Virus record (IMG/VR): IMGVR_UViG_3300037294_000266
Location: 202,647 to 266,646 of that record
Reading direction: 5' to 3' (one strand)
DNA: 64,000 nt
Part shown: one piece after another, positions 1 to 64,000 of the stretch
Numbering within the stretch: the stretch's first letter is position 1
How the letters are laid out: the number at the start of each line of letters is the position of its first letter
Notes under the pieces: model-generated
Database searches by the model: none
What the model was told of the DNA's origin: nothing
What the model saw: the letters and a program-made list of their open reading frames with translations, nothing else
Translations under genes and position numbers: made by a program

Positions 1-25
1 AGACGAGGTTGCCAGTTTAGCAGGA

Positions 26-3000
26 ATGCGCAAAGCATTGATGTTTGCTTTGCCTTCTGGCTATGGCCTCGCTGCAGACACTATCGAAGATGTGAGTTCC
101 GATGTACGATCACTATACGATAAGATCACTGGGGAGCAACCAGATCTTATTCGCGGTGGTAAAAGCTTTGGCCGAAAGGCTATGGCGACCATCGGCAATC
201 GTGCATTACCTAAGAAGTTAGCCGATCGTCTTAACAACGCATTTGAGAAAGATGACGACTATAAAGTCAAGTCGAGTGCGGATTATAAACGTGAGCAGGA
301 AGAGAGCGATCTCGCCGGCCTAGCTGAAATCTTCAAAGCTAAAGGCTCCGTTGATGAAGAACGGGCAAAACAAGATAGTGTAAACCGCCTCGAAGACCGT
401 GCATTAGAACAGGTTCGTTTCAAGACCAACGTTCAAGCCCTGACCTCTATCAACAAGAGCATGGCACGTCTTGTTGGTTATCAGGACAAGGTTACAGCAC
501 GTTATCAGCAGAAGATGTTGGAACTGACGTATCGGCATTATGCCACGACGCGTCAGATGAACGACATGATGACGGAGAGCATGTCGAAACATTCTCAGAT
601 CCTTGAGAAGATCCGACATAACACCGCGCTACCGGAAGCCGTTAAGATCCGTGGCAGTGAGATGTTCAAACAGATGGCTCATCAACGTCTGATGGGTTCT
701 GGTCTCAATACCGTTTCTAACTTCACACAGAACTATGGCAAGCAAGTCATTGGCAATGTGTCAGGTATGATTCAGGGCATTATAGACCCTCTGCGTGATG
801 CATCACAAGCCACCGACATGGAAGGCATTGACCGTGTCAACCTAGGCGGTCAAGCAGTAGGCTCGGCTATCGGATCCGGGATCCGGGATTATGCCGCTAT
901 CCACGCAGCGCCGTTCCTCGCTAGAAATAAAACCATTGCTCGTGGTGGTGAGAAACTTCGTAATGCATTCACCGGTCTTCCTCAGCGGGTGAATGAATAC
1001 GCACAGTCTGAAACAGAAGGGACTGGGTTCCGTTCTACCATGACGCAGATGTTCAAGCAGTTCTTGCCGAAGTATCAGCAGGACAACTCTACTGGCGTTA
1101 AAGCAGTCAGTAAGCTTGATGAAATTGCAACCTTTGATAGCATCGCTCGACGTTCACTGATTGAGATCATTCCAGGCTACCTCTCTGAGATTGCACACTG
1201 GTCTAAGATTGCAGTCACTGGCGAGAAGAATGCTGAGAAGCAGGTCTACAACGTTACTCGAGGCGGGTTTACTTCCGAGAAGGAAAACCTCAGTGACGTA
1301 GGTCGTCAAATCTTTACTCGTTCTGAACGTGAATCGCTGCGCAGTGCTGCTGAAGACTTCCTCAAGGAGATTGGTGGCGACACCATGTCCGGAAGAGCCC
1401 AGCGTGCCTTAAAGCAGAAGATCCTCGACGAACTCGCAAACGGTCTCGACCTGGTTCCTTCACGTCTAATCAAACGTGAGCAATATGTTAATGTTCCTGA
1501 ACCGGTTGTTGATGAGATTGTATCGCTGATTGGCGACACATTCAATATCGATGAAGACGGTCGATCAATGGATGACAGCACGGGCGCTAAAGAACGTTTC
1601 AACGGTATCCGTGAGAAGTTCCTCAACATGAGCAGTATGATCCCGGCTATCGGCGATCGTATTCGTATCTTTAGCGATGTTCTCGGTTTGGATTCGATGC
1701 GTAAACTCGGCTACGTCGAGCGCAATGCTAAATCCCGCCAGGACAACATCAATACAAACCGGGCATGGAGCGATATTCTCGATGAGGATGACGAAGACAG
1801 CGCTAAGCGAGATGAGGAAGGTCGGAAGGATGCTTCTGATAAGTCTACTCGGGCTGGGCGTCGTGGTAATAAGCGCGGCAAAGGTGATGGTGATCTTACC
1901 CGTCGTGCTGATCGAGCTGACCATATGGCTAGTAACCGGGTGGCGGAAACAAGCCGACTCGGAGGACTCGAAAAATACCTAGGTGACAAGAGTACACTCA
2001 TCACATTGGTACGCGAGTCTCGCGACTTCCATTCCGAAACAGTTGAGCTTCTTAAACAACTTACCAATTGCAGTTGCGATGGAGTGGGTGGTTCGAAGTC
2101 TGACATGGATTGGAAGAGCGCTAGCAAAGAAAGTCTTGTTAATCGTTTTGCCGGTGCCACCGAAGCCATTAATAAGCACGCCAAGAAATCCAGTGACAAA
2201 CTCGGTCAGTTTAAAGCAACGGCTCAGGACATCTGGATACAAGGTGACGATCATCCTGCGCTAGAAGAATGGCGGATGAAAGCTGGTCAGTACCGTGATA
2301 AAACTACCGGTGCTACTATCAAGAAGTGGGACGACATCAAAGGCGATGTGGTCGATGTCCGCAACAAGACAGTGGCACGCTATAACGACTTGATGGAAAA
2401 TGCTGTCGTTGTAAACGGTAAAGGTAACGTCGTCAAGAAGGCCAGTGAGTTATTCACTCGCTTCAAGATGTCTCAAGCTGGTGCTGCAACTCAAGCGGCC
2501 GCTACTCACGTCAGTGCTAAAGGGGCGGAACTGTCAAGCTTTGCCAGTAAGGAAGGCCGTAAGTTCAAGCCACGTGTCAAGAAGATGATGAAGTTCTTTA
2601 CCGGTGAGAAAGCTGGTGCTGACATTTCGTCTGAACTGACAGGCAACCATGAAGATGACATGCTGACCATTGCACTCAGGTCGGCGCAGCTTCAATACCA
2701 GACGCTCAAGGAAGTCACTCAGGAGAAAGTCCGTAAGGGTTCTTACAAGGACCTCTGGGCTCGCCGTAAAGAAATCGGTCAGGATGCCAAAGATAAAGTC
2801 GCAGGTAAGTTTGACAATATCAAAGGCCTCTTTGGTAAAGGCGGTGCTTTGGCCGGACTGCTTGGTGGGGCGGGCGGTGAAGAAGATGGCGAAGAAGGTG
2901 GTGGGATCATGGATTCCATCGGAGACTTCATTGGCGGTGGGCGTGACGGTAAAGACGGTCGCAGTGGACGAGGTGGCAGAACAGCACGGCGTCGTGCAGG

Positions 3001-6000
3001 ACGTACTGGGAAGCTAGGCAAGATTGCTAACTGGGGTGGTCGCCAACTTGACAAGATGGGCAAATTCGGTAAGGCTGTTAAGTTCGGGGCTAAAGCAACC
3101 AAAGGACTTGGTCAAGCTGCTTGGTGGTTAACCAAAAACACTGCTAAGTTAGGGTGGGGCGCTGCTAAGTTTGGCGGACGTATCCTGGGCAGTCAAGCGC
3201 TACGTACAGGTGCCATGTTCGCTGGGCGAATGGCTCTGGGTGCTCTAATGGGTGCTGCCGGTCTAGTGAGCGCTCCAGTACTGGCAGGCATTGCCGTAGT
3301 AGGTGGTGTGATTGCAGTTGGGTCGATCATCTACAACATGTCTAAGGATGAACTACCTCCACTGACTCGCTTACGGATGGCGCAGTACGGTATCAAGCCA
3401 GCGGCGGACTCTGAAAAGGTCAAACAACTCCTGGCGCTTGAGAAACTCTTTGCTCAAGGAACATCTGTCGATTCAGAGAACAAGGCTAAGTTGGATACTA
3501 ACTCCATCCCTCTTAACAAAATAGCCGAGATCTTTAAGATCGATATGGAAGTACCCATGGAAGAGAACGATGCCATGCGGCGGCTGTCGGAATACCTGAA
3601 AGGGCGGTTCTCGGCAGTGTTCTTGGCTCACGTGTCTAATTACTACGCTCTCACTAAGTCGCTCGATCTTGCAGCGGTGGACAGTAAGGTAACGGGTAAA
3701 GCCGCGTTAGAGTTCTTGGGCAAAGTAGCCATGAAGGATCAGACTGTCGTATTCGATGCGATGATCAGTCCGTTTGACGATGATGATTTGGACATGGACT
3801 CTGGCGACGTCGAGGATATTTACGACGAAGCTAAAGAACTTATCGAAGAAGCTATCGAGAAGGGTGGAGATACCGACTCTGCTGCTGAGAAACATGCAGA
3901 CGCAGTCAAGAAAGGTATCGTTGCAGGTACTTCCGTAGCTGTAGGGACGGGCGTAGCAGCGACAACCGCTAGTGCGGCTAAGAAGGCCGAGTTGGCCAGT
4001 AGTGGTAAGAACTTCACGGGTGGCGGTAAAGCTACTGCTGAAGGTGTTAGCGGGGCTGTTAAGGCATCTGCTATACTTGTAGGCGGTGCTGCTGGTGCAA
4101 CCGTGATGGTAGCTGCTGCTGCTAACATGCAAGCGCGTTCTACAGAGCTCGACGATGGCAAGTCTATCCGGTACCGTGCATACGGTCTAACGGATATGTC
4201 AGAGTCTAAAATCGGTCACTTGTCTCAGTTGGAAGGCTTTTGCTATCCGTTGGTTACGTACAGTGCCGAAGGACAAGCTAATCTCAAGGACGAAGCTCTT
4301 GCGTATGCTGAGGCTGAGAAGATCTTTTCTCCAGTGGGTGAGGAAGCTGAAAACGTATACGTCTGGTTCCACCGTCGTTTTCTACCGGTGTTCCTGACGT
4401 ACTGTACCGAAGTGAGAGCGCGTGCTAATATCGACGCTGCCGATGCTTCGAAACGGATGAAGCCATCTGACTTCCTTGAAGTTCTTCGTGCTACTGTACG
4501 GGCTCATGACAGCGCCGGCATTCCTGTCTGGGACATCGACAATTCGCCATGGAACGGCTACTACATGAACGACGAACCAGAGTCTGTCAACGATGCTCTG
4601 TATTCACTGTCACTTAAAATTAAGGATAAGACCGTAACCGAATCGACCGTTGCTAACAAAGGACGTACTCGAGGACCTGACGGAGAATACACGGACGAAG
4701 ATCCTAACCAAACCAACAAACCTGCTTCGGCGAGTAATTCATCGTCTGGTGCAAGTGGTGGCAGTGGGAATGAAAGTGGCAAGAAGGATGAACCAGGGAT
4801 CCTGGGTAATCTTTGGAATGGGTTCAAGTCTGCAATTGGGATTGAGAGTAAAACTCCTCAATCCCCATCGACCCAAACCGGAGGAGGAGGCGCTACAGGT
4901 CCTACTTCTATCTCAGGAGGCCTTCCTGTAAACCATCCAGGTGGTGGATCAGGCGGCAGTATCAATGACATCCCACAACCTACAGGTACGGATTGGCAGA
5001 GCAACGCTGCTACCATCATGGCAGCGGCCAATATGGTCGGTGTAGATCCTTCACTAGCAGCCAGTATCGCCGGTGTAGAATCTGGTTACAATCCGACTGC
5101 CAGACCTTGGTCGAAGAAAGAACAGCGGTATCTTTCATCAGCAGCAGGTTACTTCCAAGTCATTAATGACACCTGGAAAGAACTGATGGGTAAGTATGGT
5201 TCTAAGTACGGCATCGATCCTAACGCAACCCAGATGGATCCTCGCGCCAATGCTCTTTTAGGATTGGAATATATCCGAGAGAATACTGAAGCTATTGGAG
5301 GAGTCGTCAAACGTGGTGTGACGGACACCGATGTTTACCTAGGGCACTTCCTTGGGACAGGTGGGGCCAAGCGTTTCCTTGCAGCGCCGCAGGGCGATCC
5401 GGCCATCAATCATGTCGGTGCAGATCAAGCCAGTGCCAACAAAGCTATCTTCTACGATCGCGGTGGTCGTCCACGAACTGTGGCTGCTGTGTGGTCTGAC
5501 TTTGATGCCAAATTGAAGAAACACCGCCAGCCCGATGCCCCTCAAATTGCAGCAACTGCACGAGGGGCTCCGTTACCAGTAGAAGCAGTGAGTACTGAGA
5601 CACCCGCAGCCGTAGCAGCCGCCATACCAAGCGATACACCCTCGCTGGTTAAAGGCACTGATACTGCAAGCACCACAAGTGCAAATACTGTGGCAGAAGC
5701 CTCCGCTCCTTCAGTTGATCAGAATCTGGCTACTAAAGCAGACGAACGTCAGGTGAATAACTCCACTGCCACGCTTGCAGTGTCGGCTCGGATTGCAGAG
5801 GCTCAAAGTTCTAATCAGGCTAAGGCTTCGGCCGATACCTACGGCGGGATGGATAAGGGGATGAGTCAGCTACTTGGTGTGAACGAGGCTCAACTCGAGC
5901 AGCTTATCACACTGGTTACGTTGATGCGCGATGGTAACGTTACACTGCCGAATGCTTCGGGACCCGCTACTAATCTAGTGGCGTCTACCAAGACTACGCA

Positions 6001-6064
6001 GAACCCGTCCATCAATACCGCCCAACCCGCTAAAAAGAGCACCGTCTCAGTGGCTCGCGCGTAA
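26..6064 (+). CDS. Large tail protein with C-terminal lytic transglycosylase (phiKZ gp181-like); 5'-truncated
   Basis: Frame is open from position 2, so the true start probably lies upstream. SLT-like region near the C-terminus (AASIAGVESGYNPTA...SSAAGYFQVINDTW...DPRANALLGLEY...VYLGHFLGTGGA). Central hydrophobic Gly/Ala segments. Confidence 0.85.
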   Translation: MRKALMFALPSGYGLAADTIEDVSSDVRSLYDKITGEQPDLIRGGKSFGRKAMATIGNRALPKKLADRLNNAFEKDDDYKVKSSADYKREQEESDLAGLAEIFKAKGSVDEERAKQDSVNRLEDRALEQVRFKTNVQALTSINKSMARLVGYQDKVTARYQQKMLELTYRHYATTRQMNDMMTESMSKHSQILEKIRHNTALPEAVKIRGSEMFKQMAHQRLMGSGLNTVSNFTQNYGKQVIGNVSGMIQGIIDPLRDASQATDMEGIDRVNLGGQAVGSAIGSGIRDYAAIHAAPFLARNKTIARGGEKLRNAFTGLPQRVNEYAQSETEGTGFRSTMTQMFKQFLPKYQQDNSTGVKAVSKLDEIATFDSIARRSLIEIIPGYLSEIAHWSKIAVTGEKNAEKQVYNVTRGGFTSEKENLSDVGRQIFTRSERESLRSAAEDFLKEIGGDTMSGRAQRALKQKILDELANGLDLVPSRLIKREQYVNVPEPVVDEIVSLIGDTFNIDEDGRSMDDSTGAKERFNGIREKFLNMSSMIPAIGDRIRIFSDVLGLDSMRKLGYVERNAKSRQDNINTNRAWSDILDEDDEDSAKRDEEGRKDASDKSTRAGRRGNKRGKGDGDLTRRADRADHMASNRVAETSRLGGLEKYLGDKSTLITLVRESRDFHSETVELLKQLTNCSCDGVGGSKSDMDWKSASKESLVNRFAGATEAINKHAKKSSDKLGQFKATAQDIWIQGDDHPALEEWRMKAGQYRDKTTGATIKKWDDIKGDVVDVRNKTVARYNDLMENAVVVNGKGNVVKKASELFTRFKMSQAGAATQAAATHVSAKGAELSSFASKEGRKFKPRVKKMMKFFTGEKAGADISSELTGNHEDDMLTIALRSAQLQYQTLKEVTQEKVRKGSYKDLWARRKEIGQDAKDKVAGKFDNIKGLFGKGGALAGLLGGAGGEEDGEEGGGIMDSIGDFIGGGRDGKDGRSGRGGRTARRRAGRTGKLGKIANWGGRQLDKMGKFGKAVKFGAKATKGLGQAAWWLTKNTAKLGWGAAKFGGRILGSQALRTGAMFAGRMALGALMGAAGLVSAPVLAGIAVVGGVIAVGSIIYNMSKDELPPLTRLRMAQYGIKPAADSEKVKQLLALEKLFAQGTSVDSENKAKLDTNSIPLNKIAEIFKIDMEVPMEENDAMRRLSEYLKGRFSAVFLAHVSNYYALTKSLDLAAVDSKVTGKAALEFLGKVAMKDQTVVFDAMISPFDDDDLDMDSGDVEDIYDEAKELIEEAIEKGGDTDSAAEKHADAVKKGIVAGTSVAVGTGVAATTASAAKKAELASSGKNFTGGGKATAEGVSGAVKASAILVGGAAGATVMVAAAANMQARSTELDDGKSIRYRAYGLTDMSESKIGHLSQLEGFCYPLVTYSAEGQANLKDEALAYAEAEKIFSPVGEEAENVYVWFHRRFLPVFLTYCTEVRARANIDAADASKRMKPSDFLEVLRATVRAHDSAGIPVWDIDNSPWNGYYMNDEPESVNDALYSLSLKIKDKTVTESTVANKGRTRGPDGEYTDEDPNQTNKPASASNSSSGASGGSGNESGKKDEPGILGNLWNGFKSAIGIESKTPQSPSTQTGGGGATGPTSISGGLPVNHPGGGSGGSINDIPQPTGTDWQSNAATIMAAANMVGVDPSLAASIAGVESGYNPTARPWSKKEQRYLSSAAGYFQVINDTWKELMGKYGSKYGIDPNATQMDPRANALLGLEYIRENTEAIGGVVKRGVTDTDVYLGHFLGTGGAKRFLAAPQGDPAINHVGADQASANKAIFYDRGGRPRTVAAVWSDFDAKLKKHRQPDAPQIAATARGAPLPVEAVSTETPAAVAAAIPSDTPSLVKGTDTASTTSANTVAEASAPSVDQNLATKADERQVNNSTATLAVSARIAEAQSSNQAKASADTYGGMDKGMSQLLGVNEAQLEQLITLVTLMRDGNVTLPNASGPATNLVASTKTTQNPSINTAQPAKKSTVSVARA

Positions 6065-6066
6065 CT

Positions 6067-6099
6067 CATAGGTGAGAGGGGCGACCCTCTCACCTTTAT
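6067..6099 (+). terminator. Hairpin after tail lysin gene
   Basis: aggtgagaggg-gcga-ccctctcacct followed by ttatttt. Confidence 0.7.
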
Positions 6100-6117
6100 T
6101 TTCTTCAGAGGTTAGGT

Positions 6118-8223
6118 ATGGACAACATTCTGGATGATACCTGGGTAAAGTCAGCGTTCTGGCTACCTACTGATCAGGTCGACGGTGGGAACAGTGCTAT
6201 CGTCAACCGTATCTATTCGACATCAATGCAGAAAGCTACTGACACAACACTCGGTGGTAATTTCGTAATCAATCCGCTTCCACAGTTCACTCGTTATGCC
6301 GACCTGAAACACAACATTTTCAGTAACGCCAATGGTCGAGGCAACACCACGTTAATTCCTAATGTGTCACGCTCTAATAAAACATCGAGCTCGTCATCTA
6401 ATGGCATGGGCCGTGTGTATTCTGAGAAGTACGACGACAACATGCAGGTGGTCCATTTCAGAATGGGGTTCCCGCAGTTCAACAGTCTTACTTCGTTCTA
6501 TGCGAACTACTATTCGATCCCTGCCGCTTCAATGGCACGGTCTGGCCGAGCCCCAGGGTTCTTCTATACCTTGGGGTACGCGGTAGGTTCGGTTGCAACC
6601 ATTCCAGCCATGCCATTCATCTTTGCTGGCAAGGTAATGAAGTTCTTCCTCCGTCGTCCGGCGAGTAAGTATTATTACCTCAAACACAGCATGCTTCCAT
6701 ACTGGAGCGCTGTGTCATCCATGACCAACGGCATTGCCGCTACTATGGGCATCATGCCACGTCCTCTGTATGAAGGTAACAAAGCGCTATACGAGAAAGA
6801 CACAGGCCTTGAAGACGGCGATATCGCCGGCTACCATAAACTGATCCCAAGCATCTATCGTAAGAACGGCGGTATCGACGTTTTTGCTGTGGCGCAGCGC
6901 GGACAGTTGCTGGTTAACATGCGCCGTGAACTCTTGAGCGAACAGTTAGACAAACAAACTACTCGTGAGGGTGTTCGTGAGACGTTCAAGAAGATCATGT
7001 ACGGCGACGACATGTCCAATGTCTACGCAGCTGCCACCAAAGCGTCTTCTACGTATGAAGACTACATGGAAGCTTGGCGCGGTAGTGAGTTACTAGGTAA
7101 GGTAGCCACGAAGGTCGATGCGGATACAGGCGAGATCACCATTGATGAAGGAGAGAGCGTCGGCCTTGAACAGGTAGGTCGTGTCGATGATGGGTTCTTC
7201 AATCGTCTTGGTGAAGCGTTTAAGTCTGAGCGACGCATGGGTTCTGACTTCTTGTCATTACGTGTAGATTTCACAGGCACTCAGACCGAGTCGTTTAACA
7301 ACTCGGCCAAAGAACCTTCCATTAGCGGACAGATCAACAGCATTTCAGCCTCGGCTCGTGAAACTCGATTCAGTATGTTTGATGGCAATATCGATGGAGC
7401 GGGAATCATTGGCGGGGCATTGGGGGCGTTCAAGGATCTAGCGAGCGGATTAGGTGAAGGATTCGGCGTGCAAGGACTTGCTCAGTTGGCTGGTAATGCC
7501 TTCGTCGATATCCCTAAGGTGTGGGATAGTTCTAGCTGTGACTTTAACAAGCTCACGTTGAACATCCCACTACGATCTCCATATGGAGATCCGTTGTCAC
7601 GGCTGCAGAACCTTATATTCCCAATGTGTTGTCTGTTTGCAATGTCAGTACCACTGGCAACAGGTAAGCAGTCTCACACCGCGCCATTCCTGATCGAGTA
7701 CTTCGCTCAAGGCCGAGCTCACTCGCGGCTGGCCATGGTTGAAAGCTTGACCATGACGCGGGGGGTTGGTGATATCGGTTGGAACAATACCGGTGGGTTC
7801 TTGGGAGTTGATGTTCAGTTAGGTCTACTTGATCTTACTAACGCTATCAACATGCCGATTAATCCTTCCATGGAATTGTCAGAACGTGTAATCCAAGCTG
7901 CTGGCTATGGTACAGGCGCTGCGATCTCTTGGTTCGGTGGCGGTAATGCTGGTTCTGGTGGAGAATCTGGCGCTGCGGTGGCCAGTGCTCTTCTCGGCTC
8001 CACTTACGATGATGACAACAACTATTCAGACTACCTGGCTATCTTAGCAGGAACGCCTCTAGAAGCTGAGATAAATGCGCTTCGTAAATGGGCAGTTCGA
8101 CTAGCAAGGCAACAGGCTGCATTCGATGATGCTCATTCTCCTGAGCGCATGGCAATGTGGGCAGGAGAGACGCTCGTTGGCGAAGTTGCCAAAGCGTTCT
8201 CCATGGCTACAGATCGACAATGA
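6118..8223 (+). CDS. Virion structural protein, baseplate/tail (phiKZ gp182-like)
   Basis: 701-aa ORF directly after the gp181-like gene, with RBS gaggt; position matches phiKZ-like synteny as recalled. Confidence 0.6.
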   Translation: MDNILDDTWVKSAFWLPTDQVDGGNSAIVNRIYSTSMQKATDTTLGGNFVINPLPQFTRYADLKHNIFSNANGRGNTTLIPNVSRSNKTSSSSSNGMGRVYSEKYDDNMQVVHFRMGFPQFNSLTSFYANYYSIPAASMARSGRAPGFFYTLGYAVGSVATIPAMPFIFAGKVMKFFLRRPASKYYYLKHSMLPYWSAVSSMTNGIAATMGIMPRPLYEGNKALYEKDTGLEDGDIAGYHKLIPSIYRKNGGIDVFAVAQRGQLLVNMRRELLSEQLDKQTTREGVRETFKKIMYGDDMSNVYAAATKASSTYEDYMEAWRGSELLGKVATKVDADTGEITIDEGESVGLEQVGRVDDGFFNRLGEAFKSERRMGSDFLSLRVDFTGTQTESFNNSAKEPSISGQINSISASARETRFSMFDGNIDGAGIIGGALGAFKDLASGLGEGFGVQGLAQLAGNAFVDIPKVWDSSSCDFNKLTLNIPLRSPYGDPLSRLQNLIFPMCCLFAMSVPLATGKQSHTAPFLIEYFAQGRAHSRLAMVESLTMTRGVGDIGWNNTGGFLGVDVQLGLLDLTNAINMPINPSMELSERVIQAAGYGTGAAISWFGGGNAGSGGESGAAVASALLGSTYDDDNNYSDYLAILAGTPLEAEINALRKWAVRLARQQAAFDDAHSPERMAMWAGETLVGEVAKAFSMATDRQ

Positions 8224-8228
8224 CACGG

Positions 8229-8260
8229 CATACAGGGAGGGCGTTTGCCCTCCCTGTATG
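8229..8260. terminator. Bidirectional hairpin between convergent genes
   Basis: Perfect 14-bp stem catacagggagggc-gttt-gccctccctgtatg. Confidence 0.8.
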
Positions 8261-8263
8261 TTG

Positions 8264-9325
8264 TTATGCCACACTCACCATCAAAGGATATTGCTCACGT
8301 GTAATCTCTGCAATGGTTGCTTCTGGATAATGTCGGGCAAGTTGTACAGCATGACCTATTTCGTCATCAAGTTCCAGTAGTCGTTTGACATCGTCAGACA
8401 TCGTAGCGATGTACTTCATGTCGATAATGTCTGTACCATTCTGATCGTAGAGATACCACCGAGGGTCGAGTTCCTTCATTTTGCCAATGAGTTCCACGGA
8501 AGTATCTTCCATAGACTGACCTAGGTTACCAGGCAGTTTGAACCTTGACAAGAACGTAGGTATAAAATCAGGTTGACAGGCCATGATTTCATCTTTAGGT
8601 AGGTTATCGAACAGATGATTAAGCGATGTCATCTCACCAGCGTATGCTACTGTAGGTGTAATGAACCGAAGTGCCTGCTGATAAACTTCCACGTCAACGA
8701 AATCACGTACGATTCCAATGTATTCGCCAACGCCTTCTTCTACAGCAGTAGCTAACGTCCCAGCCCAAACCGCTGCTTCATAACCAATGTTGACGTACTC
8801 GGTTATATCAACATACTCGGTCAGCGAACCAATCAATCCAGTGAGTTCACTGTACGCCATGATATTGGTCGGGTCACCGTATTGGATCTGATACGCGACA
8901 TCACCAGCAGTGGTCTGTACTTTGGTGATGAACTCGGGACTTAGATCTAAGAACCCACCGGCTTTGTTAAGGATAGATTCGCTAGCAGACTTTAAGATAC
9001 CGGCCCCCGAACTACCGAACATCCCCATACCAGCTTCCAACAATTGACGCCCTGTTGCACCCGAACTCTTCAGGTTCATAATGGCAGCAACACTTCGAGC
9101 GATGTTATTTGCACCACCGCCACGATCAATTAATTTCTCACCCATGCCTTTAGCAGCATCGAAAAGTTTATTAATCGGTTTAGTATCGGTTATCTCATAC
9201 GCATCAGCAGATGTGAGTTCCTCAGACGCGTCTGTTTTGAAAAGTGGGGAGGCGATTAAGCTCATGTTGCACTCCAGACAAAGAAAAAAAGAAAGGAGAT
9301 GGAAGATGGGGGCCGGAGCCCCCAT
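8264..9325 (-). CDS. Hypothetical, probably virion structural protein
   Basis: 353-aa ORF in the tail module; no catalytic motif. Confidence 0.5.
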   Translation of the reverse strand: MGAPAPIFHLLSFFLCLECNMSLIASPLFKTDASEELTSADAYEITDTKPINKLFDAAKGMGEKLIDRGGGANNIARSVAAIMNLKSSGATGRQLLEAGMGMFGSSGAGILKSASESILNKAGGFLDLSPEFITKVQTTAGDVAYQIQYGDPTNIMAYSELTGLIGSLTEYVDITEYVNIGYEAAVWAGTLATAVEEGVGEYIGIVRDFVDVEVYQQALRFITPTVAYAGEMTSLNHLFDNLPKDEIMACQPDFIPTFLSRFKLPGNLGQSMEDTSVELIGKMKELDPRWYLYDQNGTDIIDMKYIATMSDDVKRLLELDDEIGHAVQLARHYPEATIAEITREQYPLMVSVA

Positions 9326-9328
9326 CTA

Positions 9329-9898
9329 TCACTTCGGTGCTTGATCGGTTTGACGATTCATCAAACCATCTGGACTGTTCAGATGAAACTCGATTTCATC
9401 GAGAATCTCTTTACGGATCACATTCAGATCGCCAGTGTTGATCAGCGCTGTACGTAACAACTGCCAGAAATCCAACTGCCACTGATGGTGAGTCAGGGGT
9501 TGGACACGGTCGCTGTATACGTAGTAGTGTGCCAGAGGCAGATCGTTTTCTTTTAACTGCTTTTGCAGTGTAGGATTCCGATCCAGCTTTTCCAACATGC
9601 CCAACTTAAACATCTTGTTGAACAGAGGATAGAGCTTACTTGGCATTTTCTTACCAAGTTCGCGGGCGCGCAGACCTTTGATGATTCGAAACGAATCATC
9701 AGCAAAGCCGGTCTTCATGTAATACCACAGTCCTTCCAAAGTACGGAAGTGGCCGAAGTACGGGTGTTCAATATTACAGTCGCTCAAATTACTCAAGCCA
9801 CGACCGAGGACAGTTGCCCCTCGGGTATAAACGTTGACATGACTCACTCCATCTTCCGACGGAATGAATTCTGATTTGGCTCGGGTGTCGGTAGACAT
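9329..9898 (-). CDS. Conserved jumbo-phage hypothetical protein (possibly NADAR-like fold)
   Basis: EDGVSHVNVYTRGATVLGRGLSN...GHFRTLEGLWYYMK is a motif type recalled from large phages; fold is inference. Confidence 0.45.
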   Translation of the reverse strand: MSTDTRAKSEFIPSEDGVSHVNVYTRGATVLGRGLSNLSDCNIEHPYFGHFRTLEGLWYYMKTGFADDSFRIIKGLRARELGKKMPSKLYPLFNKMFKLGMLEKLDRNPTLQKQLKENDLPLAHYYVYSDRVQPLTHHQWQLDFWQLLRTALINTGDLNVIRKEILDEIEFHLNSPDGLMNRQTDQAPK

Positions 9899-9933
9899 GG
9901 CGGTTTCCCATTAGTTGTCTGACGGCGGGACGA

Positions 9934-10512
9934 TTAATCGTCGATGGAGTGAGTGTGCCGGATTGAGCGCGAAGCAATTTCAGCGCGCTTATCGTGACTG
10001 CTCATGCCATGATCAACAATCTGTCCAACCACTTCGGAAACATCCTCTGCGGTGATGTACTGGCCGTCTTCGTCATCGTCATAATCAATGATGTCTTGGT
10101 CAGAAGTCATCTTCCCACCAATCATGGCTTGCACAGAATCGATCTCAGTGTAGGGATTTTGGATTCTCCCTGAAGACACTTTAATCTTACGCCCGTCCCG
10201 AAGAATCAGTGTGGCATCCATAGAATACTCGAGAGGACCGAGTATCTGCACTGCCTTCTGAAATGTTTTCCAGGTGATTTCACGTTTAGCGATGGCCCGG
10301 TTGAAGTTATTTCGCTCCTGTCCGATGTCCTTTGCTGTCTTTCTGACTCGTGATAATCGACTCTTCAGGAAGAGGGTGAGACGACGGTTCCAGCGATCCG
10401 GTCCCATGTCAACCTCAACAAGAATCAGACGAAACAATTTGGTGAGAGGGTTGTCGGCCTCCTTCACTAATTTGTCTTTCGCAATCATCATGCGTACTTG
10501 TTCTTTGCTCAT
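9934..10512 (-). CDS. Hypothetical protein
   Basis: 192-aa ORF in a co-oriented run; basic N-terminus, acidic C-terminus. Confidence 0.6.
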   Translation of the reverse strand: MSKEQVRMMIAKDKLVKEADNPLTKLFRLILVEVDMGPDRWNRRLTLFLKSRLSRVRKTAKDIGQERNNFNRAIAKREITWKTFQKAVQILGPLEYSMDATLILRDGRKIKVSSGRIQNPYTEIDSVQAMIGGKMTSDQDIIDYDDDEDGQYITAEDVSEVVGQIVDHGMSSHDKRAEIASRSIRHTHSIDD

Positions 10513-10530
10513 TGGTAAGTACCTGGGTGA

Positions 10531-11007
10531 TTATCGTGTACATTCTCTTGAGGCTATAATCAGCGCAAGGATGTCTTCGATAACAAAGTTACATTTCCGT
10601 TGGTAGTAAACACTGTCTGATTCATCAAGCTTCATGAATGCATCCAGTAACTTTATGATGTAATGGCGGTGTTCACGTACCCAGTCTATAGGGTGTATCA
10701 CATGATCCCCATCGCTGATGAACGTCTCGAGCACGGTGCTTCTATAGACCAATGGATTGCTCCATGGACCAGAGAAGTGTCTTGCCTCACTGACTACCAC
10801 TGACGCGTCGATAAGACGTTCAGATAGCATGTCCAAATCATCGGACACTACAGACAGTTTGACAACTCGAGCTTTGGGTATTGAGAAGTGCTTTGTTGTT
10901 AATTCATCTACATCTCCTAGTTGGTTGATAAGACTTTCATAAATAGTTTCGCCTTGGATCGGCTCCGGATGACGTCTCCACAGCCATTTAAAAAATGATT
11001 TAAGCAT
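10531..11007 (-). CDS. Hypothetical protein
   Basis: 158-aa ORF in a co-oriented run. Confidence 0.6.
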   Translation of the reverse strand: MLKSFFKWLWRRHPEPIQGETIYESLINQLGDVDELTTKHFSIPKARVVKLSVVSDDLDMLSERLIDASVVVSEARHFSGPWSNPLVYRSTVLETFISDGDHVIHPIDWVREHRHYIIKLLDAFMKLDESDSVYYQRKCNFVIEDILALIIASRECTR

Positions 11008-11066
11008 GATGGCCCCATGTATGTTAGCCGATCTTATGATAAGACTAACCTTTTCGGAGAGTTCCG

Positions 11067-11597
11067 ATGTCCAGTATCATTCCACTTGATGACGACCTAA
11101 TGCCGGTCGGCGACAACGAGTTCTTGGGTGAACCGCCCATGATCATTGACGAATCGGTTGACCCGTCGGCGGTGATCAAGACCACTCAAAGCATTCGTAT
11201 CGCCATGGCTAAGAAACACTTGCAAGCAGGTATTCCTACAGTCGGTGAAGAAACACGTGATTTCCTAATGCTTCTTCGAGACCTGGATGGTGCAGCACTG
11301 ACCACCCGTAAGATCGATGTTGAAGAACGAAGCATCGGTGAGTCTGAACGTCTCGCTCAGGCACAGAACGAATTGCTACGCATGCTTAACGGCAGCAACC
11401 CATTCGTATCTATCGACCTTCCAGGCAGTCCTTCATTGATCACAGTACATCGTGAATCGACTTCAGGGCTATTGCCTAAACCGGTTCTGGTGCCAGGACT
11501 TACTGCTCAAGGGACTCAGCCGGTAGATACCGACAAGTTCCTCAATGCTATTTCCGAAGCAGAAAACGCTGCTCAGGAAGACGCCGACTCCGATTGA
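11067..11597 (+). CDS. Hypothetical protein
   Basis: 176-aa ORF with RBS ggag upstream. Confidence 0.6.
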   Translation: MSSIIPLDDDLMPVGDNEFLGEPPMIIDESVDPSAVIKTTQSIRIAMAKKHLQAGIPTVGEETRDFLMLLRDLDGAALTTRKIDVEERSIGESERLAQAQNELLRMLNGSNPFVSIDLPGSPSLITVHRESTSGLLPKPVLVPGLTAQGTQPVDTDKFLNAISEAENAAQEDADSD

Positions 11598-12346
11598 AGC
11601 CCTACCTCATCAGGAAGGGAATAGGTGCCAGGGAGCAGAAAGCAGAAGTCGCACACTGGGATGTGTTCCAGGTGAATGTATTCTTCCATGATCATTTCAA
11701 ACTGACCATGGCGGTCTTCTGGTTTAAACGTCCCTTCATGCTCTTCGATCACTCTCTCCCCAGGCTCTTCAACAAAGAGCCTGGGGAGTATGACGGCTAG
11801 CCCATTGAGTCGCTTAATGAGCAACGTCGAATGATGCAGCTCTAACCAACTATGAAAGTCATAGGTGATCCAACCATTGTACCGGTATTCGATGTTATCG
11901 GGAGTCATGTTGGCAGGAGAAATACTAACGGTCTTCGTGACAACGTAAGGTGGGAGGAGGTTATCCAGACAGCCTCTGATTGTTTCTGCAATTGGGCCGG
12001 GAACAACGTAAGGCCATAGATTAAGATCAATCGAAATAGAGCTCACGTCCACGCCACGGAACAGCCGTTCTTTAAGGCCTTCTATGTAGTGCATGAGGAT
12101 AGGTACAATGCCTGTCGTTACACTCTTTGAGAGGGTCTCGATATTGCGCGCTTTGTATTTCTCGAGGTAGTCAACTTGCTTGATATGTCCTCCGGTTAAC
12201 TTCTCGAAATCATCCATCTTCCGATCACGGTAATCGTGGATAGGTAGATGCTTGGAGATGTTGTCGTCCAACATGATCAACGTCCCCATGCGGGTGTCAA
12301 ACAATGCATCGACATCCAGCAAAAGATTAAACGCACTGTCGTTCAT
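11573..12346 (-). CDS. Hypothetical protein with HAD-like N-terminal DxD motif
   Basis: LLLDVDALFDTRMGTL resembles HAD motif I; other motifs not evident. Confidence 0.45.
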   Translation of the reverse strand: MNDSAFNLLLDVDALFDTRMGTLIMLDDNISKHLPIHDYRDRKMDDFEKLTGGHIKQVDYLEKYKARNIETLSKSVTTGIVPILMHYIEGLKERLFRGVDVSSISIDLNLWPYVVPGPIAETIRGCLDNLLPPYVVTKTVSISPANMTPDNIEYRYNGWITYDFHSWLELHHSTLLIKRLNGLAVILPRLFVEEPGERVIEEHEGTFKPEDRHGQFEMIMEEYIHLEHIPVCDFCFLLPGTYSLPDEVGLQSESASS

Positions 12347-12370
12347 AGATCACCTTAGGTATTATCAAAT

Positions 12371-12389
12371 AGATAATGTATCGTTGTAA
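12371..12389 (-). promoter_or_regulatory. Candidate phage early-type promoter
   Basis: Minus strand TTACAACGATACATTATCT, similar to motifs at 45973-45991 and 63817-63836; ~25 nt upstream of the 12346 start. Confidence 0.4.
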
Positions 12390-12392
12390 TAA

Positions 12393-12881
12393 TTACTGTT
12401 CGATATCTGACATTGCCAGCAGAATGAGAAACACCATCCAGTAATTTGTTTTAAGTATTCCAGTAAACGTAGACGCTGGAGCGCTGTACTGCTTGTGGTC
12501 AACAGGTACCAGAATTGCGCGACTCGGCCATGTCAATGCACCAGCCAAGTGATCGATAAACGAGTTGTAGTCTGCCTCGCTCATCGGGTTGTGAAGCATC
12601 ATGTACGTGCAGCCTGTCATGACATAATCGAACATACTGGCTTTTACTTCAGTATCTTCAATATCACGATCCACATAACGGAGCCAGAGCTTTTCCAGCT
12701 CTGGCTCCGTATGTACAGAGAACCACCGAATACGACGAAGTTCCATTAGATCTTCGCGTAGAAAGCCGTCTCTCAGACCGAGGACAGTGCATGCCGGATC
12801 GTTCAGGAAGATGTCAGTCCACTTCTTAATCGAAGTAGTCAGGCCTTCAAGAGTTTTACGATCGCTATCGGCAAAAGCCAT
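12393..12881 (-). CDS. Hypothetical protein
   Basis: 162-aa ORF directly downstream of the RNAP fragment. Confidence 0.6.
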   Translation of the reverse strand: MAFADSDRKTLEGLTTSIKKWTDIFLNDPACTVLGLRDGFLREDLMELRRIRWFSVHTEPELEKLWLRYVDRDIEDTEVKASMFDYVMTGCTYMMLHNPMSEADYNSFIDHLAGALTWPSRAILVPVDHKQYSAPASTFTGILKTNYWMVFLILLAMSDIEQ

Positions 12882-12883
12882 GT

Positions 12884-13585
12884 TTACACCTCGTCAATAT
12901 TGTTATCAATCAACATGCCACGATAAAGGATCGAGACGGTCGATGTAGCTTGGGTAACGCCACCATGACTGGTTACGTCTTCGATACTTACTTCCCCGTG
13001 TTCTATCAGCTGACGATCGAATTCGCCTTGAGACACACGATCACCCCCACGCACTTTAATCTCTTCAATGAGAGTGTGCTCGAGACCGTGTGACAACTGA
13101 GCCTGTACTTCAGGAAATGAAATCTTAGAGCCCTTAGACTTGCCGGTTACCTGGCCAGACATTTCATCCACATGACGCGCGTCTGCTGGGATGGAGGACT
13201 TCTTGGTCAGCATCTGTGCCTGACGACGAATCGTCATGTGTAAGGACAGGTACTTTTGAGGTGTTAGAAAAACAATCCCCGTGTGAGGATCGGTCAGCCA
13301 CAGTTGTTCGAAGAACTGATGTCCGATTTTGTCAGCCACCACCATGAGGTTATCCATCGTTACCCGTGGATCCTTCAAGTTCGGTGAAACAAACGGAAGG
13401 ATTTCTTGGTTGATTAGATCATCATCATTGGCAGGACGAGCGAGCGCTCGAATGTACGTATCGAAATCAGCGTCAGACATGGCATCAAGACGTTGCTTGG
13501 TCAGGTCGGCGTTGAAGCTATCACCTGGAATAATGCCTGAAACCGAATCGACGATGAAGGCGGTGACTTGTTGACGACTGGCCAT
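12884..13585 (-). CDS. rpoB: Virion RNA polymerase beta subunit, C-terminal fragment (phiKZ gp149-like)
   Basis: GQVTGKSKGSKISFPEVQAQLSHGLEHTLIEEIKVRGGD aligns with the RpoB C-terminal QPLGGKAQFGGQRFGEME...TLQEMLTVKSDD region. Start moved to MASRQQ (ATG 13585, RBS gagga). Confidence 0.8.
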   Translation of the reverse strand: MASRQQVTAFIVDSVSGIIPGDSFNADLTKQRLDAMSDADFDTYIRALARPANDDDLINQEILPFVSPNLKDPRVTMDNLMVVADKIGHQFFEQLWLTDPHTGIVFLTPQKYLSLHMTIRRQAQMLTKKSSIPADARHVDEMSGQVTGKSKGSKISFPEVQAQLSHGLEHTLIEEIKVRGGDRVSQGEFDRQLIEHGEVSIEDVTSHGGVTQATSTVSILYRGMLIDNNIDEV

Positions 13586-13595
13586 GACAGTTTCC

Positions 13596-13880
13596 TCAAG
13601 AAGCGGCTGGAAGACCATGTTGGATGATGGTTGGAAGAACCAGGTTTTTAAAGTGGCGCAACCAATCACGTGGTTCAATATCGTCTACCAGACAAGTGCG
13701 GGCAGAGATGGTTGAAGCGTGAAGCGCGGCTAACTGAGTGCGCCAGTAGCGATTGAGATCACTGATCTCATCTTTCTCATTGGCAGCCTTCGATTGGAAG
13801 TTACGCGTGAACCGAGTAGCAGCACTCGGGTTTTCCATGGCGATCATATCAACCACGGCAGTGACTATATTGTTAGTCAT
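13596..13880 (-). CDS. Small conserved hypothetical protein
   Basis: 94-aa ORF between UvsX and the RNAP fragment, RBS ggagg. Confidence 0.6.
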   Translation of the reverse strand: MTNNIVTAVVDMIAMENPSAATRFTRNFQSKAANEKDEISDLNRYWRTQLAALHASTISARTCLVDDIEPRDWLRHFKNLVLPTIIQHGLPAAS

Positions 13881-13945
13881 GGGAGGTCCTCCCGTTTGAG
13901 TTAAGGAATGAGAGCTGACATGGAGTCACATCAGCCCTCAGATAA

Positions 13946-15505
13946 TTAGACTGCTTTAGCAGCCTGACGTTCAGCAATTGCTTTAATGAGATCTGCAGCG
14001 ATTACTGGTTTAGCAGCAGTACCAGCAGATGCTTCCGAGGCAGTGGCGATTGCAGCCGTTGCCTTAGCCTTAGCTTTAACAGCAGCGTCATACCAGTACG
14101 GACGATACGTACCCGCGCGCATGTTCAGCAGATCCATCGTGGACAGGAAAGGAATATCTGCGTAGACACCCTTCTCTTCCAGAGGCAGCCAGAAACCGCG
14201 TGTATCAAGCAGTAGTTCCCAGTCGTACCCTTTCTCTAACAGATCGGTGTAAAGCTCTTTAGGGTCGCACAGGAGGCCTGCTGGGAGCTCATGCCACAGA
14301 TTGCCCATCATGCAGAGTTCTGCGGTGACGTTCATGGCTCGTTTAAGGCGAGAATCTACCTCAAGCAACGTCCGGATTGATTTACGGGTCAGGTTGACTG
14401 ACGGGTGTAGGTCAAGGCGGAAGTTTGGTTTGCCCTTAGCCTTGTTACCGTCCTTGTCCGAGATACCGAAGTAGTCGAAACCTTTGCAGTAAACGAATTC
14501 AGTCAGTTCTGGCTTAAGGCCTTCAGATTGAGACACCACCACTTCAAACGGAACACCTGATGGACCTGACTTACCGCGCAGGTTAACCATGGTAATGCAG
14601 ATGAGGTCGGTATCGCCTTTCAGATCGTCTTCGTCGCTACGTGGGAACTCAGGAAGCTTATCGCCATCGAGCATCGGGGATAGCGAGACACAGTACCAGC
14701 AATTCGCTGTAAGGAAGCTGAAGTTCTCAGGTACCTTCTTAAGCTTCAGGTCGCCCTTAAGGAACTTAAGACGCTTGACGTTCGGCTTGTACATGTCCAA
14801 CTGGTATTCTTGACCAACGTGAGCGGTCATGAGAAGATGAAGACCCGAACCGCTGGTCACACCCGTTACCTGATCGATCAACTGGCTCTTAGCACCAGCG
14901 CCTTTCATGGCAACCATGTTCAATTCTTTACCACCAACCTGACCTTTCTCGTACATGTCCATAACACCTTCAGTCTGAAGACCGGAAAGGCTGTCAAGGA
15001 ATGCCAGAGTAGGGCTAGGGATCTTCACGAGCTCTTTAGACGTCTCATCGACGAATGGCGTGGTGATCATGATGCTTTTGTCAGCACGTCGCGCAGCGGC
15101 GTACTCACGCATCACTGTCCACCACTCGTTACCAGTATAGGTAGACGCATCGGTGAACAGTAGACGGCCGGCGTCGATCAGGTTGTTGCCAAATAGCTCA
15201 GGGAACTGACTGAACACGTTCTGAATACGACCTGGTGACAACGTATTCTCTGAGTCATGTGCCATCATAATGGCCAACGATACTCGGTTCATTACCGAAC
15301 CCAACTGAAACAGAGAGATAACGGTTTTAAACATGTTAGGCAGACCAGCTACCCCAGTGAAGTGGTTAAGACCACCACACAAGATCGACTCGCCATATTT
15401 GCCTTTGTAATACTTGCCGGTCTGGATATCAAAGAGAGCACCGATGTTCCACATTGGGCGAAGTGACGGTGCCTGCTTGAATATTGCAAATGGGTTGCTA
15501 GACAT
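13946..15505 (-). CDS. uvsX: UvsX/RecA-like recombinase (phiKZ gp152-like)
   Basis: Walker A-like TGVAGLPNMFKT, Walker B-like AFLDSLSGL, and RecA-like LLMTAHVGQ. Confidence 0.8.
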   Translation of the reverse strand: MSSNPFAIFKQAPSLRPMWNIGALFDIQTGKYYKGKYGESILCGGLNHFTGVAGLPNMFKTVISLFQLGSVMNRVSLAIMMAHDSENTLSPGRIQNVFSQFPELFGNNLIDAGRLLFTDASTYTGNEWWTVMREYAAARRADKSIMITTPFVDETSKELVKIPSPTLAFLDSLSGLQTEGVMDMYEKGQVGGKELNMVAMKGAGAKSQLIDQVTGVTSGSGLHLLMTAHVGQEYQLDMYKPNVKRLKFLKGDLKLKKVPENFSFLTANCWYCVSLSPMLDGDKLPEFPRSDEDDLKGDTDLICITMVNLRGKSGPSGVPFEVVVSQSEGLKPELTEFVYCKGFDYFGISDKDGNKAKGKPNFRLDLHPSVNLTRKSIRTLLEVDSRLKRAMNVTAELCMMGNLWHELPAGLLCDPKELYTDLLEKGYDWELLLDTRGFWLPLEEKGVYADIPFLSTMDLLNMRAGTYRPYWYDAAVKAKAKATAAIATASEASAGTAAKPVIAADLIKAIAERQAAKAV

Positions 15506-15587
15506 GGTGTCGTTATTCCAATGGTTGAGTAGCAGTTATTGCGCAAACGATATGAAAAATTACTTTCTTTTAACACGGAGTCATTAG

Positions 15588-16418
15588 ATGAGCATCGACC
15601 TTTCCAGCAGCTTTGACACAGTCTCTTTTGAAGAACTGGAAAAGCTTGCACATGTGATTTCCATGGAGTCTGGTGTGCAGACCAGTCTGGCATTCGACCC
15701 TAAGCGTCGGTTTGACCAGTTCTTCACTCGCGCCAGTATCTTTTTCAAGAGCATTCAGATCCCTGTCTTGAATTCCATTAAGCTCATGTCCAATGACATG
15801 AACACCTTGGTATCACGAGTAGGTTTCGTGAACGCTACAGGTAAGGACGTCATCGTTCCTGAAGGCTTCATTGGCCAATGGCTGCCGTACAGTGCATCAC
15901 TTAAAGAGCAGATGAACAAAGCCAGCAAGGTTGAGTTCATGGTGCGTGCATTGAATGACACCCTCGGTCGTCTTCTTAATGACCCTGACCAGCTCAAGTC
16001 GCTTTCAGGCGTTGGCCATACTGGTCCTAGCTCACTCGGTCTTGATGAAGGCATGCGCGCCATTGCTTCCACTTACTTCGACGGTAAGAGCAATCACATC
16101 AACCGTTCATTCGGTTCTGTGATCGAACGTGCTGCCGACATCCCTGCTGTACACAACAACATTAACGATGCCACGGCAATGGACAAAGCCCATCCTGCTA
16201 AGAAAGCGTTGGTTGCAGTTGAACGTACCATGCAGTTGGCTGACAGTCTCATTCCGTATGTCTCAGGCGAGACAGGCGTGTCTAAGGCAGTCATGCAGGA
16301 ATTGATCGATCTGACTCTCCAGATCGCTCGTGAAATGGAAGCCTACGGCGTCCTGCTGTTCCGCATTCGTCAGTTTTCAGAAGCGCTTAAAGACAGCGTT
16401 AAAGAACTGAAAAAATAA
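15588..16418 (+). CDS. Virion head protein (gp153-like)
   Basis: N-terminal S-x-E sites (VSFE, ISME) typical of phiKZ prohead-protease substrates; adjacent to UvsX. Confidence 0.55.
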   Translation: MSIDLSSSFDTVSFEELEKLAHVISMESGVQTSLAFDPKRRFDQFFTRASIFFKSIQIPVLNSIKLMSNDMNTLVSRVGFVNATGKDVIVPEGFIGQWLPYSASLKEQMNKASKVEFMVRALNDTLGRLLNDPDQLKSLSGVGHTGPSSLGLDEGMRAIASTYFDGKSNHINRSFGSVIERAADIPAVHNNINDATAMDKAHPAKKALVAVERTMQLADSLIPYVSGETGVSKAVMQELIDLTLQIAREMEAYGVLLFRIRQFSEALKDSVKELKK

Positions 16419-16425
16419 GATGGCA

Positions 16426-16469
16426 GCATAAAATCGATGGGAGGGCACAAGTCCCTCCCATCTATGCCG
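16426..16469. terminator. Bidirectional hairpin
   Basis: gcata...gatgggaggg-cacaagt-ccctcccatc-tatgccg between convergent genes. Confidence 0.75.
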
Positions 16470-16471
16470 CA

Positions 16472-16852
16472 TTATGCAAGTTGCTCGTGGTACTGGGTTT
16501 GGCGTAAGACCCGTTCCACGTCACGCAGCATTGTTTCACGGTCGATGTATCGAAGCCAACGAGGCATCTTTCCGTAGACAAGTTCAACCGCTTGTTTATA
16601 GTCACCATCTTCACAACACTTAACAACCTGATCAACCATTTTGTCTTTCCAGAGAACTGGGCAGACCATGGCTGGGAATGAAAGTGAGTTAGGATTGTTC
16701 ACCAGGTAAAACAACCTGTTGAATTCCGTGAGGATGGAGTCAGAGGGGTTGTAGTTCCGTATAAGCCGGAAGTAGAGGCTAGCCACGAACAACGTCCGTT
16801 TGAACGTAGCCCAGAACCCGTGTGATTGATTAATCGCAACAGACCGGTACAT
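16472..16852 (-). CDS. Hypothetical protein
   Basis: 126-aa ORF downstream of RNase H. Confidence 0.55.
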   Translation of the reverse strand: MYRSVAINQSHGFWATFKRTLFVASLYFRLIRNYNPSDSILTEFNRLFYLVNNPNSLSFPAMVCPVLWKDKMVDQVVKCCEDGDYKQAVELVYGKMPRWLRYIDRETMLRDVERVLRQTQYHEQLA

Positions 16853-16862
16853 AAATGTCCCT

Positions 16863-18365
16863 TCAGTTCACGAGCTTGAAGTTGCCGAACGGACTGGCCC
16901 ATATCCCAACGTCTTCACCCACCTCTATCACAGTCGCATAGCGAATGACAGAAGACGATTCACGCCAGGTAATGACCACCACTCGCTTTACATCTTCAGC
17001 GAGAGCCGACAGCGCGTTTCTACCAATGATGTCAGAACCCACAATCAATCTGACTTTCGTCTTCTCAACTGGGACTTCTTCCATCGCCCTGAGTTCCCGT
17101 GCGAACGAGGTATTGTAGTTCACGCTCACGTCGAGGTGTTTAACCGCGTTCGTGACGTCCTTACGGAGCTTGCGTGATGCGATACCTTTCTTCTCGACGG
17201 TCTCATAGAGTAGGTCAGTAAGATCGGTTATAATAACCGACTTGTCCTGAGCAATATACATGTCCAGCGTTTCAGACATATTCTCCAAGTGATCGACGTT
17301 ATAGAAGTACAATCCTGTCGGCGTGGCGTGGTGAATCAGTGGCATCCGCTTGTCTGTCTGCAGACTCTGATTGGCCTTATTTCCCCGGAATACATTCAGG
17401 CCGAAACGCATGATGTCTTCAGTGGCTTTGGCATTCGTGATATTGCGCATGGCGCCTACATACAGACTGCCGACCTGCATCTTGTCGAGAGCGATGAAGT
17501 GATCACGAATCTTCTCAAGTACGTCAATAGGCGACTTGAGATAGAGTACTGCGTTGGAACTGTCAGACTGTGGCTTGGAGACGTCTTCGTCGTCGCCGTG
17601 CTGTCCTGTCCAATATACATGCCGACCGTCTTTAGACATCCGACGATCTGCTGCAATTGAACTGAAATACCACTTTGGCTGATCAAGGATGCGGTTGTAG
17701 TTCGGTGCAGACTTCCAATAACCCTCTGGCTTGTCTTCAAACTTGTAGGTGAGGTCGTAGCCACTCAGCCCAATGCAATTGCCCTTACCTGCCCATTGGT
17801 CAGCCATCTCGTTGCCATGGTGACCATTATGGCCTTTGATCCACGCAAGCTTGACTTCGCTCTTTGCAGTAGCGAGATCGTTGAGCAGTGCATCAACAGC
17901 CAACCAATCTTTCTTGTTCGATACTTCAGTTCCATTGCGGGTCATCCAGCCATTCTGCTTCCAGCGGGGAATGTACTGATTGATGCCCTTGACTACATAT
18001 TCCGAATCGGAATAAATCAGCGTGTGGTTCAACCCTTTCTCAAGGGCATAGGTCAACGCTTCCTTTGCAGCCAACAGTTCCGTGTGGTTATTGCTATTAG
18101 CATTGGGAACACCACCGAAACTGTCTACGTAATTCAAGATGCTGACAGCGTTCGTCTCATCCTTTGTATCCGAATAGCCTTCTGCAGTCGGTGTCGAGTT
18201 TGGAACACCGCTGCCCTTGGCTTTGTCTGGCATAGGACCTGGCGTAAACACGTAACCGTGTACACCCCAACCACCTGCCCGCTCACTGCTGTAGTAACCA
18301 CCATCGGCGTAAAGAATACCGTTATAGGTGATAGCACTTATTGTATCGTTAGAGTCAGACATCAT
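16863..18365 (-). CDS. rnhA: Ribonuclease HI with long C-terminal extension
   Basis: ILYADGG, NNHTELLAA, IYSDSEYVVKGI...WKQNGW, WIKGHNGHHGNEMADQWA: all RNase HI catalytic motifs. Confidence 0.9.
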   Translation of the reverse strand: MMSDSNDTISAITYNGILYADGGYYSSERAGGWGVHGYVFTPGPMPDKAKGSGVPNSTPTAEGYSDTKDETNAVSILNYVDSFGGVPNANSNNHTELLAAKEALTYALEKGLNHTLIYSDSEYVVKGINQYIPRWKQNGWMTRNGTEVSNKKDWLAVDALLNDLATAKSEVKLAWIKGHNGHHGNEMADQWAGKGNCIGLSGYDLTYKFEDKPEGYWKSAPNYNRILDQPKWYFSSIAADRRMSKDGRHVYWTGQHGDDEDVSKPQSDSSNAVLYLKSPIDVLEKIRDHFIALDKMQVGSLYVGAMRNITNAKATEDIMRFGLNVFRGNKANQSLQTDKRMPLIHHATPTGLYFYNVDHLENMSETLDMYIAQDKSVIITDLTDLLYETVEKKGIASRKLRKDVTNAVKHLDVSVNYNTSFARELRAMEEVPVEKTKVRLIVGSDIIGRNALSALAEDVKRVVVITWRESSSVIRYATVIEVGEDVGIWASPFGNFKLVN

Positions 18366-18784
18366 GGTACCTTGGTCAATTGGCCTACGTCTCCTGTTCC
18401 CATGTTATACCCAAGATCCTTTTTCAAAAACTCAATCGAGTTAGACTGGCACTTGGAATTGTAACGCAGGATGTCTTCTTCGATGAATCTATCCTCTTGA
18501 TACATGTACGATTTGAGTTTCTCAGCGTACGTCAGGAGGACATCATTGACTTCAGAAGGACTCAGGTTGTGAAGATTGATCTTAGGGAACTGAGGCTTGG
18601 CATGACCAAGCCTAGGTGTCCTTACAAACTCCTCACATGTGGACGATTCTTGTTGAGCACCAAGGACAAAGAAGCTGGAGGTGCTGTTGTCGATGTGTTG
18701 AATGATAGAGCATGATCCGAGAGAGACAGATATCCAGAATGCTCCGAATATCCGCCCTCCTGAAAAGATGTCAGTAACTTTCAT
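18362..18784 (-). CDS. Putative lipoprotein, candidate o-spanin
   Basis: Hydrophobic signal followed by lipobox-like LGSC at Cys25; Pro-containing segment; directly downstream of a single-TM coiled-coil gene. Confidence 0.5.
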   Translation of the reverse strand: MKVTDIFSGGRIFGAFWISVSLGSCSIIQHIDNSTSSFFVLGAQQESSTCEEFVRTPRLGHAKPQFPKINLHNLSPSEVNDVLLTYAEKLKSYMYQEDRFIEEDILRYNSKCQSNSIEFLKKDLGYNMGTGDVGQLTKVP

Positions 18785-18793
18785 GGTTGAGAC

Positions 18794-19267
18794 CTATTCA
18801 CTAAGTCTCCTCCACCGCTCGGCTAATTCGTTCGATGGAGGACGTGTAGCTGCTGGTTTGTCACCCGGAGCTTTTGGGTTCGGCTGACGTGTTGGTCGGC
18901 TGCTAGGGCCTGGACTAACTTCTTTTGTAATTGCTGGTACTGGGTTACTCTTAAGTTCATAGTACCTTTCCTTATACCATGCAACTTGCTCGGTCAGGAG
19001 AGGTAATTTGTTGTCAAGCTCCAGTTGTAGACTAGCCTGTATACGAACGTGTTCCTCGATCCGCAGTTCCTGATCGCGTACGATCATATATAGATTACCG
19101 AACAGAAGCGTCATGCTCAGGAACCCAGTGTACGCGATAATCAGAGGTATGTTCTCGTTAACAAACTGTCGAAATGTCCTATCACGCAACCACATTTCCC
19201 TTAGGAAAAGTGCCAGCGCTTTCAGCACTTTGAACAGTGTAGTGAATCCCATATCTTCTCGATACAC
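18794..19267 (-). CDS. Single-TM coiled-coil membrane protein, candidate i-spanin
   Basis: TM IPLIIAYTGFLSMTLLFGNLYMIV, then predicted helix/coiled coil and a Pro-rich C-terminus. Confidence 0.5.
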   Translation of the reverse strand: MYREDMGFTTLFKVLKALALFLREMWLRDRTFRQFVNENIPLIIAYTGFLSMTLLFGNLYMIVRDQELRIEEHVRIQASLQLELDNKLPLLTEQVAWYKERYYELKSNPVPAITKEVSPGPSSRPTRQPNPKAPGDKPAATRPPSNELAERWRRLSE

Positions 19268-19326
19268 CCTATTACCTAAAATGGTATGGACGTTTCTAGT
19301 TTTTATTAACGATTGTCATAAGGTAC

Positions 19327-20700
19327 GTGGCATTCCTCCCGGAGACAAGCATGTATAAATTAAAGGCTTTTGGTCAGATTGCAGCACTGATCGACAACAC
19401 CCGTACCATCGTGGCACCCGTAGGCGAACTCTCGCCAATGGCCCTCACTTACGCCCGTGAAAAGGAATACCTAAACTCTGCCGCAGCCCCTGGGCATACG
19501 CTGGTGGTGTTCTCTTCTACGCAAGATGGTGAGGTGGTTCAGGCAGACCCTGTCTTAGCCGCACGATTGTTGCTCATTAACAAATGGACTTACGAACAAG
19601 CATTGGGTGGGAGCTTTAATCCATCCACTGAATCGTTCCGTACAAAGTTCATCCAGCAGTTTGGTACGCAGTACGCGTTGTGGTCCATTGGTGCGATGGT
19701 TGAAGCAACCCCTAACGTCTATCTCCCAGGGGTAATCAACCTGCGCGATATCGCCAATGATGAGCTTCAGTACACCATCTGGTACGCCACTGAGATCTTC
19801 GAACAACAGTTTGACGAATATGAGATCAAGGTAGTTCCGCCGATCGATGAACTCGATGCGTTCTTCCTAGGGCGTACTGTTGTCAAGAGTGCTTTGGCTG
19901 CCCGCACGCCTGATGAAACCATGGACTTCATCCAACAGGCTAAGGAAGGGTATCCTGAAACGTATCTTCAAGCAGAAATGTTTGAATGGTTCGATCCGGT
20001 TAATCCAACCGATAAGTTATTGCGCATTCCTACTTACTGGAGTGTCGTCATTTACGGTCTCGCTGGCCGTAACGTCGATGCTATCAAAGAAGCGATCCGT
20101 GAACACATCCTGGACAACAGCGAACACACGAAAGAAGAATGGGCTGCTATCTTTCCTGAGATCTTCACATCGACCGAGTTCATCTTCGTTCCGATGTGGA
20201 AACTGTACGCCATTCCCAACCGTGAACTGGAAGCTGGCATGTACAGCTCTGTCGTCAATGCCTTCGCAGCCGTAGAGGAACTGAAACGTCTCGTACGTGG
20301 CGAAGGTTATACTGACGCATTCATTGAGGACAAGGCAGAGATCTTTGGTGCAGCTCACCGTGCGATCAGTGTGGCTGTAACAGGCGGACCTTACAACCGT
20401 GACGACATCACGAACTTCGTCCAACGTTATCCTGACTATATCAACGTAGATACGACAAGTGTCGACTTCATGCGCATGAGTCCGGAGACCCGACGGCTGG
20501 TTCTCACGTTAGGTGGGATGATGGTCGTGGCCGAATCGATGACACCCGATTCGGCAGTACCTATCCAATACACCCGACTTGTTCGTGAGGGCGTACTGTA
20601 CGTAGCTGCTACGCTGGATCGTTTCCAGTTGATCGTAGCCAGTAAGTACTCTGCTAACGACAACAGTTTACTAGAAGATTCTGGCGAGCCTGGGATCTGA
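19327..20700 (+). CDS. Virion structural protein (gp157-like)
   Basis: 457-aa ORF; size and position match phiKZ-like synteny as recalled. Confidence 0.55.
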   Translation: MAFLPETSMYKLKAFGQIAALIDNTRTIVAPVGELSPMALTYAREKEYLNSAAAPGHTLVVFSSTQDGEVVQADPVLAARLLLINKWTYEQALGGSFNPSTESFRTKFIQQFGTQYALWSIGAMVEATPNVYLPGVINLRDIANDELQYTIWYATEIFEQQFDEYEIKVVPPIDELDAFFLGRTVVKSALAARTPDETMDFIQQAKEGYPETYLQAEMFEWFDPVNPTDKLLRIPTYWSVVIYGLAGRNVDAIKEAIREHILDNSEHTKEEWAAIFPEIFTSTEFIFVPMWKLYAIPNRELEAGMYSSVVNAFAAVEELKRLVRGEGYTDAFIEDKAEIFGAAHRAISVAVTGGPYNRDDITNFVQRYPDYINVDTTSVDFMRMSPETRRLVLTLGGMMVVAESMTPDSAVPIQYTRLVREGVLYVAATLDRFQLIVASKYSANDNSLLEDSGEPGI

Positions 20701-20746
20701 AAGTAAGACAGTGGGGCATCCGCCCCACTTAATCGATGAGGTAGTT

Positions 20747-21352
20747 ATGCGTATCCATCTTGCAGGTGCTGCTGGGTTTTTAAAGAGAGCCAGAGGTGTT
20801 ATTGGTGAGACCCTTACAGGAGGGAATCTGACACTTGGGTTCTATGGCGAGATCCCTGCTGCGAATTTCATCACAGGCGATCTATTAGCAACTAAGATCG
20901 GTATGGCTGCTGGCGCTGGCGCCAAGCGTTACAGTAATGAACCTTGGCTTAAATTTGCATATCAGGGTAAGACATTGTACGTCGCCAAGAAACATGTCCG
21001 CGTGGCGATAACCTGGGATAGCCTAAATGGCTTGGGTTCGGTGTTCGGGCAGAAGACAGTAGTCATCGGCGATAAGACTTATAAAGTTCGTATCCTTACT
21101 GGCAACGCTGGTTTTGAGTTCGACAAGTTATTTGAGCGAGTACATCGCAGCGGTACTGTAACTCCTAAGTTCGCTGACTATTTAGCGGAAGATCTTGACA
21201 TGGGACCTATCTACTCTCTATGTCAAGAAACTGTAACACTGTCGACATGGAGTGCGATCAGAAACAACATCCCAAGTGGTGTCAGCACCCAACCTAAAAA
21301 TACCACGGGTACAAACGTCGGATGGCGCCCAGTACTTGAATTAGTTGTCTGA
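20747..21352 (+). CDS. Virion protein of the phiKZ gp131-like paralog family
   Basis: EPWLKFAYQGKTLYVAKK...YKVRILTG...GWRPVLELV signature. Start moved to ATG 20747 with RBS gagg. Confidence 0.6.
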   Translation: MRIHLAGAAGFLKRARGVIGETLTGGNLTLGFYGEIPAANFITGDLLATKIGMAAGAGAKRYSNEPWLKFAYQGKTLYVAKKHVRVAITWDSLNGLGSVFGQKTVVIGDKTYKVRILTGNAGFEFDKLFERVHRSGTVTPKFADYLAEDLDMGPIYSLCQETVTLSTWSAIRNNIPSGVSTQPKNTTGTNVGWRPVLELVV

Positions 21353-21355
21353 CAA

Positions 21356-21401
21356 CATAGAGAGAGAGAGAGGAGCCGTGAGGCTCCTCTCTCTCTCTAT
21401 G
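21356..21401. terminator. Bidirectional hairpin with (AG)n/(CT)n arms
   Basis: cat(ag)7gagcc-gtga-ggctc(ct)6atg between convergent genes. Confidence 0.75.
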
Positions 21402-21409
21402 TCACATCT

Positions 21410-23878
21410 TTAAATAATCGTAACGTGTTCGTTGTACACTCGGTTCAATGAGACATGCGAATCATCAATGACTGCGATCTGACTATTAGGGTAACTGTTC
21501 TGCCCCTCAAACGAGTGACTGATCAAGAACACCTGGGAGTAGACCTCATCGTCCATCAGTTCTTTCAAGGCCAGAGTCAGGTTAAGACGATGGACTTCAT
21601 CAAACGTACGACCGAGTTCATCAAGGTACAGTGGATAGCCTTGCAGATCAAGAAACTTGTAGACCACTAAACGAAACGCCTGGTTAACAATGTCAACCTG
21701 ACTGTCCGACCCGAACTCAATGTCTGGGATCTGGTTTTCGTTTGTATGGACATACATAGGGAACTTGTAATTCAACTCACCATCTTCGATGTCACATTTA
21801 TCCAAGGCCATGTTGTAGCCCCAGACTTTAGCGATGACATTGTTGATAGCTTCAATGAATGTGTTAATGAACACCATGATCTGTTCAGCAATGATCCCGT
21901 CACGAGGAGAAAGTAACTTCTCAAGCTCTATGAGAGCAGCTTCTTCACGCTTAGCCTCCTCCAACGACCGATTGAGATCGCCCACAATCCCCATCTGGAT
22001 CTCAGCTTCAGCCAGAGACTGTTCCAACATCCCTAATTGAGTCTGATGTCTCCTGACCTGAAGTTGGATCTCTTCAACCACTGTGAACTTAATCATCTCG
22101 TCGAGCAGACGGTCAATGCGGCCTTTGAACGAATATGCTTGCTCGGTGAAATCTGCTGCCATGATCAGTTTCTGATGGAATTCAAAGATTTCAGCACGCT
22201 GCTTACGCGCCTCCATCAAATGCTCCTTCAGATCCAACACACGACCGCCTAAGCTGTTCGCCACGGCACGAAGACTACCTGTGCTGTTCAACTGTGCCAA
22301 TTGCTCGAGCGTGTCTAACAGAGGCTTCTTCTCGCGTTCTACGGCAAGGCAGGCTAAATGGGTTTTCACATCACGAATGAAGCTTGTGCACTTAGGAATC
22401 AGAGTCCGACCCTTAGAGAACCCGCCAGCATTAGCAATGAGTGTCCACAGTTCACCGAGGTCAGGATTGCGATCACGAAGAACGTAGAGGTTGTTTAACA
22501 CCTCGTCATTTTCACGCGCCTGTCCTAACCATTCCTTCACGACATTGATCTTAGCGTCCATTGATGTCTTGAACGCTTGACCTTTCTCAAGGAGTTGTTT
22601 GATGTCAGCTTCTTCTGACTCGTTGACACCTTCTTTAAAGCCGTGATTGCAGTTAGGGCAATTGATGGTACGGCAATTACGGATGTGATTGAGCCGGTAT
22701 TCTAATTCACTGATCCGTGATGTGCCTCCCATGAGCTTATTCTGGAGTTCTGATAATTCATGTTGCTTGGCCGATATCTTACTCCTGTCAAAGAGAGATT
22801 CGTCCGAGGCAGCTACTCCATGAAGAAGCTCTATAACCTCCTGTACTGCATTCAAGCAGTAATCGTGGGAAGGCAGTCGCTCTTGGACCACATCGCCTGA
22901 CAATTGGCTCTGTAGGTCCTCGTACTGGTCAGTAAGGACTGTCAACGACTCATGAAGTTCTTTAGGATCGATCCCTTCCAACTCTCCAATGTCATAAAGC
23001 TGTTTGTCGACTTCCTGATACTGCGCTTCAACCTCATGCAGTGCCGCTTCCAACATCTTGACCCGCGCCTGAAGATTGTCAGATATCTCGGCTACAGTAG
23101 AAATGTCAGTCGTGTTAGCAAACACAGGCATCGGACAGCGATGAGAATCCATCGTCTGTATAAGAGCATCCAACTGAGCAGCGTACATGTGGTACTCTTG
23201 CTCATACTCGGTGAAACTATCTGCCAGGCCATCACGATTGGAATGCTGATGAAGCTTAATGAGGCGTTGATGAGTTTCTTCAGACTGCTTACGCATCGAT
23301 TTAAAGGAAGCGTCGTCAATCTTCTTGGCAGACTCGTTAACCAACCGCCCTGACAGGTGCTTAATGACTGCGGACGTATCACGAGCGGCTTTGCGGATAC
23401 GTGAATGGAACTTGATAACGTATTCAAAGTCTGCAGATGACAGTAACGTGATCCAGTCACGGCGTTCAACCGCACTCATTGAGGTGAACTTGTCCTGGCC
23501 TGTAAGAACATTGTTAATGGCATTGGTCATGCCGAAATGCTCACGGATCAATTCCATCTGAACAGCGCCAGTATGACCTACGTTCAGTTCTTCCTCATCA
23601 CAGATGAAACTATGAACAGGGTTCTTTGAAGAGAAGTCATTCCTTAACTCGTAGTGCCTTCCATTGTTGTGCAGGTGAATGAGTTTATACCCGCCCGAAT
23701 GAAAATCATTCTTAGAGGCAGGCATTACAGTAAACCCTACCTTCAACAGACTCGATTTCCCAGATCCGTTGGTGCCCAGAACAATCTGGGTCTTAGCCGA
23801 AGGACAGATCTCAAAAGTCTCAATGCCTTTTAAAACAAACCGCTTGCATTTATGCAAGACGCACTTACTAATAAACAT
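21410..23878 (-). CDS. sbcC: SbcC/Rad50-like SMC ATPase (phiKZ gp165-like)
   Basis: Walker A LGTNGSGKS, long coiled coil with CPNC zinc hook, signature FGSDSQ, Walker B LYLDE, ISH motif. Confidence 0.9.
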   Translation of the reverse strand: MFISKCVLHKCKRFVLKGIETFEICPSAKTQIVLGTNGSGKSSLLKVGFTVMPASKNDFHSGGYKLIHLHNNGRHYELRNDFSSKNPVHSFICDEEELNVGHTGAVQMELIREHFGMTNAINNVLTGQDKFTSMSAVERRDWITLLSSADFEYVIKFHSRIRKAARDTSAVIKHLSGRLVNESAKKIDDASFKSMRKQSEETHQRLIKLHQHSNRDGLADSFTEYEQEYHMYAAQLDALIQTMDSHRCPMPVFANTTDISTVAEISDNLQARVKMLEAALHEVEAQYQEVDKQLYDIGELEGIDPKELHESLTVLTDQYEDLQSQLSGDVVQERLPSHDYCLNAVQEVIELLHGVAASDESLFDRSKISAKQHELSELQNKLMGGTSRISELEYRLNHIRNCRTINCPNCNHGFKEGVNESEEADIKQLLEKGQAFKTSMDAKINVVKEWLGQARENDEVLNNLYVLRDRNPDLGELWTLIANAGGFSKGRTLIPKCTSFIRDVKTHLACLAVEREKKPLLDTLEQLAQLNSTGSLRAVANSLGGRVLDLKEHLMEARKQRAEIFEFHQKLIMAADFTEQAYSFKGRIDRLLDEMIKFTVVEEIQLQVRRHQTQLGMLEQSLAEAEIQMGIVGDLNRSLEEAKREEAALIELEKLLSPRDGIIAEQIMVFINTFIEAINNVIAKVWGYNMALDKCDIEDGELNYKFPMYVHTNENQIPDIEFGSDSQVDIVNQAFRLVVYKFLDLQGYPLYLDELGRTFDEVHRLNLTLALKELMDDEVYSQVFLISHSFEGQNSYPNSQIAVIDDSHVSLNRVYNEHVTII

Positions 23879-23940
23879 AGGTCGTACTCCCTAATCCTGT
23901 AGGATAGGTCATTTATGTTTAGTTTAACGATGAGGTCTTT

Positions 23941-24756
23941 ATGTTAGACAACTCAGCTAGTGTTTTCCGCTGTGTGGCGATGGGTACAGCGGCTGAAAAC
24001 AAGAAGCTCCGTGGTCCAGACGGAAACTTCTCAAAGAAACTATTGGTTACCGCTGTTGAGAAACTCCCATTCCTCGACGGGGAGCAAGTAGACCGTGTGG
24101 ATGCTGTCGAATATGAAGGTGTTGACGATCAAGGTAAGGCTCAGTCAGGTACCTCGTTTGTGTCAAATAACATCAACGCGTTCTGGCTACCTGAAACAAA
24201 CCGTCGAACACCACCGGACGTACAGCGTGGCGAGCGTATAGCCCTGTACCAGTACGCTAACAACGATAAGTACTACTGGCGTAGCATGGGCATGGACGAC
24301 AACCTACGGCGCTTAGAGACCGTCATTTTAGGTATCAATGCCAATCCGAATACAGGGACTGATGGCATCGATCCTGACAACATGTACTTCATTGAATTCA
24401 GCAGTCATACCAAGACGATCACCCTCAGTACCAGTCAGATGAACGGTGAGGTCTGTACATATGACTTCCAGTTTGACATGGCTACAGGTAAGGTAGTCCT
24501 TCAGGACAATTTGGGTAACTACGGTCTATTGAAGTCAACAGAATACTTCATAGAACTTAAGAATGGCCTGGGCACGTGGCTGCAGCTCAATAAACAAGAC
24601 ATCTTTGGCTTCGCTCCTCGTAACATTGATCTTACAGCTACCAATAACGTCGATGTCAAGGCCAAAAAGATTACCTTAAACGGAGGCGGTTCTATATTCA
24701 CTCTTCAGGCGTCTGGCACTACATTGAAGACTCCTAAATTCCAAGGGATGACGTAA
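23941..24756 (+). CDS. Baseplate central spike protein (gp164-like, gp5/VgrG-like)
   Basis: OB-fold-like PPDVQRGERIALYQY segment, beta-rich C-terminal repeats, directly followed by a PAAR gene. Confidence 0.65.
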   Translation: MLDNSASVFRCVAMGTAAENKKLRGPDGNFSKKLLVTAVEKLPFLDGEQVDRVDAVEYEGVDDQGKAQSGTSFVSNNINAFWLPETNRRTPPDVQRGERIALYQYANNDKYYWRSMGMDDNLRRLETVILGINANPNTGTDGIDPDNMYFIEFSSHTKTITLSTSQMNGEVCTYDFQFDMATGKVVLQDNLGNYGLLKSTEYFIELKNGLGTWLQLNKQDIFGFAPRNIDLTATNNVDVKAKKITLNGGGSIFTLQASGTTLKTPKFQGMT

Positions 24757-25019
24757 TGGGTATCGTGTCGCTAGTTAACGTTGACAGTGCGGGTGGTAAA
24801 ATAGCAGGTCCTGGCGCGCCTACTTGGACTTGGAATGGCATCGTCATTTCGTTATTAGGTGATGCCGTCGTTGGTCACGGACTACCTCCACATACCGCTC
24901 CTGTCATTGTCAGTGCAAGTGAATGGATGACAATCGATGGTGTTAAGGTAACACGGGTTGGAAGTATGGCTGGCTGCGGACATGGCGTAACCGGATCAAG
25001 TCAGATGGATATTCCATAA
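24756..25019 (+). CDS. PAAR-like spike tip protein
   Basis: 87 aa; LLGDAVVGHG...PH...IDGVKVTRVGSMAGCGH with His/Cys metal ligands. Confidence 0.8.
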   Translation: MGIVSLVNVDSAGGKIAGPGAPTWTWNGIVISLLGDAVVGHGLPPHTAPVIVSASEWMTIDGVKVTRVGSMAGCGHGVTGSSQMDIP

Positions 25020-25022
25020 CGG

Positions 25023-25057
25023 CATAAGCGGAGGAGGGACATCCCTCCTCCGCTATG
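25023..25057. terminator. Bidirectional hairpin
   Basis: cata-agcggaggaggg-acat-ccctcctccgct-atg. Confidence 0.75.
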
Positions 25058-25060
25058 TTG

Positions 25061-26323
25061 TCATTCCTTAACAACAGATAACTTACTGGTGCCCCATTTA
25101 ACAACATCTCCACGGGAGAATGTTTCAGGTTTGCCAGAGCTTCGTTTCTCATCCACCTTATCCTGCCAGCGGAAGTTACGATTGTTCATGGAACGGTGTT
25201 GTGACATGTTACTGTCAATGCGGATAACCCAAAGACCGTTTTCCTCCGCTGAAATAAACGAAGGAAGTAAGCCAAGTTCCGTCCGCAATGGGAACAGAGG
25301 ACGTTCATCAAAATAGAAACGTCCTGGAAGGAACGTCCGAGTGGTCTGATGGACTTTGGTTGTCAGATGATCGACTTCGATAGCTACGATGAATGACTGG
25401 CTCTGTGTAAGCAGTTCGACCATACATTCGTTACTGTAGAACTTTTGAAGATCATAGTCCGTTTCATTCTCTTCACTGATCTGATGGAAACGTTCCATCG
25501 AGGTCTGATCGAGTTTGTACCGAGACGTCATATACCGCTCCAGGAAAGGAATGCGGTCCATGAAGACTTTCATGGCATTGCTGCCAATTACTTTAAAGTC
25601 TTTGCTGGCAAGGTGTAAGAACCCGCCAATAACAATCCCCATCACTTTATTAGTCGTGTCAAACGGTACCTTGAGGTAGAACTGGTTGGAGTACAACGAT
25701 GACTCGTCAGGATTGTAAATCATGTCAGGTGTAATCGACGCGGTATGGACCTTACCAATGTTCAAGAAACTGATAAGACCTACGTGTGCTGCCTGAGACC
25801 GACGGAATGTGATAGCCCCGTCTTTGATGTACGCTCCATCACCATCTGAATCCAACCGATGAACGTAACCGTTTACAGTAGCGAGGCTGTGTTCTCTGAC
25901 CTCTTTGTAATCGGTGTTGTCCCGGCGTAACCAGATGTCTGTCTTGTCGTAATCGTTAGCATCATTGAAGGGGGAACCAGACGGCACACAGATGTCTACT
26001 GTAAACCCGGCCTGCCATGCATCACGAGCCATGACATAAGACGTTTCGACAACCGGCTCACCGTCTTCAGACGGAAGCGTCGTGTTGCCATTGGAAGTCA
26101 ACCAGTCAATAACGGTGGTGGCTTCTGGGAGGGTTACAAACAGAGTTTCATACTTGCGCATGTCAAGAGTTTGTTTGGAAGAAAGCACTGGATGAGTAAC
26201 GACCAGGTAGATGTTTTCGTACGTTCGTAGGAGGCTCTTAACAGACATTTGTCTGACGTCAAGGTCTTCAAAACGGACATCTGGCTTCCGGTGTTTTACA
26301 ATCGCTTTTTGATATTCGTACAT
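25061..26323 (-). CDS. Probable virion structural protein
   Basis: 420-aa ORF inside the baseplate/fibre module. Confidence 0.5.
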   Translation of the reverse strand: MYEYQKAIVKHRKPDVRFEDLDVRQMSVKSLLRTYENIYLVVTHPVLSSKQTLDMRKYETLFVTLPEATTVIDWLTSNGNTTLPSEDGEPVVETSYVMARDAWQAGFTVDICVPSGSPFNDANDYDKTDIWLRRDNTDYKEVREHSLATVNGYVHRLDSDGDGAYIKDGAITFRRSQAAHVGLISFLNIGKVHTASITPDMIYNPDESSLYSNQFYLKVPFDTTNKVMGIVIGGFLHLASKDFKVIGSNAMKVFMDRIPFLERYMTSRYKLDQTSMERFHQISEENETDYDLQKFYSNECMVELLTQSQSFIVAIEVDHLTTKVHQTTRTFLPGRFYFDERPLFPLRTELGLLPSFISAEENGLWVIRIDSNMSQHRSMNNRNFRWQDKVDEKRSSGKPETFSRGDVVKWGTSKLSVVKE

Positions 26324-26460
26324 TTATCGCCTTCTCCCACGATAATGGTATGCCAGTTGTTTGATATCTGTATTAAACACAGATTTGTTTAAAAAGAAAT
26401 GACTCAGATTCTAGGGCCAGGTTCGGCACCAGAACCGTGGAGATCCCAACGGAGACTGCA

Positions 26461-28854
26461 ATGAGCACTGTAATTCCAGATTATCCTTTTGATCCGACGG
26501 GTGTCGCTGAAACGAACTTGGTTGTTGAAACCCAGGCTATCGAATCACGCGGCACGTTCGACCATTACCATGTGGTCCCACGGGTCGCACCTTTCTTTGC
26601 TGAGAGTGTGAAACTCCGTCTTTACCCAATCGGCGCGAACGTCAATAACCCAGCTGGTGGAGAAGCTCTTGAAGAGGGCATCCACTACAACTTCGGTTAC
26701 CACTTCGCTTATGCATCGCATACCATTGGTAAGCCTGTATATAGCAGCATCACCTTCTATGACCGCACGTTGCGTGGTCAGTTGCGTATGGAATACCAGA
26801 CGCTGGGTGGTGAGTGGGTTCTCGATGAGCAGAAGTACAACGAACTTCTACTTAACGTATCTCGCAATCCTCGTATCGCCACCTGGGAACAGATGGTCGA
26901 ACTACCTCGGGAGTTTCCCGTTGTAGATCACGATTTCAACATCGACGATTTTGTCGGCATGACTGAAGTTGTGGACGAATTGGGTGACATCGAGCAAGCG
27001 ATCCTTCAATCAAACGAAGGTGGGTTGAACGACCATATTGAAAGTACTAATAATCCGCACTCAGTTACTAAAGACCAGGTAGGTCTTGGTCTGGTCGATA
27101 ACTTCCCTTCGGCAGCGCCGGGTGAAGCGACTGCTGGTGTGGCGAACAACCGCTTCATGACACCGCTTCGTACTAAGCAGGCCATTGATGCACTCATTCT
27201 GCCTCAATTGACGGCTCACATGGGCAACACAGCTAACCCTCACCAGGTTACCAAAGCCCAGGTAGGTCTTGGCAGTGTTCAGAACTTTGCATTGGCCACT
27301 CAAGCAGAAGCTGAGGCTGGTTCAAGCAATGCTCGGTACAGCACACCACTTCGTGTCCGTGAGGCTATTGAAGCTATTGTCGGTGTGACGCTCAATGCTC
27401 ACATGGCCGATCGTTCCAATCCCCATCAGGTTACGCGTGTACACGTCGGTCTCGGTAATGTTGAGAACATCGGCATTGCAACCGATGTGGCAGCGATCCA
27501 AGGTGCAGATGACAGTGGTGTAATCACTCCTCGTCTATTGTCACTCGTGCTTGCTGAAACGATTGGTGGTGGTGTTTCTGAGCACATTCAGGATTTCACC
27601 AATCCTCACGGTGTGACGAAGACTCAGGTTGGGTTGGGTTCGGTTGATAACTTCCCTTCTGCGTCTGAAGCTGAAGCCCGCGATGCCACGCTCAGCAACC
27701 GCTTCATGACTCCGCTGGCGGTTCGTCAGGCGATCAACGAACTGGTCGGTGACAGTTCCAACGCACACGTGACGGACTTCGACAACCCTCATCAGGTTAC
27801 AGCAGAACAGGTGGGTACTTATCCATCGGTAACTATCGATCAGCTACTGAGTGACAAGCTTGGTAATGACGAAGCGGCTGCTGACACCGAATTGGTGTAC
27901 GGACTGGATCAGACTGGGTTAGAAGCATGGATCGGCACCATCAAGTCTGGCGACTCTAGTCGTTTAGATGGCATGACTCGACCAGAACTGACGGCTGATA
28001 TCTTGTCAGGCACTGCTGCTAACTCGATTCTCTTTGGTGGGAAGACATACAGCGAAATCGTGAGCGAGATTGGCGACACTGTAGACGGAGCTTCTATTCA
28101 GTTCCGTGTACCGGCGATGCTGGAATTGCTTGATGAGTTTGATGTCGAGACAACAGCGCCTGAACACTGGATCAAGCTGGGTGACTTTGGCGGAACAATC
28201 AACGAACAGCCGGCTGACGTGACGTTGATGATTGCTGGTGGTCGCGACGACTCCTTGGGCGATGATCAAATCCAACAGACGATTCTTGTTCAGATTGCTG
28301 CGACGTACGATTACACCGATGGCGGTCCTCCATTTGCAATGCAATTGAAGAGCGCTGTGATTAAAGAAATCACTCCAGGACCAAAGCCGATCGAGATCGG
28401 TTATCGTTCAATTGGATCGGACGGTACTGCTAAGGTAGAAGTTTACCTGAAAAGTATCGGTACTCGTAACTCCTTGTCTGTCACCGAGCTGTCGTTCAAG
28501 CGATTCAATGCAGCAGCGCAGGTCCAGTACACCGAGGTTGCTCAACTGACCACCGTAGAGCCTGTAGGTATTATCTACCCACCACGCTTGAAGGAAGGTA
28601 CGGCTGAAATCCTCGAACTGTTGGATCACGCCGCTGACACGACCAATCCACATCAGACTACAAAAGATCAAGTAGGTCTTGGCAACGTCGACGATTACGC
28701 AACGGCCTCCCCGGCTGAGGCTGTAACAGGCACTGCGACCAATCGCTTCATGACACCCGCCACCACTACCTCTAAGGTAGATGATGCCATCGGTGTCCTC
28801 TGTGACGAACTGATCCTCGTTATCGATGATGCTTTGGATAACTTGTTTGTCTGA
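26461..28854 (+). CDS. Tail fibre protein (phiKZ gp146-like)
   Basis: N-terminal YPFDPTG; about six NPHxVTKxQVGLGxVDN...FMTP repeats. Start moved to MSTVIP. Confidence 0.8.
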   Translation: MSTVIPDYPFDPTGVAETNLVVETQAIESRGTFDHYHVVPRVAPFFAESVKLRLYPIGANVNNPAGGEALEEGIHYNFGYHFAYASHTIGKPVYSSITFYDRTLRGQLRMEYQTLGGEWVLDEQKYNELLLNVSRNPRIATWEQMVELPREFPVVDHDFNIDDFVGMTEVVDELGDIEQAILQSNEGGLNDHIESTNNPHSVTKDQVGLGLVDNFPSAAPGEATAGVANNRFMTPLRTKQAIDALILPQLTAHMGNTANPHQVTKAQVGLGSVQNFALATQAEAEAGSSNARYSTPLRVREAIEAIVGVTLNAHMADRSNPHQVTRVHVGLGNVENIGIATDVAAIQGADDSGVITPRLLSLVLAETIGGGVSEHIQDFTNPHGVTKTQVGLGSVDNFPSASEAEARDATLSNRFMTPLAVRQAINELVGDSSNAHVTDFDNPHQVTAEQVGTYPSVTIDQLLSDKLGNDEAAADTELVYGLDQTGLEAWIGTIKSGDSSRLDGMTRPELTADILSGTAANSILFGGKTYSEIVSEIGDTVDGASIQFRVPAMLELLDEFDVETTAPEHWIKLGDFGGTINEQPADVTLMIAGGRDDSLGDDQIQQTILVQIAATYDYTDGGPPFAMQLKSAVIKEITPGPKPIEIGYRSIGSDGTAKVEVYLKSIGTRNSLSVTELSFKRFNAAAQVQYTEVAQLTTVEPVGIIYPPRLKEGTAEILELLDHAADTTNPHQTTKDQVGLGNVDDYATASPAEAVTGTATNRFMTPATTTSKVDDAIGVLCDELILVIDDALDNLFV

Positions 28855-28860
28855 CCATTA

Positions 28861-28888
28861 ACACGCTACCTCGAAAGGGGTAGCGTGT
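28861..28888 (+). terminator. Hairpin between tail-fibre genes
   Basis: acacgctacc-tcgaaagg-ggtagcgtgt. Confidence 0.55.
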
Positions 28889-28923
28889 GTTATTCGAACC
28901 CCTTTTCGTGATGGAGCCTCTTC

Positions 28924-30498
28924 ATGAGTGTACCACCCATTATCCAGTATCCGTTCGACAGTTCTGGCGAATCGCTAACGAACAAAGTCGAGAATGAGCG
29001 GAGAACGATTGCTCTTAATACCGAGCGAGCGTTCGTCCCTGAAGCGGGTCCGTTTTACACCAGTTCGTTTAAAATCTGGAACGATGAGACCAATGAAGAA
29101 CTTCGTCCTGTCGACGATTACATTCTGGCTCAGCCGTTTTCCCAGGCATCTATCCGGACAGCAAAAGATGTTCAGTGCGCAATCATTCTGAAAGTACAAG
29201 CGCCTATCAGCGTTCGTTATACGTATCAGGTGGTTGGCGGTGAGTATTCATGGAACCTTCAGGGTCTTGCTGATCTCATTGCTGAACTCGATCTCGATGA
29301 ACGTCCTGTTAAATGGGGCGCTGTCATTGGTCGTCCTAACGCCTATCCGCCAGCTCCGCACATCCATGACATTGGCGATTCGTTTGGCTGGGAATATGTG
29401 GTATGGCAGCTTGAGCGCATTACCAATGCTATCTTGGTTGGTGATGAAGCATCGCACGATGAACTGCGTCAGCAGATGCAGACTATCCGCGATCAGTTAC
29501 AGGCTAACATCGATGCATTGGAAGCCAAGGTTGATGAACACATCAACGACTTTGACAATCCGCACCAAACCACGAAGGCTCAAGTGGGCCTTGGCCTAGT
29601 TGATAACTTCCAGACAGCCTCTCCTGCTGAAGCTTTGGCTGGCGTTCTCGGCAATCGGTTCATGACGCCTTCGCTGTCGAATAGCCTGGCTACTCGCATT
29701 GCGACTGAAGAAGTGGCAGAGCACGAAGCCCGTAAAGATAATCCACATGAAGTCACCAAGGCTCAGACCGGGCTTGGCAATGTGGACAACTTCATTACTG
29801 CCACCCGTGCAGAGGCTGAAGCCGGTACTCTCAATACCCGGTTCATGACGCCGTTGCGGACGAAGGAGGCAATTGATTTCATCGCAGGTAACTTGCTTCA
29901 AGCGCACGTTAACGATACCAACAACCCACACATCACTACCAAGGCTCAAGTCGGGCTTGGTTTGGTTGATAACTTCCAGACAGCTACCAAAGCTGAATCG
30001 GAAGCAGGTATCCTCAACAACCGCTTCATGACTCCGTTGCGTACTAAAGAAGCGATCAACTTCATCGCTGGTAACTTGATCAATGCTCACTTGGCTGACT
30101 TTGGCAACCCTCACCAGGTAACGAAGACGCAGGTCGGCTTGAGTAACATCCCGAACGCCATCACTCGTTCCCGTACTGCTAATACCAGTGCTGAACTATT
30201 GGTAGCTGGTGCGATGTATGACCATATCCTGTCTGGCGATCACGATAGCCGTTATGTCAAGATCAACGTGGCTCAGAATACATCTTTGCGGATCGTAGGA
30301 TCAACATTGCAGGGTTATGTGTCAGGCGCTTGGCGTCAGATCTGGCCAGCGACATGGACTGGTTATGTAACGCCAGGTGCAGCAGATCCATACCCAGGTA
30401 ACGCTACCGAGATTACTCTGATGAACGCGGGCGGTATTCTGTTCGCTTCTGTCAACGGTACGTGGCGTCAGGTGTGGCCAGCTCTCTGGAACGACTAA
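28924..30498 (+). CDS. Tail fibre protein (phiKZ gp145-like)
   Basis: N-terminal YPFDSSG; four NPHxxTKxQxGL repeats; duplicated Trp-rich C-terminal motif. Confidence 0.8.
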   Translation: MSVPPIIQYPFDSSGESLTNKVENERRTIALNTERAFVPEAGPFYTSSFKIWNDETNEELRPVDDYILAQPFSQASIRTAKDVQCAIILKVQAPISVRYTYQVVGGEYSWNLQGLADLIAELDLDERPVKWGAVIGRPNAYPPAPHIHDIGDSFGWEYVVWQLERITNAILVGDEASHDELRQQMQTIRDQLQANIDALEAKVDEHINDFDNPHQTTKAQVGLGLVDNFQTASPAEALAGVLGNRFMTPSLSNSLATRIATEEVAEHEARKDNPHEVTKAQTGLGNVDNFITATRAEAEAGTLNTRFMTPLRTKEAIDFIAGNLLQAHVNDTNNPHITTKAQVGLGLVDNFQTATKAESEAGILNNRFMTPLRTKEAINFIAGNLINAHLADFGNPHQVTKTQVGLSNIPNAITRSRTANTSAELLVAGAMYDHILSGDHDSRYVKINVAQNTSLRIVGSTLQGYVSGAWRQIWPATWTGYVTPGAADPYPGNATEITLMNAGGILFASVNGTWRQVWPALWND

Positions 30499-30519
30499 TG
30501 TAAAATGAGGACTCGCAAT

Positions 30520-31032
30520 ATGTTTAAACACATTCAGGATTTTTCATTCGAAGGTGTTGACCTGTCAGCACTGAGGATAGATGATCTCCTGTCGAGTCCT
30601 CTTCCTTACGAACTCGGGCTGCCCAGGTATCTCGAGTACGGCGGTACACATTCGTTGTTTAACGCAGCTGAATACTTCGAACACAGTCAGACGAAACCCA
30701 TTAAAGTAGAGGGGATAGAGAGACTCAGTGAATTACTGTACTCGACATCCCTTCGACTAGGCAGACACTTTAACCACACAGGTCCTGTGTCTTGCCACAT
30801 GTTCATCTCGCCTGCACAATCACTTAGTTTCCCAATGCATTCTGATACAGACGACGTAATCATCTACATGGTCAGCGGCCGTAAGGTTTATGAAGGTGTG
30901 GATGGGTCGTTAGAAGTGCGCGCTGGGGACAGTATCTATATTCCGCGTGGTACTTTGCACTGCGCGGTTAACACTGACGATTCCGTCATGCTCAGCTTTG
31001 GGCTTGAACGCTACCTGGAAGATAAATTGTGA
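30520..31032 (+). CDS. Cupin/JmjC-like Fe(II) oxygenase
   Basis: SFPMHSDTDDVIIYMVSGRKVY...GDSIYIPRGTLHCAV gives an H-x-D...H triad. Confidence 0.8.
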   Translation: MFKHIQDFSFEGVDLSALRIDDLLSSPLPYELGLPRYLEYGGTHSLFNAAEYFEHSQTKPIKVEGIERLSELLYSTSLRLGRHFNHTGPVSCHMFISPAQSLSFPMHSDTDDVIIYMVSGRKVYEGVDGSLEVRAGDSIYIPRGTLHCAVNTDDSVMLSFGLERYLEDKL

Positions 31033-32072
31033 GTACTCACAAGACGATCTATGTCAAGACGACCGGGACATGCAACCTTAACTGCCAACACTGCTTCACG
31101 AATGGGAAGAACGGGGATAAAACTCAGTTTGTACCGGAGGTAGTAGCCGGATGGGTACATGATTACATGGCTCAGCATTCAGCCGATACCAGTTACCACA
31201 TGGAGTTCCATGGCGGTGAGCCGTTCATTGTTCCATTGGAGAAGCTGAAACAGTTTGCTGATCATTTTGTTGACATGGAGAACGTTTCCATGTGTGCAAA
31301 CAGCAATCTGACGTTTAAGCTGACCGATGAGTTAATCGCATTCATCAAAGACTATCTTGGTGGGTACGTCGGCACCAGTTGGGACTATTGGATACGTTGG
31401 GGAAATGCTAAGCAGTTTGATCTCTGGAAGAAGAATCTGGAGACCCTGCGTTCGCACGGAATCGGCATCGGTGTTAAAGCATCGGTGAGCCGTCAGCTCA
31501 TCGAGAAATCGCCAGACTGGTTCATTGATCAGATGGAAGCGCTGGCTATCGAAGAAGTGAGTCTTGAACGCCTCACCAATGATGGCAGTGCCGTAGATCA
31601 CTCTGGGATCTTTCCTGACAATGAGGCGCAGGATAACTGGTACCTTGCACTGTATCTCCGTTACAAAGAACGAAACCCTCGGGTAAAGATAAAGACCCTT
31701 GACATCATCGAACAGAAGCTCATCCAGAACATTGTCAAAGTAGATACCAATTGTCGAAACTGTGAGCAGAACCTTGTCACGATGAATTCAGATGGGTCTC
31801 TTTCAGGATGTCCTAACGCAGCAGCTAGTCTTCATCATGCTAGAATCGATGAAGGGGTTGAAACGTTCCTTTCTTCAGATGGGCGTATTGATCAGATTGC
31901 AAAGGAATTATCTTGGGGAGACACCTGCCTCAACTGTGACGTATTTGATCTTTGTGGCGGTGATTGTCATCGCTTACCGTGGCAAGAAGGTCGCTGCGGT
32001 GGGTTAAAGAACACGCTGCGACATCTTTCTGGCAGACAGCCACAGCAAAACAACCTGATTATAAAGGTGTGA
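31029..32072 (+). CDS. Radical SAM/SPASM protein 1
   Basis: CNLNCQHC, FHGGEPF; SPASM-like CRNC...GCPN...CLNCDVFDLCGGDC...C. Confidence 0.92.
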   Translation: MSTHKTIYVKTTGTCNLNCQHCFTNGKNGDKTQFVPEVVAGWVHDYMAQHSADTSYHMEFHGGEPFIVPLEKLKQFADHFVDMENVSMCANSNLTFKLTDELIAFIKDYLGGYVGTSWDYWIRWGNAKQFDLWKKNLETLRSHGIGIGVKASVSRQLIEKSPDWFIDQMEALAIEEVSLERLTNDGSAVDHSGIFPDNEAQDNWYLALYLRYKERNPRVKIKTLDIIEQKLIQNIVKVDTNCRNCEQNLVTMNSDGSLSGCPNAAASLHHARIDEGVETFLSSDGRIDQIAKELSWGDTCLNCDVFDLCGGDCHRLPWQEGRCGGLKNTLRHLSGRQPQQNNLIIKV

Positions 32073-32073
32073 C

Positions 32074-32607
32074 ATGACTGAAATAATTACACGTAACCGA
32101 ATGGCCGTGAATGCCAACTCGTTGATTACCAATCGATGTAAAGCGGGCATTTCCTGGGGGACGAACAACTACCCAGCGAACTCCGATCCTGCTTGGTTTG
32201 CGGGCACTAACGCAGGCCCTGACGCTGCATTTGGCGGCTATCAGTTTTCAGCCGGAGTTGCTAACGCACAGCAGGCGATCGACGTACTTAAATATGTCTC
32301 TAATCTATTTGCCAGTGTCCGAACCACTCGAATTGTAATTTACATGTCTCACTTCTCGCTGGGGCAGACTGTTGTTTCCGATAACACTGCAGTTGCTTGG
32401 ATCAATGCGCCTGCGGCTTTCAGTAATAACGTGGGAATGTGGTTTGCATCGGGATATGACATGGATCTTAACGCGTTTAATAACTCGTGTGAGGCTATCT
32501 ACAGTGCATATCTAGCAACGTGCCGTTATCAGACCGCTACGTTCACCCGAACCATTTGCCACACTAGCTGTCATAGCAGCTGTCATAGCAGCCGAGGCCG
32601 CCGATGA
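32074..32607 (+). CDS. 177-aa protein with C-terminal (CHxS)3 repeat; candidate radical SAM substrate
   Basis: Ends TICHTSCHSSCHSSRGRR. Asn/Ala/Gly/aromatic-rich body resembles a virion protein. Function is inference. Confidence 0.7.
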   Translation: MTEIITRNRMAVNANSLITNRCKAGISWGTNNYPANSDPAWFAGTNAGPDAAFGGYQFSAGVANAQQAIDVLKYVSNLFASVRTTRIVIYMSHFSLGQTVVSDNTAVAWINAPAAFSNNVGMWFASGYDMDLNAFNNSCEAIYSAYLATCRYQTATFTRTICHTSCHSSCHSSRGRR

Positions 32608-32657
32608 CATGTCATGTAAGTGCCATCAAACGGTCTAGAGAAGCAACTGGAGAACCC

Positions 32658-33440
32658 ATGGAACAGACTACTGAAGAAACCAAACCAGGCGGGGCGGTCA
32701 TCGACGGGCCGGTGATTGTCATTGAAACCACAGCCAATATTCCAATGGACTTACTTAAACGTAAGTTCAAAGAGAATATTGAGTTTGTCATCGATGTGGA
32801 CAACAGTCGTCTTAAAGGCGACATGCTGCTCACCTATCTGTCAAACCTCAAGCTTAACTGCAAGCTAAAGTTTGGTAGTCTCGAATCGTCTCTCGAACTC
32901 CTGTCGTCGTATTTAAAGATGTCTACGGTCATGTCGATTCCAGAATTGGAAGACCTGGCCATGAACATCATGCTGGCAGCGTATGGTAAAGATCATTACT
33001 GTCAATTCGATCCGACTGAGTTCATTCGTGACAACTCAGACATGATCGACGTGTGGCTCCGGCGGATGTGTGCACTCCCTTTGTTTGCATTACACTGTCA
33101 TCCAACGACCAAGGATTTTGTTTCTCAATTCCCAGTCGATGAAGACCATGAGCTGCACGGTATCAACTACGTGCAACTGATCAAGCACGAACTGTTCCCA
33201 GAATTCATCAATGACTTCAATCAAGAAGACATGTCGTACAACAGGTTATTGTTCAACGAATACTGTTTTGCAGGGCTGAACCTGTTTAACTATTTCGCGA
33301 TCCCCAATAACCCGTTGTTTGTGGGACTGATGGTACTCGACAAACCAGAACACCTCGAAGTGCTCATGGCTGCTGCTCATACGACTTACGTGACTGCTGA
33401 AACGATCATGAAGGAGCTCGAACATGTACCATCTGTGTAA
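32658..33440 (+). CDS. Hypothetical protein of the radical SAM cluster
   Basis: 260 aa from ATG 32658 (RBS ggag); no recognised motif. Confidence 0.65.
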   Translation: MEQTTEETKPGGAVIDGPVIVIETTANIPMDLLKRKFKENIEFVIDVDNSRLKGDMLLTYLSNLKLNCKLKFGSLESSLELLSSYLKMSTVMSIPELEDLAMNIMLAAYGKDHYCQFDPTEFIRDNSDMIDVWLRRMCALPLFALHCHPTTKDFVSQFPVDEDHELHGINYVQLIKHELFPEFINDFNQEDMSYNRLLFNEYCFAGLNLFNYFAIPNNPLFVGLMVLDKPEHLEVLMAAAHTTYVTAETIMKELEHVPSV

Positions 33441-34470
33441 ATCGATTTACGTCGATAGCGAACACCGCATCGACCGTAATAAAGATGTGATCACAATCTC
33501 TCCAAAGATCGGGTTTGAACACATCGCTGAAGAGAAAGGTGTGCAGATCGGTTATGCTACAAGTCTGGATGAGTTGTCTCCTGAAGCGTTAGAGGCGATG
33601 CTCAACAAAGGTCTTGCTGCCGATGACCGTGTGACCGTCTATTGTGACGGTAAGACGTACTTGCGTCTTTACACCATGTTGATAAAGGCTGTATTGCCGA
33701 ACTTAACACTGGATCTGTTCCGATGGATCATGCTGTGTAAGAAGGCTACTTTCAATACGACTATCGTTGCAGGCGGCGAGCCTAACGTGGATGTGTTGGC
33801 CAGTATCCAGATCAATAACAAGGTCTGTCACGAGCTCTTCATGGAAGCCAGTACTCTGCAACCAGTGATCGATGCACTGGTCAATGAGAACCCAGACTTC
33901 CTTTCGCTGGAATGGCGCTTGATTCGTCTGCGTACTGAAGGTCGTGTCGGTAAGATCCCAGGTGTACTCAACAACATCCTGCGTCGCATTGCTCTGAGCA
34001 ATGCTCATGATGCCATGGACGTCTGGGGTCGTCATCTGACCCGCGAGAAGAACTGGGACATCGCTGGCGCTGATCTCGATACGCTTCTGAACGCACCCAC
34101 TGTGTTCGAAGGGTGTTTGAACATGCCGCACTTGGCGAGTCAACAACTCCTGCGTCCTGGTCTGTATGATTTCTCACCGACCAAGCCCTGGATCATCGGC
34201 ATGCTGCGTGAGGCCGTAGGTCTGATGGAAGTCCTTGAGGACGAGTCATCTGCTAAACGCGCTGCTCACATTCTTGAGCTGTTTAGTTCACCTGTCAATT
34301 TACGTGAGTCTGATGCATGCTTGCAGCGTGTTGTTGATATGTTTGCAGGTGAGATGCGCATTGCACTGGCTTTCAAGGATACTGGCAAATACGACGAGAA
34401 CTTGATTCGGTTCATTCTCGAATCAGATATCGAAGTGCTCAAAACTTCTCTTGAAGGGGCTGAATGGTAA
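33424..34470 (+). CDS. Hypothetical protein of the radical SAM cluster
   Basis: 348 aa, overlapping both neighbours. Confidence 0.65.
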   Translation: MYHLCKSIYVDSEHRIDRNKDVITISPKIGFEHIAEEKGVQIGYATSLDELSPEALEAMLNKGLAADDRVTVYCDGKTYLRLYTMLIKAVLPNLTLDLFRWIMLCKKATFNTTIVAGGEPNVDVLASIQINNKVCHELFMEASTLQPVIDALVNENPDFLSLEWRLIRLRTEGRVGKIPGVLNNILRRIALSNAHDAMDVWGRHLTREKNWDIAGADLDTLLNAPTVFEGCLNMPHLASQQLLRPGLYDFSPTKPWIIGMLREAVGLMEVLEDESSAKRAAHILELFSSPVNLRESDACLQRVVDMFAGEMRIALAFKDTGKYDENLIRFILESDIEVLKTSLEGAEW

Positions 34471-35462
34471 TGGACTTAATTCCCGTATTGAACATACTCG
34501 AGCAAAAGAAAGGTAAGTTGAAAGAAGCTCACCTCATTCTGTTCGAGTACTGTAATTTACGGTGTTCGTTCTGCCACCAGGACCACGAATCCAGAATCGG
34601 CATCAATACGATCCAGCAGAAAGTAGACACACTCATTGCCAACTCAAACCCACGTGATGCCTACGTGTTGAATTTGACTGGCGGTGAGTTATTTCTTGAT
34701 GAGTTCAGCGATGGGCTCTTTGAGGAATACTACGAAGCCGGTAAACGTCTCTTAGAACACTTCGACGATGCGTTGCTGGTGCTGGGTACCAATCTGATCT
34801 ATCACAATGTAGCGCGGGTCATCAAGCTGGTCAATCGCTTAAAGCGATATGGTCGTGTGCAACTTGCCACGTCTTACGATCCAGCAGGACGATTCAACGC
34901 AGAACAACGGACACTGTTCTTCAAGAACCTTATCCATGTTCGTGACCTTGTACGCACGGTCAATGTGGTTATCACCAAGCAGAACATCCAGTCGTTTCTG
35001 GATGGACATGAAGGTGCCGAGTTCAAGTGGATGTGCGAACACTTTGACGTGTACTTCGATCATTACATCCCAAGTCAGATGTACGAGTATATCCAGCCGG
35101 ATGAAGACCTAATCAGTCAGCTCTACATGCACCTGAACAAACACTACCCAGACTCGTATCCGATCAAGGACTGGAAGAACAATGTGGAGAATACCACCAC
35201 TTGTCGATCCACTAAGATCATCAATAAGGATAATGTCGTGACCACCTGTTGGTCAGAAGCTGGGAAAGACTCTATCTTGGACGAGCAAGAAGGTTTGCTA
35301 GCCAAGGATGAGGCCGAGTTGCGGTTCCTTGAGAAATACGACTGCTTTGCCTGTGAGTTCTACTCGCGATGCGGGATGCGATGTTTCTTGCATCATTCGT
35401 TTGTGGATGATGGACTTGACAATGTCTGTCAGATAAAAACGATGTTCAGAGCCATCCTGTAA
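34464..35462 (+). CDS. Radical SAM protein 2
   Basis: CNLRCSFC, LTGGELF, ATSYDPAGRF; C-terminal CRS...TTC...CFACEFYSRCGMRC...C. Confidence 0.9.
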   Translation: MVMDLIPVLNILEQKKGKLKEAHLILFEYCNLRCSFCHQDHESRIGINTIQQKVDTLIANSNPRDAYVLNLTGGELFLDEFSDGLFEEYYEAGKRLLEHFDDALLVLGTNLIYHNVARVIKLVNRLKRYGRVQLATSYDPAGRFNAEQRTLFFKNLIHVRDLVRTVNVVITKQNIQSFLDGHEGAEFKWMCEHFDVYFDHYIPSQMYEYIQPDEDLISQLYMHLNKHYPDSYPIKDWKNNVENTTTCRSTKIINKDNVVTTCWSEAGKDSILDEQEGLLAKDEAELRFLEKYDCFACEFYSRCGMRCFLHHSFVDDGLDNVCQIKTMFRAIL

Positions 35463-35467
35463 TACGT

Positions 35468-35499
35468 CATAGAGACCGGGCTGATGCCCGGTCTCTATG
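35468..35499. terminator. Bidirectional hairpin
   Basis: Perfect 14-bp stem catagagaccgggc-tgat-gcccggtctctatg. Confidence 0.8.
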
Positions 35500-35507
35500 T
35501 TGAGTCG

Positions 35508-36566
35508 CTAGGTCACTGCAGCGCACAGATCTTTTACACCCGATGGTGTCAGGTAACGTTCGGTTCCGAAGAGGTCATTGATGATGTTAGAGATGAACTG
35601 TTTGTGTAGGTTAGCGACTGTATTTGCTGGAACGCCTTTTATGCCGAATTGATTACAGTATTCGAACACCCCCCATTTCTTATCTTTGGTTACGAATAGA
35701 TCCAAAGAACTGAGAGGACCTATCACGTCCCGCGCCAATGCGCTTAAATCGTGAATTTGTTTAGAGGACAGCACCGACTCGATGGAAACAATGTCTTCAC
35801 CAAGGATACTGTTTGTGTTCGATCCTGATGCTTGGGGAAACCCATCGGCATTGTAGACATTACGTTTCTGGACGTAAGCGATCTCGCTCTGCGCGCCAGT
35901 GATTATACGGTACTCAGATTCAATATTGTCAACAAACGATTGAATCGAATAACCTTGGGTTTTTAGACCAGACAGGCCTTCATCGACGTGATGTTCGCCG
36001 CGTGTAGAATAAGCCATATCCGGATCGTACTTATTCAGCTCTTCAAACAGTTCTTTGCTGGTAGACATGCCCTTGATGTACTTATCAAGAGCTTCAATCA
36101 TTACAGCAAATGGAATCTTATCAGTATCGACAAGAAACTGTCCTATTCCACGAGCTCCGTCGTTAGGCTTGATGACTACCTTACCACTCGGGTTGACAAG
36201 ACTACTGAGTCCCAGTGCTTGGGAGTGCACCCATGATTTAATTTTGACGAAGTCGTCATCGTTAAACTGTAACCGCCCAGCAGTGCGCTTGACATAGTTG
36301 TTGATCCGCATTGCCTGTTCGGTTTTACTATACCGGCGATTTACGAACACCATATGTGGTGGCAGTATGCGCTCAGCAGCGATCTCATTGATCTTTAAAG
36401 TGCCGTCACTGATCATGAAATCAAAGTTGAAATGCTCCTCTCCATCAATGACGCTAAGTTGAGGGTCGTTGTGGAAGAATATTTGTTTATTGTTAATGAC
36501 AATGCCTTGATGCAGCACCCAGAAATTGTTCATGAACTTACTAACAACGATATATACACGTTCCAT
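35508..36566 (-). CDS. ATP-grasp (RimK-like) ligase
   Basis: VVIKPNDGARGIG, IQSFV..EYRII, SLDLF...GVFEYCNQFG. Start moved to MERVYI (RBS aggag). Confidence 0.75.
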   Translation of the reverse strand: MERVYIVVSKFMNNFWVLHQGIVINNKQIFFHNDPQLSVIDGEEHFNFDFMISDGTLKINEIAAERILPPHMVFVNRRYSKTEQAMRINNYVKRTAGRLQFNDDDFVKIKSWVHSQALGLSSLVNPSGKVVIKPNDGARGIGQFLVDTDKIPFAVMIEALDKYIKGMSTSKELFEELNKYDPDMAYSTRGEHHVDEGLSGLKTQGYSIQSFVDNIESEYRIITGAQSEIAYVQKRNVYNADGFPQASGSNTNSILGEDIVSIESVLSSKQIHDLSALARDVIGPLSSLDLFVTKDKKWGVFEYCNQFGIKGVPANTVANLHKQFISNIINDLFGTERYLTPSGVKDLCAAVT

Positions 36567-36657
36567 CGGAGACTCCTGATGTTTAGACCATATAAGACCA
36601 CAGGTAAGTAAAACATAACGATACAATCCCTATGTAATCTTTAATGCTGAGGTCGAC

Positions 36658-36906
36658 ATGGCAGTCTTTAAAGTAGGGCAAACTGTTTGGGCTGGTAAAA
36701 TACTCTCCACAGATGCATGCGGTGACCATCCTGCATTTCTACATGCACGAAAGGGCGACGAGTTAATTGTAATAGCTCACGACGATGATCGCGTTTATCC
36801 CTACAGCGTAGCGGATAATCCAGAAGGTAAAGAATCTTTCCGTGCTGCGGCATCTGATCTGATGGGTCAGAAACCATTCAAGCATAACATCGAACAAGGC
36901 TGGTGA
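36658..36906 (+). CDS. Small hypothetical protein (SH3-like beta fold possible)
   Basis: 82 aa, RBS gagg; FKVGQTV...KGDELIV pattern. Confidence 0.6.
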   Translation: MAVFKVGQTVWAGKILSTDACGDHPAFLHARKGDELIVIAHDDDRVYPYSVADNPEGKESFRAAASDLMGQKPFKHNIEQGW

Positions 36907-36910
36907 GTCC

Positions 36911-37078
36911 ATGACAACTATCTTCGACACGCAAGACAAACCTTTCAAGCCACTTGAGAAAGATGACGAGTGGCTGTACCAGAAGATGAAGGAGCAGCAA
37001 GCGTCTGGTGATGTACGTCGAGATTTCCACAATGAATGGCTTGCACAGCCACCTGTTATCGAAACATCTGAGGACTGA
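36911..37078 (+). CDS. Small hypothetical protein, 55 aa (not in ORF track)
   Basis: MTTIFDTQDKPFKPLEKDDEWLYQKMKEQQASGDVRRDFHNEWLAQPPVIETSED fills the gap exactly between neighbours. Confidence 0.55.
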   Translation: MTTIFDTQDKPFKPLEKDDEWLYQKMKEQQASGDVRRDFHNEWLAQPPVIETSED

Positions 37079-37081
37079 TCT

Positions 37082-38170
37082 GTGGATGTTATAGTTAAAC
37101 CGACCGTTGCTTGTAATTTTAAGTGTACATTCTGTTCGAGTACTCATTTATCAGAAAACCCAACAGATATCGTAGAGCTCTCTACGCTTAAGCAGTTTAT
37201 CCAGCGCTTCCCAGAAACCAATACCGTGATCGTCAATGGTGGAGACCCGCTCATGATGCCTCCTGAGTATTACTGGGAGATGATTAAGATGCTGGATGAA
37301 CTTGATAGTCATGCGAGCATCAGTTTCACCAGTAACCTCTGGCCTTTCTACAAGAAGCCTGAGATATGGGAAGAGTTATTCAAACATGATCGCCTAGGTA
37401 TCACGACTTCTTTCCAATACGGTGACAAGCGCCTCAAAGGCGACAAGTCAGTCTTCACAGAAGAAGACTTCAGGAATGTCAGTGACATGTTCCTTGAACG
37501 CATTGGTTACCGTCCTAGCTTCATTGCCGTCATTGACAAGGACAACGAGCACACTGTCTTGGACACGGTTCGTCTGGCTAAGGAAATGGGTGTTGAAGCC
37601 AAGATCAACCACGTTGTTGCTTCAGGACCCGAAGTGGATAATCGTGGCATCATCATGGGCAGTCAGAATAACTTCTTCACTCAGGCGGATATCTACCGTC
37701 ATTATGTCCAGATCTACGATGCCGGTCTGATGGAGTGGGAATACAACACCAAACAGATGGCTAAGAAGCTTAAGGGATTGGCCACTACCTGTCCGTTAGC
37801 ACGGAACTGCGACAGTGGTATTCGAGCATTGCAGCCTGGCGGTGGTTATTATTCATGTGGGTCGTTTGGTGATGATGGCGAACATCCCATTGACTTCGAA
37901 GCAGAGATGGCCGGCGAGTTCTTCACCCCACTGCAATACGAAGCCGACTTAGACTCGATGAAAGAGTCGTGCTACACATGCCCTATGTTCAGTATTTGTA
38001 ATGGCTGTCGTAAAACCATTGCAGACACCAAGCGAATGGGACTTGTAGAACATCATTGCAAAACCATGAAAGAGATTGCTCCACGGATCATCGATATCAA
38101 CGGACTGACCGGTAAGGTATTTCCAACGCCATACGTTGACGAATCAGTGCAGCTCATTGCTAAGGCATAA
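37082..38170 (+). CDS. Radical SAM/SPASM protein 3
   Basis: CNFKCTFC, VNGGDPL; CPLARNC...YSCGSF...CYTCPMFSICNGC...HC. Confidence 0.92.
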   Translation: MDVIVKPTVACNFKCTFCSSTHLSENPTDIVELSTLKQFIQRFPETNTVIVNGGDPLMMPPEYYWEMIKMLDELDSHASISFTSNLWPFYKKPEIWEELFKHDRLGITTSFQYGDKRLKGDKSVFTEEDFRNVSDMFLERIGYRPSFIAVIDKDNEHTVLDTVRLAKEMGVEAKINHVVASGPEVDNRGIIMGSQNNFFTQADIYRHYVQIYDAGLMEWEYNTKQMAKKLKGLATTCPLARNCDSGIRALQPGGGYYSCGSFGDDGEHPIDFEAEMAGEFFTPLQYEADLDSMKESCYTCPMFSICNGCRKTIADTKRMGLVEHHCKTMKEIAPRIIDINGLTGKVFPTPYVDESVQLIAKA

Positions 38171-38173
38171 TTC

Positions 38174-39100
38174 ATGACAAAGCCTAAAATAAATATCAGT
38201 ATCAACCCGTGGTATTTCTGTAATTTTAAATGTGACTTCTGCTACTTGACTCCTGAGCAATTAGGGGATCGAAAGCGTCTTGACCTCGAGACACTCGAAC
38301 AACGGCTCGATGAACTCCTGCAACATTACGTTATCGGACACATCGATCTATATGGTGGTGAAGTATTACTACTGCCTGAAGAATACATCAATGCTATCCG
38401 TGACATGTTACACGTCCGAGGTATTGATGACTTGGTTCTGGTTACTAACCTGTCTCATCTCCACCCAGTCGTTCACGAGAAGGATTGGGAAATATCGGTC
38501 TCGTATGACTTTGATGCTCGTGAGAAACATGAACATGTGTTACAGAACATGCTTCTCATGACACAACCTTTCAGTATCTTGTCTCTGGCAGGGCGCCAGT
38601 TTCTCGATAAGGTTACTCCAGACATCTACGTCGACACGATGAATATGTTTGGTAATCTGAAAGGTTGTGAGATCAAACCTTACAGTAGTAACCAAGCCAA
38701 CGACCAGCCTGTGACGTACCGAGAATACGAAGAGTTTGTCTGGGCAGTGATTGATCATCCGGCTCGTAACTTCTACTTTGAGAACGCCACTCAGGTTGAA
38801 GAAGCATTTGAAGGCACTCGTAATTCATTCAGCGATGACCACATCTACATCACACCTGAAGGTAAGTTTGCAGTACTGGAGTTCGATGACAATGATCATG
38901 AATTCTTTATGCCACTGGAATCGATTGCAGAGTACCAACAGTGGTGTGTAATCGAGAAGAGCCGTGTTAATGTCAATCCGATCTGTTCGGCATGTCCTTA
39001 CAACGGATCTTGTCTCTCTGAACACCTTCGTAATGTAACGTCCCTCGATAATTCCTGTAATGGGTTCCGAGGACTCATTGATAAATGGGGTGCATCGTGA
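38174..39100 (+). CDS. Radical SAM protein 4
   Basis: CNFKCDFC, LYGGEVL; CSACPYNGSCLSEH...SC. Confidence 0.9.
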   Translation: MTKPKINISINPWYFCNFKCDFCYLTPEQLGDRKRLDLETLEQRLDELLQHYVIGHIDLYGGEVLLLPEEYINAIRDMLHVRGIDDLVLVTNLSHLHPVVHEKDWEISVSYDFDAREKHEHVLQNMLLMTQPFSILSLAGRQFLDKVTPDIYVDTMNMFGNLKGCEIKPYSSNQANDQPVTYREYEEFVWAVIDHPARNFYFENATQVEEAFEGTRNSFSDDHIYITPEGKFAVLEFDDNDHEFFMPLESIAEYQQWCVIEKSRVNVNPICSACPYNGSCLSEHLRNVTSLDNSCNGFRGLIDKWGAS

Positions 39101-40149
39101 AAGCTCAACATCTTGAAGTAGAACACAGGCAGCGCCTGGAGATCACTCTCGACATCTTTCGAGGGTGTGGTCATAGCTGCTCAGGCTGCATGATCAATAC
39201 GTCGCTGGGTGGGGATGTCAACGACATTCCTGAACTCCATGCACTGATCAGTGAAATGGTTGACGTTGGGTATGTGGCGTTTGATCTCGGTGTAGGTCCT
39301 ACTGATTACATGTCTGCAGACAACACCGCCGAGGTCATGGACCATCCGGTCTTTCAAGAGATGGCGCAGAAATTCCATCAGGTTACGTTCAACGCAGCGT
39401 TCCTTGAGAAAGACATGGAGAAGTATAGGTCGATGTGCGAAGACATTGACCTGGCACTCCCTGGTAAATCTATACGCTTCTTAATTCCGGCAGCGCCTCC
39501 ATTTTTCAAGACACACAAGTTTGGCGACATGATTGAATCCAAACTTGAGTTCGTGAAGGATAATCTACATAGCGCTTACCTGAATGAAGCTGGCTTTGTG
39601 GTTAACTGCACGGCAGACACTGTGGGTGATGACTTTGAGGCCATGATGAATAATGGCTTTGATATTGAATTCCCTGTTGATAAGGATGATATCTTGAATA
39701 TCCCTTACGGTCGAGCGCCTGTAAAGGATCTGATGACGGCACAGCACATCAAGCGGATGTCTCATCGCATCACTCAGTTCTATTCAACACTGAATGGTAC
39801 AGATGAGCGTCGTCGCAATCCTGATCTCTGCTACCACACCGGTACCATGGTCAATCTCCTGTACACCGGCGGTAAGCTTTACTGGGTGCCTTTCCTTAAA
39901 GACGACTGCGCGTTCCTTGAAGATGCTTTCTCTGTGTCGAAGCCCTGGTCTATGGATAATCTCCTAAAGACTCGTCAGGCGGCTCTAGAGAGCGCTCTAG
40001 ACTACCTTAAGGACACGCCGTGCATGACCTGTCCTTATCTGAGCAGTTGTTCAGAGAAAGGTATCATTAACATCATGGAACACATGCAGATCCGTGATTG
40101 TCTAGTTGGGTTAGAACATGTTAAATCAACCGCAGAGTCCAGCGTTTAA
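39097..40149 (+). CDS. Divergent radical SAM-like protein 5
   Basis: CGHSCSGC; GGE replaced by GPTD; CMTCPYLSSC...DC. GTG start overlaps the upstream TGA. Confidence 0.75.
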   Translation: MKAQHLEVEHRQRLEITLDIFRGCGHSCSGCMINTSLGGDVNDIPELHALISEMVDVGYVAFDLGVGPTDYMSADNTAEVMDHPVFQEMAQKFHQVTFNAAFLEKDMEKYRSMCEDIDLALPGKSIRFLIPAAPPFFKTHKFGDMIESKLEFVKDNLHSAYLNEAGFVVNCTADTVGDDFEAMMNNGFDIEFPVDKDDILNIPYGRAPVKDLMTAQHIKRMSHRITQFYSTLNGTDERRRNPDLCYHTGTMVNLLYTGGKLYWVPFLKDDCAFLEDAFSVSKPWSMDNLLKTRQAALESALDYLKDTPCMTCPYLSSCSEKGIINIMEHMQIRDCLVGLEHVKSTAESSV

Positions 40150-41098
40150 TCTGACCCTTGAGATTCTACAGGGGTGTAAGTACAACTGCGTAGGCTGTAT
40201 GGTCGATAAAGACTACGAGCCTCTTATTCCATTTGACCAGGACACGGATAAGATCCTTGAAATGGTCGATGCGATGAAAGCTGAAGGGTATCGGACTCGA
40301 GAGTTTACAATCGGGCCAGTGGATGTCATCAGCTCGAAGACAGGGGATTCGATATTCGATCATCGCTTGATTAAGGGGCTGGCTGAGCGGTTTGAATCTG
40401 TCGTCATTCCGTTAGCACTGATGAAAGGGAAGTCGTTTACACTGGCCACTCCTTTCCAGCTAAAGAGTACTGACAACCCTAAACACGTCGATCTAATAAA
40501 GCGTCGTGTGATGTTCATCCAAGCGTCATTGCCTGACGTTAAATTTGAGCTACTGTACATTACCGTTAACATGATTGGCGATGCAGTAGATGCATTTGAT
40601 GTTGCATTAAACCGAAGACTCCATGATATTGATTTTGGTGTCAGACGACTCATTGAGTTTGTATTCCCTCACCCTAGAAAGGGGTTGGATAATTTACTCA
40701 TGCAGAACTTGTTTAAGCGCAACTTCGGACATTTCTGTGACGTCATTAAACAGTGTAAGAACACTGATCTAAATCGTCATCTCATTAAACCAGCTGATGA
40801 TAGCTACGAAACAACCTATCGTGATGGCAGACTGTATTACACACCGACACTGATCGAGAAGTTTCCTATATTCGATCCGATGTTTGAAATAACGTCTCCA
40901 TGGACTCTCGAGAAGATAGAGCTGTTCAAGATGGATCTCTATCTAGACAGTCTGGTTAAATATTCAGTGAGCGGACCGTGCAGTAAGTGTTGTAATTTAA
41001 GTAAGTGTGCTGAGGGCGATGTTCACTCCATCATGACTCATTTGAATGACTCGACTTGTCTGGTATCTCTTTATAACGACTGGAGTGTGATAACGTGA
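40118..41098 (+). CDS. Divergent radical SAM-like protein 6 (paralog of protein 5)
   Basis: CKYNCVGC; GPVD in place of GGE; CSKCCNLSKC...TC. Confidence 0.75.
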   Translation: MLNQPQSPAFNLTLEILQGCKYNCVGCMVDKDYEPLIPFDQDTDKILEMVDAMKAEGYRTREFTIGPVDVISSKTGDSIFDHRLIKGLAERFESVVIPLALMKGKSFTLATPFQLKSTDNPKHVDLIKRRVMFIQASLPDVKFELLYITVNMIGDAVDAFDVALNRRLHDIDFGVRRLIEFVFPHPRKGLDNLLMQNLFKRNFGHFCDVIKQCKNTDLNRHLIKPADDSYETTYRDGRLYYTPTLIEKFPIFDPMFEITSPWTLEKIELFKMDLYLDSLVKYSVSGPCSKCCNLSKCAEGDVHSIMTHLNDSTCLVSLYNDWSVIT

Positions 41099-41532
41099 GT
41101 AAGGAAGAACAGCTTACTTTTATTCAGTTAGAACAGATGCCTTTTCCAGATTGGCTGATAGACGCTGTCCTTTGTGAACCTAACAAAGCGTTCATTGAGA
41201 CAGCGTCTATCAACGACTACGTCAACAGCATCATACTGCCAATTGTTGCTGATGAACTCAACTGGCCAGACAATCTGCAAGTGACAGCAAACCATGTCCA
41301 TTGTAGCAGTGACGGACTCGAGCCACACGACCATCTCCCTCACGAATACACTTCAGTACTCTATCTCATTGATGCCGAAGGTGATCTGATTGTTCATGAC
41401 GATGGCGAACACCGTGTCACGCCAGCAGAAGGTCGGTTTGTTCTGATGGACGCTCGTCTTAAACACAGTGTTGAACCATCCAACTGCATGCGTATTTCTC
41501 TGGTGACCAACTATGCAACCACCTGCCTATAA
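41095..41532 (+). CDS. 2OG-Fe(II) oxygenase-like protein
   Basis: PHDHLPHEYTSVLYL...GRFVLMDARLKHSV...MRISLVTN. Confidence 0.75.
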   Translation: MSKEEQLTFIQLEQMPFPDWLIDAVLCEPNKAFIETASINDYVNSIILPIVADELNWPDNLQVTANHVHCSSDGLEPHDHLPHEYTSVLYLIDAEGDLIVHDDGEHRVTPAEGRFVLMDARLKHSVEPSNCMRISLVTNYATTCL

Positions 41533-41947
41533 AGACTATCAACTGCTCTACGATGAATATGTCCAAGAGCATGCTGACGATTTTGCTAACATGGAAATCG
41601 TTGAGGATCCTGAACTTGTGGAAAACGCGCTCCATTACTTCAAGGAAGCGTCTTTCCCGCTCATCTATCCGGCTAAGAGTTATGCGGTGGCTATCATTTA
41701 CGCCACTAAGATTCATGAACTCTACGATATCCCAGTCAAGACGACCTTGAATGATCCCGATCTATTCTTAGGACATGACCGGTACTTCGTTCCGTATGAG
41801 CTAGATCCCCACACCTACGACGCTATCTTGGCTCGCTTAGAGACTATTCCTAATTGGATGGAATCTGGCTGGGCTCCGCAGTCGGTGAAGTACTGTCTTT
41901 TAGAATGTACTGAAGACGGTGTCAACTCGGTATTGAGCGGAGAGTGA
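41513..41947 (+). CDS. Hypothetical protein of the cluster
   Basis: 144 aa, overlapping both neighbours. Confidence 0.6.
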   Translation: MQPPAYKDYQLLYDEYVQEHADDFANMEIVEDPELVENALHYFKEASFPLIYPAKSYAVAIIYATKIHELYDIPVKTTLNDPDLFLGHDRYFVPYELDPHTYDAILARLETIPNWMESGWAPQSVKYCLLECTEDGVNSVLSGE

Positions 41948-42507
41948 CCATGAACTATCTAGAGCCGTGGAAGACTGAGATCGGGCATTTCAACGTGGCT
42001 GATCAGTTTGACATGACGGCCTTTGGTGAAGAGATATTTACGTTATTTGCCATGACCAATGGAGAGGACGAAAGTCAACGTAAGATTGACCCTTCGACGT
42101 TTCCTGTCCTTCTGAAGATGCGTGATGAAACAATAACGCCAGCGGTCATTGAATATACGAAACGTTGTTTCAACTACGACATGGATAAGTTCTATGTTGA
42201 AAGTAATGGTAAGTGGATTGCAGAAGGTGAGGGACTGTATCCACATTGGCATCCTGGCTCAGTCATCTCGGTCATCTGCTATCCAGTAGATTCTGCAAAT
42301 GGTTTGAACATGTTCGATCCTAAGGGGAACGCCATTCGGGGTTATCCTAAAGAGATGCGATGGGGACATTTTGCCAACTTGAACATCTCGCCTAAAGCAG
42401 GTGACATCTTCATATTCCCCAGTTACCTCCAACACAGCGTAAGTCATGTGACAGAAGAGGTGCGGTTGTCTCTGCTCCACGAGTATTATGTCACCCACAA
42501 TTTATAG
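41944..42507 (+). CDS. 2OG-Fe(II) oxygenase (TIGR02466-like)
   Basis: PHWHPGSVISVICYP...FDPKG...PKAGDIFIFPSYLQHSV...RLS. Confidence 0.8.
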   Translation: MTMNYLEPWKTEIGHFNVADQFDMTAFGEEIFTLFAMTNGEDESQRKIDPSTFPVLLKMRDETITPAVIEYTKRCFNYDMDKFYVESNGKWIAEGEGLYPHWHPGSVISVICYPVDSANGLNMFDPKGNAIRGYPKEMRWGHFANLNISPKAGDIFIFPSYLQHSVSHVTEEVRLSLLHEYYVTHNL

Positions 42508-42519
42508 GAAGTACGTACA

Positions 42520-43071
42520 ATGAAAATCATTCAGCCGTGGAAGATAGAGATCGCCCAGTACAATCTTCTCGAACAGGTGGATAACAGTGCCATCACCGAA
42601 GAAGTCCACATGCTTCACTGCCTATCTCCACGTGACTCTCTGACACCTCTGGTAGTGACTCCAGAGCAATTCCCAGCGTTGTGTCACTTCCGTGACAAGA
42701 TTGTTCACGGACTGGTGGTTGATTACATTCGCCGAGTGTTCGGTGTTGAGCCATTCGATATTGCTACCGATACGTTTGGCAAGGTGTTCGACAAGCAACA
42801 AGGACTTGGCAGTCACTTGCATGGCAACTCGTGCCTGACGAGCGTGTACTATCCTAGCGATTCTGATGCAGGGATGTCTCTGGCAGACCCGCGCTTCAAT
42901 GCATCTCGTGGATATCCGCGTTCGATACGTGATAACCACTTTGGCGAGTTCTATGTGGCGCCTAAGGCAGGTGATCTCTGGATCATGCCTAGCTATATCC
43001 AGCACAGTGTTGCTCCAAGTACAGAAGAGATGCGTCTCTCTCTAATCAATGACTTTCATTTCAAGGCATAA
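42520..43071 (+). CDS. 2OG-Fe(II) oxygenase (TIGR02466-like), paralog of the previous gene
   Basis: SHLHGNSCLTSVYYP...ADPR...PKAGDLWIMPSYIQHSV...RLSL. Confidence 0.8.
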   Translation: MKIIQPWKIEIAQYNLLEQVDNSAITEEVHMLHCLSPRDSLTPLVVTPEQFPALCHFRDKIVHGLVVDYIRRVFGVEPFDIATDTFGKVFDKQQGLGSHLHGNSCLTSVYYPSDSDAGMSLADPRFNASRGYPRSIRDNHFGEFYVAPKAGDLWIMPSYIQHSVAPSTEEMRLSLINDFHFKA

Positions 43072-43073
43072 TC

Positions 43074-43733
43074 ATGACTGATGAAGAGAATGGCTTGTAT
43101 CCAGGTGTAGACCGTGGCATGTTCCGGGTCATGCGTCTTCTAGATAACTCAGGTGTCCAATTGAAAGCACAGGTACGGATCAAGAATCTGTCTGTCTTCA
43201 ACTTCCTGAGCGATCTCCAATATGCTGTAATTGGCTATGGTCTCGAATGGTGGCGTGATGGTGAACCAGGTCCTCATGAGGCCGGTGAAGCAAATCCGTA
43301 CATCCCACGCGGCCGTCCTAACATCAGTCGGTTGTACTTCAGGGGTAAGACCAGTATTACTCCAAAGATGTTGCACTTAGAGGATGCGGTCATCAATGAC
43401 TTCATCAACTCTAAAGCTCTGGCTGATCCGATGACATACTCGACGTATGCATTGGAAGCCGCTGAACAAACCAGCAGTGCGGCTGTATGGCGTGATCTGG
43501 GTAAAACAGCATTCCAGTATGCCAACGCAGTTCATATTACCAAGTTAGAAGCTTCCTCCACCACCCCTCTTGAAATTGTGGTTGAGGGTCTGCGCTTCGA
43601 GTACCGTCGTAAAGCGTCTCCAGATATTGTGAAGACTGCAGACATTAAACCGTACAAGTTCACCAAACTTCGTGATTGTTACGAAGCCATGCAAACATTT
43701 ATCGAAAATGAGGTTACCAATGGCGATTTCTAA
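43074..43733 (+). CDS. Hypothetical protein
   Basis: 219 aa; its stop overlaps the endolysin start. Confidence 0.6.
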   Translation: MTDEENGLYPGVDRGMFRVMRLLDNSGVQLKAQVRIKNLSVFNFLSDLQYAVIGYGLEWWRDGEPGPHEAGEANPYIPRGRPNISRLYFRGKTSITPKMLHLEDAVINDFINSKALADPMTYSTYALEAAEQTSSAAVWRDLGKTAFQYANAVHITKLEASSTTPLEIVVEGLRFEYRRKASPDIVKTADIKPYKFTKLRDCYEAMQTFIENEVTNGDF

Positions 43734-44439
43734 GAATCGACTCATGGATCTACAGCGTGACATGAAAGCACTGGGTGTTTACTTCGGTGGTATCGATGGT
43801 GCATGGGGTCAGTTGTCCCACGGTGCATTTGTAAATGCTCGTCGAATGGCCAGTAAGAACAAGACAACCGCGCCTGAAGGCATGAGCGAATTATTGTTCA
43901 CATACTGTAAAGCCCACGCATGGTCTGACAAAGTCAGTGACGAGTTCATTCTCGAGACCAAACGTATTGCCACTGATCTTGGCATGACGTTCCAAGGTAC
44001 TGACGAATTATTGTCCTGCATGGCCTTCGAAACCGGTGAGACCTTCTCACCGACAATCAAGAACGGTGCCGGTGCTCCGTACTACGGCATTATCCAGTTT
44101 GGCGCAGCGGCTGCCAAAGATGCAGGCACGTCTATTCCTGCATTGTTGAAGATGACCAACGTAGAACAGCTTCAGTATGTCTACAACTTCTTCAAGCCTT
44201 ACAAAGGCAAGTTGAATGATTTGTCTGACTGTTACATGCGCATACTCTGGCCTGCCGCAGTCGGTAAACCTTCTGATTACGTGCTGTTCGACAAGATGAA
44301 TGCCAAGTCTAAAGCGTATGTTCAGAACAAAGGTCTGGACATCGACAAGGACGGGAAGATTACAAAAGCTGAAGCGGCTGCTAAAGTGATGCAGAAGCTT
44401 GTAGCTGGCTTACATCCAGGTAACCTGCGTGTAGCTTAA
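43720..44439 (+). CDS. Modular endolysin (PG-binding domain plus lysozyme/SLT-like domain)
   Basis: LQRDMKALGVYFGGIDGAWGQLS (PG_binding_1-like); CMAFETGETFSP...YYGIIQF; EF-hand-like DIDKDGKITKAE. Start at MAISK. Confidence 0.85.
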   Translation: MAISKNRLMDLQRDMKALGVYFGGIDGAWGQLSHGAFVNARRMASKNKTTAPEGMSELLFTYCKAHAWSDKVSDEFILETKRIATDLGMTFQGTDELLSCMAFETGETFSPTIKNGAGAPYYGIIQFGAAAAKDAGTSIPALLKMTNVEQLQYVYNFFKPYKGKLNDLSDCYMRILWPAAVGKPSDYVLFDKMNAKSKAYVQNKGLDIDKDGKITKAEAAAKVMQKLVAGLHPGNLRVA

Positions 44440-44459
44440 CAAAGAAAAAAAAGAAAGCT

Positions 44460-44490
44460 AGAGGGAGCCCTGGGGCTCCCTCTTATGCCG
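44460..44490. terminator. Bidirectional hairpin
   Basis: agagggagcc-ctgg-ggctccctct-tatgccg, preceded by an A-run. Confidence 0.8.
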
Positions 44491-44492
44491 TC

Positions 44493-44630
44493 TTACTTGG
44501 CACGACGCGTGGCACGAATGCCACAGAACGTGAATGTATCCGGAAGGCGCTTTACCAACACCTTGCCACCGATGTAGCCAATTGCAGCACCAACTACACC
44601 AGCACCTACAATAATAATTAATTTGTTCAT
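44493..44630 (-). CDS. Small membrane protein, 45 aa (not in ORF track)
   Basis: MNKLIIIVGAGVVGAAIGYIGGKVLVKRLPDTFTFCGIRATRRAK; RBS aggag. Confidence 0.65.
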   Translation of the reverse strand: MNKLIIIVGAGVVGAAIGYIGGKVLVKRLPDTFTFCGIRATRRAK

Positions 44631-44660
44631 GATCTTCTCCTGGACGACAGTTAGGTTATA

Positions 44661-45080
44661 TTAAGCAACTTCTTTCAATACGAAGTTAAAGTACTGGCCT
44701 GGAACCAGTACTGGGAATTGTTCAACACGGTCCCAAGCAATACTTTCGATGATGCCTTCGACATCAGCTTTAGGATCATTGGTTGCTTCGAAGACGGTAC
44801 CGGCACAGTTGTCACGAGTGACAACTACCTCACCACCCTTACGGACAGTGATTCGGTTTAAGCAGTAGTACGACGAGAAAGAACCGTTAAATAGTGCTAC
44901 AACTTCTTGGCGATCATCACGCTGGTAAACGACGACGCCTGCCAAAGACAGAGTACGTTCGCCTTTGCTATCATGTTCATCTTTTAGGATGAAGTTGGCA
45001 GCTTTAACGGCTTCAATGATTGCGGCATTCTCAGCGGTAAGTGTTGGAACAGGTTGAGCGAGATATTGTTGCTTGTTCAT
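44661..45080 (-). CDS. Hypothetical protein
   Basis: 139 aa, RBS aggag. Confidence 0.7.
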   Translation of the reverse strand: MNKQQYLAQPVPTLTAENAAIIEAVKAANFILKDEHDSKGERTLSLAGVVVYQRDDRQEVVALFNGSFSSYYCLNRITVRKGGEVVVTRDNCAGTVFEATNDPKADVEGIIESIAWDRVEQFPVLVPGQYFNFVLKEVA

Positions 45081-45111
45081 GGTGTTCTCCTTAGAACTGG
45101 GTTATGGTGCC

Positions 45112-45333
45112 TTAAGCGGCGATTGTGAAATCCACACTGTGCTTGGATGCACAGGTGTTATAGCAGATGACTACTTTATCATCGGCGATACGGATATCGC
45201 TGAACGACAAAGCATTGTGTTTACTGACTATCAAGGCAGCCAGAGTAGATTCGACACCTGCTGAAAGTAGCATGGTGAAGTTCTTGGCCACCCGGAGGCG
45301 TGTAGCGATGATCTTTGCGTTAATACTGCTCAT
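45112..45333 (-). CDS. Hypothetical protein
   Basis: 73 aa, RBS aggag. Confidence 0.65.
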   Translation of the reverse strand: MSSINAKIIATRLRVAKNFTMLLSAGVESTLAALIVSKHNALSFSDIRIADDKVVICYNTCASKHSVDFTIAA

Positions 45334-45397
45334 GGCTGCTCTCCTTATCGAGTGGCCTTATGTTTAGGGTTCTTATCTAGAATCTAGATAAGATGTA

Positions 45398-45559
45398 TTA
45401 CTTCTTAGTAGCAGCTGCGATTTCAATTGTTGCTGCCTGCATTGCACTGATTTGACGGCGAGCCAACATCCGAGCACGTACTTTAGATGTCAAGTAGACA
45501 TCTGTGAGAAATGCAGCAGTGATCGAGATAACGGCGGAGATGATGATTTTCTCTTTCAT
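45398..45559 (-). CDS. Small membrane protein, 53 aa (not in ORF track)
   Basis: MKEKIIISAVISITAAFLTDVYLTSKVRARMLARRQ...; start overlaps the upstream stop. Confidence 0.65.
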   Translation of the reverse strand: MKEKIIISAVISITAAFLTDVYLTSKVRARMLARRQISAMQAATIEIAAATKK

Positions 45560-45786
45560 GATAATGTTCCTTCTACTTCATCGATATTAAGGGATTCGGC
45601 TAATTTACGTTCAGCTTCTAAAAGCTCGTAGGTAGCGTGCGTCACGCCGTATTTAATCGAAGCTTCTGTATAGCGCTTGGCGATGAGTTTATCGATCTTG
45701 CCTTGCACTGGCGTGATGCGTTTAATACCTTCGTACAGAAAGGTACCAACGATACTCGCAGTCATGAGACATAACAACTCTTTCAT
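45556..45786 (-). CDS. Small membrane-anchored protein
   Basis: 76 aa, hydrophobic N-terminus MKELLCLMTASIVGTFLY. Confidence 0.65.
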   Translation of the reverse strand: MKELLCLMTASIVGTFLYEGIKRITPVQGKIDKLIAKRYTEASIKYGVTHATYELLEAERKLAESLNIDEVEGTLS

Positions 45787-45813
45787 GGTACTCTCCCTGA
45801 ATCAGTTATCGGA

Positions 45814-45921
45814 TTAACCGCGTGCTGCTTTCTTCGCAGCAAGGCGCTTCATGAGCAGTTGATACTGATCAATGACGATGTAGGTGCCAGCCAGTACAGC
45901 AATGGAGGATAGAATCTTCAT
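45814..45921 (-). CDS. Small membrane protein, 35 aa (not in ORF track)
   Basis: MKILSSIAVLAGTYIVIDQYQLLMKRLAAKKAARG; RBS aggag. Confidence 0.6.
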   Translation of the reverse strand: MKILSSIAVLAGTYIVIDQYQLLMKRLAAKKAARG

Positions 45922-45972
45922 GGTGTTACTCCTGAGTAGAGGTTATGACAGGATCGTTTGTCCTTATCACCT

Positions 45973-45991
45973 GTACTATGTATTGTTGAAA
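45973..45991 (-). promoter_or_regulatory. Candidate virion-RNAP early promoter
   Basis: Minus strand TTTCAACAATACATAGTAC upstream of the small-gene array; resembles the recalled phiKZ/EL early consensus (TTT..A...TAyATTA). Confidence 0.5.
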
Positions 45992-46267
45992 TAAATTCGA
46001 ATCGTATAAATAAACAAAAAGAAAAGAGGGCTTGAGCCCCCAGTGATTATCACGGCAAATCGGCATAAAGACAGCCAGGGGCGGAGGCACTGTTGGCCTG
46101 TCCGCTTACCTGTAACTGTCCGGGGATGTTGGTACCTGTCCCCTACATCATAAAGGAGAGTTGTTTTTATTTACCATAAAGGGTTTCATTCTCAAACATA
46201 CTGGAGTAGTGAATCACTTCGTGTTAATGATGTATGGTTACTTTTAGTTTCAATCAAATAAAGAATC

Positions 46268-46298
46268 CGGCATAGAGGAGGAGCAACTGCTCCTCCTC
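46268..46298. terminator. Hairpin
   Basis: cggcata-gaggaggagc-aact-gctcctcctc, just past the 46302 stop. Confidence 0.7.
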
Positions 46299-46301
46299 AT
46301 A

Positions 46302-46625
46302 TCACGTCTGCTTACCGACAGGTACCCATTCACGGTCCATCCACTGCCCTGTGTCGACAGATACACCCATCAGGTCACTGCGAGACTCAATCCACTCGTA
46401 GCATTCTTCTCTCGAATGTTTAGCCTCAAGTAAACGACTGAGTTCATCACCAGGTTGGGACTCATAATCGTTCTTGTGCCAACGACGCTGCTCCAAGTAT
46501 GTCCCTGCATCAGTTTCCGTCTTAATGATAAAGACAGTCTTCTGCAGATCCTCAAAGTAAACGGCTGCTTTACGCATGACCCCTCCTGTCAGGAATCTAG
46601 GATACAGTGCATCGAATGGTTTCAT
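46302..46625 (-). CDS. Hypothetical protein
   Basis: 107 aa, coupled to the upstream ORF. Confidence 0.6.
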   Translation of the reverse strand: MKPFDALYPRFLTGGVMRKAAVYFEDLQKTVFIIKTETDAGTYLEQRRWHKNDYESQPGDELSRLLEAKHSREECYEWIESRSDLMGVSVDTGQWMDREWVPVGKQT

Positions 46626-46825
46626 GGTAGTACGAACCTAAGATGCTTACTGGCCAGTGTCCAAATAAGGAGTCCGATGACAATGAGTTCAATAAGGATG
46701 CAGGCTCTTACTGCATACCGATCATTCCTCACATACGACACCGTATGTTTACCGTAAAGACTGATCAGCAGCACCAGTGATAGCGTACACAGTACAAGCA
46801 TGATGATAAGAACACTCGAAGGCAT
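46622..46825 (-). CDS. Small two-TM membrane protein
   Basis: 67 aa with two hydrophobic stretches. Confidence 0.6.
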   Translation of the reverse strand: MPSSVLIIMLVLCTLSLVLLISLYGKHTVSYVRNDRYAVRACILIELIVIGLLIWTLASKHLRFVLP

Positions 46826-46828
46826 GAT

Positions 46829-47359
46829 TTATCCCATCTTAATAACAACGATCTCTTTAGTGAACAACCCATTACAGGCCTTCGCCAATTGCATAGAATT
46901 GATCGCGTTATTGTGAGAGGCGTCATTGAAGATGACGTGAGTCGCATCATTCAAGAAGGATAACTTACCCGGATCATTGGCCCTAGAGATCGATACGATG
47001 TCCGTGACAGTGAAGACTCGTGTACGAACGAAGCCAGTGCCTCTCCATGACTCAATGAAGATATCCCGTAAGGCTGCATTGCATTCTACCACGATCGCCT
47101 TAGGATGAGCCTCTAGGAAGCTCTTGACCCATTTGGTCTTGCAGTTCTGCCTACCACCACCCATGTTAACGGTTCGTAGTTCACATAATGCTCTCCACGA
47201 CGGAGTACCGTCTGGATAAAGATACCCGGCTGCTTTCCATACCTCAGGAGGTGTAGGGTCTATCATAGACAATGATAGGTCGTATATAGATTGCCAGTTC
47301 GATACCGCATCTTCAGTTGTCATCATTAGCTCCAGTGGTGAGTAAGGTCTGTCATTCAT
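46829..47359 (-). CDS. Hypothetical protein with degenerate P-loop-like segment
   Basis: VNMGGGRQNCKT followed by alpha/beta pattern (HVIFND). Confidence 0.5.
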   Translation of the reverse strand: MNDRPYSPLELMMTTEDAVSNWQSIYDLSLSMIDPTPPEVWKAAGYLYPDGTPSWRALCELRTVNMGGGRQNCKTKWVKSFLEAHPKAIVVECNAALRDIFIESWRGTGFVRTRVFTVTDIVSISRANDPGKLSFLNDATHVIFNDASHNNAINSMQLAKACNGLFTKEIVVIKMG

Positions 47360-47384
47360 GTATCACCATCCAATGAATGATTGT

Positions 47385-47462
47385 TCAGATCCAACCTTGT
47401 AGATAAGCTAACCCAAGAAAGCCTACCAGTAGAAATACAATGAATGCACCGGCGATAACCAT
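47385..47462 (-). CDS. Possible 25-aa membrane peptide
   Basis: MVIAGAFIVFLLVGFLGLAYLQGWI; frame is open upstream to a GTG. Confidence 0.3.
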   Translation of the reverse strand: MVIAGAFIVFLLVGFLGLAYLQGWI

Positions 47463-47643
47463 ACGAACTCCGTTCACTATAAAGAATAGAAGAAGTCGTC
47501 GCTTCGCTCCTCCGCTTGCGCATTGTCTCCGTTCCACTTCAACAATGCTTTTTATAGCATTTTGAAATTATTCAGAGGATTATCCAAATACGTATTAAAT
47601 TACCGAATCCTATGATCACGTACTAAACAATCAGGTGTGTCCA

Positions 47644-48363
47644 ATGCGCAATATATTAATGGCAGCAGCCGGTCGTAACGACTGGAGAAAGCATGTCAAG
47701 ATAGATCTCGATATTCGAGCTAGTAGCGTAGTCAACAAAGTCAATGGATTGGCTGCTACATTACCAAGTGGGATTACTTTTAGTGACACTCCCGAAGGTA
47801 AAGTAGTGGTGTTCACCTCAGCCGTGTTTGGGGGCCTTAGCTTCCCTCATGCAGCCGAGTATGCTCCTGGCACTGGTGACTTCACTATGGAATCCATCAT
47901 CGACGTAGATGGGGTTCATCTACAGACCGTTGGAAACAGTGAGATCGTTCCTATTGCATCGTGGGGTACTTGGGCAGCACCGGGCAATACCTTGAACATG
48001 GACTTCTTCTACAACCACTTGAATGGCGGTGCGCTGCGGCTAGGTAATTACAATGTTAGCGGAGTGTCTAACTTTGTCGGTAAAGATGGCATTGGTCTCA
48101 TTGACCAGACAAAATACATCCACACTGTAGTGCAGCGTCGTAAAGGGATCGTCTACTTCTACCAGAACGGTGTATTGGTAGATACAGTGCCATACGCAAT
48201 TAACTTAAACGCTGCCATCTCCGGCCCGTTCCGGATCATGTCACGTCGAGGTGGTGGTGATGGATCCGTCTGGTGGCGCTTCCAGGGTAAGTTACGTGGA
48301 TTCCGATTCACGCATGCTGCCATTTACAACGGCGCTTCATTCACGCCAGTGGTAAAGTTCTAA
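47644..48363 (+). CDS. Concanavalin A-like/LamG lectin-fold protein, probably virion-associated
   Basis: GDFTMESII...HTVVQRRKGIVYFYQNGVLV...GKLRGFRFTHAAIY pattern. Confidence 0.7.
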   Translation: MRNILMAAAGRNDWRKHVKIDLDIRASSVVNKVNGLAATLPSGITFSDTPEGKVVVFTSAVFGGLSFPHAAEYAPGTGDFTMESIIDVDGVHLQTVGNSEIVPIASWGTWAAPGNTLNMDFFYNHLNGGALRLGNYNVSGVSNFVGKDGIGLIDQTKYIHTVVQRRKGIVYFYQNGVLVDTVPYAINLNAAISGPFRIMSRRGGGDGSVWWRFQGKLRGFRFTHAAIYNGASFTPVVKF

Positions 48364-48365
48364 GT

Positions 48366-48405
48366 GACATAATACAGGGAGGCCCGAAGGCCTCCCTGTA
48401 TGCCG
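48366..48405. terminator. Bidirectional hairpin
   Basis: gacata-atacagggaggcc-cgaa-ggcctccctgtat-gccg. Confidence 0.8.
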
Positions 48406-48407
48406 TT

Positions 48408-51350
48408 TTACACTTTAGGTGGAGTTAGATCACCAAGGTCAAGTTCTTCGTCTTCAGGGTTAGCGTCAGGGTCTTCAAGAGTCTCCTCTTCTTCCTCTGG
48501 CACTTCCTCCTCTTCAGGAGCCTCTTCCTCTTCTACACCTTCTTCTGGCGGCGTATCGTCCAATGACGGTTCATCTGGTGTGTCGAGACTTAAATCATCT
48601 CCACCATCTAAACTGCCCTCGTCAGTACCTCCTCCCAGATCATCGCTTCCAACAGCACTGTCTAAATCATCACCACCACCCATCCCACCGACTTCATCTT
48701 TAAGAGCCTGAAGCTTAGCCTTCTCATCAGCGATAGACTGAAGGACCTTAGCACGTTTATTAGCCGCTTTGATGACCTTCTTGGTGTATGTAGCGATGGA
48801 ACCGTTTATACCGTCAAGATGATCACCTACGGAGTCCAGGAGTACGAATGCAGGAGCACCCTCTTCCTCTTCTACCGTATTGAACACATCCAGCTCAGAC
48901 ATGATGTTGTACTTGCGCAACCACCGACGCTGGAATTCTGCTTTGACCACAGCCTTGATGTTTGGAATAAGTTCTTCCATCCCAATGGTCGTGTCCGTAG
49001 CAAACATTTCTTCGTTGAGGTATGCGTCCAAACACTTATCCAAGGCTTCGGTGTAAGCGTCGTAGCTGTCCATCGACTTCTTGATGTCGCCCACTTCAGG
49101 AGAAGGTAGGGTAACGTCAATACAGTTGATGAAGTCAAACATGAACTGATCGACATGCTCTTCTTCAGACAGCGTCTTATCAGCAGTAATGTAATCGGGA
49201 AGGTATTTCTTATTCTCCCGAATCACAGCCCGCATCTCGTCCATGAAGATACCTGAGTTGAGCATGTATCGCCGCACAAAGTCAGTCAGGAATGGTTCAA
49301 ACTTCTCCTGGTTCTGAATCACGCGCTTCAATAGCATCAGGTTGTTCTGAACGACCGTTGTAGCAAAGTCAGTCTGATTCAACCCTTCCATCATTTCAGG
49401 ACTCAGTCCGAACTGTTGGATGTGACGATTACGCATTGTGGTCTCGAACTCAGCATCGATAGGAGTGTTCACCCCTTGACGCTGACTGACCTCAAACTTG
49501 GTATCTGGGTAACGAGTGTTACCACTGACCGCTACGTTAACGCCGTGGTTTTGAATCTGATCAGCAAGACCCAGTGGATGGGTCGAGCCTATCATTCGAC
49601 TAAAGCCCTGTGAGTTTACCTTAGCGTATTCGCTGAGCATGAACTCAACGGTTTCGGCTGGGTTCTCATCATCCGGATCCAGTTCGATGTTAATGGTCTT
49701 ACCGCCGACAGCGTTATTGATCGTCGCCAGTGTGTTCGACAGCATGATTGCAGCCCGGATGGCACCCAGGATCTTACCGTCTTCCAACACAGACTTACCA
49801 ACACCGTATTCGTTATAATCGAACGCAGCGTAGGTCATGAGCTCTGCTGGAACATAGAGCATCATGGTCTTCTGACCTTTCATGTGACGAGCAAACATCA
49901 AGCGGTTCACGTTCTGAGTCTTACCCAGTTCATAATTGCCTGACATTGCACCGGAACGCAAGCGAGACAATAGATCAGCCTCGACGGTCTCAGAATAAAT
50001 CTTACTGAGTTCGTCAATGATCTCGTTGTTAATCCCACCCATCCCTTCAAACCCACGTCGCGCCTGCTGAATAAGCTGACTGGCCTGGCTATCAACGTTA
50101 TTCATTTGTGACCGGATGTCGTCAAGATATGACATCTGATCAGCAACACTGATGGGATTGCCATCGATGTCAAGCATGACGTAATAACCGATATGCTCGG
50201 CAGGGTTACCTGGAACGTGGATCGGGATCACCGACTCTGACGGAAGATGGAGTACCAGTGGATGGCCATAGGTGTCCATGTTGGTCTGAGCATGCGTCAT
50301 GATCGGTTGCACTGGGATGTGCTGATACCGGCGCTTGGTGTACATGCTCTTTTCAACAGCCGCAAGGCTACGCTTGGCATCAAGATCGCCTGCGCCCGCT
50401 TTTGATTCCAACGAAGCAGTAGAGTGTAACCGCCCGCCGTAGATACGGCGCACTGCTAGTTTACGACGCGTATCAATGACCATTGGACGTTTCAGGATGT
50501 TCAGGTTGTCACTCACCATTACGGTGTTGCCAAGACTTTCCATCGACGTGTTCGCGACCTTACTGAACTCTGTCAACTTGACACGCAGATCTCGGTTCTC
50601 GTCAACGTCTGGAACGAACGACTCGAATGATACTTTGAATCCTTCTGCCTTAACTTCATGGTCGTAAGCAGCATCGACCTTCAATGCTTCAAATGACACA
50701 CCAGTATAGCCATCGACAGATCCAGCTGTTCGTTTAGCAGCAGTGCCCACCGTACCTGGACCTAACACACCCCATGAGTTGTAAACACCACTGCCGTTCG
50801 TCTCGCCATTAATATGTCCGTCAAGCATCTGAATGGCAGATTCCATTGACGTGCCAGAATAGTTGTTGGCGTTGATAATGCGATCAATGGATGATTCCGG
50901 CATAATGAGGAGCGGATAAGATCCGGTCTCGAACATGATGTCGTTAAGCATAGGGTGTAGCAGAGTCCTAATTCTATAGGAATCGTCGAAGAACTCCTGG
51001 GCGCTCCGCAGTAGTGGCCCGGTAAGGTTGCTATCCAGCGAGTCATCACTGATGCTGTAAAGTACCTTACTGTCTGTCAAGTCCCCTGGCGAGATCGTTG
51101 CTGAAATTAGAATCTGACGTGCATAATCCATATCCGGAAGGATCTGGAATAGGTTGCGTGCATCGCGGATATTACCGATGGTCGTATTGGCAATGTGCGC
51201 CATTACTCGACCGTCGGGCAGCCTGACGTTTTGTCGTGGCGTGTTATTTCCGTGAGGGTCAGCGCCCAGTTTACCGATAGCCGCTCGTACTTCAGCAGGA
51301 ATACTCCGCTGAGAAGCTAGCTTTGGCAACCGACGAGTGATATCATTCAT
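48408..51350 (-). CDS. Portal protein (phiKZ gp129-like)
   Basis: 980 aa, several N-terminal S-x-E sites, acidic C-terminal tail; divergent from a gp128-like gene, matching recalled synteny. Confidence 0.7.
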   Translation of the reverse strand: MNDITRRLPKLASQRSIPAEVRAAIGKLGADPHGNNTPRQNVRLPDGRVMAHIANTTIGNIRDARNLFQILPDMDYARQILISATISPGDLTDSKVLYSISDDSLDSNLTGPLLRSAQEFFDDSYRIRTLLHPMLNDIMFETGSYPLLIMPESSIDRIINANNYSGTSMESAIQMLDGHINGETNGSGVYNSWGVLGPGTVGTAAKRTAGSVDGYTGVSFEALKVDAAYDHEVKAEGFKVSFESFVPDVDENRDLRVKLTEFSKVANTSMESLGNTVMVSDNLNILKRPMVIDTRRKLAVRRIYGGRLHSTASLESKAGAGDLDAKRSLAAVEKSMYTKRRYQHIPVQPIMTHAQTNMDTYGHPLVLHLPSESVIPIHVPGNPAEHIGYYVMLDIDGNPISVADQMSYLDDIRSQMNNVDSQASQLIQQARRGFEGMGGINNEIIDELSKIYSETVEADLLSRLRSGAMSGNYELGKTQNVNRLMFARHMKGQKTMMLYVPAELMTYAAFDYNEYGVGKSVLEDGKILGAIRAAIMLSNTLATINNAVGGKTINIELDPDDENPAETVEFMLSEYAKVNSQGFSRMIGSTHPLGLADQIQNHGVNVAVSGNTRYPDTKFEVSQRQGVNTPIDAEFETTMRNRHIQQFGLSPEMMEGLNQTDFATTVVQNNLMLLKRVIQNQEKFEPFLTDFVRRYMLNSGIFMDEMRAVIRENKKYLPDYITADKTLSEEEHVDQFMFDFINCIDVTLPSPEVGDIKKSMDSYDAYTEALDKCLDAYLNEEMFATDTTIGMEELIPNIKAVVKAEFQRRWLRKYNIMSELDVFNTVEEEEGAPAFVLLDSVGDHLDGINGSIATYTKKVIKAANKRAKVLQSIADEKAKLQALKDEVGGMGGGDDLDSAVGSDDLGGGTDEGSLDGGDDLSLDTPDEPSLDDTPPEEGVEEEEAPEEEEVPEEEEETLEDPDANPEDEELDLGDLTPPKV

Positions 51351-51385
51351 GGTTTACCTCTTTATTCCATCTGGAAACTAAAACG

Positions 51386-53575
51386 ATGAGCAATCTTTAT
51401 CAGATCTACCGCGAGTCTGTTGAGAAGCTAGCAGCCACGTTGGTGGTGAAAGATGAGGCGACTTGCGACATCATCAACAGTCGCCTTACGGTGATGGGCG
51501 TAGAGGTATTGGCTACTGCTCCAGAAACCTGGAAGTATTACCTCAACATCTCCGGCCAGTACCACCCAACAGATACTCGAATGAAAGTTGTGTCCATGGA
51601 TACCCATGAGGAGATTGACTTCACTCGTGAGAATATGGACATTCACAGGGCTACATGGCGTGCGTACCAGTACGGGTCGCGTTACTACGCAGAACTACTG
51701 ACCAAGTACCCGTCACAGGACTCCCTGATCTTCGGTATATTGAACCCAGTGAATATTGCCACGGCAGTCGCTGCGGCTGATCATAGTATTCTCTATTTCG
51801 ACAGTTCTTTAATAGAAGGACGTGAAACCAATCTTATTCCTAGGCTTCAGGCCTGGATCAACGCTCAGTTTACACGTTGGGCGATGGAAGATTTCCGGAT
51901 CAACAACAGCTTGTTCATTGCAGCTCGTCTGATGATCCTCTTCCAAGCCATGATTGATGAGATCGAGAACATCCGCTCTGATAACTGCCGTACTAACATG
52001 GTGCACAGTTATCATATCCGCCGTTACCTTGCCTCGTTCGGTCCATTGGACCAGTATTACAACGAGATGAATGAATTCCAACGGCTTTATTTCTACCGGA
52101 ATATCCGTCACATCATGCGGAACAACGGTAAGGATGAAGTCTTCCAAGAACTCATTTCCAATGTGATGACAGAGCGCCGTTTCCCGTTGGCAGAATATCG
52201 GATGCAGCATCTTGATGCCGATATCGAGACGACGCTGGAACCTGTTGTACAATACCTTCGTTCTTCGGTTAATGGTATTCCGGCGGCGTTGGGTGAGGAC
52301 ATCCGAGACACCGATAGCTTGCTAGAGTTGCAAAATCCACTTGCCCGTAATAACTTCGAAGAAAGCACTTATGCATCGGATTATGTCCCTAAAGCCATGG
52401 TACGTAGCCTGACCTCTGAAGTGAAGACGAAGTCGTTCGAGTCTAACGTACTCGATCTGGCTGAATCCGAACCTTATACGTTGGCAGAGATTCTTCTGAA
52501 TCAATGGATCTATCTGTCAGATCTAGGACGCTATCGTTCAGTCATGACACTCACAATGCCTAACGGTGGTGAGAGCTTTAAACTGAACACGAAAGAAGCG
52601 TTCATTGTTTACCAGTACCTCTATATGCTCAGAGCAGGAATCGATCTACCTGTAATTCCACGGATCATGGCCAAGCGCGTTCGGCGCATGCCCATTCCGA
52701 CGTTTAATGAACTCCGGTCCATTACGACAAAGGCAGTCACGTCTGATGCGTTTATTCGAGAAGCACTGCGTGACAACCTGAACATCAGTAGTTATGTCTC
52801 AGTAGACTCGTTCCTGGAACTCTGTATCACTATACAGAAACGTATGTTGCTTCACCGCGACCTCTATGTATTCCGTGAAGACTTGTTTGCGTACGCTGAG
52901 ATCCAATTGATGGTGAACCGTTTCTATGCTGACATCCCAGTCGACATGGACAACGGTCAGGTCTACGCAGAATGGCTACGCGATCGCGGACTCAGTTTCG
53001 AAAACTACTCGATGTCTGAGTTGGACGAGATCATGGTCGGTATCCTTAATACGGTAACCGGATATGAACTTAGAACGTCGTTGAGCGTGAGCGATATCCA
53101 GAAGGCCATGTTGTCAATTATGTCCCAACTGTCTAGTTACAGCGTTCAATTCATCCAGCAGATCAACGAAGAGTCTGTGGTGATGTTGGACTGGGGGCAT
53201 GTACGCTGGCATTATCTGGGAGGTACCGCTAAGCACACGATCAGGTTAGCCCCTCCGTTAGCAATTCCGCTATCGTTGAATGCGAAAGCTAAATTACGGA
53301 GTGTCATTGACCTCTCTGTGGTGGCTATTCGTGCATTCGATCAGAAATCATCAGATGAGTTTGATCTGGCGATCGGTGTTGAAATGGAACTCTCTGGTCT
53401 GAATCAATACATCAACAAAGGTATGGTGATCGGCGCTCTTGCAGGGACGTTGAGTCAACCTATAGTCGACCTGTCTTCTCTGGAGGGTTCGACTGTGACA
53501 ATTCCATCCCTCCTGAGTCAGCCCCTTGCTGACCTATTTGACAGGACTGAAACTGATGCCTTTGCAAATCCTTAA
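51386..53575 (+). CDS. Virion structural/baseplate protein (gp128-like)
   Basis: 729 aa; WKYYLNISGQYH motif; synteny. Confidence 0.65.
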   Translation: MSNLYQIYRESVEKLAATLVVKDEATCDIINSRLTVMGVEVLATAPETWKYYLNISGQYHPTDTRMKVVSMDTHEEIDFTRENMDIHRATWRAYQYGSRYYAELLTKYPSQDSLIFGILNPVNIATAVAAADHSILYFDSSLIEGRETNLIPRLQAWINAQFTRWAMEDFRINNSLFIAARLMILFQAMIDEIENIRSDNCRTNMVHSYHIRRYLASFGPLDQYYNEMNEFQRLYFYRNIRHIMRNNGKDEVFQELISNVMTERRFPLAEYRMQHLDADIETTLEPVVQYLRSSVNGIPAALGEDIRDTDSLLELQNPLARNNFEESTYASDYVPKAMVRSLTSEVKTKSFESNVLDLAESEPYTLAEILLNQWIYLSDLGRYRSVMTLTMPNGGESFKLNTKEAFIVYQYLYMLRAGIDLPVIPRIMAKRVRRMPIPTFNELRSITTKAVTSDAFIREALRDNLNISSYVSVDSFLELCITIQKRMLLHRDLYVFREDLFAYAEIQLMVNRFYADIPVDMDNGQVYAEWLRDRGLSFENYSMSELDEIMVGILNTVTGYELRTSLSVSDIQKAMLSIMSQLSSYSVQFIQQINEESVVMLDWGHVRWHYLGGTAKHTIRLAPPLAIPLSLNAKAKLRSVIDLSVVAIRAFDQKSSDEFDLAIGVEMELSGLNQYINKGMVIGALAGTLSQPIVDLSSLEGSTVTIPSLLSQPLADLFDRTETDAFANP

Positions 53576-54542
53576 TAGCCGGCAGGTAACCCAGCTGGCT
53601 CTCCAAGAGTCTGATGAGGAGGCGTTCAAACGCCTCCTTGGATTCCTCTTACGTACAGGCGTCGACCCATCGGCATTTAAATACGCCGATGTAACTGGCG
53701 ACGTAATCGACCTCGATGTGACAACTGCTAAAGTGTCTGTCGATAGACGTAAGGCGAACATTGGACTCTGGACACGCCAAGACGATGTTGAGATCAAGTA
53801 TCGTCGTACATCACTGGAAGCGTTAAAGACGTCATTCGGTAATGTTATCCGCGCAGACCTACCTGCTTCAAAGAAAGAACTTATGTCCATTTACCTGAAC
53901 GCCAACGGCCTTTATGACCGTAGCGAACAAGTAATTGATGGTCCGGTCGTAGAGTTGGGCAATGTCGCGTTGGAAATGAATGAGGGCGAGTTCCTCATCT
54001 ATGGTTCGAGTACATTCGTCTTGAAGCCGTTCCAACGTCAATTGGCCGAAGTGGTTAACTTTACGACTCTTCCAGGTTTCCGGGTTAATGCCGACTTTGA
54101 CCTGACTGCGACAGAAGAACTGTTTGCTCAATTAAATAGGCATAACGCTGCGACAATGCCTTATCCATTGGAACCAGAACTGCTTGAGTATTCGGTGCCC
54201 ACGAAACTTACTGGCTACCGTTACGATAACACCTCAATAGAGGTCAAGGCGTTTGGTGACGGTTATTATCTCGGCACGGTGACAGTGATATACAGTCGTT
54301 ATGACTTCGGCTGGATTAACATCGGTTCTCAATACTTGGTAGACGGTCCGCTTACTCCAACCACCCAGTTTATGATCGATGCCATCTCAGCGCAGACAGG
54401 TCTGCCGTTATCACTGAGCGATGTTGTAATCGAGTCTTATGACGCAATGGACTCTGGTGACGTACAGACACTTACCATCTTCTTTAAAGAAGACAGTTAC
54501 CGTTACACTGGCGAACTGACAATTGATTACAGGGCTACTTGA
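53526..54542 (+). CDS. Virion structural protein
   Basis: 338 aa in the structural operon; G.V.I.Y.R repeats. Confidence 0.55.
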   Translation: MLTYLTGLKLMPLQILNSRQVTQLALQESDEEAFKRLLGFLLRTGVDPSAFKYADVTGDVIDLDVTTAKVSVDRRKANIGLWTRQDDVEIKYRRTSLEALKTSFGNVIRADLPASKKELMSIYLNANGLYDRSEQVIDGPVVELGNVALEMNEGEFLIYGSSTFVLKPFQRQLAEVVNFTTLPGFRVNADFDLTATEELFAQLNRHNAATMPYPLEPELLEYSVPTKLTGYRYDNTSIEVKAFGDGYYLGTVTVIYSRYDFGWINIGSQYLVDGPLTPTTQFMIDAISAQTGLPLSLSDVVIESYDAMDSGDVQTLTIFFKEDSYRYTGELTIDYRAT

Positions 54543-54988
54543 TCATGAGTAACTTCACCCTCACTCAACTGTTACAAATGCCACCACTTGATGCCTTGTT
54601 GGTGGCATACAACGATGTTCACGGTACCCAATTGAATCCACGGTTTGTTGAAGTGGAGCAAATAGGTCCTTCAGTCGGGCCTGACCTGACGGTGCGAATC
54701 AGTGCCAGACCAGGACTTTCTAATCGAGAGTTCCAACGGTTTACTGGCACCGGAACGTTTACAGTCACTCGCCTTAATTTAGCAGATCTATTCACAGCTC
54801 CGGTAATCATTCCGTTCAGTGAAGCGATTGCCAGTCCAGACGTCGGCCGGAACATTACCCAGATAACCGGGATTGTTTTTGACGATAACGATTTTATCAA
54901 AGACGTCATCACCTCTGAAAACACGGTCGTCAGGGCACATCCCGACTCACTGCGTTGGTACGGCGAGATGTCTGTCGAGAAAGCATAA
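54539..54988 (+). CDS. Virion structural protein
   Basis: 149 aa; RLNLADLF...SLRWYG Ig-like pattern. Confidence 0.55.
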   Translation: MIMSNFTLTQLLQMPPLDALLVAYNDVHGTQLNPRFVEVEQIGPSVGPDLTVRISARPGLSNREFQRFTGTGTFTVTRLNLADLFTAPVIIPFSEAIASPDVGRNITQITGIVFDDNDFIKDVITSENTVVRAHPDSLRWYGEMSVEKA

Positions 54989-54997
54989 GAGGTAGCT

Positions 54998-56005
54998 ATG
55001 TACGTTCGCCCTTTACGTTATAACCAGCCAGCAGCAGCACTGATCCTCGATATCTTCAACTTTACTAACAAGACACAGATGGAGCCTTGGCAAGTAAGTT
55101 TTGGTAATCCTGTTGAAGTGCCTGATGACAAGCCAAATATCGTTCCTGTTCACATGAACGATTACGACTTACGCCGTCCAGCTAACAGTACTCTGACGGA
55201 AATCATCCTAACGCCATCGGCCGAGTCTGGTTGGACAGGCTTCCAGCGGATGGTTTATCGCCGTGAAGTCATCCAAGATCATTTCGTAAGTGTGCCATTT
55301 GTTGTCTACGCTGTTGAAACATCTGACCAAGTAATTTTGGATGCTTTGCTACAACAGTATGGATTGTATCTTGATGCGCATCTTGTCGATATTGAATTCC
55401 GGCCGATCGATCTGAATGAAGTACTGTTCTTAGATCACATGGGGTCGATCCTTGACGGCGGTAATTGCGACTACCAGCCCCCAGTATCTCATAACGTAAT
55501 CATCACCATGAAAGCAGACCATCCTGTTTACATTGGTGCCATTAACGTCTATGTTCGTGAAGCAGTCCGCTTCCTCGATCGTGATATTAAGACGACGCTT
55601 GAAGTTCATCGGTACCTTGGCCCCGGCGACCATTCGAAACTGCCTGCGGAAATGATCCTCCCTAACAACCGCTTTGTGGATGATAATTTCACCATGCGTG
55701 GCATGAAGGTTGACGATCTCGTTGGACAGTGGATTGTTGAGAAAGCCAAAGCGATTACGGGCGATAACTGGGTCTTCACTCAGGAACAGAACGTCTTCAA
55801 CCTTTATGGTTCGAAGGTGATCTACAATGGGTTGAATACTGGTTCGATTTACATCGATGACCCAAAAGTATCGAACGCAATGATCATTCAGTTCTCCGAT
55901 GAACACTGCTCGAACATCCGTGGACAATGGATTATCGGTTACTACAACTCTGAAGTCTGGAAGCGCCGTACACGCATTGACGCGTTGCCAATCCAAGACC
56001 AGTAA
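54998..56005 (+). CDS. Virion structural protein
   Basis: 335 aa, RBS gaggt, same operon. Confidence 0.55.
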   Translation: MYVRPLRYNQPAAALILDIFNFTNKTQMEPWQVSFGNPVEVPDDKPNIVPVHMNDYDLRRPANSTLTEIILTPSAESGWTGFQRMVYRREVIQDHFVSVPFVVYAVETSDQVILDALLQQYGLYLDAHLVDIEFRPIDLNEVLFLDHMGSILDGGNCDYQPPVSHNVIITMKADHPVYIGAINVYVREAVRFLDRDIKTTLEVHRYLGPGDHSKLPAEMILPNNRFVDDNFTMRGMKVDDLVGQWIVEKAKAITGDNWVFTQEQNVFNLYGSKVIYNGLNTGSIYIDDPKVSNAMIIQFSDEHCSNIRGQWIIGYYNSEVWKRRTRIDALPIQDQ

Positions 56006-56052
56006 CGAATCCTATGTACCCTATTCTTTTTTGACCTTAAAGGCCTCCAGTC

Positions 56053-56928
56053 ATGCAAAAGATCGTCCCGTCCCAGTTGTCGAATTATCTCCAGGTTTCT
56101 AACTTCCTGGGGACGGCATTCGTTAAAGAACTCAACACGACGTTGAACCAGAAGTTCGACATTCAGGCTAACGCCATTCTCCAGCCGAATGCTCGTCCTA
56201 CATTGAAGTTCTACACCATCGGCATTGGCGGTCATGCGTACACCATGGGTGCTAACAACATCCCGTTGTCCGATACCATCGACCACAGCTCAGGCGATGC
56301 CGGTCTGTACGCACACCTACCGTTCATCATTCGCGATGTCAATGACGACCTGACCAGCGGTCAGCGTGCCAAGTACTGCCTGCGTAAAACCATTACTGTC
56401 GAGGGTGTAAACAAGATTGCTTATTACGGCAAGCGCTTGAATATGTCTGGTGTGATTCCAAAGATGACCAAGCGCACTATCGTTGATGACCAAGTCATCG
56501 TCGAAGCGTATACATACACCGAAGCCAACCTCAGCCCGACGCCACCAGAGATTCCAAACACTGGCGCTGTCACTACCAGTAACGAATACCTGGCCACCAC
56601 GGCTATCGTCGGCATGCCGTTCACAGAAGAAGACGTAGCTGAGATGTACAACGTAGCTGAGACGCTTTACGGCGACCGTCGTTTCGCAATCATCAGTGAG
56701 TTTGGCTTCTGCACTGCAGTCGATGCTGACGTGTCAATTAACACGCCTGCTGGCGCTGTGAACTTCACCGAAGTAATTGGCGCTCAGATCGCAGCACACA
56801 TCAGCGGTCACTATGAACTGATGTTCAACAGCAAAGGCTTCGATTTCAACCTCGAAGTAGGAGCGGTGCAACCGCTCCTAGCCACCAATCAGATCCCGAC
56901 AGTCACCATGCAATTGCTAAACCCATAA
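56053..56928 (+). CDS. Virion structural/baseplate protein
   Basis: 291 aa; YTIGIGGH...LYAHLPFIIR...IAYYGKRL pattern. Confidence 0.55.
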   Translation: MQKIVPSQLSNYLQVSNFLGTAFVKELNTTLNQKFDIQANAILQPNARPTLKFYTIGIGGHAYTMGANNIPLSDTIDHSSGDAGLYAHLPFIIRDVNDDLTSGQRAKYCLRKTITVEGVNKIAYYGKRLNMSGVIPKMTKRTIVDDQVIVEAYTYTEANLSPTPPEIPNTGAVTTSNEYLATTAIVGMPFTEEDVAEMYNVAETLYGDRRFAIISEFGFCTAVDADVSINTPAGAVNFTEVIGAQIAAHISGHYELMFNSKGFDFNLEVGAVQPLLATNQIPTVTMQLLNP

Positions 56929-56951
56929 GGGAATAGCTAAGGTAAAGGTCC

Positions 56952-57539
56952 ATGAAGTTTACAGACGAGTCATTCATCTACCGTATCATGGGGATCGACA
57001 ATGGTTCATCCCTATTGGGGATGGTGATCATGGATCTTGACCTCAGGTCGGGCTGTTACACATTTATCGATCGCGATACGTTTGTAGCAGAAAAGATATT
57101 AGGTAACCACCGTGGGTCTGCCATCAGTCACGGTGCCCGCTGGGCGCGTCAGAATGCGTTGCAAGAATCAGTAGCCTTGAGCTTACGGTTTCATAATCCG
57201 CATAGCGTCGCAGTGGAAACACCTTTCTTCATGCCACGAAGAGTACAAAGCTTCGAAACACTGACTGAGATGATGATATTTATCAGGCAGGCAGTGGCCG
57301 CGCACAACCCGATGAGCGATATCATTCGGGTGTCGCCAGGTGAAGCTAAACGTGCCGTACAGCAGAAGAACTTCACCATGAAAAAGGCAGTCATTAAGGA
57401 TTGTGTTCTGGCACTTACGTCTATTGTCTACCCTGAAGAGGTTGATGCGACCAAGTTCACAGAACATGAATATGACGCAATTGCCGTAATCATTGCTCAC
57501 GGAGAACAAGTCCGAAAACGGATGGGTTTCGTGAAGTGA
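56952..57539 (+). CDS. ruvC: RuvC-like Holliday junction resolvase
   Basis: RIMGIDNGS, VAVETPFF, SPGEAKRAV, HEYDAIAV acidic catalytic residues. Confidence 0.85.
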   Translation: MKFTDESFIYRIMGIDNGSSLLGMVIMDLDLRSGCYTFIDRDTFVAEKILGNHRGSAISHGARWARQNALQESVALSLRFHNPHSVAVETPFFMPRRVQSFETLTEMMIFIRQAVAAHNPMSDIIRVSPGEAKRAVQQKNFTMKKAVIKDCVLALTSIVYPEEVDATKFTEHEYDAIAVIIAHGEQVRKRMGFVK

Positions 57540-57559
57540 TGTAAGTGAGGTAGAACGTC

Positions 57560-58030
57560 ATGATGAAAATTACTGACGTTATAAAGGTGATGGGTAGTAC
57601 ACCGCTAGGTATGTTTCCTTGGGGGTGCACTGTTCGCGATACCGTGAACTTGTTCCTTGATCCTAAGGTCATCCAGCTGACAGATAAATCGACGGGGGTC
57701 GATATTCAGTCTGCACTTGACTCATTGCCTAATGACGTGCGACAGCTTATCCTCATCGCTAATCTCGATCCGTCTCGCCACTGCATCACAACGCCTATGG
57801 GCGGCGGAATGGTGGTCGAGCATACAGAGGGAGATGTTGTAGTTGAAAACCCCGTAGAGGGGCTTAAGAACGCACTCACACGCCCGCTTTCAGTGGCCAC
57901 TACTGGTGTGGTGGTAGCTGTCGTGTTAGTGGCCGTTTTTCTAGCGAGTGGTCTTTCTGCCAATAAGGATTTTGATTGGAAAGGCCTCTTCCGAGCCGCG
58001 TTTGAGATGTTAGGTCTCACAGCTGGATAA
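57560..58030 (+). CDS. Membrane protein with C-terminal TM
   Basis: VATTGVVVAVVLVAVFLASGL. Confidence 0.6.
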   Translation: MMKITDVIKVMGSTPLGMFPWGCTVRDTVNLFLDPKVIQLTDKSTGVDIQSALDSLPNDVRQLILIANLDPSRHCITTPMGGGMVVEHTEGDVVVENPVEGLKNALTRPLSVATTGVVVAVVLVAVFLASGLSANKDFDWKGLFRAAFEMLGLTAG

Positions 58031-58036
58031 TACATA

Positions 58037-58249
58037 ATGGAAAACGAAGAAACAAAAGTTGTGACACCTCCCGCTAAGTCAGGGATGTCCACTTACATCA
58101 TAACTGCTGTCATTGGTCTGGTGGTGCTATCTTTCTTAGTAGAGGTATACGGCGCTTTTAATGAGGGGCGTCCTCTCAATCTTGAAATGATAAACAAACT
58201 TCTTGACACGTTAACAGGTTTACTGGGCCCGCCCCCCAATGCCGACTGA
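58037..58249 (+). CDS. Small single-TM membrane protein
   Basis: 70 aa; YIITAVIGLVVLSFLVEVY. Confidence 0.65.
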   Translation: MENEETKVVTPPAKSGMSTYIITAVIGLVVLSFLVEVYGAFNEGRPLNLEMINKLLDTLTGLLGPPPNAD

Positions 58250-58253
58250 GTAA

Positions 58254-58304
58254 CGACATAAACCTCCTCCAGCTCCGATAAAGGGCTGGAGGAGGTTTAT
58301 GTCG
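58254..58304. terminator. Bidirectional hairpin
   Basis: Perfect 20-bp stem cgacataaacctcctccagc / gctggaggaggtttatgtcg. Confidence 0.8.
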
Positions 58305-58308
58305 GATG

Positions 58309-58941
58309 TTACTTGGAGTAGTACGGGTTTGAAGACTCATAGTGCTTGGAGAACAGCGTACGTACGTAGTCTGCATCCTCAGAGGACTTCTTACCGGGCT
58401 TAATAGCACGAACGTCCGTTAGGGTGAACGGAAGTACCACTTTGTCAACTTCGACGCCCTGAGGGACTTCTAGGTCGATCTTGACTTTCATGCACTGTAC
58501 GCCTTCCAGATCTTGGAACACGTCGACTTCAAGAACCAGTTCGCTATCGGGCATCGGGAAGAAGTAACGAGTTTTCAGAAGACCCATTGGAACGAGTTTC
58601 TTGAAGAGGTCGAATGTAGGCTGAGCAATCTCAATCTCATTCTCCTCATTGCCTTCCTCTTCCTTAACCTTGATGGTCTGGGTGAAAGTAGGGTCTTCTT
58701 CAGCCTTTGTGGTCTTACGAACCCGCACACTGCCAAAGATACCGAACTCCGCACCTTCGTTACAGGCCAATCCCCATTGTTCTTGGAACTCGGTGCCTGA
58801 ATGGCCTGCAAGGACACTGATGTCTGCAATGGTACCGTAGATCTCGTACTCGCGTTCGAGCACTGTATCGCCTGTAGGCAATGCTTCTAACGACACCGTG
58901 AATGTTGGATCAAATGCGCGTTTCAATATTTCTTTGGACAT
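58309..58941 (-). CDS. CYTH-domain (triphosphate tunnel metalloenzyme) protein
   Basis: EREYEIY, VRVRKT, QTIK, ENEIEI, KTRY, LEVDVF, IDLEV. Start at MSKEIL. Confidence 0.75.
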   Translation of the reverse strand: MSKEILKRAFDPTFTVSLEALPTGDTVLEREYEIYGTIADISVLAGHSGTEFQEQWGLACNEGAEFGIFGSVRVRKTTKAEEDPTFTQTIKVKEEEGNEENEIEIAQPTFDLFKKLVPMGLLKTRYFFPMPDSELVLEVDVFQDLEGVQCMKVKIDLEVPQGVEVDKVVLPFTLTDVRAIKPGKKSSEDADYVRTLFSKHYESSNPYYSK

Positions 58942-58979
58942 GATTAGTCTCACACTAAACAAAAAAAGATAAGAACTCT

Positions 58980-59016
58980 GTCATAAGGATGGGGACCGAA
59001 GTCCCCATCCCCATAC
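58980..59016 (-). terminator. Hairpin
   Basis: ggatggggac-cgaa-gtccccatcc. Confidence 0.7.
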
Positions 59017-59030
59017 ATAGCGCTTACCTG

Positions 59031-60941
59031 TTAAACCAAGCGAAGACCGACGATGTCACGAGCGCCGCTGGCTGCTACCAGTTCGACACACATGTTGTCT
59101 GCTGTCACCATGTAGATACGCCCACCGCCCGCCGTCTTACGCCCAATGGCGTAAAGATTGCGAAGCAGATCAGCCATGGCTGGGTCAGCACCTTGACCAG
59201 TACGCTGAGGAACACGCATTTCACCAGACACCATACCGAACAGATCGAGGTTTGCCTTGACATGCAGGTACGACGCCGGTTTGAACAGAACAACAACATT
59301 CTCACGGAACTTGGTATAGTCTTCCGCATCGTCATCGCTCTTGGTCAGCAGATCGCCACAGTCCAGGAACTCCATACGTTCGCCAGCGTCAGTCATGTAC
59401 CAGAGACTAGCCATGATGATCTTGGTGCGAGCCAAGAACTGAGAGGAGTACGACGCACCCAGTTTCTTGAACGCAGAACAGTTGACAAGATCTTCGAAGT
59501 CTTCAGTGAAGCTGTCGATAGACAATGTACCCAGACCGAACTGATCACGCAGAGCCGAGTTTACCTCAGTGGTATAGTGACGATCGATGTGAGTCATGAC
59601 GTTCTCAGTCACAACACCACGCAACGACTTCAAGCGCTGCTGGACGACCAGCAAGTCGCTATCGGAAGGACTGATTGCCCCCAACGATTCCAAACCGCTC
59701 ACGGTGGCCGGATCGGCCGCCATCATGGTACCTTGGATGGCATTGGTAGCAACTACGTCATTGGAATGCTTAGCGCCTAGGCCAGCAGCAGACAGAATAC
59801 CTTCTTCAACACTGCCAATGTACGCAGCCTTCTCACGGATGAACGGGTTGCTAACATCCACTTCACCCAAGAACTCACGCACGGCGCAGCGATACGTGTT
59901 TTCAGCAGCATCAAGATCAATGGCATCGATATCTTCGCCAGGCATTACAACATCGCCTTCGAAACGATCCAAGGTATTGCGTGGGCGGTTAGGCCGGGTG
60001 CTGCTACGGATAACGTGAGATTCTTCTGTGAGATCTTCAGTCATTGCGATGAACTCCTCGCGGATAGTGCCATCGACACCCTTGACAAGGAAGCGGACTT
60101 CTTGCTCTGGGTTGTACGAACGGCGGGTCTGTTGTTTTGCAGAGCAGCTCCAAACGAACTTGGACAGATGAGCAAGCTGCCAAGTCTCCCCATTTGAAAT
60201 GAAGCTGTCATACGGACGTGCCAAGTCCATGTTAGGACCGTCTCCCTCTACTTGCTCAGGAGTATCACGTAACGGCTGGCGGTCGGTACGTGGTTGTACA
60301 GGTGCTGGTGCATTGGTTCCGCGCTGAGAACTGAATCGTGCTGCAACTGGAGCGTTGTCAGCAGGTTCATCGAACACACGACTGGTACGTACATTAGGCA
60401 TCCCGCCACCACCGAATGTACCATTGCCAGCAGGGCGACCGCCTTCATCACGACTGTTAGTGTCGAAGATGCTGCGGCGTTGCCCAACAGGCTCCTGGCC
60501 AGCAAATACACTGCGACGACCAGGGCCGTTGTCACGAGAACGATAGTCTTGGCCACGACCGCGTCCGCGACCACCGCCTTTTAACTGGTTCAGGATGTCT
60601 TCCCACACACCAGCTGCCTTCTTCAGCGAGTGATACACACCGTCATCGACAGAGTCCATCAGCTTGCGGTCAGACATGGCTACATAGCCAGCATGCGCAT
60701 CAACGACATTCACGACAGCACTGTTGATGATGTTGGTTTCTTCGCGGTCATTGCGAGCACCGCGAATTTCGTCAGTGACAGCTGTCACGACAACATCAAC
60801 TACATTGCCCATTTCCTGGTTGTTCCAGTTACTGCTCGACATGTAGCTTGCATAGTCGTAACGGATCTGGTTGTCATTCGCACGGTTTTCGATGTAGTCG
60901 ATTACACGGTCGTAGACGAAGTCAGCGAGGTTGTTGCTCAT
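59031..60941 (-). CDS. Conserved hypothetical protein adjacent to nvRNAP subunit
   Basis: 636 aa with an RG-rich low-complexity linker. Confidence 0.6.
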   Translation of the reverse strand: MSNNLADFVYDRVIDYIENRANDNQIRYDYASYMSSSNWNNQEMGNVVDVVVTAVTDEIRGARNDREETNIINSAVVNVVDAHAGYVAMSDRKLMDSVDDGVYHSLKKAAGVWEDILNQLKGGGRGRGRGQDYRSRDNGPGRRSVFAGQEPVGQRRSIFDTNSRDEGGRPAGNGTFGGGGMPNVRTSRVFDEPADNAPVAARFSSQRGTNAPAPVQPRTDRQPLRDTPEQVEGDGPNMDLARPYDSFISNGETWQLAHLSKFVWSCSAKQQTRRSYNPEQEVRFLVKGVDGTIREEFIAMTEDLTEESHVIRSSTRPNRPRNTLDRFEGDVVMPGEDIDAIDLDAAENTYRCAVREFLGEVDVSNPFIREKAAYIGSVEEGILSAAGLGAKHSNDVVATNAIQGTMMAADPATVSGLESLGAISPSDSDLLVVQQRLKSLRGVVTENVMTHIDRHYTTEVNSALRDQFGLGTLSIDSFTEDFEDLVNCSAFKKLGASYSSQFLARTKIIMASLWYMTDAGERMEFLDCGDLLTKSDDDAEDYTKFRENVVVLFKPASYLHVKANLDLFGMVSGEMRVPQRTGQGADPAMADLLRNLYAIGRKTAGGGRIYMVTADNMCVELVAASGARDIVGLRLV

Positions 60942-60963
60942 TTCTTGTTTCTCCAGCTGGATG

Positions 60964-62613
60964 TTAGACGCGTTGGATCAAACGTTGTACACCGTTCAGT
61001 AGATCCGCGAATTCAGGATTCTCTTCAGTCTGATGGTCATCACTTAACGTAATGCACGGATTGAAGGTATTGTTACCATAAGGCGCTGATTTACGCAGCA
61101 CGCCAAATCCGGAGACGGCGGCATACGAAGCGTCGAGGTACATGGTAGGGCCGATTGGCTTGGCATCCTGTCCCTTACCACGCCCGTGCGTATCATTCTG
61201 TTGAATGATCGTCGAGGTGATCTTAAAGAACATGTTGTCACTCGGGTTGGATACCGAGGAGACTTCTGGATGCTCAGCTGCAGAGCTGATGCCGTGAATC
61301 AACCATGGATTGAAATGCTTACGGAGTGTATCTTCAAACTCCCTGTCCGTAAGTATCTTCCTACTGTTACCACTGATCTTGAAGAGGAATTCGAACATGC
61401 TGTTATTGATGTTACGAAGCAAGTAGCGCAACACTTCGAGACGCTTATTGTACAAGCAGGCCTCACGACCTCGATTCTTGTCCAACATGTTTTGCATCTC
61501 GCGCATGATGTAAGCCATCAGGTCGTACAAATCTCGGCAGCTCACTTGCACACTCTGGAGAGTCTTGATCGTTTCTTGATCGACATACCCATCCAGCGAA
61601 TTCAAATGTATTTCGACGTCATCTACAAGTCGACCATAATTGTTGTTCTCACCCCAGAGAATGAAAGCCATCCAGACTTTCCAATGGTAGGTGAGACCCA
61701 TGAGTTCATTCAGATCTTCCGGGACGTGATCCGGGAAATGGTCGATCACATAGAAGAACCCAGTTGCGAAGCTTTTAGCCAGATCGCTCCATGAACCTCG
61801 GTCAACCAACAAGACAAGATCGGTAGCGATCATCTCATAGTTGCGACGTGGGTTTATTCCCGGCGGTGCTTTACGCATCGACGTGACTTTCACCCAATGG
61901 TCGGTTGGATATTTTGCTTCATCATAGTCCTCAGCATGCATTACGATTGGCCGTGTGCCTGTGTATTTCTCAAAGGCACCTTGCAAACCGTACTTACAGA
62001 AGAGGTAATGTGGCAACGAACTGAACACATGACCTATACGAATCAGGTCACTGCGATTTCGCGATTTCTTACCACCCTTGTTGTGCAACAGCGAATGTAC
62101 CACATCGCCTTTTACACGCACGTCATCCACCAAGATCGTGTAGTTCTCACGGTTGAAGGAGATCGGTGCACGTGGGATGCGGATAAAGACGCCGTTCTCT
62201 TCGACTTCGAATGCAATGTCACCCATGACAGGCGATACTGCAAACTGTTTGCCGGAGATGTCGAGCATACCGGCCTGACGGACATAGGGCAGGTACATGT
62301 ACATCGGCGCAAGATCGCGCCCTTCATTGCGGAAGAGATACTTCACGAGATACACACTGCTTTGCGCAATGTCAAACGTCCGGGTGTTACCTGAACGAGG
62401 TCGTGTGATTACATTGTACACTTCCAAAGGAGTGCAGCGTTCGCTTCGTACATATTCAAACCCAGCCGGGTACTGCGACTCACCACAACGAATGATGTTG
62501 TCGATATATTCCTTGGCATATGGCACGTCTTTACATGCGATGCCCCGCACTACATCCTTGTTGAAAACAGGTGAGTGACGGTCGTGGCTGAATTTGAATA
62601 ATTTATGGTTCAT
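60964..62613 (-). CDS. rpoB: Non-virion RNA polymerase beta subunit, N-terminal fragment (phiKZ gp123-like)
   Basis: 549 aa; AGMLDISGKQFAVSPVM...GVFIRI resembles RpoB GTFIINGTERVIVSQ; VSNPSDNMFFKITS near the C-terminus; synteny. Confidence 0.75.
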   Translation of the reverse strand: MNHKLFKFSHDRHSPVFNKDVVRGIACKDVPYAKEYIDNIIRCGESQYPAGFEYVRSERCTPLEVYNVITRPRSGNTRTFDIAQSSVYLVKYLFRNEGRDLAPMYMYLPYVRQAGMLDISGKQFAVSPVMGDIAFEVEENGVFIRIPRAPISFNRENYTILVDDVRVKGDVVHSLLHNKGGKKSRNRSDLIRIGHVFSSLPHYLFCKYGLQGAFEKYTGTRPIVMHAEDYDEAKYPTDHWVKVTSMRKAPPGINPRRNYEMIATDLVLLVDRGSWSDLAKSFATGFFYVIDHFPDHVPEDLNELMGLTYHWKVWMAFILWGENNNYGRLVDDVEIHLNSLDGYVDQETIKTLQSVQVSCRDLYDLMAYIMREMQNMLDKNRGREACLYNKRLEVLRYLLRNINNSMFEFLFKISGNSRKILTDREFEDTLRKHFNPWLIHGISSAAEHPEVSSVSNPSDNMFFKITSTIIQQNDTHGRGKGQDAKPIGPTMYLDASYAAVSGFGVLRKSAPYGNNTFNPCITLSDDHQTEENPEFADLLNGVQRLIQRV

Positions 62614-62628
62614 AGAACGCCTTCTATT

Positions 62629-63753
62629 TCAGGACTTCAACTTCGACAATATCCCGTAGATGGTTATTGCCGCCCCAAGTAACGCAACTCCTGTCTTGGC
62701 CCATTCAACATAGTTCCGCCTTGCAGCAGACTCCCTGTCCTGTTGAGCTTTCGATAATGCACCGTCATTACGCAACCGTTGGAGCTCGGTGTCAGCATCC
62801 AGCTGCTCTGTGCGTAACATGGCTTCCCCCACTTTCCGTGCAGTTGTCTCTCGCTCAATGATACTCTTGGCGACGACTTCTAATGGACCGCCATTAATGG
62901 CATCCTCGACTGTACGGTGAAGATTAAACTTCACATCGGCTTCTTCGAATGTATAGTGACGAGTCACCACATCCGATATCATCTCACCGTCCTTAATCGG
63001 AGCGCGTGAAACAACATGTACGCCTGTGTTATATCCTGAATCACGCTCAATCGGAATGGCATGTATCTCGCCCCCGATGTTAACATAGCGATGCGCGCGC
63101 TGTACCACAGAAGCGTTATCTACAGCCTTTATCATTAAGACAAAGGTACTCTCTGCCACACCTGGGACAATCGAACAGACCATGGATTCATCACGTTTGA
63201 CTTTATCAAACGGATGTACAGCACCACGATCAGTAATCCACTCTACGAGCAGATCGACATCCGGCATATAGCAACGCCCGCTGGCGTTAATGAGGTCATT
63301 GTAGTAGATAACATATTCTACACTGGCTTGCAATACTTGGTTGTGCTTATCAGCATAAAGAACTGCGTCGTAGGCACGAATCCAATTATAGCACTCTCGG
63401 TCTTCTGGACATGCCCGTGCTCTAAGAACACTCACGGCGTTTTCCATTGACTCTCGAGACATCTGATGCGTAACGCACACAATGAACTCATCACAATTAA
63501 CCCTGCCAATCGGCGGAGCTGTTATAGATGAGCCATCGCGAGTCGTCAAAATGACGTCACGGTCAGTGTAGTTGTAATAAGCTACTGTGGTAATAGGTCC
63601 GCCACGAACACCTGCCTCGTGCTTGGGACTAGCTACTCTCAGGCGTGATGCACTTTTCTGCTGGTAAGGGAATGGCTCCCTCTCTTGGTTTCGACGGGTA
63701 CTCGGTCTTGCTGCCTGATGTTGGCTGGTCTCAGAACGTGAGGTCTTTACCAT
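62629..63753 (-). CDS. Conserved hypothetical protein with C-terminal TM
   Basis: 374 aa ending GVALLGAAITIYGILSKLKS. Confidence 0.6.
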   Translation of the reverse strand: MVKTSRSETSQHQAARPSTRRNQEREPFPYQQKSASRLRVASPKHEAGVRGGPITTVAYYNYTDRDVILTTRDGSSITAPPIGRVNCDEFIVCVTHQMSRESMENAVSVLRARACPEDRECYNWIRAYDAVLYADKHNQVLQASVEYVIYYNDLINASGRCYMPDVDLLVEWITDRGAVHPFDKVKRDESMVCSIVPGVAESTFVLMIKAVDNASVVQRAHRYVNIGGEIHAIPIERDSGYNTGVHVVSRAPIKDGEMISDVVTRHYTFEEADVKFNLHRTVEDAINGGPLEVVAKSIIERETTARKVGEAMLRTEQLDADTELQRLRNDGALSKAQQDRESAARRNYVEWAKTGVALLGAAITIYGILSKLKS

Positions 63754-63816
63754 ATTAGAATGGCCCTTATTTTTTAAATAACTGGCTTATTTTATTACTT
63801 GCTATTACCTTCTGTT

Positions 63817-63836
63817 AGATAATGTATTGTTTAAAA
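63817..63836 (-). promoter_or_regulatory. Candidate early promoter
   Basis: Minus strand TTTTAAACAATACATTATCT upstream of the nvRNAP-containing operon. Confidence 0.55.
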
Positions 63837-63861
63837 CGATTAGAGTGGATTCCTGACTGAC

Positions 63862-63894
63862 GACATAAAGCGGAGCCGAAGCCCCGCTTTATGT
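63862..63894 (-). terminator. Hairpin
   Basis: acataaagcgg-agccgaagcc-ccgctttatgt. Confidence 0.7.
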
Positions 63895-63911
63895 TTTTGT
63901 CGTTTTAACCC

Positions 63912-63998
63912 TTACGGATTAAGGTCGACTACTAGCGCTGGAATCACTGGGGGTACCAGGTCTGCCAGATCAAGGGGCACCTGAGGTGTCACCGGGAA
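63912..63998 (-). CDS. 3' end of a gene extending beyond the window
   Basis: ...FPVTPQVPLDLADLVPPVIPALVVDLNP* followed by a hairpin. Confidence 0.45.
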   Translation of the reverse strand, partial: FPVTPQVPLDLADLVPPVIPALVVDLNP

Positions 63999-64000
63999 AT

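What the first reader, a model, noticed from the sequence alone, without database searches (positions are those of the whole stretch)
30300..30498. Tail fibre ends in a duplicated Trp-rich motif instead of a globular receptor-binding tip
Seen: STLQGYVSGAWRQIWPATW and GILFASVNGTWRQVWPALWND, two copies of G-x-W-R-Q-x-W-P-A-x-W at the extreme C-terminus, immediately upstream of the cluster. Established: T-even fibres bind separate adhesins (gp38) at their tips. Inference: these modules may dock a separately encoded tip protein such as the CHxS protein, or their Trp residues may themselves be rSAM/oxygenase substrates.
Basis: inference. Interest (0 to 1): 0.6.

Follow-up and report, generated by a model that had tools for sequence, protein, structure and literature searches.

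The report
Conserved Trp-rich cap on phage fibre
The fibre protein of this jumbo phage ends in two copies of a small, previously undescribed Trp-rich module, and in every relative that could be checked but one lineage the gene carrying this module sits right next to a cluster of radical-SAM protein-modifying genes, so the two are probably linked in function, though how is not shown.

Summary
The 524-aa fibre (window 28924-30498, +) ends in two copies of G-x-W-R-Q-x-W-P-A-x-W.

The copies are an old tandem duplication of a ~40-aa module I call the W-cap. Relatives such as Ralstonia phage RSF1 carry one copy, 1-2 residues before the stop. W, W-P and W are invariant across the relatives first collected.

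AlphaFold2 models each unit as a three-stranded beta-meander at moderate confidence. Pfam and the PDB hold no match.

A profile search of 1.84 billion proteins found only 51 clusters, nearly all phage fibre-like. In at least five different gene contexts, including 109-138-aa mini-proteins, a radical-SAM gene follows the W-cap gene directly or within a few kb. In three contexts a protein with a Cys-His (or Cys-Asn) repeat tail is clearly there too.

The reverse does not hold. Of 79 loci with that cassette, 32 have a W-cap fibre upstream and 35 have a fibre ending in a Peptidase_G2-like chaperone domain.

One relative keeps an intact W-cap fused to an extra domain, and keeps the cupin, but lacks the radical-SAM genes at the syntenic site.

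Best reading: a structural C-terminal cap that is genetically coupled to the cassette. Neither docking of the 177-aa protein nor Trp modification is shown or excluded.

The parts
28924..30498 (+). Fibre gene (524 aa). It has an N-terminal anchor domain shared with the upstream 805-aa fibre, a shaft of NPH-x-x-TK-x-Q-x-GLG-type repeats, and a C-terminal double W-cap.
   Evidence: phrog_2163 'virion structural protein', E 2e-128, plus tail-fibre PHROGs. The RSF1 homologue is annotated as a putative virion structural protein.
30238..30363 (+). W-cap unit 1 (residues 439-480): a D-H-D-x-R-Y preamble, a three-stranded beta-meander and the W470/W474-P475/W478 motif. It corresponds to the single terminal unit of one-copy relatives.
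   Evidence: (strands at residues 454-458, 461-466, 469-474; block pLDDT about 80).
30352..30402 (+). Pro/Gly-rich linker between the two units, modelled as disordered.
   Evidence: pLDDT below 50 at model residues 78-94, i.e. protein residues 477-493.
30370..30495 (+). W-cap unit 2 (residues 483-524): linker plus an appended second beta-meander carrying W514/W518-P519/W522. It lacks the D-H-D-x-R-Y preamble.
   Evidence: It is present only in the subclade with the window, DT01, L003-L011 and P0005-P0018.
26437..28854 (+). Paralogous 805-aa fibre. It shares the N-terminal anchor and shaft repeats, has a larger non-repeat region, and has no W-cap.
30505..31032 (+). Cupin / JmjC-like oxygenase, 6 nt after the fibre stop. 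It is kept next to the W-cap fibre even in the relative that lacks the radical-SAM genes.
   Evidence: Cupin_2 E 2e-10, JmjC_2 E 2e-9.
31029..32072 (+). Radical-SAM/SPASM peptide-maturase-like enzyme, the first of six in the window cluster.
   Evidence: The nearest NCBIfam models are cyclophane-forming, ranthipeptide and sulfatase maturases, all far below cut-off. The SPASM domain scores 26.4 bits against a cut-off of 27.
32074..32607 (+). 177-aa protein: a confidently modelled alpha/beta domain plus a low-confidence tail of three Cys-His-x-Ser units ending R-G-R-R. It is the invariant companion of the radical-SAM gene and the more likely enzyme substrate.
   Evidence: (pLDDT 88, tail below 50-67).
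32604..43071 (+). Rest of the cluster: two unknown proteins, five more radical-SAM genes (34464-35462, 37082-38170, 38174-39100, 39085-40149, 40118-41098) and three 2OG-Fe(II) oxygenase-like genes (41095-41532, 41944-42507, 42520-43071). A variable 372-aa gene on the minus strand (35508-36626) interrupts it.

Best explanation
The duplicated motif is the core of a small folded module of about 40 residues, which I call the W-cap. It consists of a D-x-R-Y preamble, a three-stranded antiparallel beta-meander, and a last strand and tail carrying W-x-Q-x-W-P-x-x-W.

The module closes the C-terminal end of a family of phage fibre proteins. Its aromatic residues and the Pro most likely pack as the hydrophobic core of the meander and of the presumed trimer end. 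It would then act as a C-terminal folding or registration cap, in the way other fibres use a foldon or a C-terminal chaperone domain (inferred).

The ancestral state is one terminal copy. The lineage of this window and of Pseudomonas phage pPa_SNUABM_DT01 added a linker and a second copy behind it (shown).

The module is also the fibre-side partner of the adjacent radical-SAM/SPASM plus Cys-His-repeat cassette. The genetic coupling is shown. Its nature is inferred: it may be the surface that a cassette product recognises or sits on.

The disordered Cys-His tail of the 177-aa protein, not the folded W-cap, is the more likely radical-SAM substrate (inferred).
For: Conservation:
- W, W-P and W are invariant and G and Q nearly so in 37 units from fibres whose remaining sequence is 30-45% identical.
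- More distant members substitute W by F, Y or L but always keep P. That is the pattern of a packed core.

Fold:
- AF2 models both units as the same three-strand meander, block pLDDT about 75-81.
- The Cys-His tail of the 177-aa protein is modelled without confident structure.

Position:
- The unit ends 1-2 residues before the stop in about 40 of the 51 protein clusters found among 1.84 billion representatives.

Alternative termini:
- Among 79 cassette loci the upstream fibre ends either in a W-cap (32) or in a Peptidase_G2-like intramolecular-chaperone domain (35), never both. The W-cap thus occupies the place of a known folding domain.

Independence from the enzymes:
- In L056/L141 the radical-SAM and Cys-His genes are absent from the syntenic interval, yet the motif is intact, as W-R-I-V-W-P-P-Q-W, and now internal.

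Coupling:
- The W-cap gene is followed by the cassette in the RSL2/DT01-like lineage and in L050, L052, L058/L059 and L053. L057 shows a similar next gene but the contig ends. N-termini and upstream genes differ in all of these.

Duplication:
-.
Against: - The fold comes from a monomer model of only moderate confidence (mean pLDDT 66.6, pTM 0.31). No trimer model was obtained.
- No solved structure or profile matches the module, so the cap function rests on position and conservation alone.
- A purely structural cap does not by itself explain why 109-147-aa mini-proteins with a W-cap head the radical-SAM operon.
- Invariant Trp at the distal end of a fibre could equally be a ligand-binding platform.
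- The rest of the L056 contig could not be read, so the cassette may lie elsewhere in that genome.
Confidence: 0.45

Rival explanations
1. Docking platform. The W-cap trimer is the attachment site for a separately encoded distal protein made by the cassette, most obviously the 177-aa Cys-His-tail protein after maturation. That protein would form the real tip of the fibre, as gp38 does on T2-type gp37.
For: - Strict W-cap to cassette adjacency across at least five gene contexts.
- Conservation of the fibre end across phages of Pseudomonas, Ralstonia and Burkholderia suits a phage-encoded partner better than a host receptor.
- In the one relative without radical-SAM and Cys-His genes, a 157-aa beta-rich domain is fused directly behind the W-cap, as if replacing a detachable tip.
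- The 177-aa protein has a well-folded domain of no recognisable fold.
Against: - The cassette and its Cys-His protein occur just as often behind fibres with no W-cap.
- The fused extension is not homologous to the 177-aa protein.
- The gene directly after the fibre is usually an oxygenase, not a structural protein.
- There is only one replacement case.
- No evidence that the 177-aa protein is in the virion.
Confidence: 0.2
2. Substrate. The motif residues are themselves modified by cluster enzymes before folding. Candidates are W-R-Q, W-P-A and W-x-x read as three aromatic-X-X units, or the conserved Arg/Gln. The chemistry could be cyclophane-type C-C cross-links by a radical-SAM/SPASM enzyme, or hydroxylation by the JmjC-like cupin. 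The result would be a cross-linked, protease-resistant fibre end.
For: - Radical-SAM cyclophane synthases act on 3-5-residue aromatic motifs, including three W-P-R motifs in WprA (PMC11851443).
- The best, though far sub-threshold, NCBIfam neighbours of the first and third radical-SAM proteins are cyclophane-forming maturases.
- The W-cap sits at the extreme C-terminus directly upstream of the enzymes, like a RiPP core peptide, including in 109-138-aa proteins.
- The cupin stays with the W-cap fibre even where the radical-SAM genes are gone.
Against: - The same enzyme set occurs without any W-cap.
- The motif stays intact where the radical-SAM genes are absent.
- The module is modelled as folded, whereas the Cys-His tail is flexible and universally present, which makes the tail the more natural substrate.
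- In many one-copy proteins only one residue follows the last Trp, so no +2 partner exists there.
- Distant members replace the first Trp by Leu.
Confidence: 0.12
3. Receptor-binding aromatic platform. The exposed Trp residues bind a conserved host surface polymer (a glycan, or the flagellar filament) directly. The second copy raises avidity. Adjacency to the cluster reflects only a shared late operon.
For: - Trp-rich beta-hairpin repeats are common carbohydrate binders (general knowledge).
- A Chiangmaivirus, S13, whose relative RSF1 carries a one-copy W-cap fibre, depends on flagella (PMC11898562). S13's own fibre end was not read.
- The module lies at the distal end of a fibre.
Against: - Receptor-binding tips normally diverge with the host, yet this one is invariant across several host genera.
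- It does not explain repeated co-transfer with the cassette into different gene contexts.
- No Pfam carbohydrate-binding or cell-wall-binding repeat matches even at E 10.
- The paralogous 805-aa fibre has the larger variable domain expected of a receptor binder.
Confidence: 0.15

Closest known systems
T4 fibritin foldon (C-terminal trimerisation hairpin)
   Same: A very small C-terminal beta-hairpin-based module at the end of a phage fibre with a conserved Trp after a Gly turn. The proposed role as folding or registration cap is the same. The foldon comparison is from memory of its sequence and structure and is a lead only.
   Different: - No detectable sequence relation. A W-cap profile finds nothing in the PDB even at E 10, although the PDB (to my knowledge) holds many foldon-tagged chains.
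- Three strands and three aromatic positions plus an invariant Pro.
- Occurs as a tandem pair here.
- Trimerisation is untested.
Peptidase_G2 intramolecular-chaperone C-terminal domain of tail spikes and fibres (Pfam PF11962, phi29 gp12 type)
   Same: It occupies the same position: the C-terminus of the fibre gene that precedes the radical-SAM/Cys-His cassette. It is mutually exclusive with the W-cap.
   Different: - Much larger (about 150-230 aa) and self-cleaving.
- No sequence similarity to the W-cap.
- Nothing suggests the W-cap is removed.
T2/T6-type gp37 tip with separately encoded adhesin gp38
   Same: A conserved fibre end followed by accessory genes. The docking idea is analogous.
   Different: - No homology to gp37 or gp38.
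- The downstream genes are oxygenases and radical-SAM enzymes plus a Cys-His-tail protein.
- Binding has not been shown (one search gave no answer).
Radical-SAM cyclophane RiPP precursors (triceptides; WprA with three W-P-R motifs)
   Same: Repeated aromatic-X-X units at a C-terminus next to SPASM-type radical-SAM genes.
   Different: - Here the motif is part of a 524-aa structural protein and is modelled as folded.
- The enzymes are far below every family cut-off.
- The enzymes occur without the motif.
His-Xaa-Ser system (HxsA repeats with paired radical-SAM HxsB/HxsC)
   Same: This concerns the neighbouring 177-aa protein, not the fibre. Its tail has His-x-Ser units next to several radical-SAM genes, and there are weak HxsB/HxsC hits.
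   Different: - The invariant residues are Cys-His, and the Ser position varies.
- The hits are orders of magnitude below cut-off.
- The setting is a phage fibre locus.

Membership tests
Foldon-like C-terminal trimerisation cap | Located at the extreme C-terminus of a fibrous phage protein | tested here: met
   It lies 1-2 residues before the stop in about 40 of 51 clusters and in all one-copy loci.
Foldon-like C-terminal trimerisation cap | Small beta-hairpin fold with a buried conserved aromatic residue | tested here: inconclusive
   The AF2 monomer model gives a three-strand meander per unit at pLDDT about 75-81, with overall pTM 0.31. Burial was not assessed.
Foldon-like C-terminal trimerisation cap | Sequence or structural similarity to fibritin foldon | tested here: not met
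   No PDB sequence hit at E 10 with the unit profile. Foldseek found nothing at E 0.001 or better.
Foldon-like C-terminal trimerisation cap | Drives trimerisation | not testable with these tools
   The only complex job gave no verdict and no interface. This needs biochemistry or a dedicated trimer model.
gp37/gp38-type fibre tip with separate adhesin | Homology to gp37 tip or gp38 | tested here: not met
   The Pfam, PHROG and NCBIfam scans give only generic fibre-repeat families.
gp37/gp38-type fibre tip with separate adhesin | Physical binding of a downstream-encoded protein to the fibre end | tested here: inconclusive
   The complex prediction gave 'no answer'. Comparative data show adjacency only.
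Radical-SAM cyclophane (triceptide / WPR-type) substrate | Repeated aromatic-X-X motif in the precursor | tested here: met
   W-R-Q, W-P-A and W-x-x with one-residue spacers, in two copies. The last unit often lacks a +2 residue in one-copy relatives.
Radical-SAM cyclophane (triceptide / WPR-type) substrate | Cognate maturase belongs to a cyclophane-synthase family | tested here: not met
   The best hits are AmcB at 53.6 bits (cut-off 425) and DynA at 48.7 bits (cut-off 450).
Radical-SAM cyclophane (triceptide / WPR-type) substrate | Motif and enzyme co-occur in both directions | tested here: not met
   The motif implies the cassette in all but one well-covered lineage. The cassette occurs without the motif in 47 of 79 loci and in Atu_ph07.
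Radical-SAM cyclophane (triceptide / WPR-type) substrate | Cross-link present in the mature protein | not testable with these tools
   Needs mass spectrometry.
Peptidase_G2 intramolecular chaperone domain | Match to PF11962 | tested here: not met
   No Pfam hit for the W-cap region at E 10. Fibres at W-cap-less cassettes do hit it.

The most novel reading that the evidence does not exclude
The W-cap and the Peptidase_G2-like domain are two alternative fibre ends recognised by a widespread, undescribed phage system. In this reading, several radical-SAM/SPASM enzymes and oxygenases mature a Cys-His-repeat protein, and possibly the fibre end itself, into a covalently cross-linked fibre-tip component. 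Phage adsorption organelles would then be finished by RiPP-type chemistry.
Probability: 0.25. Interest if true: 0.85.

Novelty: new variant of a known kind. Interest (0 to 1): 0.6.

Why it matters
Phage fibres are known to be finished by chaperones and self-cleaving domains. They are not known to be finished by radical-SAM chemistry.

This work defines a compact module with no Pfam or PDB counterpart. The module marks a fibre family and travels with a radical-SAM/SPASM cassette across unrelated phage backbones. The same cassette also pairs with chaperone-ended fibres in dozens of viral contigs.

That makes a concrete question testable in cultured phages (pPa_SNUABM_DT01, RSL2/RSF1, FLC6/FLC8, S13, Atu_ph07): what do six radical-SAM enzymes do at a tail-fibre locus? 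The papers found treat these genes only as annotations or as 'DNA repair / metabolism' genes.

If the W-cap proves to be an autonomous trimerisation unit, it could also serve as a small fusion tag.

Tried and rejected
- Complex prediction of three copies of the fibre C-terminus (125 aa) with the 177-aa protein as partner gave 'no answer' (run scores 0.01, 0.41, 0.00 against a mark of 0.32). It counts neither for nor against binding.
- The megablast search of the locus against phage records found nothing. Relatives were found only at protein level.
- Pfam at E 10 on the C-terminus found nothing.
- PDB sequence searches with the whole fibre and with the unit profile found nothing.
- Foldseek on the fibre C-terminal model gave only E above 1. 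The top rows were tail fibres of Agrobacterium phages 7-7-1 and Milano and collagen XVIII trimerisation domains. None is significant, and I use none as evidence.
- The fold of the 177-aa protein stayed unexplained. Foldseek, VIA-align (best Z 5.2, within noise) and the ESM Atlas (scores 0.81 or lower) gave no usable match.
- I tested whether the fused extension in L056 is a relative of the 177-aa protein. It is not (hhalign probability 0.1%).
- I tested whether one radical-SAM paralogue (window 39085-40149) is specific to W-cap cassettes. It is not, because it also occurs in several chaperone-type cassettes.
- The promoter and terminator scan of the locus was at or near shuffle level and uninformative. 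No terminator-like site lies between fibre and cupin.
One walk of 10 kb was done instead.
- Six literature searches found no paper linking these fibres to the cluster.

Full report
**What is there**

The window is the last 64 kb of a complete 266,646-bp virus record. Its closest named relative is Pseudomonas phage pPa_SNUABM_DT01, and more distantly the Chiangmaiviruses of Ralstonia and Burkholderia (RSL2, RSF1, FLC6/8, S13).

The ORF at 28924-30498 (+) encodes a 524-aa fibre. Its N-terminal domain is shared with the preceding 805-aa fibre (phrog_2163). A shaft of four NPH-x-x-TK-x-Q-x-GLG-type repeats follows. The end carries G-A-W-R-Q-I-W-P-A-T-W at residues 468-478 and G-T-W-R-Q-V-W-P-A-L-W at residues 512-522, two residues before the stop. 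The cupin gene starts 6 nt after the stop.

It is not chance:
- Unit against unit scores z 10.5 over 2000 shuffles.
- The pattern is unique in the window.
- A profile of the unit hits only these two places in the whole genome.

**The unit and its duplication**

Aligning relatives shows a module of about 40 residues. It has a D-H-D-x-R-Y preamble, a variable hairpin region, then G-x-W-(R/Q/K)-Q-x-W-P-x-x-W. W, W-P and W are invariant in 37 units from the window and viral contigs.

RSF1 and about 23 IMG/VR contigs have one unit ending 1-2 residues before the stop. The window, DT01 and a subclade (L003-L011, P0005-P0018) have a second unit behind a Pro/Gly-rich linker. Unit 1 keeps the preamble and aligns with the sole unit of one-copy relatives. 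Unit 2 lacks the preamble. So a second unit was appended to an ancestral one-unit end. With 55% nucleotide identity between the copies, the event is old.

**Fold**

An AF2 model of the last 125 residues (34-sequence alignment) gives the same three-stranded antiparallel meander for each unit. The first part of the motif is the third strand. Block pLDDT is about 75-81 in the units and below 50 in the linker. Overall pLDDT is 66.6 and pTM 0.31, as expected for a monomer model of a presumably trimeric fibre.

Nothing known matches the module: not Pfam at E 10, not PDB sequences at E 10, and not Foldseek at a useful E-value.

**How far the module reaches**

A profile search of 1.84 billion representative proteins found 51 clusters at E 0.001 or better. 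About 40 of them have the unit at the very C-terminus. Most share the 'Y-P-L-D-L-T-G' anchor of the window's fibre and range from 294 to 932 aa. A few have other N-termini or are tiny (91-208 aa). Distant members replace W by F, Y or L but keep the Pro.

**Link to the cluster**

In every jumbo-phage locus with enough flank, the genes for cupin, radical-SAM enzyme, Cys-His-tail protein and further radical-SAM enzymes follow the W-cap fibre. L035 has a diverged radical-SAM set 3.7 kb downstream.

That is one lineage with fixed synteny, so I looked for other contexts:
- **L050:** a 375-aa W-cap protein sits behind T4-like replication genes. A radical-SAM gene and a 191-aa protein with the Cys-His tail follow it directly.
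- **L052:** a 464-aa W-cap protein sits behind baseplate genes. A 122-aa protein with a Cys-Asn repeat tail follows, then radical-SAM genes.
- **L058/L059:** a 109-aa protein with a degenerate cap heads an operon of five radical-SAM genes plus a Cys-His-tail protein.
- **L053:** a 138-aa W-cap protein is followed by an ORF with the CxxxCxxC motif.
- **L057:** a 147-aa W-cap protein is followed by an ORF resembling L052's repeat protein, but the contig ends there.
- **L055:** a possible exception, on a contig of only 1.6 kb.

The W-cap thus travels with the cassette, which supports a functional link.

**The reverse direction**

Searching viral contigs with the 177-aa family returned 79 loci. 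Of these:
- 32 have a W-cap ORF upstream.
- 35 have an upstream fibre or spike ending in a domain that matches, or nearly matches, Pfam Peptidase_G2. This is an intramolecular chaperone domain (L086 30.6 bits and L130 27.1 bits against a cut-off of 25).
- None has both.
- 12 have neither, and several of these are truncated.

Agrobacterium phage Atu_ph07 is of the chaperone type and has no W-cap anywhere in its 490 kb. The cassette is therefore a fibre-associated module that works with two alternative fibre ends. Its enzymes cannot depend on the Trp motif.

The invariant element is the tail of the small protein: Cys-His-x-x repeated, ending R-G-R-R. It is expanded in L012 and L023. The tail is modelled as flexible behind a confident alpha/beta domain (pLDDT 88).

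The radical-SAM proteins are SPASM-type. Their nearest neighbours, all far below threshold, are cyclophane-forming, ranthipeptide and sulfatase maturases.

**A natural counter-example**

In L056/L141 the fibre homologue is 42% identical through the first motif. It keeps W-R-I-V-W-P-P-Q-W and continues into a 157-aa beta-rich extension. The cupin follows. No radical-SAM or Cys-His gene lies in the next 19 kb, where synteny resumes with homologues of window genes at 48-59 kb.

So the motif stays conserved where the enzymes are missing at the expected site. This favours a structural role. The fused domain is compatible with the idea that something normally sits on the cap, but it is a single case, and the extension is unrelated to the 177-aa protein.

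**Interpretation**

I rank the readings as follows:
1. A structural C-terminal cap that is also the fibre-side partner of the cassette (0.45).
2. A docking site for the matured Cys-His protein (0.20).
3. A direct receptor platform (0.15).
4. A substrate of the radical-SAM or cupin enzymes (0.12).

The substrate idea has a chemical precedent: WprB cross-links Trp to Arg at three W-P-R motifs (PMC11851443). Three things weaken it. The cassette is independent of the motif. The motif persists without the enzymes. The module is predicted to be folded.

**Literature**

The papers on DT01, FLC6, RP12/RP31 and S13 list the radical-SAM, cupin and 2OG genes only as annotations. [quoted passage not shown] No paper found connects them to the fibre. 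S13, a Chiangmaivirus, needs flagella for infection, and its receptor-binding proteins are unidentified.

**Limits**

- No trimer model, no expression data and no proteomics were available.
- Many contigs are fragments.
- Locus counts include near-identical contigs.
- The foldon comparison rests on memory and failed the one test available.

Noticed in passing
window 32074-32607; L012:9867-10571; L023:9843-10526; L052:11677-12045: The 177-aa family always ends in Cys-His-x-x repeats followed by R-G-R-R (R-S-R-R in Atu_ph07 and L058). L012 and L023 carry expanded repeat arrays. L052 has a Cys-Asn repeat version ending T-R-G-I-M. It looks like a large-leader RiPP-type precursor. HxsB/HxsC (His-Xaa-Ser system) give weak hits to the neighbouring radical-SAM proteins.
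   Followed up: partly
L111, L122, L123, L125, L126, L128, L130, L133 (about 5650-6600 in each): In many smaller viral contigs, two tandem 124-140-aa Cys-His-tail paralogues directly follow a long fibre (up to 1,948 aa) that ends in a Peptidase_G2-like domain. Four to six radical-SAM paralogues lie nearby.
   Followed up: partly
L002:9178-10095 (RSF1 ORF068); L035:8600-9661: A GIY-YIG nuclease gene is inserted between the W-cap fibre and the cluster in RSF1, and on the opposite strand in L035. It is probably a homing endonuclease and is absent from the window.
   Followed up: no
window 35508-36626 (-): A 372-aa gene on the opposite strand interrupts the radical-SAM cluster. Homologues were seen in only four related loci (L003, L004, L030, L031), so it looks like a variable insertion. 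No Pfam or PHROG match.
   Followed up: no
L056:10001-11929 (P0035 residues 486-642): A 157-aa beta-rich domain is fused behind an intact W-cap in the one relative lacking the radical-SAM genes at the syntenic site. No Pfam match, and unrelated to the 177-aa protein.
   Followed up: partly
window 26437-28854 and 28924-30498: The two adjacent fibres share the N-terminal anchor domain and shaft repeats, so they probably compete for or share a baseplate site. Only the shorter one has the W-cap. The longer one has a roughly 250-aa non-repeat region (about residues 470-720).
   Followed up: no
window 41095-41532, 41944-42507, 42520-43071: Three 2OG-Fe(II) oxygenase-like genes close the cluster. Together with the JmjC-like cupin at its start, that makes four oxygenases and six radical-SAM genes in about 12.5 kb.
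   Followed up: partly
records G004, G005, G007, G008, G011: Matches to the radical-SAM protein of window 39085-40149 in several complete relatives are reported with one in-frame TGA or TAG. Most likely the match runs over a gene boundary, but I did not check.
   Followed up: no
window 2-6064 (+): An open-ended ORF of more than 2,000 aa lies at the start of the window. I did not examine it.
   Followed up: no

Follow-up and report, generated by a model that had tools for sequence, protein, structure and literature searches.

Radical-SAM (rSAM) enzymes that mature whole proteins are few, and the closest described system to the locus analysed here is the HXS antiphage system, in which HxsA is matured by the rSAMs HxsB and HxsC with a small partner protein, HxsD (PMC13128918). 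HxsA is a whole protein rather than a short peptide, carries His-x-Ser-type repeats rich in basic residues, and bears a modification (+8 Da) that maps to an S-H-R-S-S motif. Sactipeptides and ranthipeptides such as SCIFF, PapA/freyrasin and streptosactin show repeated Cys at short, regular spacing next to an rSAM/SPASM enzyme, and streptosactin contains four-residue Cys-to-(i+3) thioether rings. In triceptides (YhhB/XyeB, FxsB, GrrM, AmcB) three-residue cyclophanes form on aromatic-X-X motifs. The anaerobic sulfatase-maturating enzyme (anSME) and QhpD/QhpC of quinohemoprotein amine dehydrogenase are SPASM rSAMs that act on proteins rather than peptides. Away from rSAM chemistry, trimeric phage fibres may end in metal-binding tips, as for the His-x-His iron sites of the T4 gp37 needle and the Zn of gp12, or may carry a Peptidase_S74 intramolecular chaperone.

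The window examined here is a 64,000-nucleotide stretch of IMG/VR record IMGVR_UViG_3300037294_000266 (positions 202,647 to 266,646). Within it, ORF 32074-32607 (+) encodes a 177-aa protein that ends ...FTRTICHTSCHSSCHSSRGRR*, read as TI-CHTS-CHSS-CHSS-RGRR and here termed the CHxS protein. Unlike HxsA, whose repeats have period 3 and lack Cys, the repeat here has period 4 with a Cys-His dyad and an RxRR C-terminus. HxsA has a peptidoglycan-binding domain and is exported, whereas the CHxS protein has neither feature and is represented in virions by a homologue. HXS is a host defence with two rSAMs, while this cassette has four to six plus oxygenases and is carried by phages and predators. The HXS models are not reached by its enzymes: 27.9 bits against 370 for HxsB, 16.9-24.7 against 267.9 for HxsC, and no HxsD hit, including for p278 and p348.

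Comparison with the other systems is similarly partial. Sactipeptide and ranthipeptide precursors are short with cleavable leaders and their maturases usually carry an RRE, whereas the substrate candidate here is a folded protein and no RRE is recognised. The adjacent rSAM has SPASM-like Cys but scores 24.7 against 425 and 50.8 against 340 bits with the models of that class (SCIFF TIGR03974, PapB NF047865, CteB-like), missing the cut-offs by about 300 bits. H-x-[S/N/A] occurs three times in the tail and H-x-S fits the triceptide aromatic-X-X motif, although it is embedded in a period-4 unit, its third position varies among S, N and A, and the invariant Cys has no known role in triceptide chemistry. 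The triceptide maturases are among the best, though weak, matches of the adjacent rSAM, with YhhB, FxsB, GrrM and AmcB scoring 46, 41.8, 26.8 and 53.6 bits against cut-offs of 445, 370, 310 and 425. anSME has the same compact architecture as the adjacent rSAM (rSAM1), without an RRE (PDB 4k36), and matches all 27 rSAM1 orthologues tested, but weakly (50.5 against 349.45 bits, TIGR03942). The last repeat, C-H-x-S-R, resembles the sulfatase C-x-P-x-R motif at positions 1, 4 and 5, yet lacks its Pro/Ala, and no sulfatase or dehydrogenase domain is present. For the CXXX-repeat peptide system (TIGR04115), only 5 of 27 orthologues match, with a best E-value of 1.5e-9.

The CHxS tail and its family

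The observation made in the preliminary description, a 177-aa protein with a repeated Cys-His C-terminus following an rSAM/SPASM gene, is confirmed. The ORF begins at ATG and encodes a 19.2 kDa product. The stop codon of the upstream rSAM gene abuts this ATG, and the ORF's own stop overlaps the ATG of the next gene (ATGA). In the window protein the tryptic tail peptide is TICHTSCHSSCHSSR. A degenerate DNA pattern for three CH dyads at period 4 occurs once in the window and in none of 100 dinucleotide-preserving shuffles. Tandem Repeats Finder reports a 12-nt unit, 2.2 copies at 100% match, at 32566-32592. However, synonymous codons are used freely across the family and Ser uses both codon families, so selection acts on the peptide and the DNA repeat, which had been remarked upon at first, is incidental.

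The tail defines a large uncharacterised family of 126 clusters at 90% identity and 764 at 50% identity, with lengths of 113-453 aa (median 191). Of 261 retrieved members, 240 end CHxx-CHxx-CHxx-RxRR. C162, H163, C166, H167, C170, R174, R176 and R177 are invariant, while the bodies are only about 30% identical, and the tail persists on bodies too divergent for a body-only HMM to detect. One correction is required to the (Cys-His-x-Ser)3 motif first proposed: Ser at the fourth position is preferred rather than fixed (S 227/240, S/N 234/240 and S/A/N 240/240 in the three repeats), and the motif is better written phi-(CHxx)3-RxRR-COOH.

Pfam and NCBIfam searches returned nothing for the CHxS protein, and PHROGs matched only the tail (phrog_35144, E 9e-4). 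The AF2 model of the body is confident (pLDDT 89.9), with a floppy tail of low pLDDT that is predicted to be exposed. Fold searches with the two confident AF2 models, CHxS and p278, found no PDB match with E <= 0.001. In the viral library, where only the CHxS model was searched, matches were to family members and to three larger proteins of one uncultured myovirus. Profile searches of PDB sequences with the CHxS family, p278, p348 and p144 found nothing meaningful. The earlier label of a virion-like domain therefore had no basis in the sequence.

Gene order and linkage to radical-SAM genes

The CHxS gene lies within a cassette of roughly ten genes rather than beside one rSAM as a simple enzyme and substrate pair. 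The features in the window are as follows, with counts referring to the 86 loci compared.

26437..30498 (+), two tail-fibre-like virion proteins (805 and 524 aa; phrog_2163 and phrog_13857, E down to 1e-136), directly upstream of the cassette and giving its structural context
30505..31032 (+), cupin, 175 aa, invariant H112-x-D114...H152 and K127, predicted Fe(II) oxygenase with weak JmjC_2 similarity; 77 of 86 loci
31029..32072 (+), rSAM1, 347 aa, CX3CX2C at residues 15-22 plus 8 invariant C-terminal Cys (SPASM-like), no N-terminal RRE; directly upstream of the CHxS gene in 82 of 86 loci
32074..32607 (+), CHxS protein, 177 aa, predicted globular alpha/beta body (residues 1-161) plus the (CHxx)3-RxRR tail
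32557..32604 (+), tail coding segment (CHTS-CHSS-CHSS-RGRR), containing the incidental 12-nt repeat
32604..33440 (+), p278 (phrog_20767), conserved partner of unknown function; 85 of 86 loci
33424..34470 (+), p348, conserved, fast-evolving partner of unknown function; 77 of 86 loci
34464..35462 (+), rSAM2, 332 aa, CX3CX2C plus a C-terminal Cys cluster; 81 of 86 loci
35508..36626 (-), 372-aa ORF on the opposite strand between rSAM2 and rSAM3, no family hit, found only in the window's close relatives (5 of 86 loci) and so probably not part of the core cassette
37082..38170 (+), rSAM3, 362 aa, SPASM-type; 77 of 86 loci
38174..39100 (+), rSAM4, 308 aa; 71 of 86 loci
39085..40149 (+), rSAM5-like, 354 aa (CGHSCSGC motif), lineage-restricted addition, annotated as radical SAM in phage DT01; 31 of 86 loci
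40118..41098 (+), rSAM6-like, 326 aa (CKYNCVGC motif), lineage-restricted addition; 25 of 86 loci
41095..41532 (+), 2OG-Fe(II) oxygenase, 145 aa
41513..41947 (+), p144, conserved small Tyr-rich protein of unknown function; 65 of 86 loci
41944..43071 (+), two 2OG-Fe(II) oxygenases (PF13759), 187 and 183 aa

The order cupin-rSAM1-CHxS-p278-p348-rSAM2-rSAM3-rSAM4-p144-oxygenase is kept across the 86 loci, with the individual frequencies given above. Every one of 85 viral loci and 35 of 37 usable cellular loci has at least one rSAM gene within 6 kb, usually several. The occurrence of homologues widely without rSAM neighbours, set beforehand as a condition that would count against a functional link, was therefore not observed. 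Short paralogues in two of the loci (L084 and L085) nevertheless keep the tail without cupin or rSAM1 nearby. A near-identity DNA search of the phage collection with the cassette returned nothing, tblastn of a distant member (P0058) against cultured phages found nothing, and only 15 records, representing 11 distinct cultured phages, carry the cassette.

The system is not confined to phages, as the cellular hits lie mostly in Bdellovibrionota chromosomes among housekeeping genes. A prophage explanation was rejected for two Mb-scale contigs, where the cassette lies among SMC, LolA, LspA and a DinG-like helicase. Eight of the 47 genome hits had no tail ORF and look like chance or low-complexity matches.

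All rSAMs of the cassette carry CX3CX2C. The nearest families to rSAM1 are all peptide or protein modifiers (anSME, PapB, YhhB, DynA, CteB). However, anSME, PapB, YhhB, CbpB and DynA match about equally and all lie far below their cut-offs (about 50 bits against 340-450), so the chemistry cannot be read from homology. Literature searches for the cassette, for phage SPASM systems, for a CXXX-repeat system and for the motif string, the last of which mostly returned German words, found no description of it.

Given that the cassette encodes four to six enzymes each needing one or more Fe-S clusters, with eight further invariant Cys in rSAM1, it is conceivable that the CHxS protein is an accessory rather than a substrate, for example an Fe-S cluster carrier or dedicated electron donor whose three Cys and three His ligate a [2Fe-2S] or [4Fe-4S] cluster. 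We consider this very unlikely. A homologue is present in virions while the rSAMs are absent, some variants are fused to fibre-type domains, tandem duplicated copies sit directly after a 3135-aa fibre gene, and there is no similarity to known ferredoxin, flavodoxin or scaffold folds.

Virion association and a model for the tail

The Agrobacterium phage Atu_ph07 homologue, gp170 (31.9 kDa), is a published virion protein detected with 8 peptides and 35% coverage, while the neighbouring enzymes are absent from that proteome. gp170 is most abundant in band 1, the top gel band, whereas other proteins of about 30 kDa peak in bands 7-8 and fibres of 61-80 kDa peak in band 2. This position fits a trimer of 95.7 kDa, although the loading buffer as listed contains no reductant and the high-mass species could be disulfide-linked. 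One variant (P0245, locus L054) carries Peptidase_S74, a hallmark of trimeric fibres, directly after the repeats, and the upstream genes encode fibre or baseplate proteins in the window and in loci L004, L006 and L085. The CHxS family thus has a virion component encoded with fibre and baseplate genes, whereas support for trimeric assembly is indirect.

These data bear on whether the protein is a classical RiPP or cofactor precursor with an oversized leader, in which the tail would be tailored and then cut off to give a small crosslinked peptide, metallophore or redox cofactor, leaving the 160-aa body as a recognition domain only. A C-terminal core next to an rSAM/SPASM gene is the standard RiPP layout, many tailoring enzymes are present, a multi-core variant with several tandem CH-repeat units exists (P0147), and the type of N-domain seems to go with the type of adjacent rSAM. 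Against this, no protease or transporter was recognised in the cassette, the body is present in virions at structural-protein coverage and is predicted as a confident globular fold rather than a leader, and the S74 fusion places the repeats inside a fibre-type protein. This reading is therefore considered unlikely.

Our results support, tentatively, a model in which the CHxS protein is a structural protein associated with the fibre and baseplate region, probably trimeric, whose flexible tail is the dedicated substrate of the surrounding rSAM/oxygenase cassette. The analysis itself establishes that the tail is the most conserved part of a very large family, that the gene is physically linked to SPASM-type rSAM genes in phages and in Bdellovibrionota, that a homologue is carried in virions and runs far above its monomer mass, and that one variant is fused to a trimer-specific fibre chaperone. 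That the tail is modified at all, and by which chemistry, is inferred, with no mass-spectrometric or biochemical evidence for it in any member. In this view rSAM1, which is translationally coupled, lacks an RRE and shares the overall architecture of anSME, and perhaps other rSAMs, would abstract hydrogen in the tail and install crosslinks. Candidates are a bond from Cys-S to a carbon three residues on (a sactionine- or ranthionine-type four-residue ring), a His-to-(i+2) cyclophane, or conversion of Cys to formylglycine. The cupin and 2OG oxygenases would hydroxylate His, Arg or another residue, p278 may act as a presenting adaptor, and the body would not be removed. The result would be a rigid, protease-resistant, cationic tip, possibly stapled between chains and metal-binding, used in attaching to or breaching Gram-negative envelopes. 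HxsA provides a precedent for an rSAM-matured whole protein with His-x-Ser repeats. Four to six rSAMs nevertheless seem too many for 16 residues, and other substrates may exist.

A serious rival, although on balance we think it unlikely, is that the tail is an unmodified metal-binding element. In a trimer, the three Cys-His dyads per chain would coordinate Zn, Fe or another metal along the axis and stabilise a fibre tip, with the enzymes acting on other virion proteins, p348, p144 or a small molecule. Only Cys, His and the terminal Arg residues are invariant, and invariant Cys and His with variable spacers is the classical pattern of metal ligands. The S74 fusion implies a trimeric fibre-like C-terminus and recalls trimeric tips that hold metal ions, the gene sits next to fibre and baseplate genes, and the non-reducing gel allows a disulfide or metal explanation for band 1. 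However, this model gives no reason for the near-absolute linkage to 2-6 rSAM genes across phages and bacteria, nor for the translational coupling to rSAM1. Ser at repeat position 4 is kept through both codon families and is not a typical ligand, and no other obvious substrate motif is conserved in the cassette. Known metal-binding fibre tips use His-x-His or His clusters, need no dedicated enzymes and are not known to be linked to rSAM genes.

The interpretation first offered, a RiPP-style modification of a folded phage protein, is thus partly supported: the functional link to rSAM enzymes and the nature of the protein as a folded, retained virion component rather than a short leader plus core are upheld, while modification of the tail remains an inference and the phage-only, single-enzyme setting requires revision.

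rSAM/SPASM enzymes are known mainly as makers of small peptide natural products, whereas here a folded structural protein, in a family of hundreds of clusters, appears to be the client of four to six such enzymes plus oxygenases. These rSAM families are far from all curated models and may hold new radical chemistry on Cys-His motifs, and the genes are currently annotated as DNA repair or metabolism in published phage genomes (PMC8541153, PMC11898562). Post-translational chemistry on virions is almost unexplored, and an enzyme-installed crosslink or cofactor at a fibre tip would be a new principle in host recognition or particle stability. In a bolder form of the model, which we regard as unlikely on present evidence, rSAM enzymes staple the Cys-His tails of a trimeric fibre-tip protein within or between chains to create a covalently crosslinked, rigid, cationic warhead that giant phages and predatory Bdellovibrionota would both use to grip or breach Gram-negative envelopes, which would be the first radical-enzyme-crosslinked virion protein and an attack module shared between viruses and bacterial predators. 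The presence of the same cassette in giant phages and in the chromosomes of predatory Bdellovibrionota suggests a common tool for attacking Gram-negative cells.

The CHxS protein and its conserved tail

The open reading frame at 32074-32607 (+) begins with ATG and encodes a protein of 177 aa ending TI-CHTS-CHSS-CHSS-RGRR, which confirms the observation made in the preliminary description. Within its coding sequence a 12-nt unit is repeated 2.2 times at 32566-32592. The degenerate DNA pattern for three Cys-His dyads at period 4 occurs once in the window and never in 100 shuffles. The upstream gene ends directly before the ATG and the downstream gene starts inside the stop codon (ATGA), so the three genes are translationally coupled. 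The window derives from a phiKZ-related jumbo phage and is 100% identical to IMG/VR contig UViG_3300037294_000266 (266,646 bp), for which the nearest cultured relative is Pseudomonas phage pPa_SNUABM_DT01. UvsX, RNase H and SbcC are encoded around the locus together with the following features.

26-6064 (+): 2012-aa protein combining a fibre-type family (phrog_3201) with a transglycosylase region, probably the cell-puncturing or tail-associated lysin of this phiKZ-like phage
26437-30498 (+): two tail-fibre-like proteins (26437-28854 and 28924-30498) carrying many copies of an NPHxxTKxQVGLGxVxNF-type repeat, with homologues conserved upstream of the cassette only in the DT01/RSL2-like lineage
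31029-32072: rSAM1, the upstream gene
32074-32607 (+): CHxS protein, with its body encoded at 32074-32556
32146-32175: residues 25-34 of the CHxS protein, the motif GISWGTNxYP
32604-33440 (+): p278, the downstream gene
35508-36626 (-): 372-aa open reading frame interrupting the cassette between rSAM2 and rSAM3

From the cupin onwards the genes run cupin, rSAM1, CHxS protein, p278, p348, rSAM2, the reverse-strand insert, rSAM3 to rSAM6, and three 2OG oxygenases interleaved with p144. All six rSAMs carry CX3CX2C and C-terminal Cys clusters. The insert has no family hit and is present in only 5 of the 86 loci compared below, so it looks like a recent insertion in this lineage.

A word-indexed search for the CHxS protein gave 126 clusters at 90% identity, while an exhaustive profile search gave 764 representatives at 50% identity with E <= 0.001, of which 424 have E <= 1e-10. 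Of 261 sequences retrieved, 240 end CHxx-CHxx-CHxx-RxRR and 259 have at least two CHxx units. In alignments whose bodies average 30–37% column identity, the invariant columns are C162, H163, C166, H167, C170, R174, R176 and R177, with only I26 and P34 invariant in the body. Position 4 of the three units is S (227/240), S/N and S/A/N respectively, and the residue before the first Cys is V or I. Across 68 distinct tail DNAs, Cys uses TGT and TGC about equally, His uses CAT and CAC, Ser uses both AGY and TCN, and Arg uses both AGR and CGN. Selection therefore acts on the peptide, and the DNA repeat in the window is a by-product. A body-only HMM fails to detect about half of the tail-bearing proteins from cellular genomes, and the tail thus outlives recognisable similarity of the body. 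Ligand-like conservation of this kind fits what we consider the main alternative to enzymatic modification, albeit a less likely one, in which the tail is an unmodified metal-binding element of a trimeric tip and the enzymes serve another substrate.

Rare variants have two or four units, end in a Gly/Pro-rich stretch instead of RxRR, or carry several tandem repeat blocks. One multi-block tail (sequence P0147; also at 3907-4266 of L115, a Dysosmobacter segnis contig from a Firmicute isolate assembly) has several tandem CH-repeat units separated by SNV(P)V, reminiscent of multi-core RiPP precursors. The only other strongly conserved motif, GISWGTNxYP, is the sole such stretch of the body (I26 and P34 invariant; W28, G29 and N31 at >=90%). 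As W-G-T is itself an aromatic-X-X motif, this could be a second modification site or a docking site.

AlphaFold2 with 58 homologues gives a confident predicted alpha/beta domain (mean pLDDT 89.9, pTM 0.84), whereas the last 16 residues score only 54–67, which indicates an exposed, flexible tail. A Foldseek search found no PDB match with E <= 0.001, and in the viral library it found only family members and three larger proteins of one uncultured myovirus. The partner p278 also gives a confident model (pLDDT 86.9) with no PDB match, and both p278 and the CHxS body may therefore be new folds.

The radical-SAM cassette and its carriers

We compared 80 viral loci, three cultured-phage loci and three metagenome loci, with open reading frames assigned by iterated profile search. 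The order cupin-rSAM1-CHxS-p278-p348-rSAM2-rSAM3-rSAM4-p144-oxygenase recurs throughout.

Loci containing each cassette gene, of 86 compared; many loci are cut by contig ends
CHxS: 86
p278: 85
rSAM1: 82
rSAM2: 81
cupin: 77
p348: 77
rSAM3: 77
rSAM4: 71
p144: 65

All 85 viral loci with a canonical tail have an rSAM within 6 kb, and 81 have two or more. A wide occurrence of homologues without rSAM neighbours, which the preliminary description had named in advance as evidence against its reading of the tail, was therefore not what we found. Its interpretation of the tail as an rSAM substrate is partly supported, as the linkage holds while the modification itself is inferred. The unmodified metal-binding alternative does not explain this linkage. 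The cassette always follows large structural genes, which are fibre-like proteins in the window's lineage, a 1769-aa DUF4815 protein next to baseplate wedge genes in locus L004, a 1375-aa protein in locus L006 and a 3135-aa fibre in locus L085. In loci L084/L085 and three Rhodobacteraceae-bin contigs, two short paralogues (124–140 aa) keep the tail but lack the cupin and rSAM1, and sit instead beside rSAM5-like genes. These tandem paralogues (L085:9851-10608; also L104, L114 and L131) have an unrelated body but the same tail, and in L085 lie directly after the 3135-aa fibre gene. This hints that the body type goes with the type of adjacent rSAM.

The system is not restricted to phages. A scan of one genome per prokaryotic species for the tail's DNA pattern gave 47 stretches, against roughly 0.1 expected from our own estimate of the pattern's frequency. 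Of these, 39 hold a canonical tail open reading frame, 27 of which are in assemblies of the predatory Bdellovibrionota (among loci L091-L132, L134 and L135). In 35 of the 37 loci with usable flank, rSAM genes lie within 6 kb. On two Bacteriovoracaceae contigs of 2.8 and 2.4 Mb (L134:10001-10684 and L135:10001-10699), the cassette lies among SMC, LolA, lipoprotein signal peptidase, response regulators and a DinG-like helicase, and one copy sits next to a 2355-aa Ig/RCC1-repeat protein. This is a chromosomal context, not a prophage. The other hits are on small or roughly 100–250-kb contigs in MAGs and may be mis-binned phages.

Virion evidence and fused variants

In the published ESI-MS/MS virion proteome of Agrobacterium phage Atu_ph07 (PMC6102473, Table S5), gp170, the homologue ending DF-CHSS-CHAS-CHNS-RSRR, is identified with 8 unique peptides and 35% coverage, and its computed mass of 31.89 kDa matches the table. 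The neighbouring cupin, rSAMs and p278 homologue are not listed. The presence of the body in virions, together with the lack of a recognised protease or exporter in the cassette, disfavours a cleaved RiPP or cofactor precursor, which we regard as improbable. Virion presence also counts against the still less likely possibility that the protein is an Fe-S or electron-carrier accessory of the enzymes, as do the fibre-type fusions described below. gp170 is found in bands 1–9 and is most abundant in band 1, the top of the gel, whereas other proteins of about 30 kDa peak in bands 7–8 and fibre proteins of 61–80 kDa peak in band 2. A trimer would be 95.7 kDa. The sample was heated at 95 °C in SDS, but the buffer as listed has no reductant. 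The species is therefore heat- and SDS-stable, yet it could still be disulfide-linked.

Independently, one variant (sequence P0245, the same protein as that at 9962-10909 of locus L054, where it lies next to an rSAM1 orthologue) has four CH units followed by a short linker and a Peptidase_S74 intramolecular chaperone domain (E 1.5e-11). This domain drives trimerisation of phage fibres and spikes and then cleaves itself off. The fusion is also compatible with the unmodified metal-binding tip. Another variant is fused to a Gly_rich_2 domain.

The enzymes and the possible fate of the tail

rSAM1 orthologues keep CX3CX2C plus eight further Cys, and 24 of 27 match the SPASM domain model. The enzyme starts directly with the radical-SAM core and has no N-terminal RRE, and no Pfam family, so no PqqD-type RRE domain, was detected in p278, p348 or p144. 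The best curated matches of rSAM1 are all peptide or protein modifiers, namely anSME (27/27 orthologues), PapB (27/27), YhhB (26), CbpB, DynA, FxsB, HxsB and DarE, but each scores about 50 bits against cut-offs of 340–650. In the PDB the nearest are 8vpo, anSME 4k36 and CteB 5wgg. rSAM1 is thus a new family inside the SPASM maturase clade whose chemistry cannot be read off from these matches. The cupin keeps an H-x-D...H triad and a Lys, and matches Cupin_2 and, more weakly, JmjC_2 and the histidyl hydroxylase MINA53. A protein hydroxylase acting on His or Arg is an attractive but unproven reading.

The closest described system is the HXS antiphage system, in which HxsA, a protein with five His-x-Ser repeats, is matured by two rSAMs and a small partner, and a +8 Da change maps to S-H-R-S-S (PMC13128918). 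The present system differs in repeat period and the invariant Cys, in the RxRR terminus, in domain content, in the number and families of enzymes, and in its carriers, which are phages and predators rather than a host defence. None of the Hxs models is satisfied. The system also fails tested membership features of sacti-/ranthipeptides, of triceptides, of anSME/sulfatase and of the CXXX-repeat system. Published genome papers list these genes only as rSAM, cupin or oxygenase accessory genes, or ascribe them to DNA repair (PMC11898562, PMC5468394, PMC8541153). The six rSAM genes of phage DT01 have been ascribed to DNA repair or metabolic boosting, and in related Ralstonia phages rSAM genes carry product names such as MoaA or Fe-S oxidoreductase (PMC8541153, PMC5468394). 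Here all six are SPASM/twitch-type genes inside the cassette, so those labels are probably misleading. Our literature searches found no paper on the cassette or the motif, and we therefore consider the system to be undescribed, as a putative member of the rSAM-matured proteins.

While the conservation of the tail, its linkage to rSAM genes and the occurrence of a homologue in virions follow directly from the data, trimeric assembly, modification of the tail and the chemistry involved are inferred. Candidate chemistries are Cys-to-(i+3) thioethers, with four-residue rings as occur in streptosactin, His-x-Ser cyclophanes, or formylglycine at the last C-H-x-S-R unit, which resembles the sulfatase motif at three of five positions. 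The number of enzymes remains unexplained. The most economical model, which we favour only tentatively, is that the CHxS protein is a fibre-associated, probably trimeric structural protein whose body stays attached and whose exposed tail is the client of the cassette, with the enzymes installing crosslinks and hydroxylations. In this view, inter-chain links would explain the gel behaviour of the Atu_ph07 homologue.
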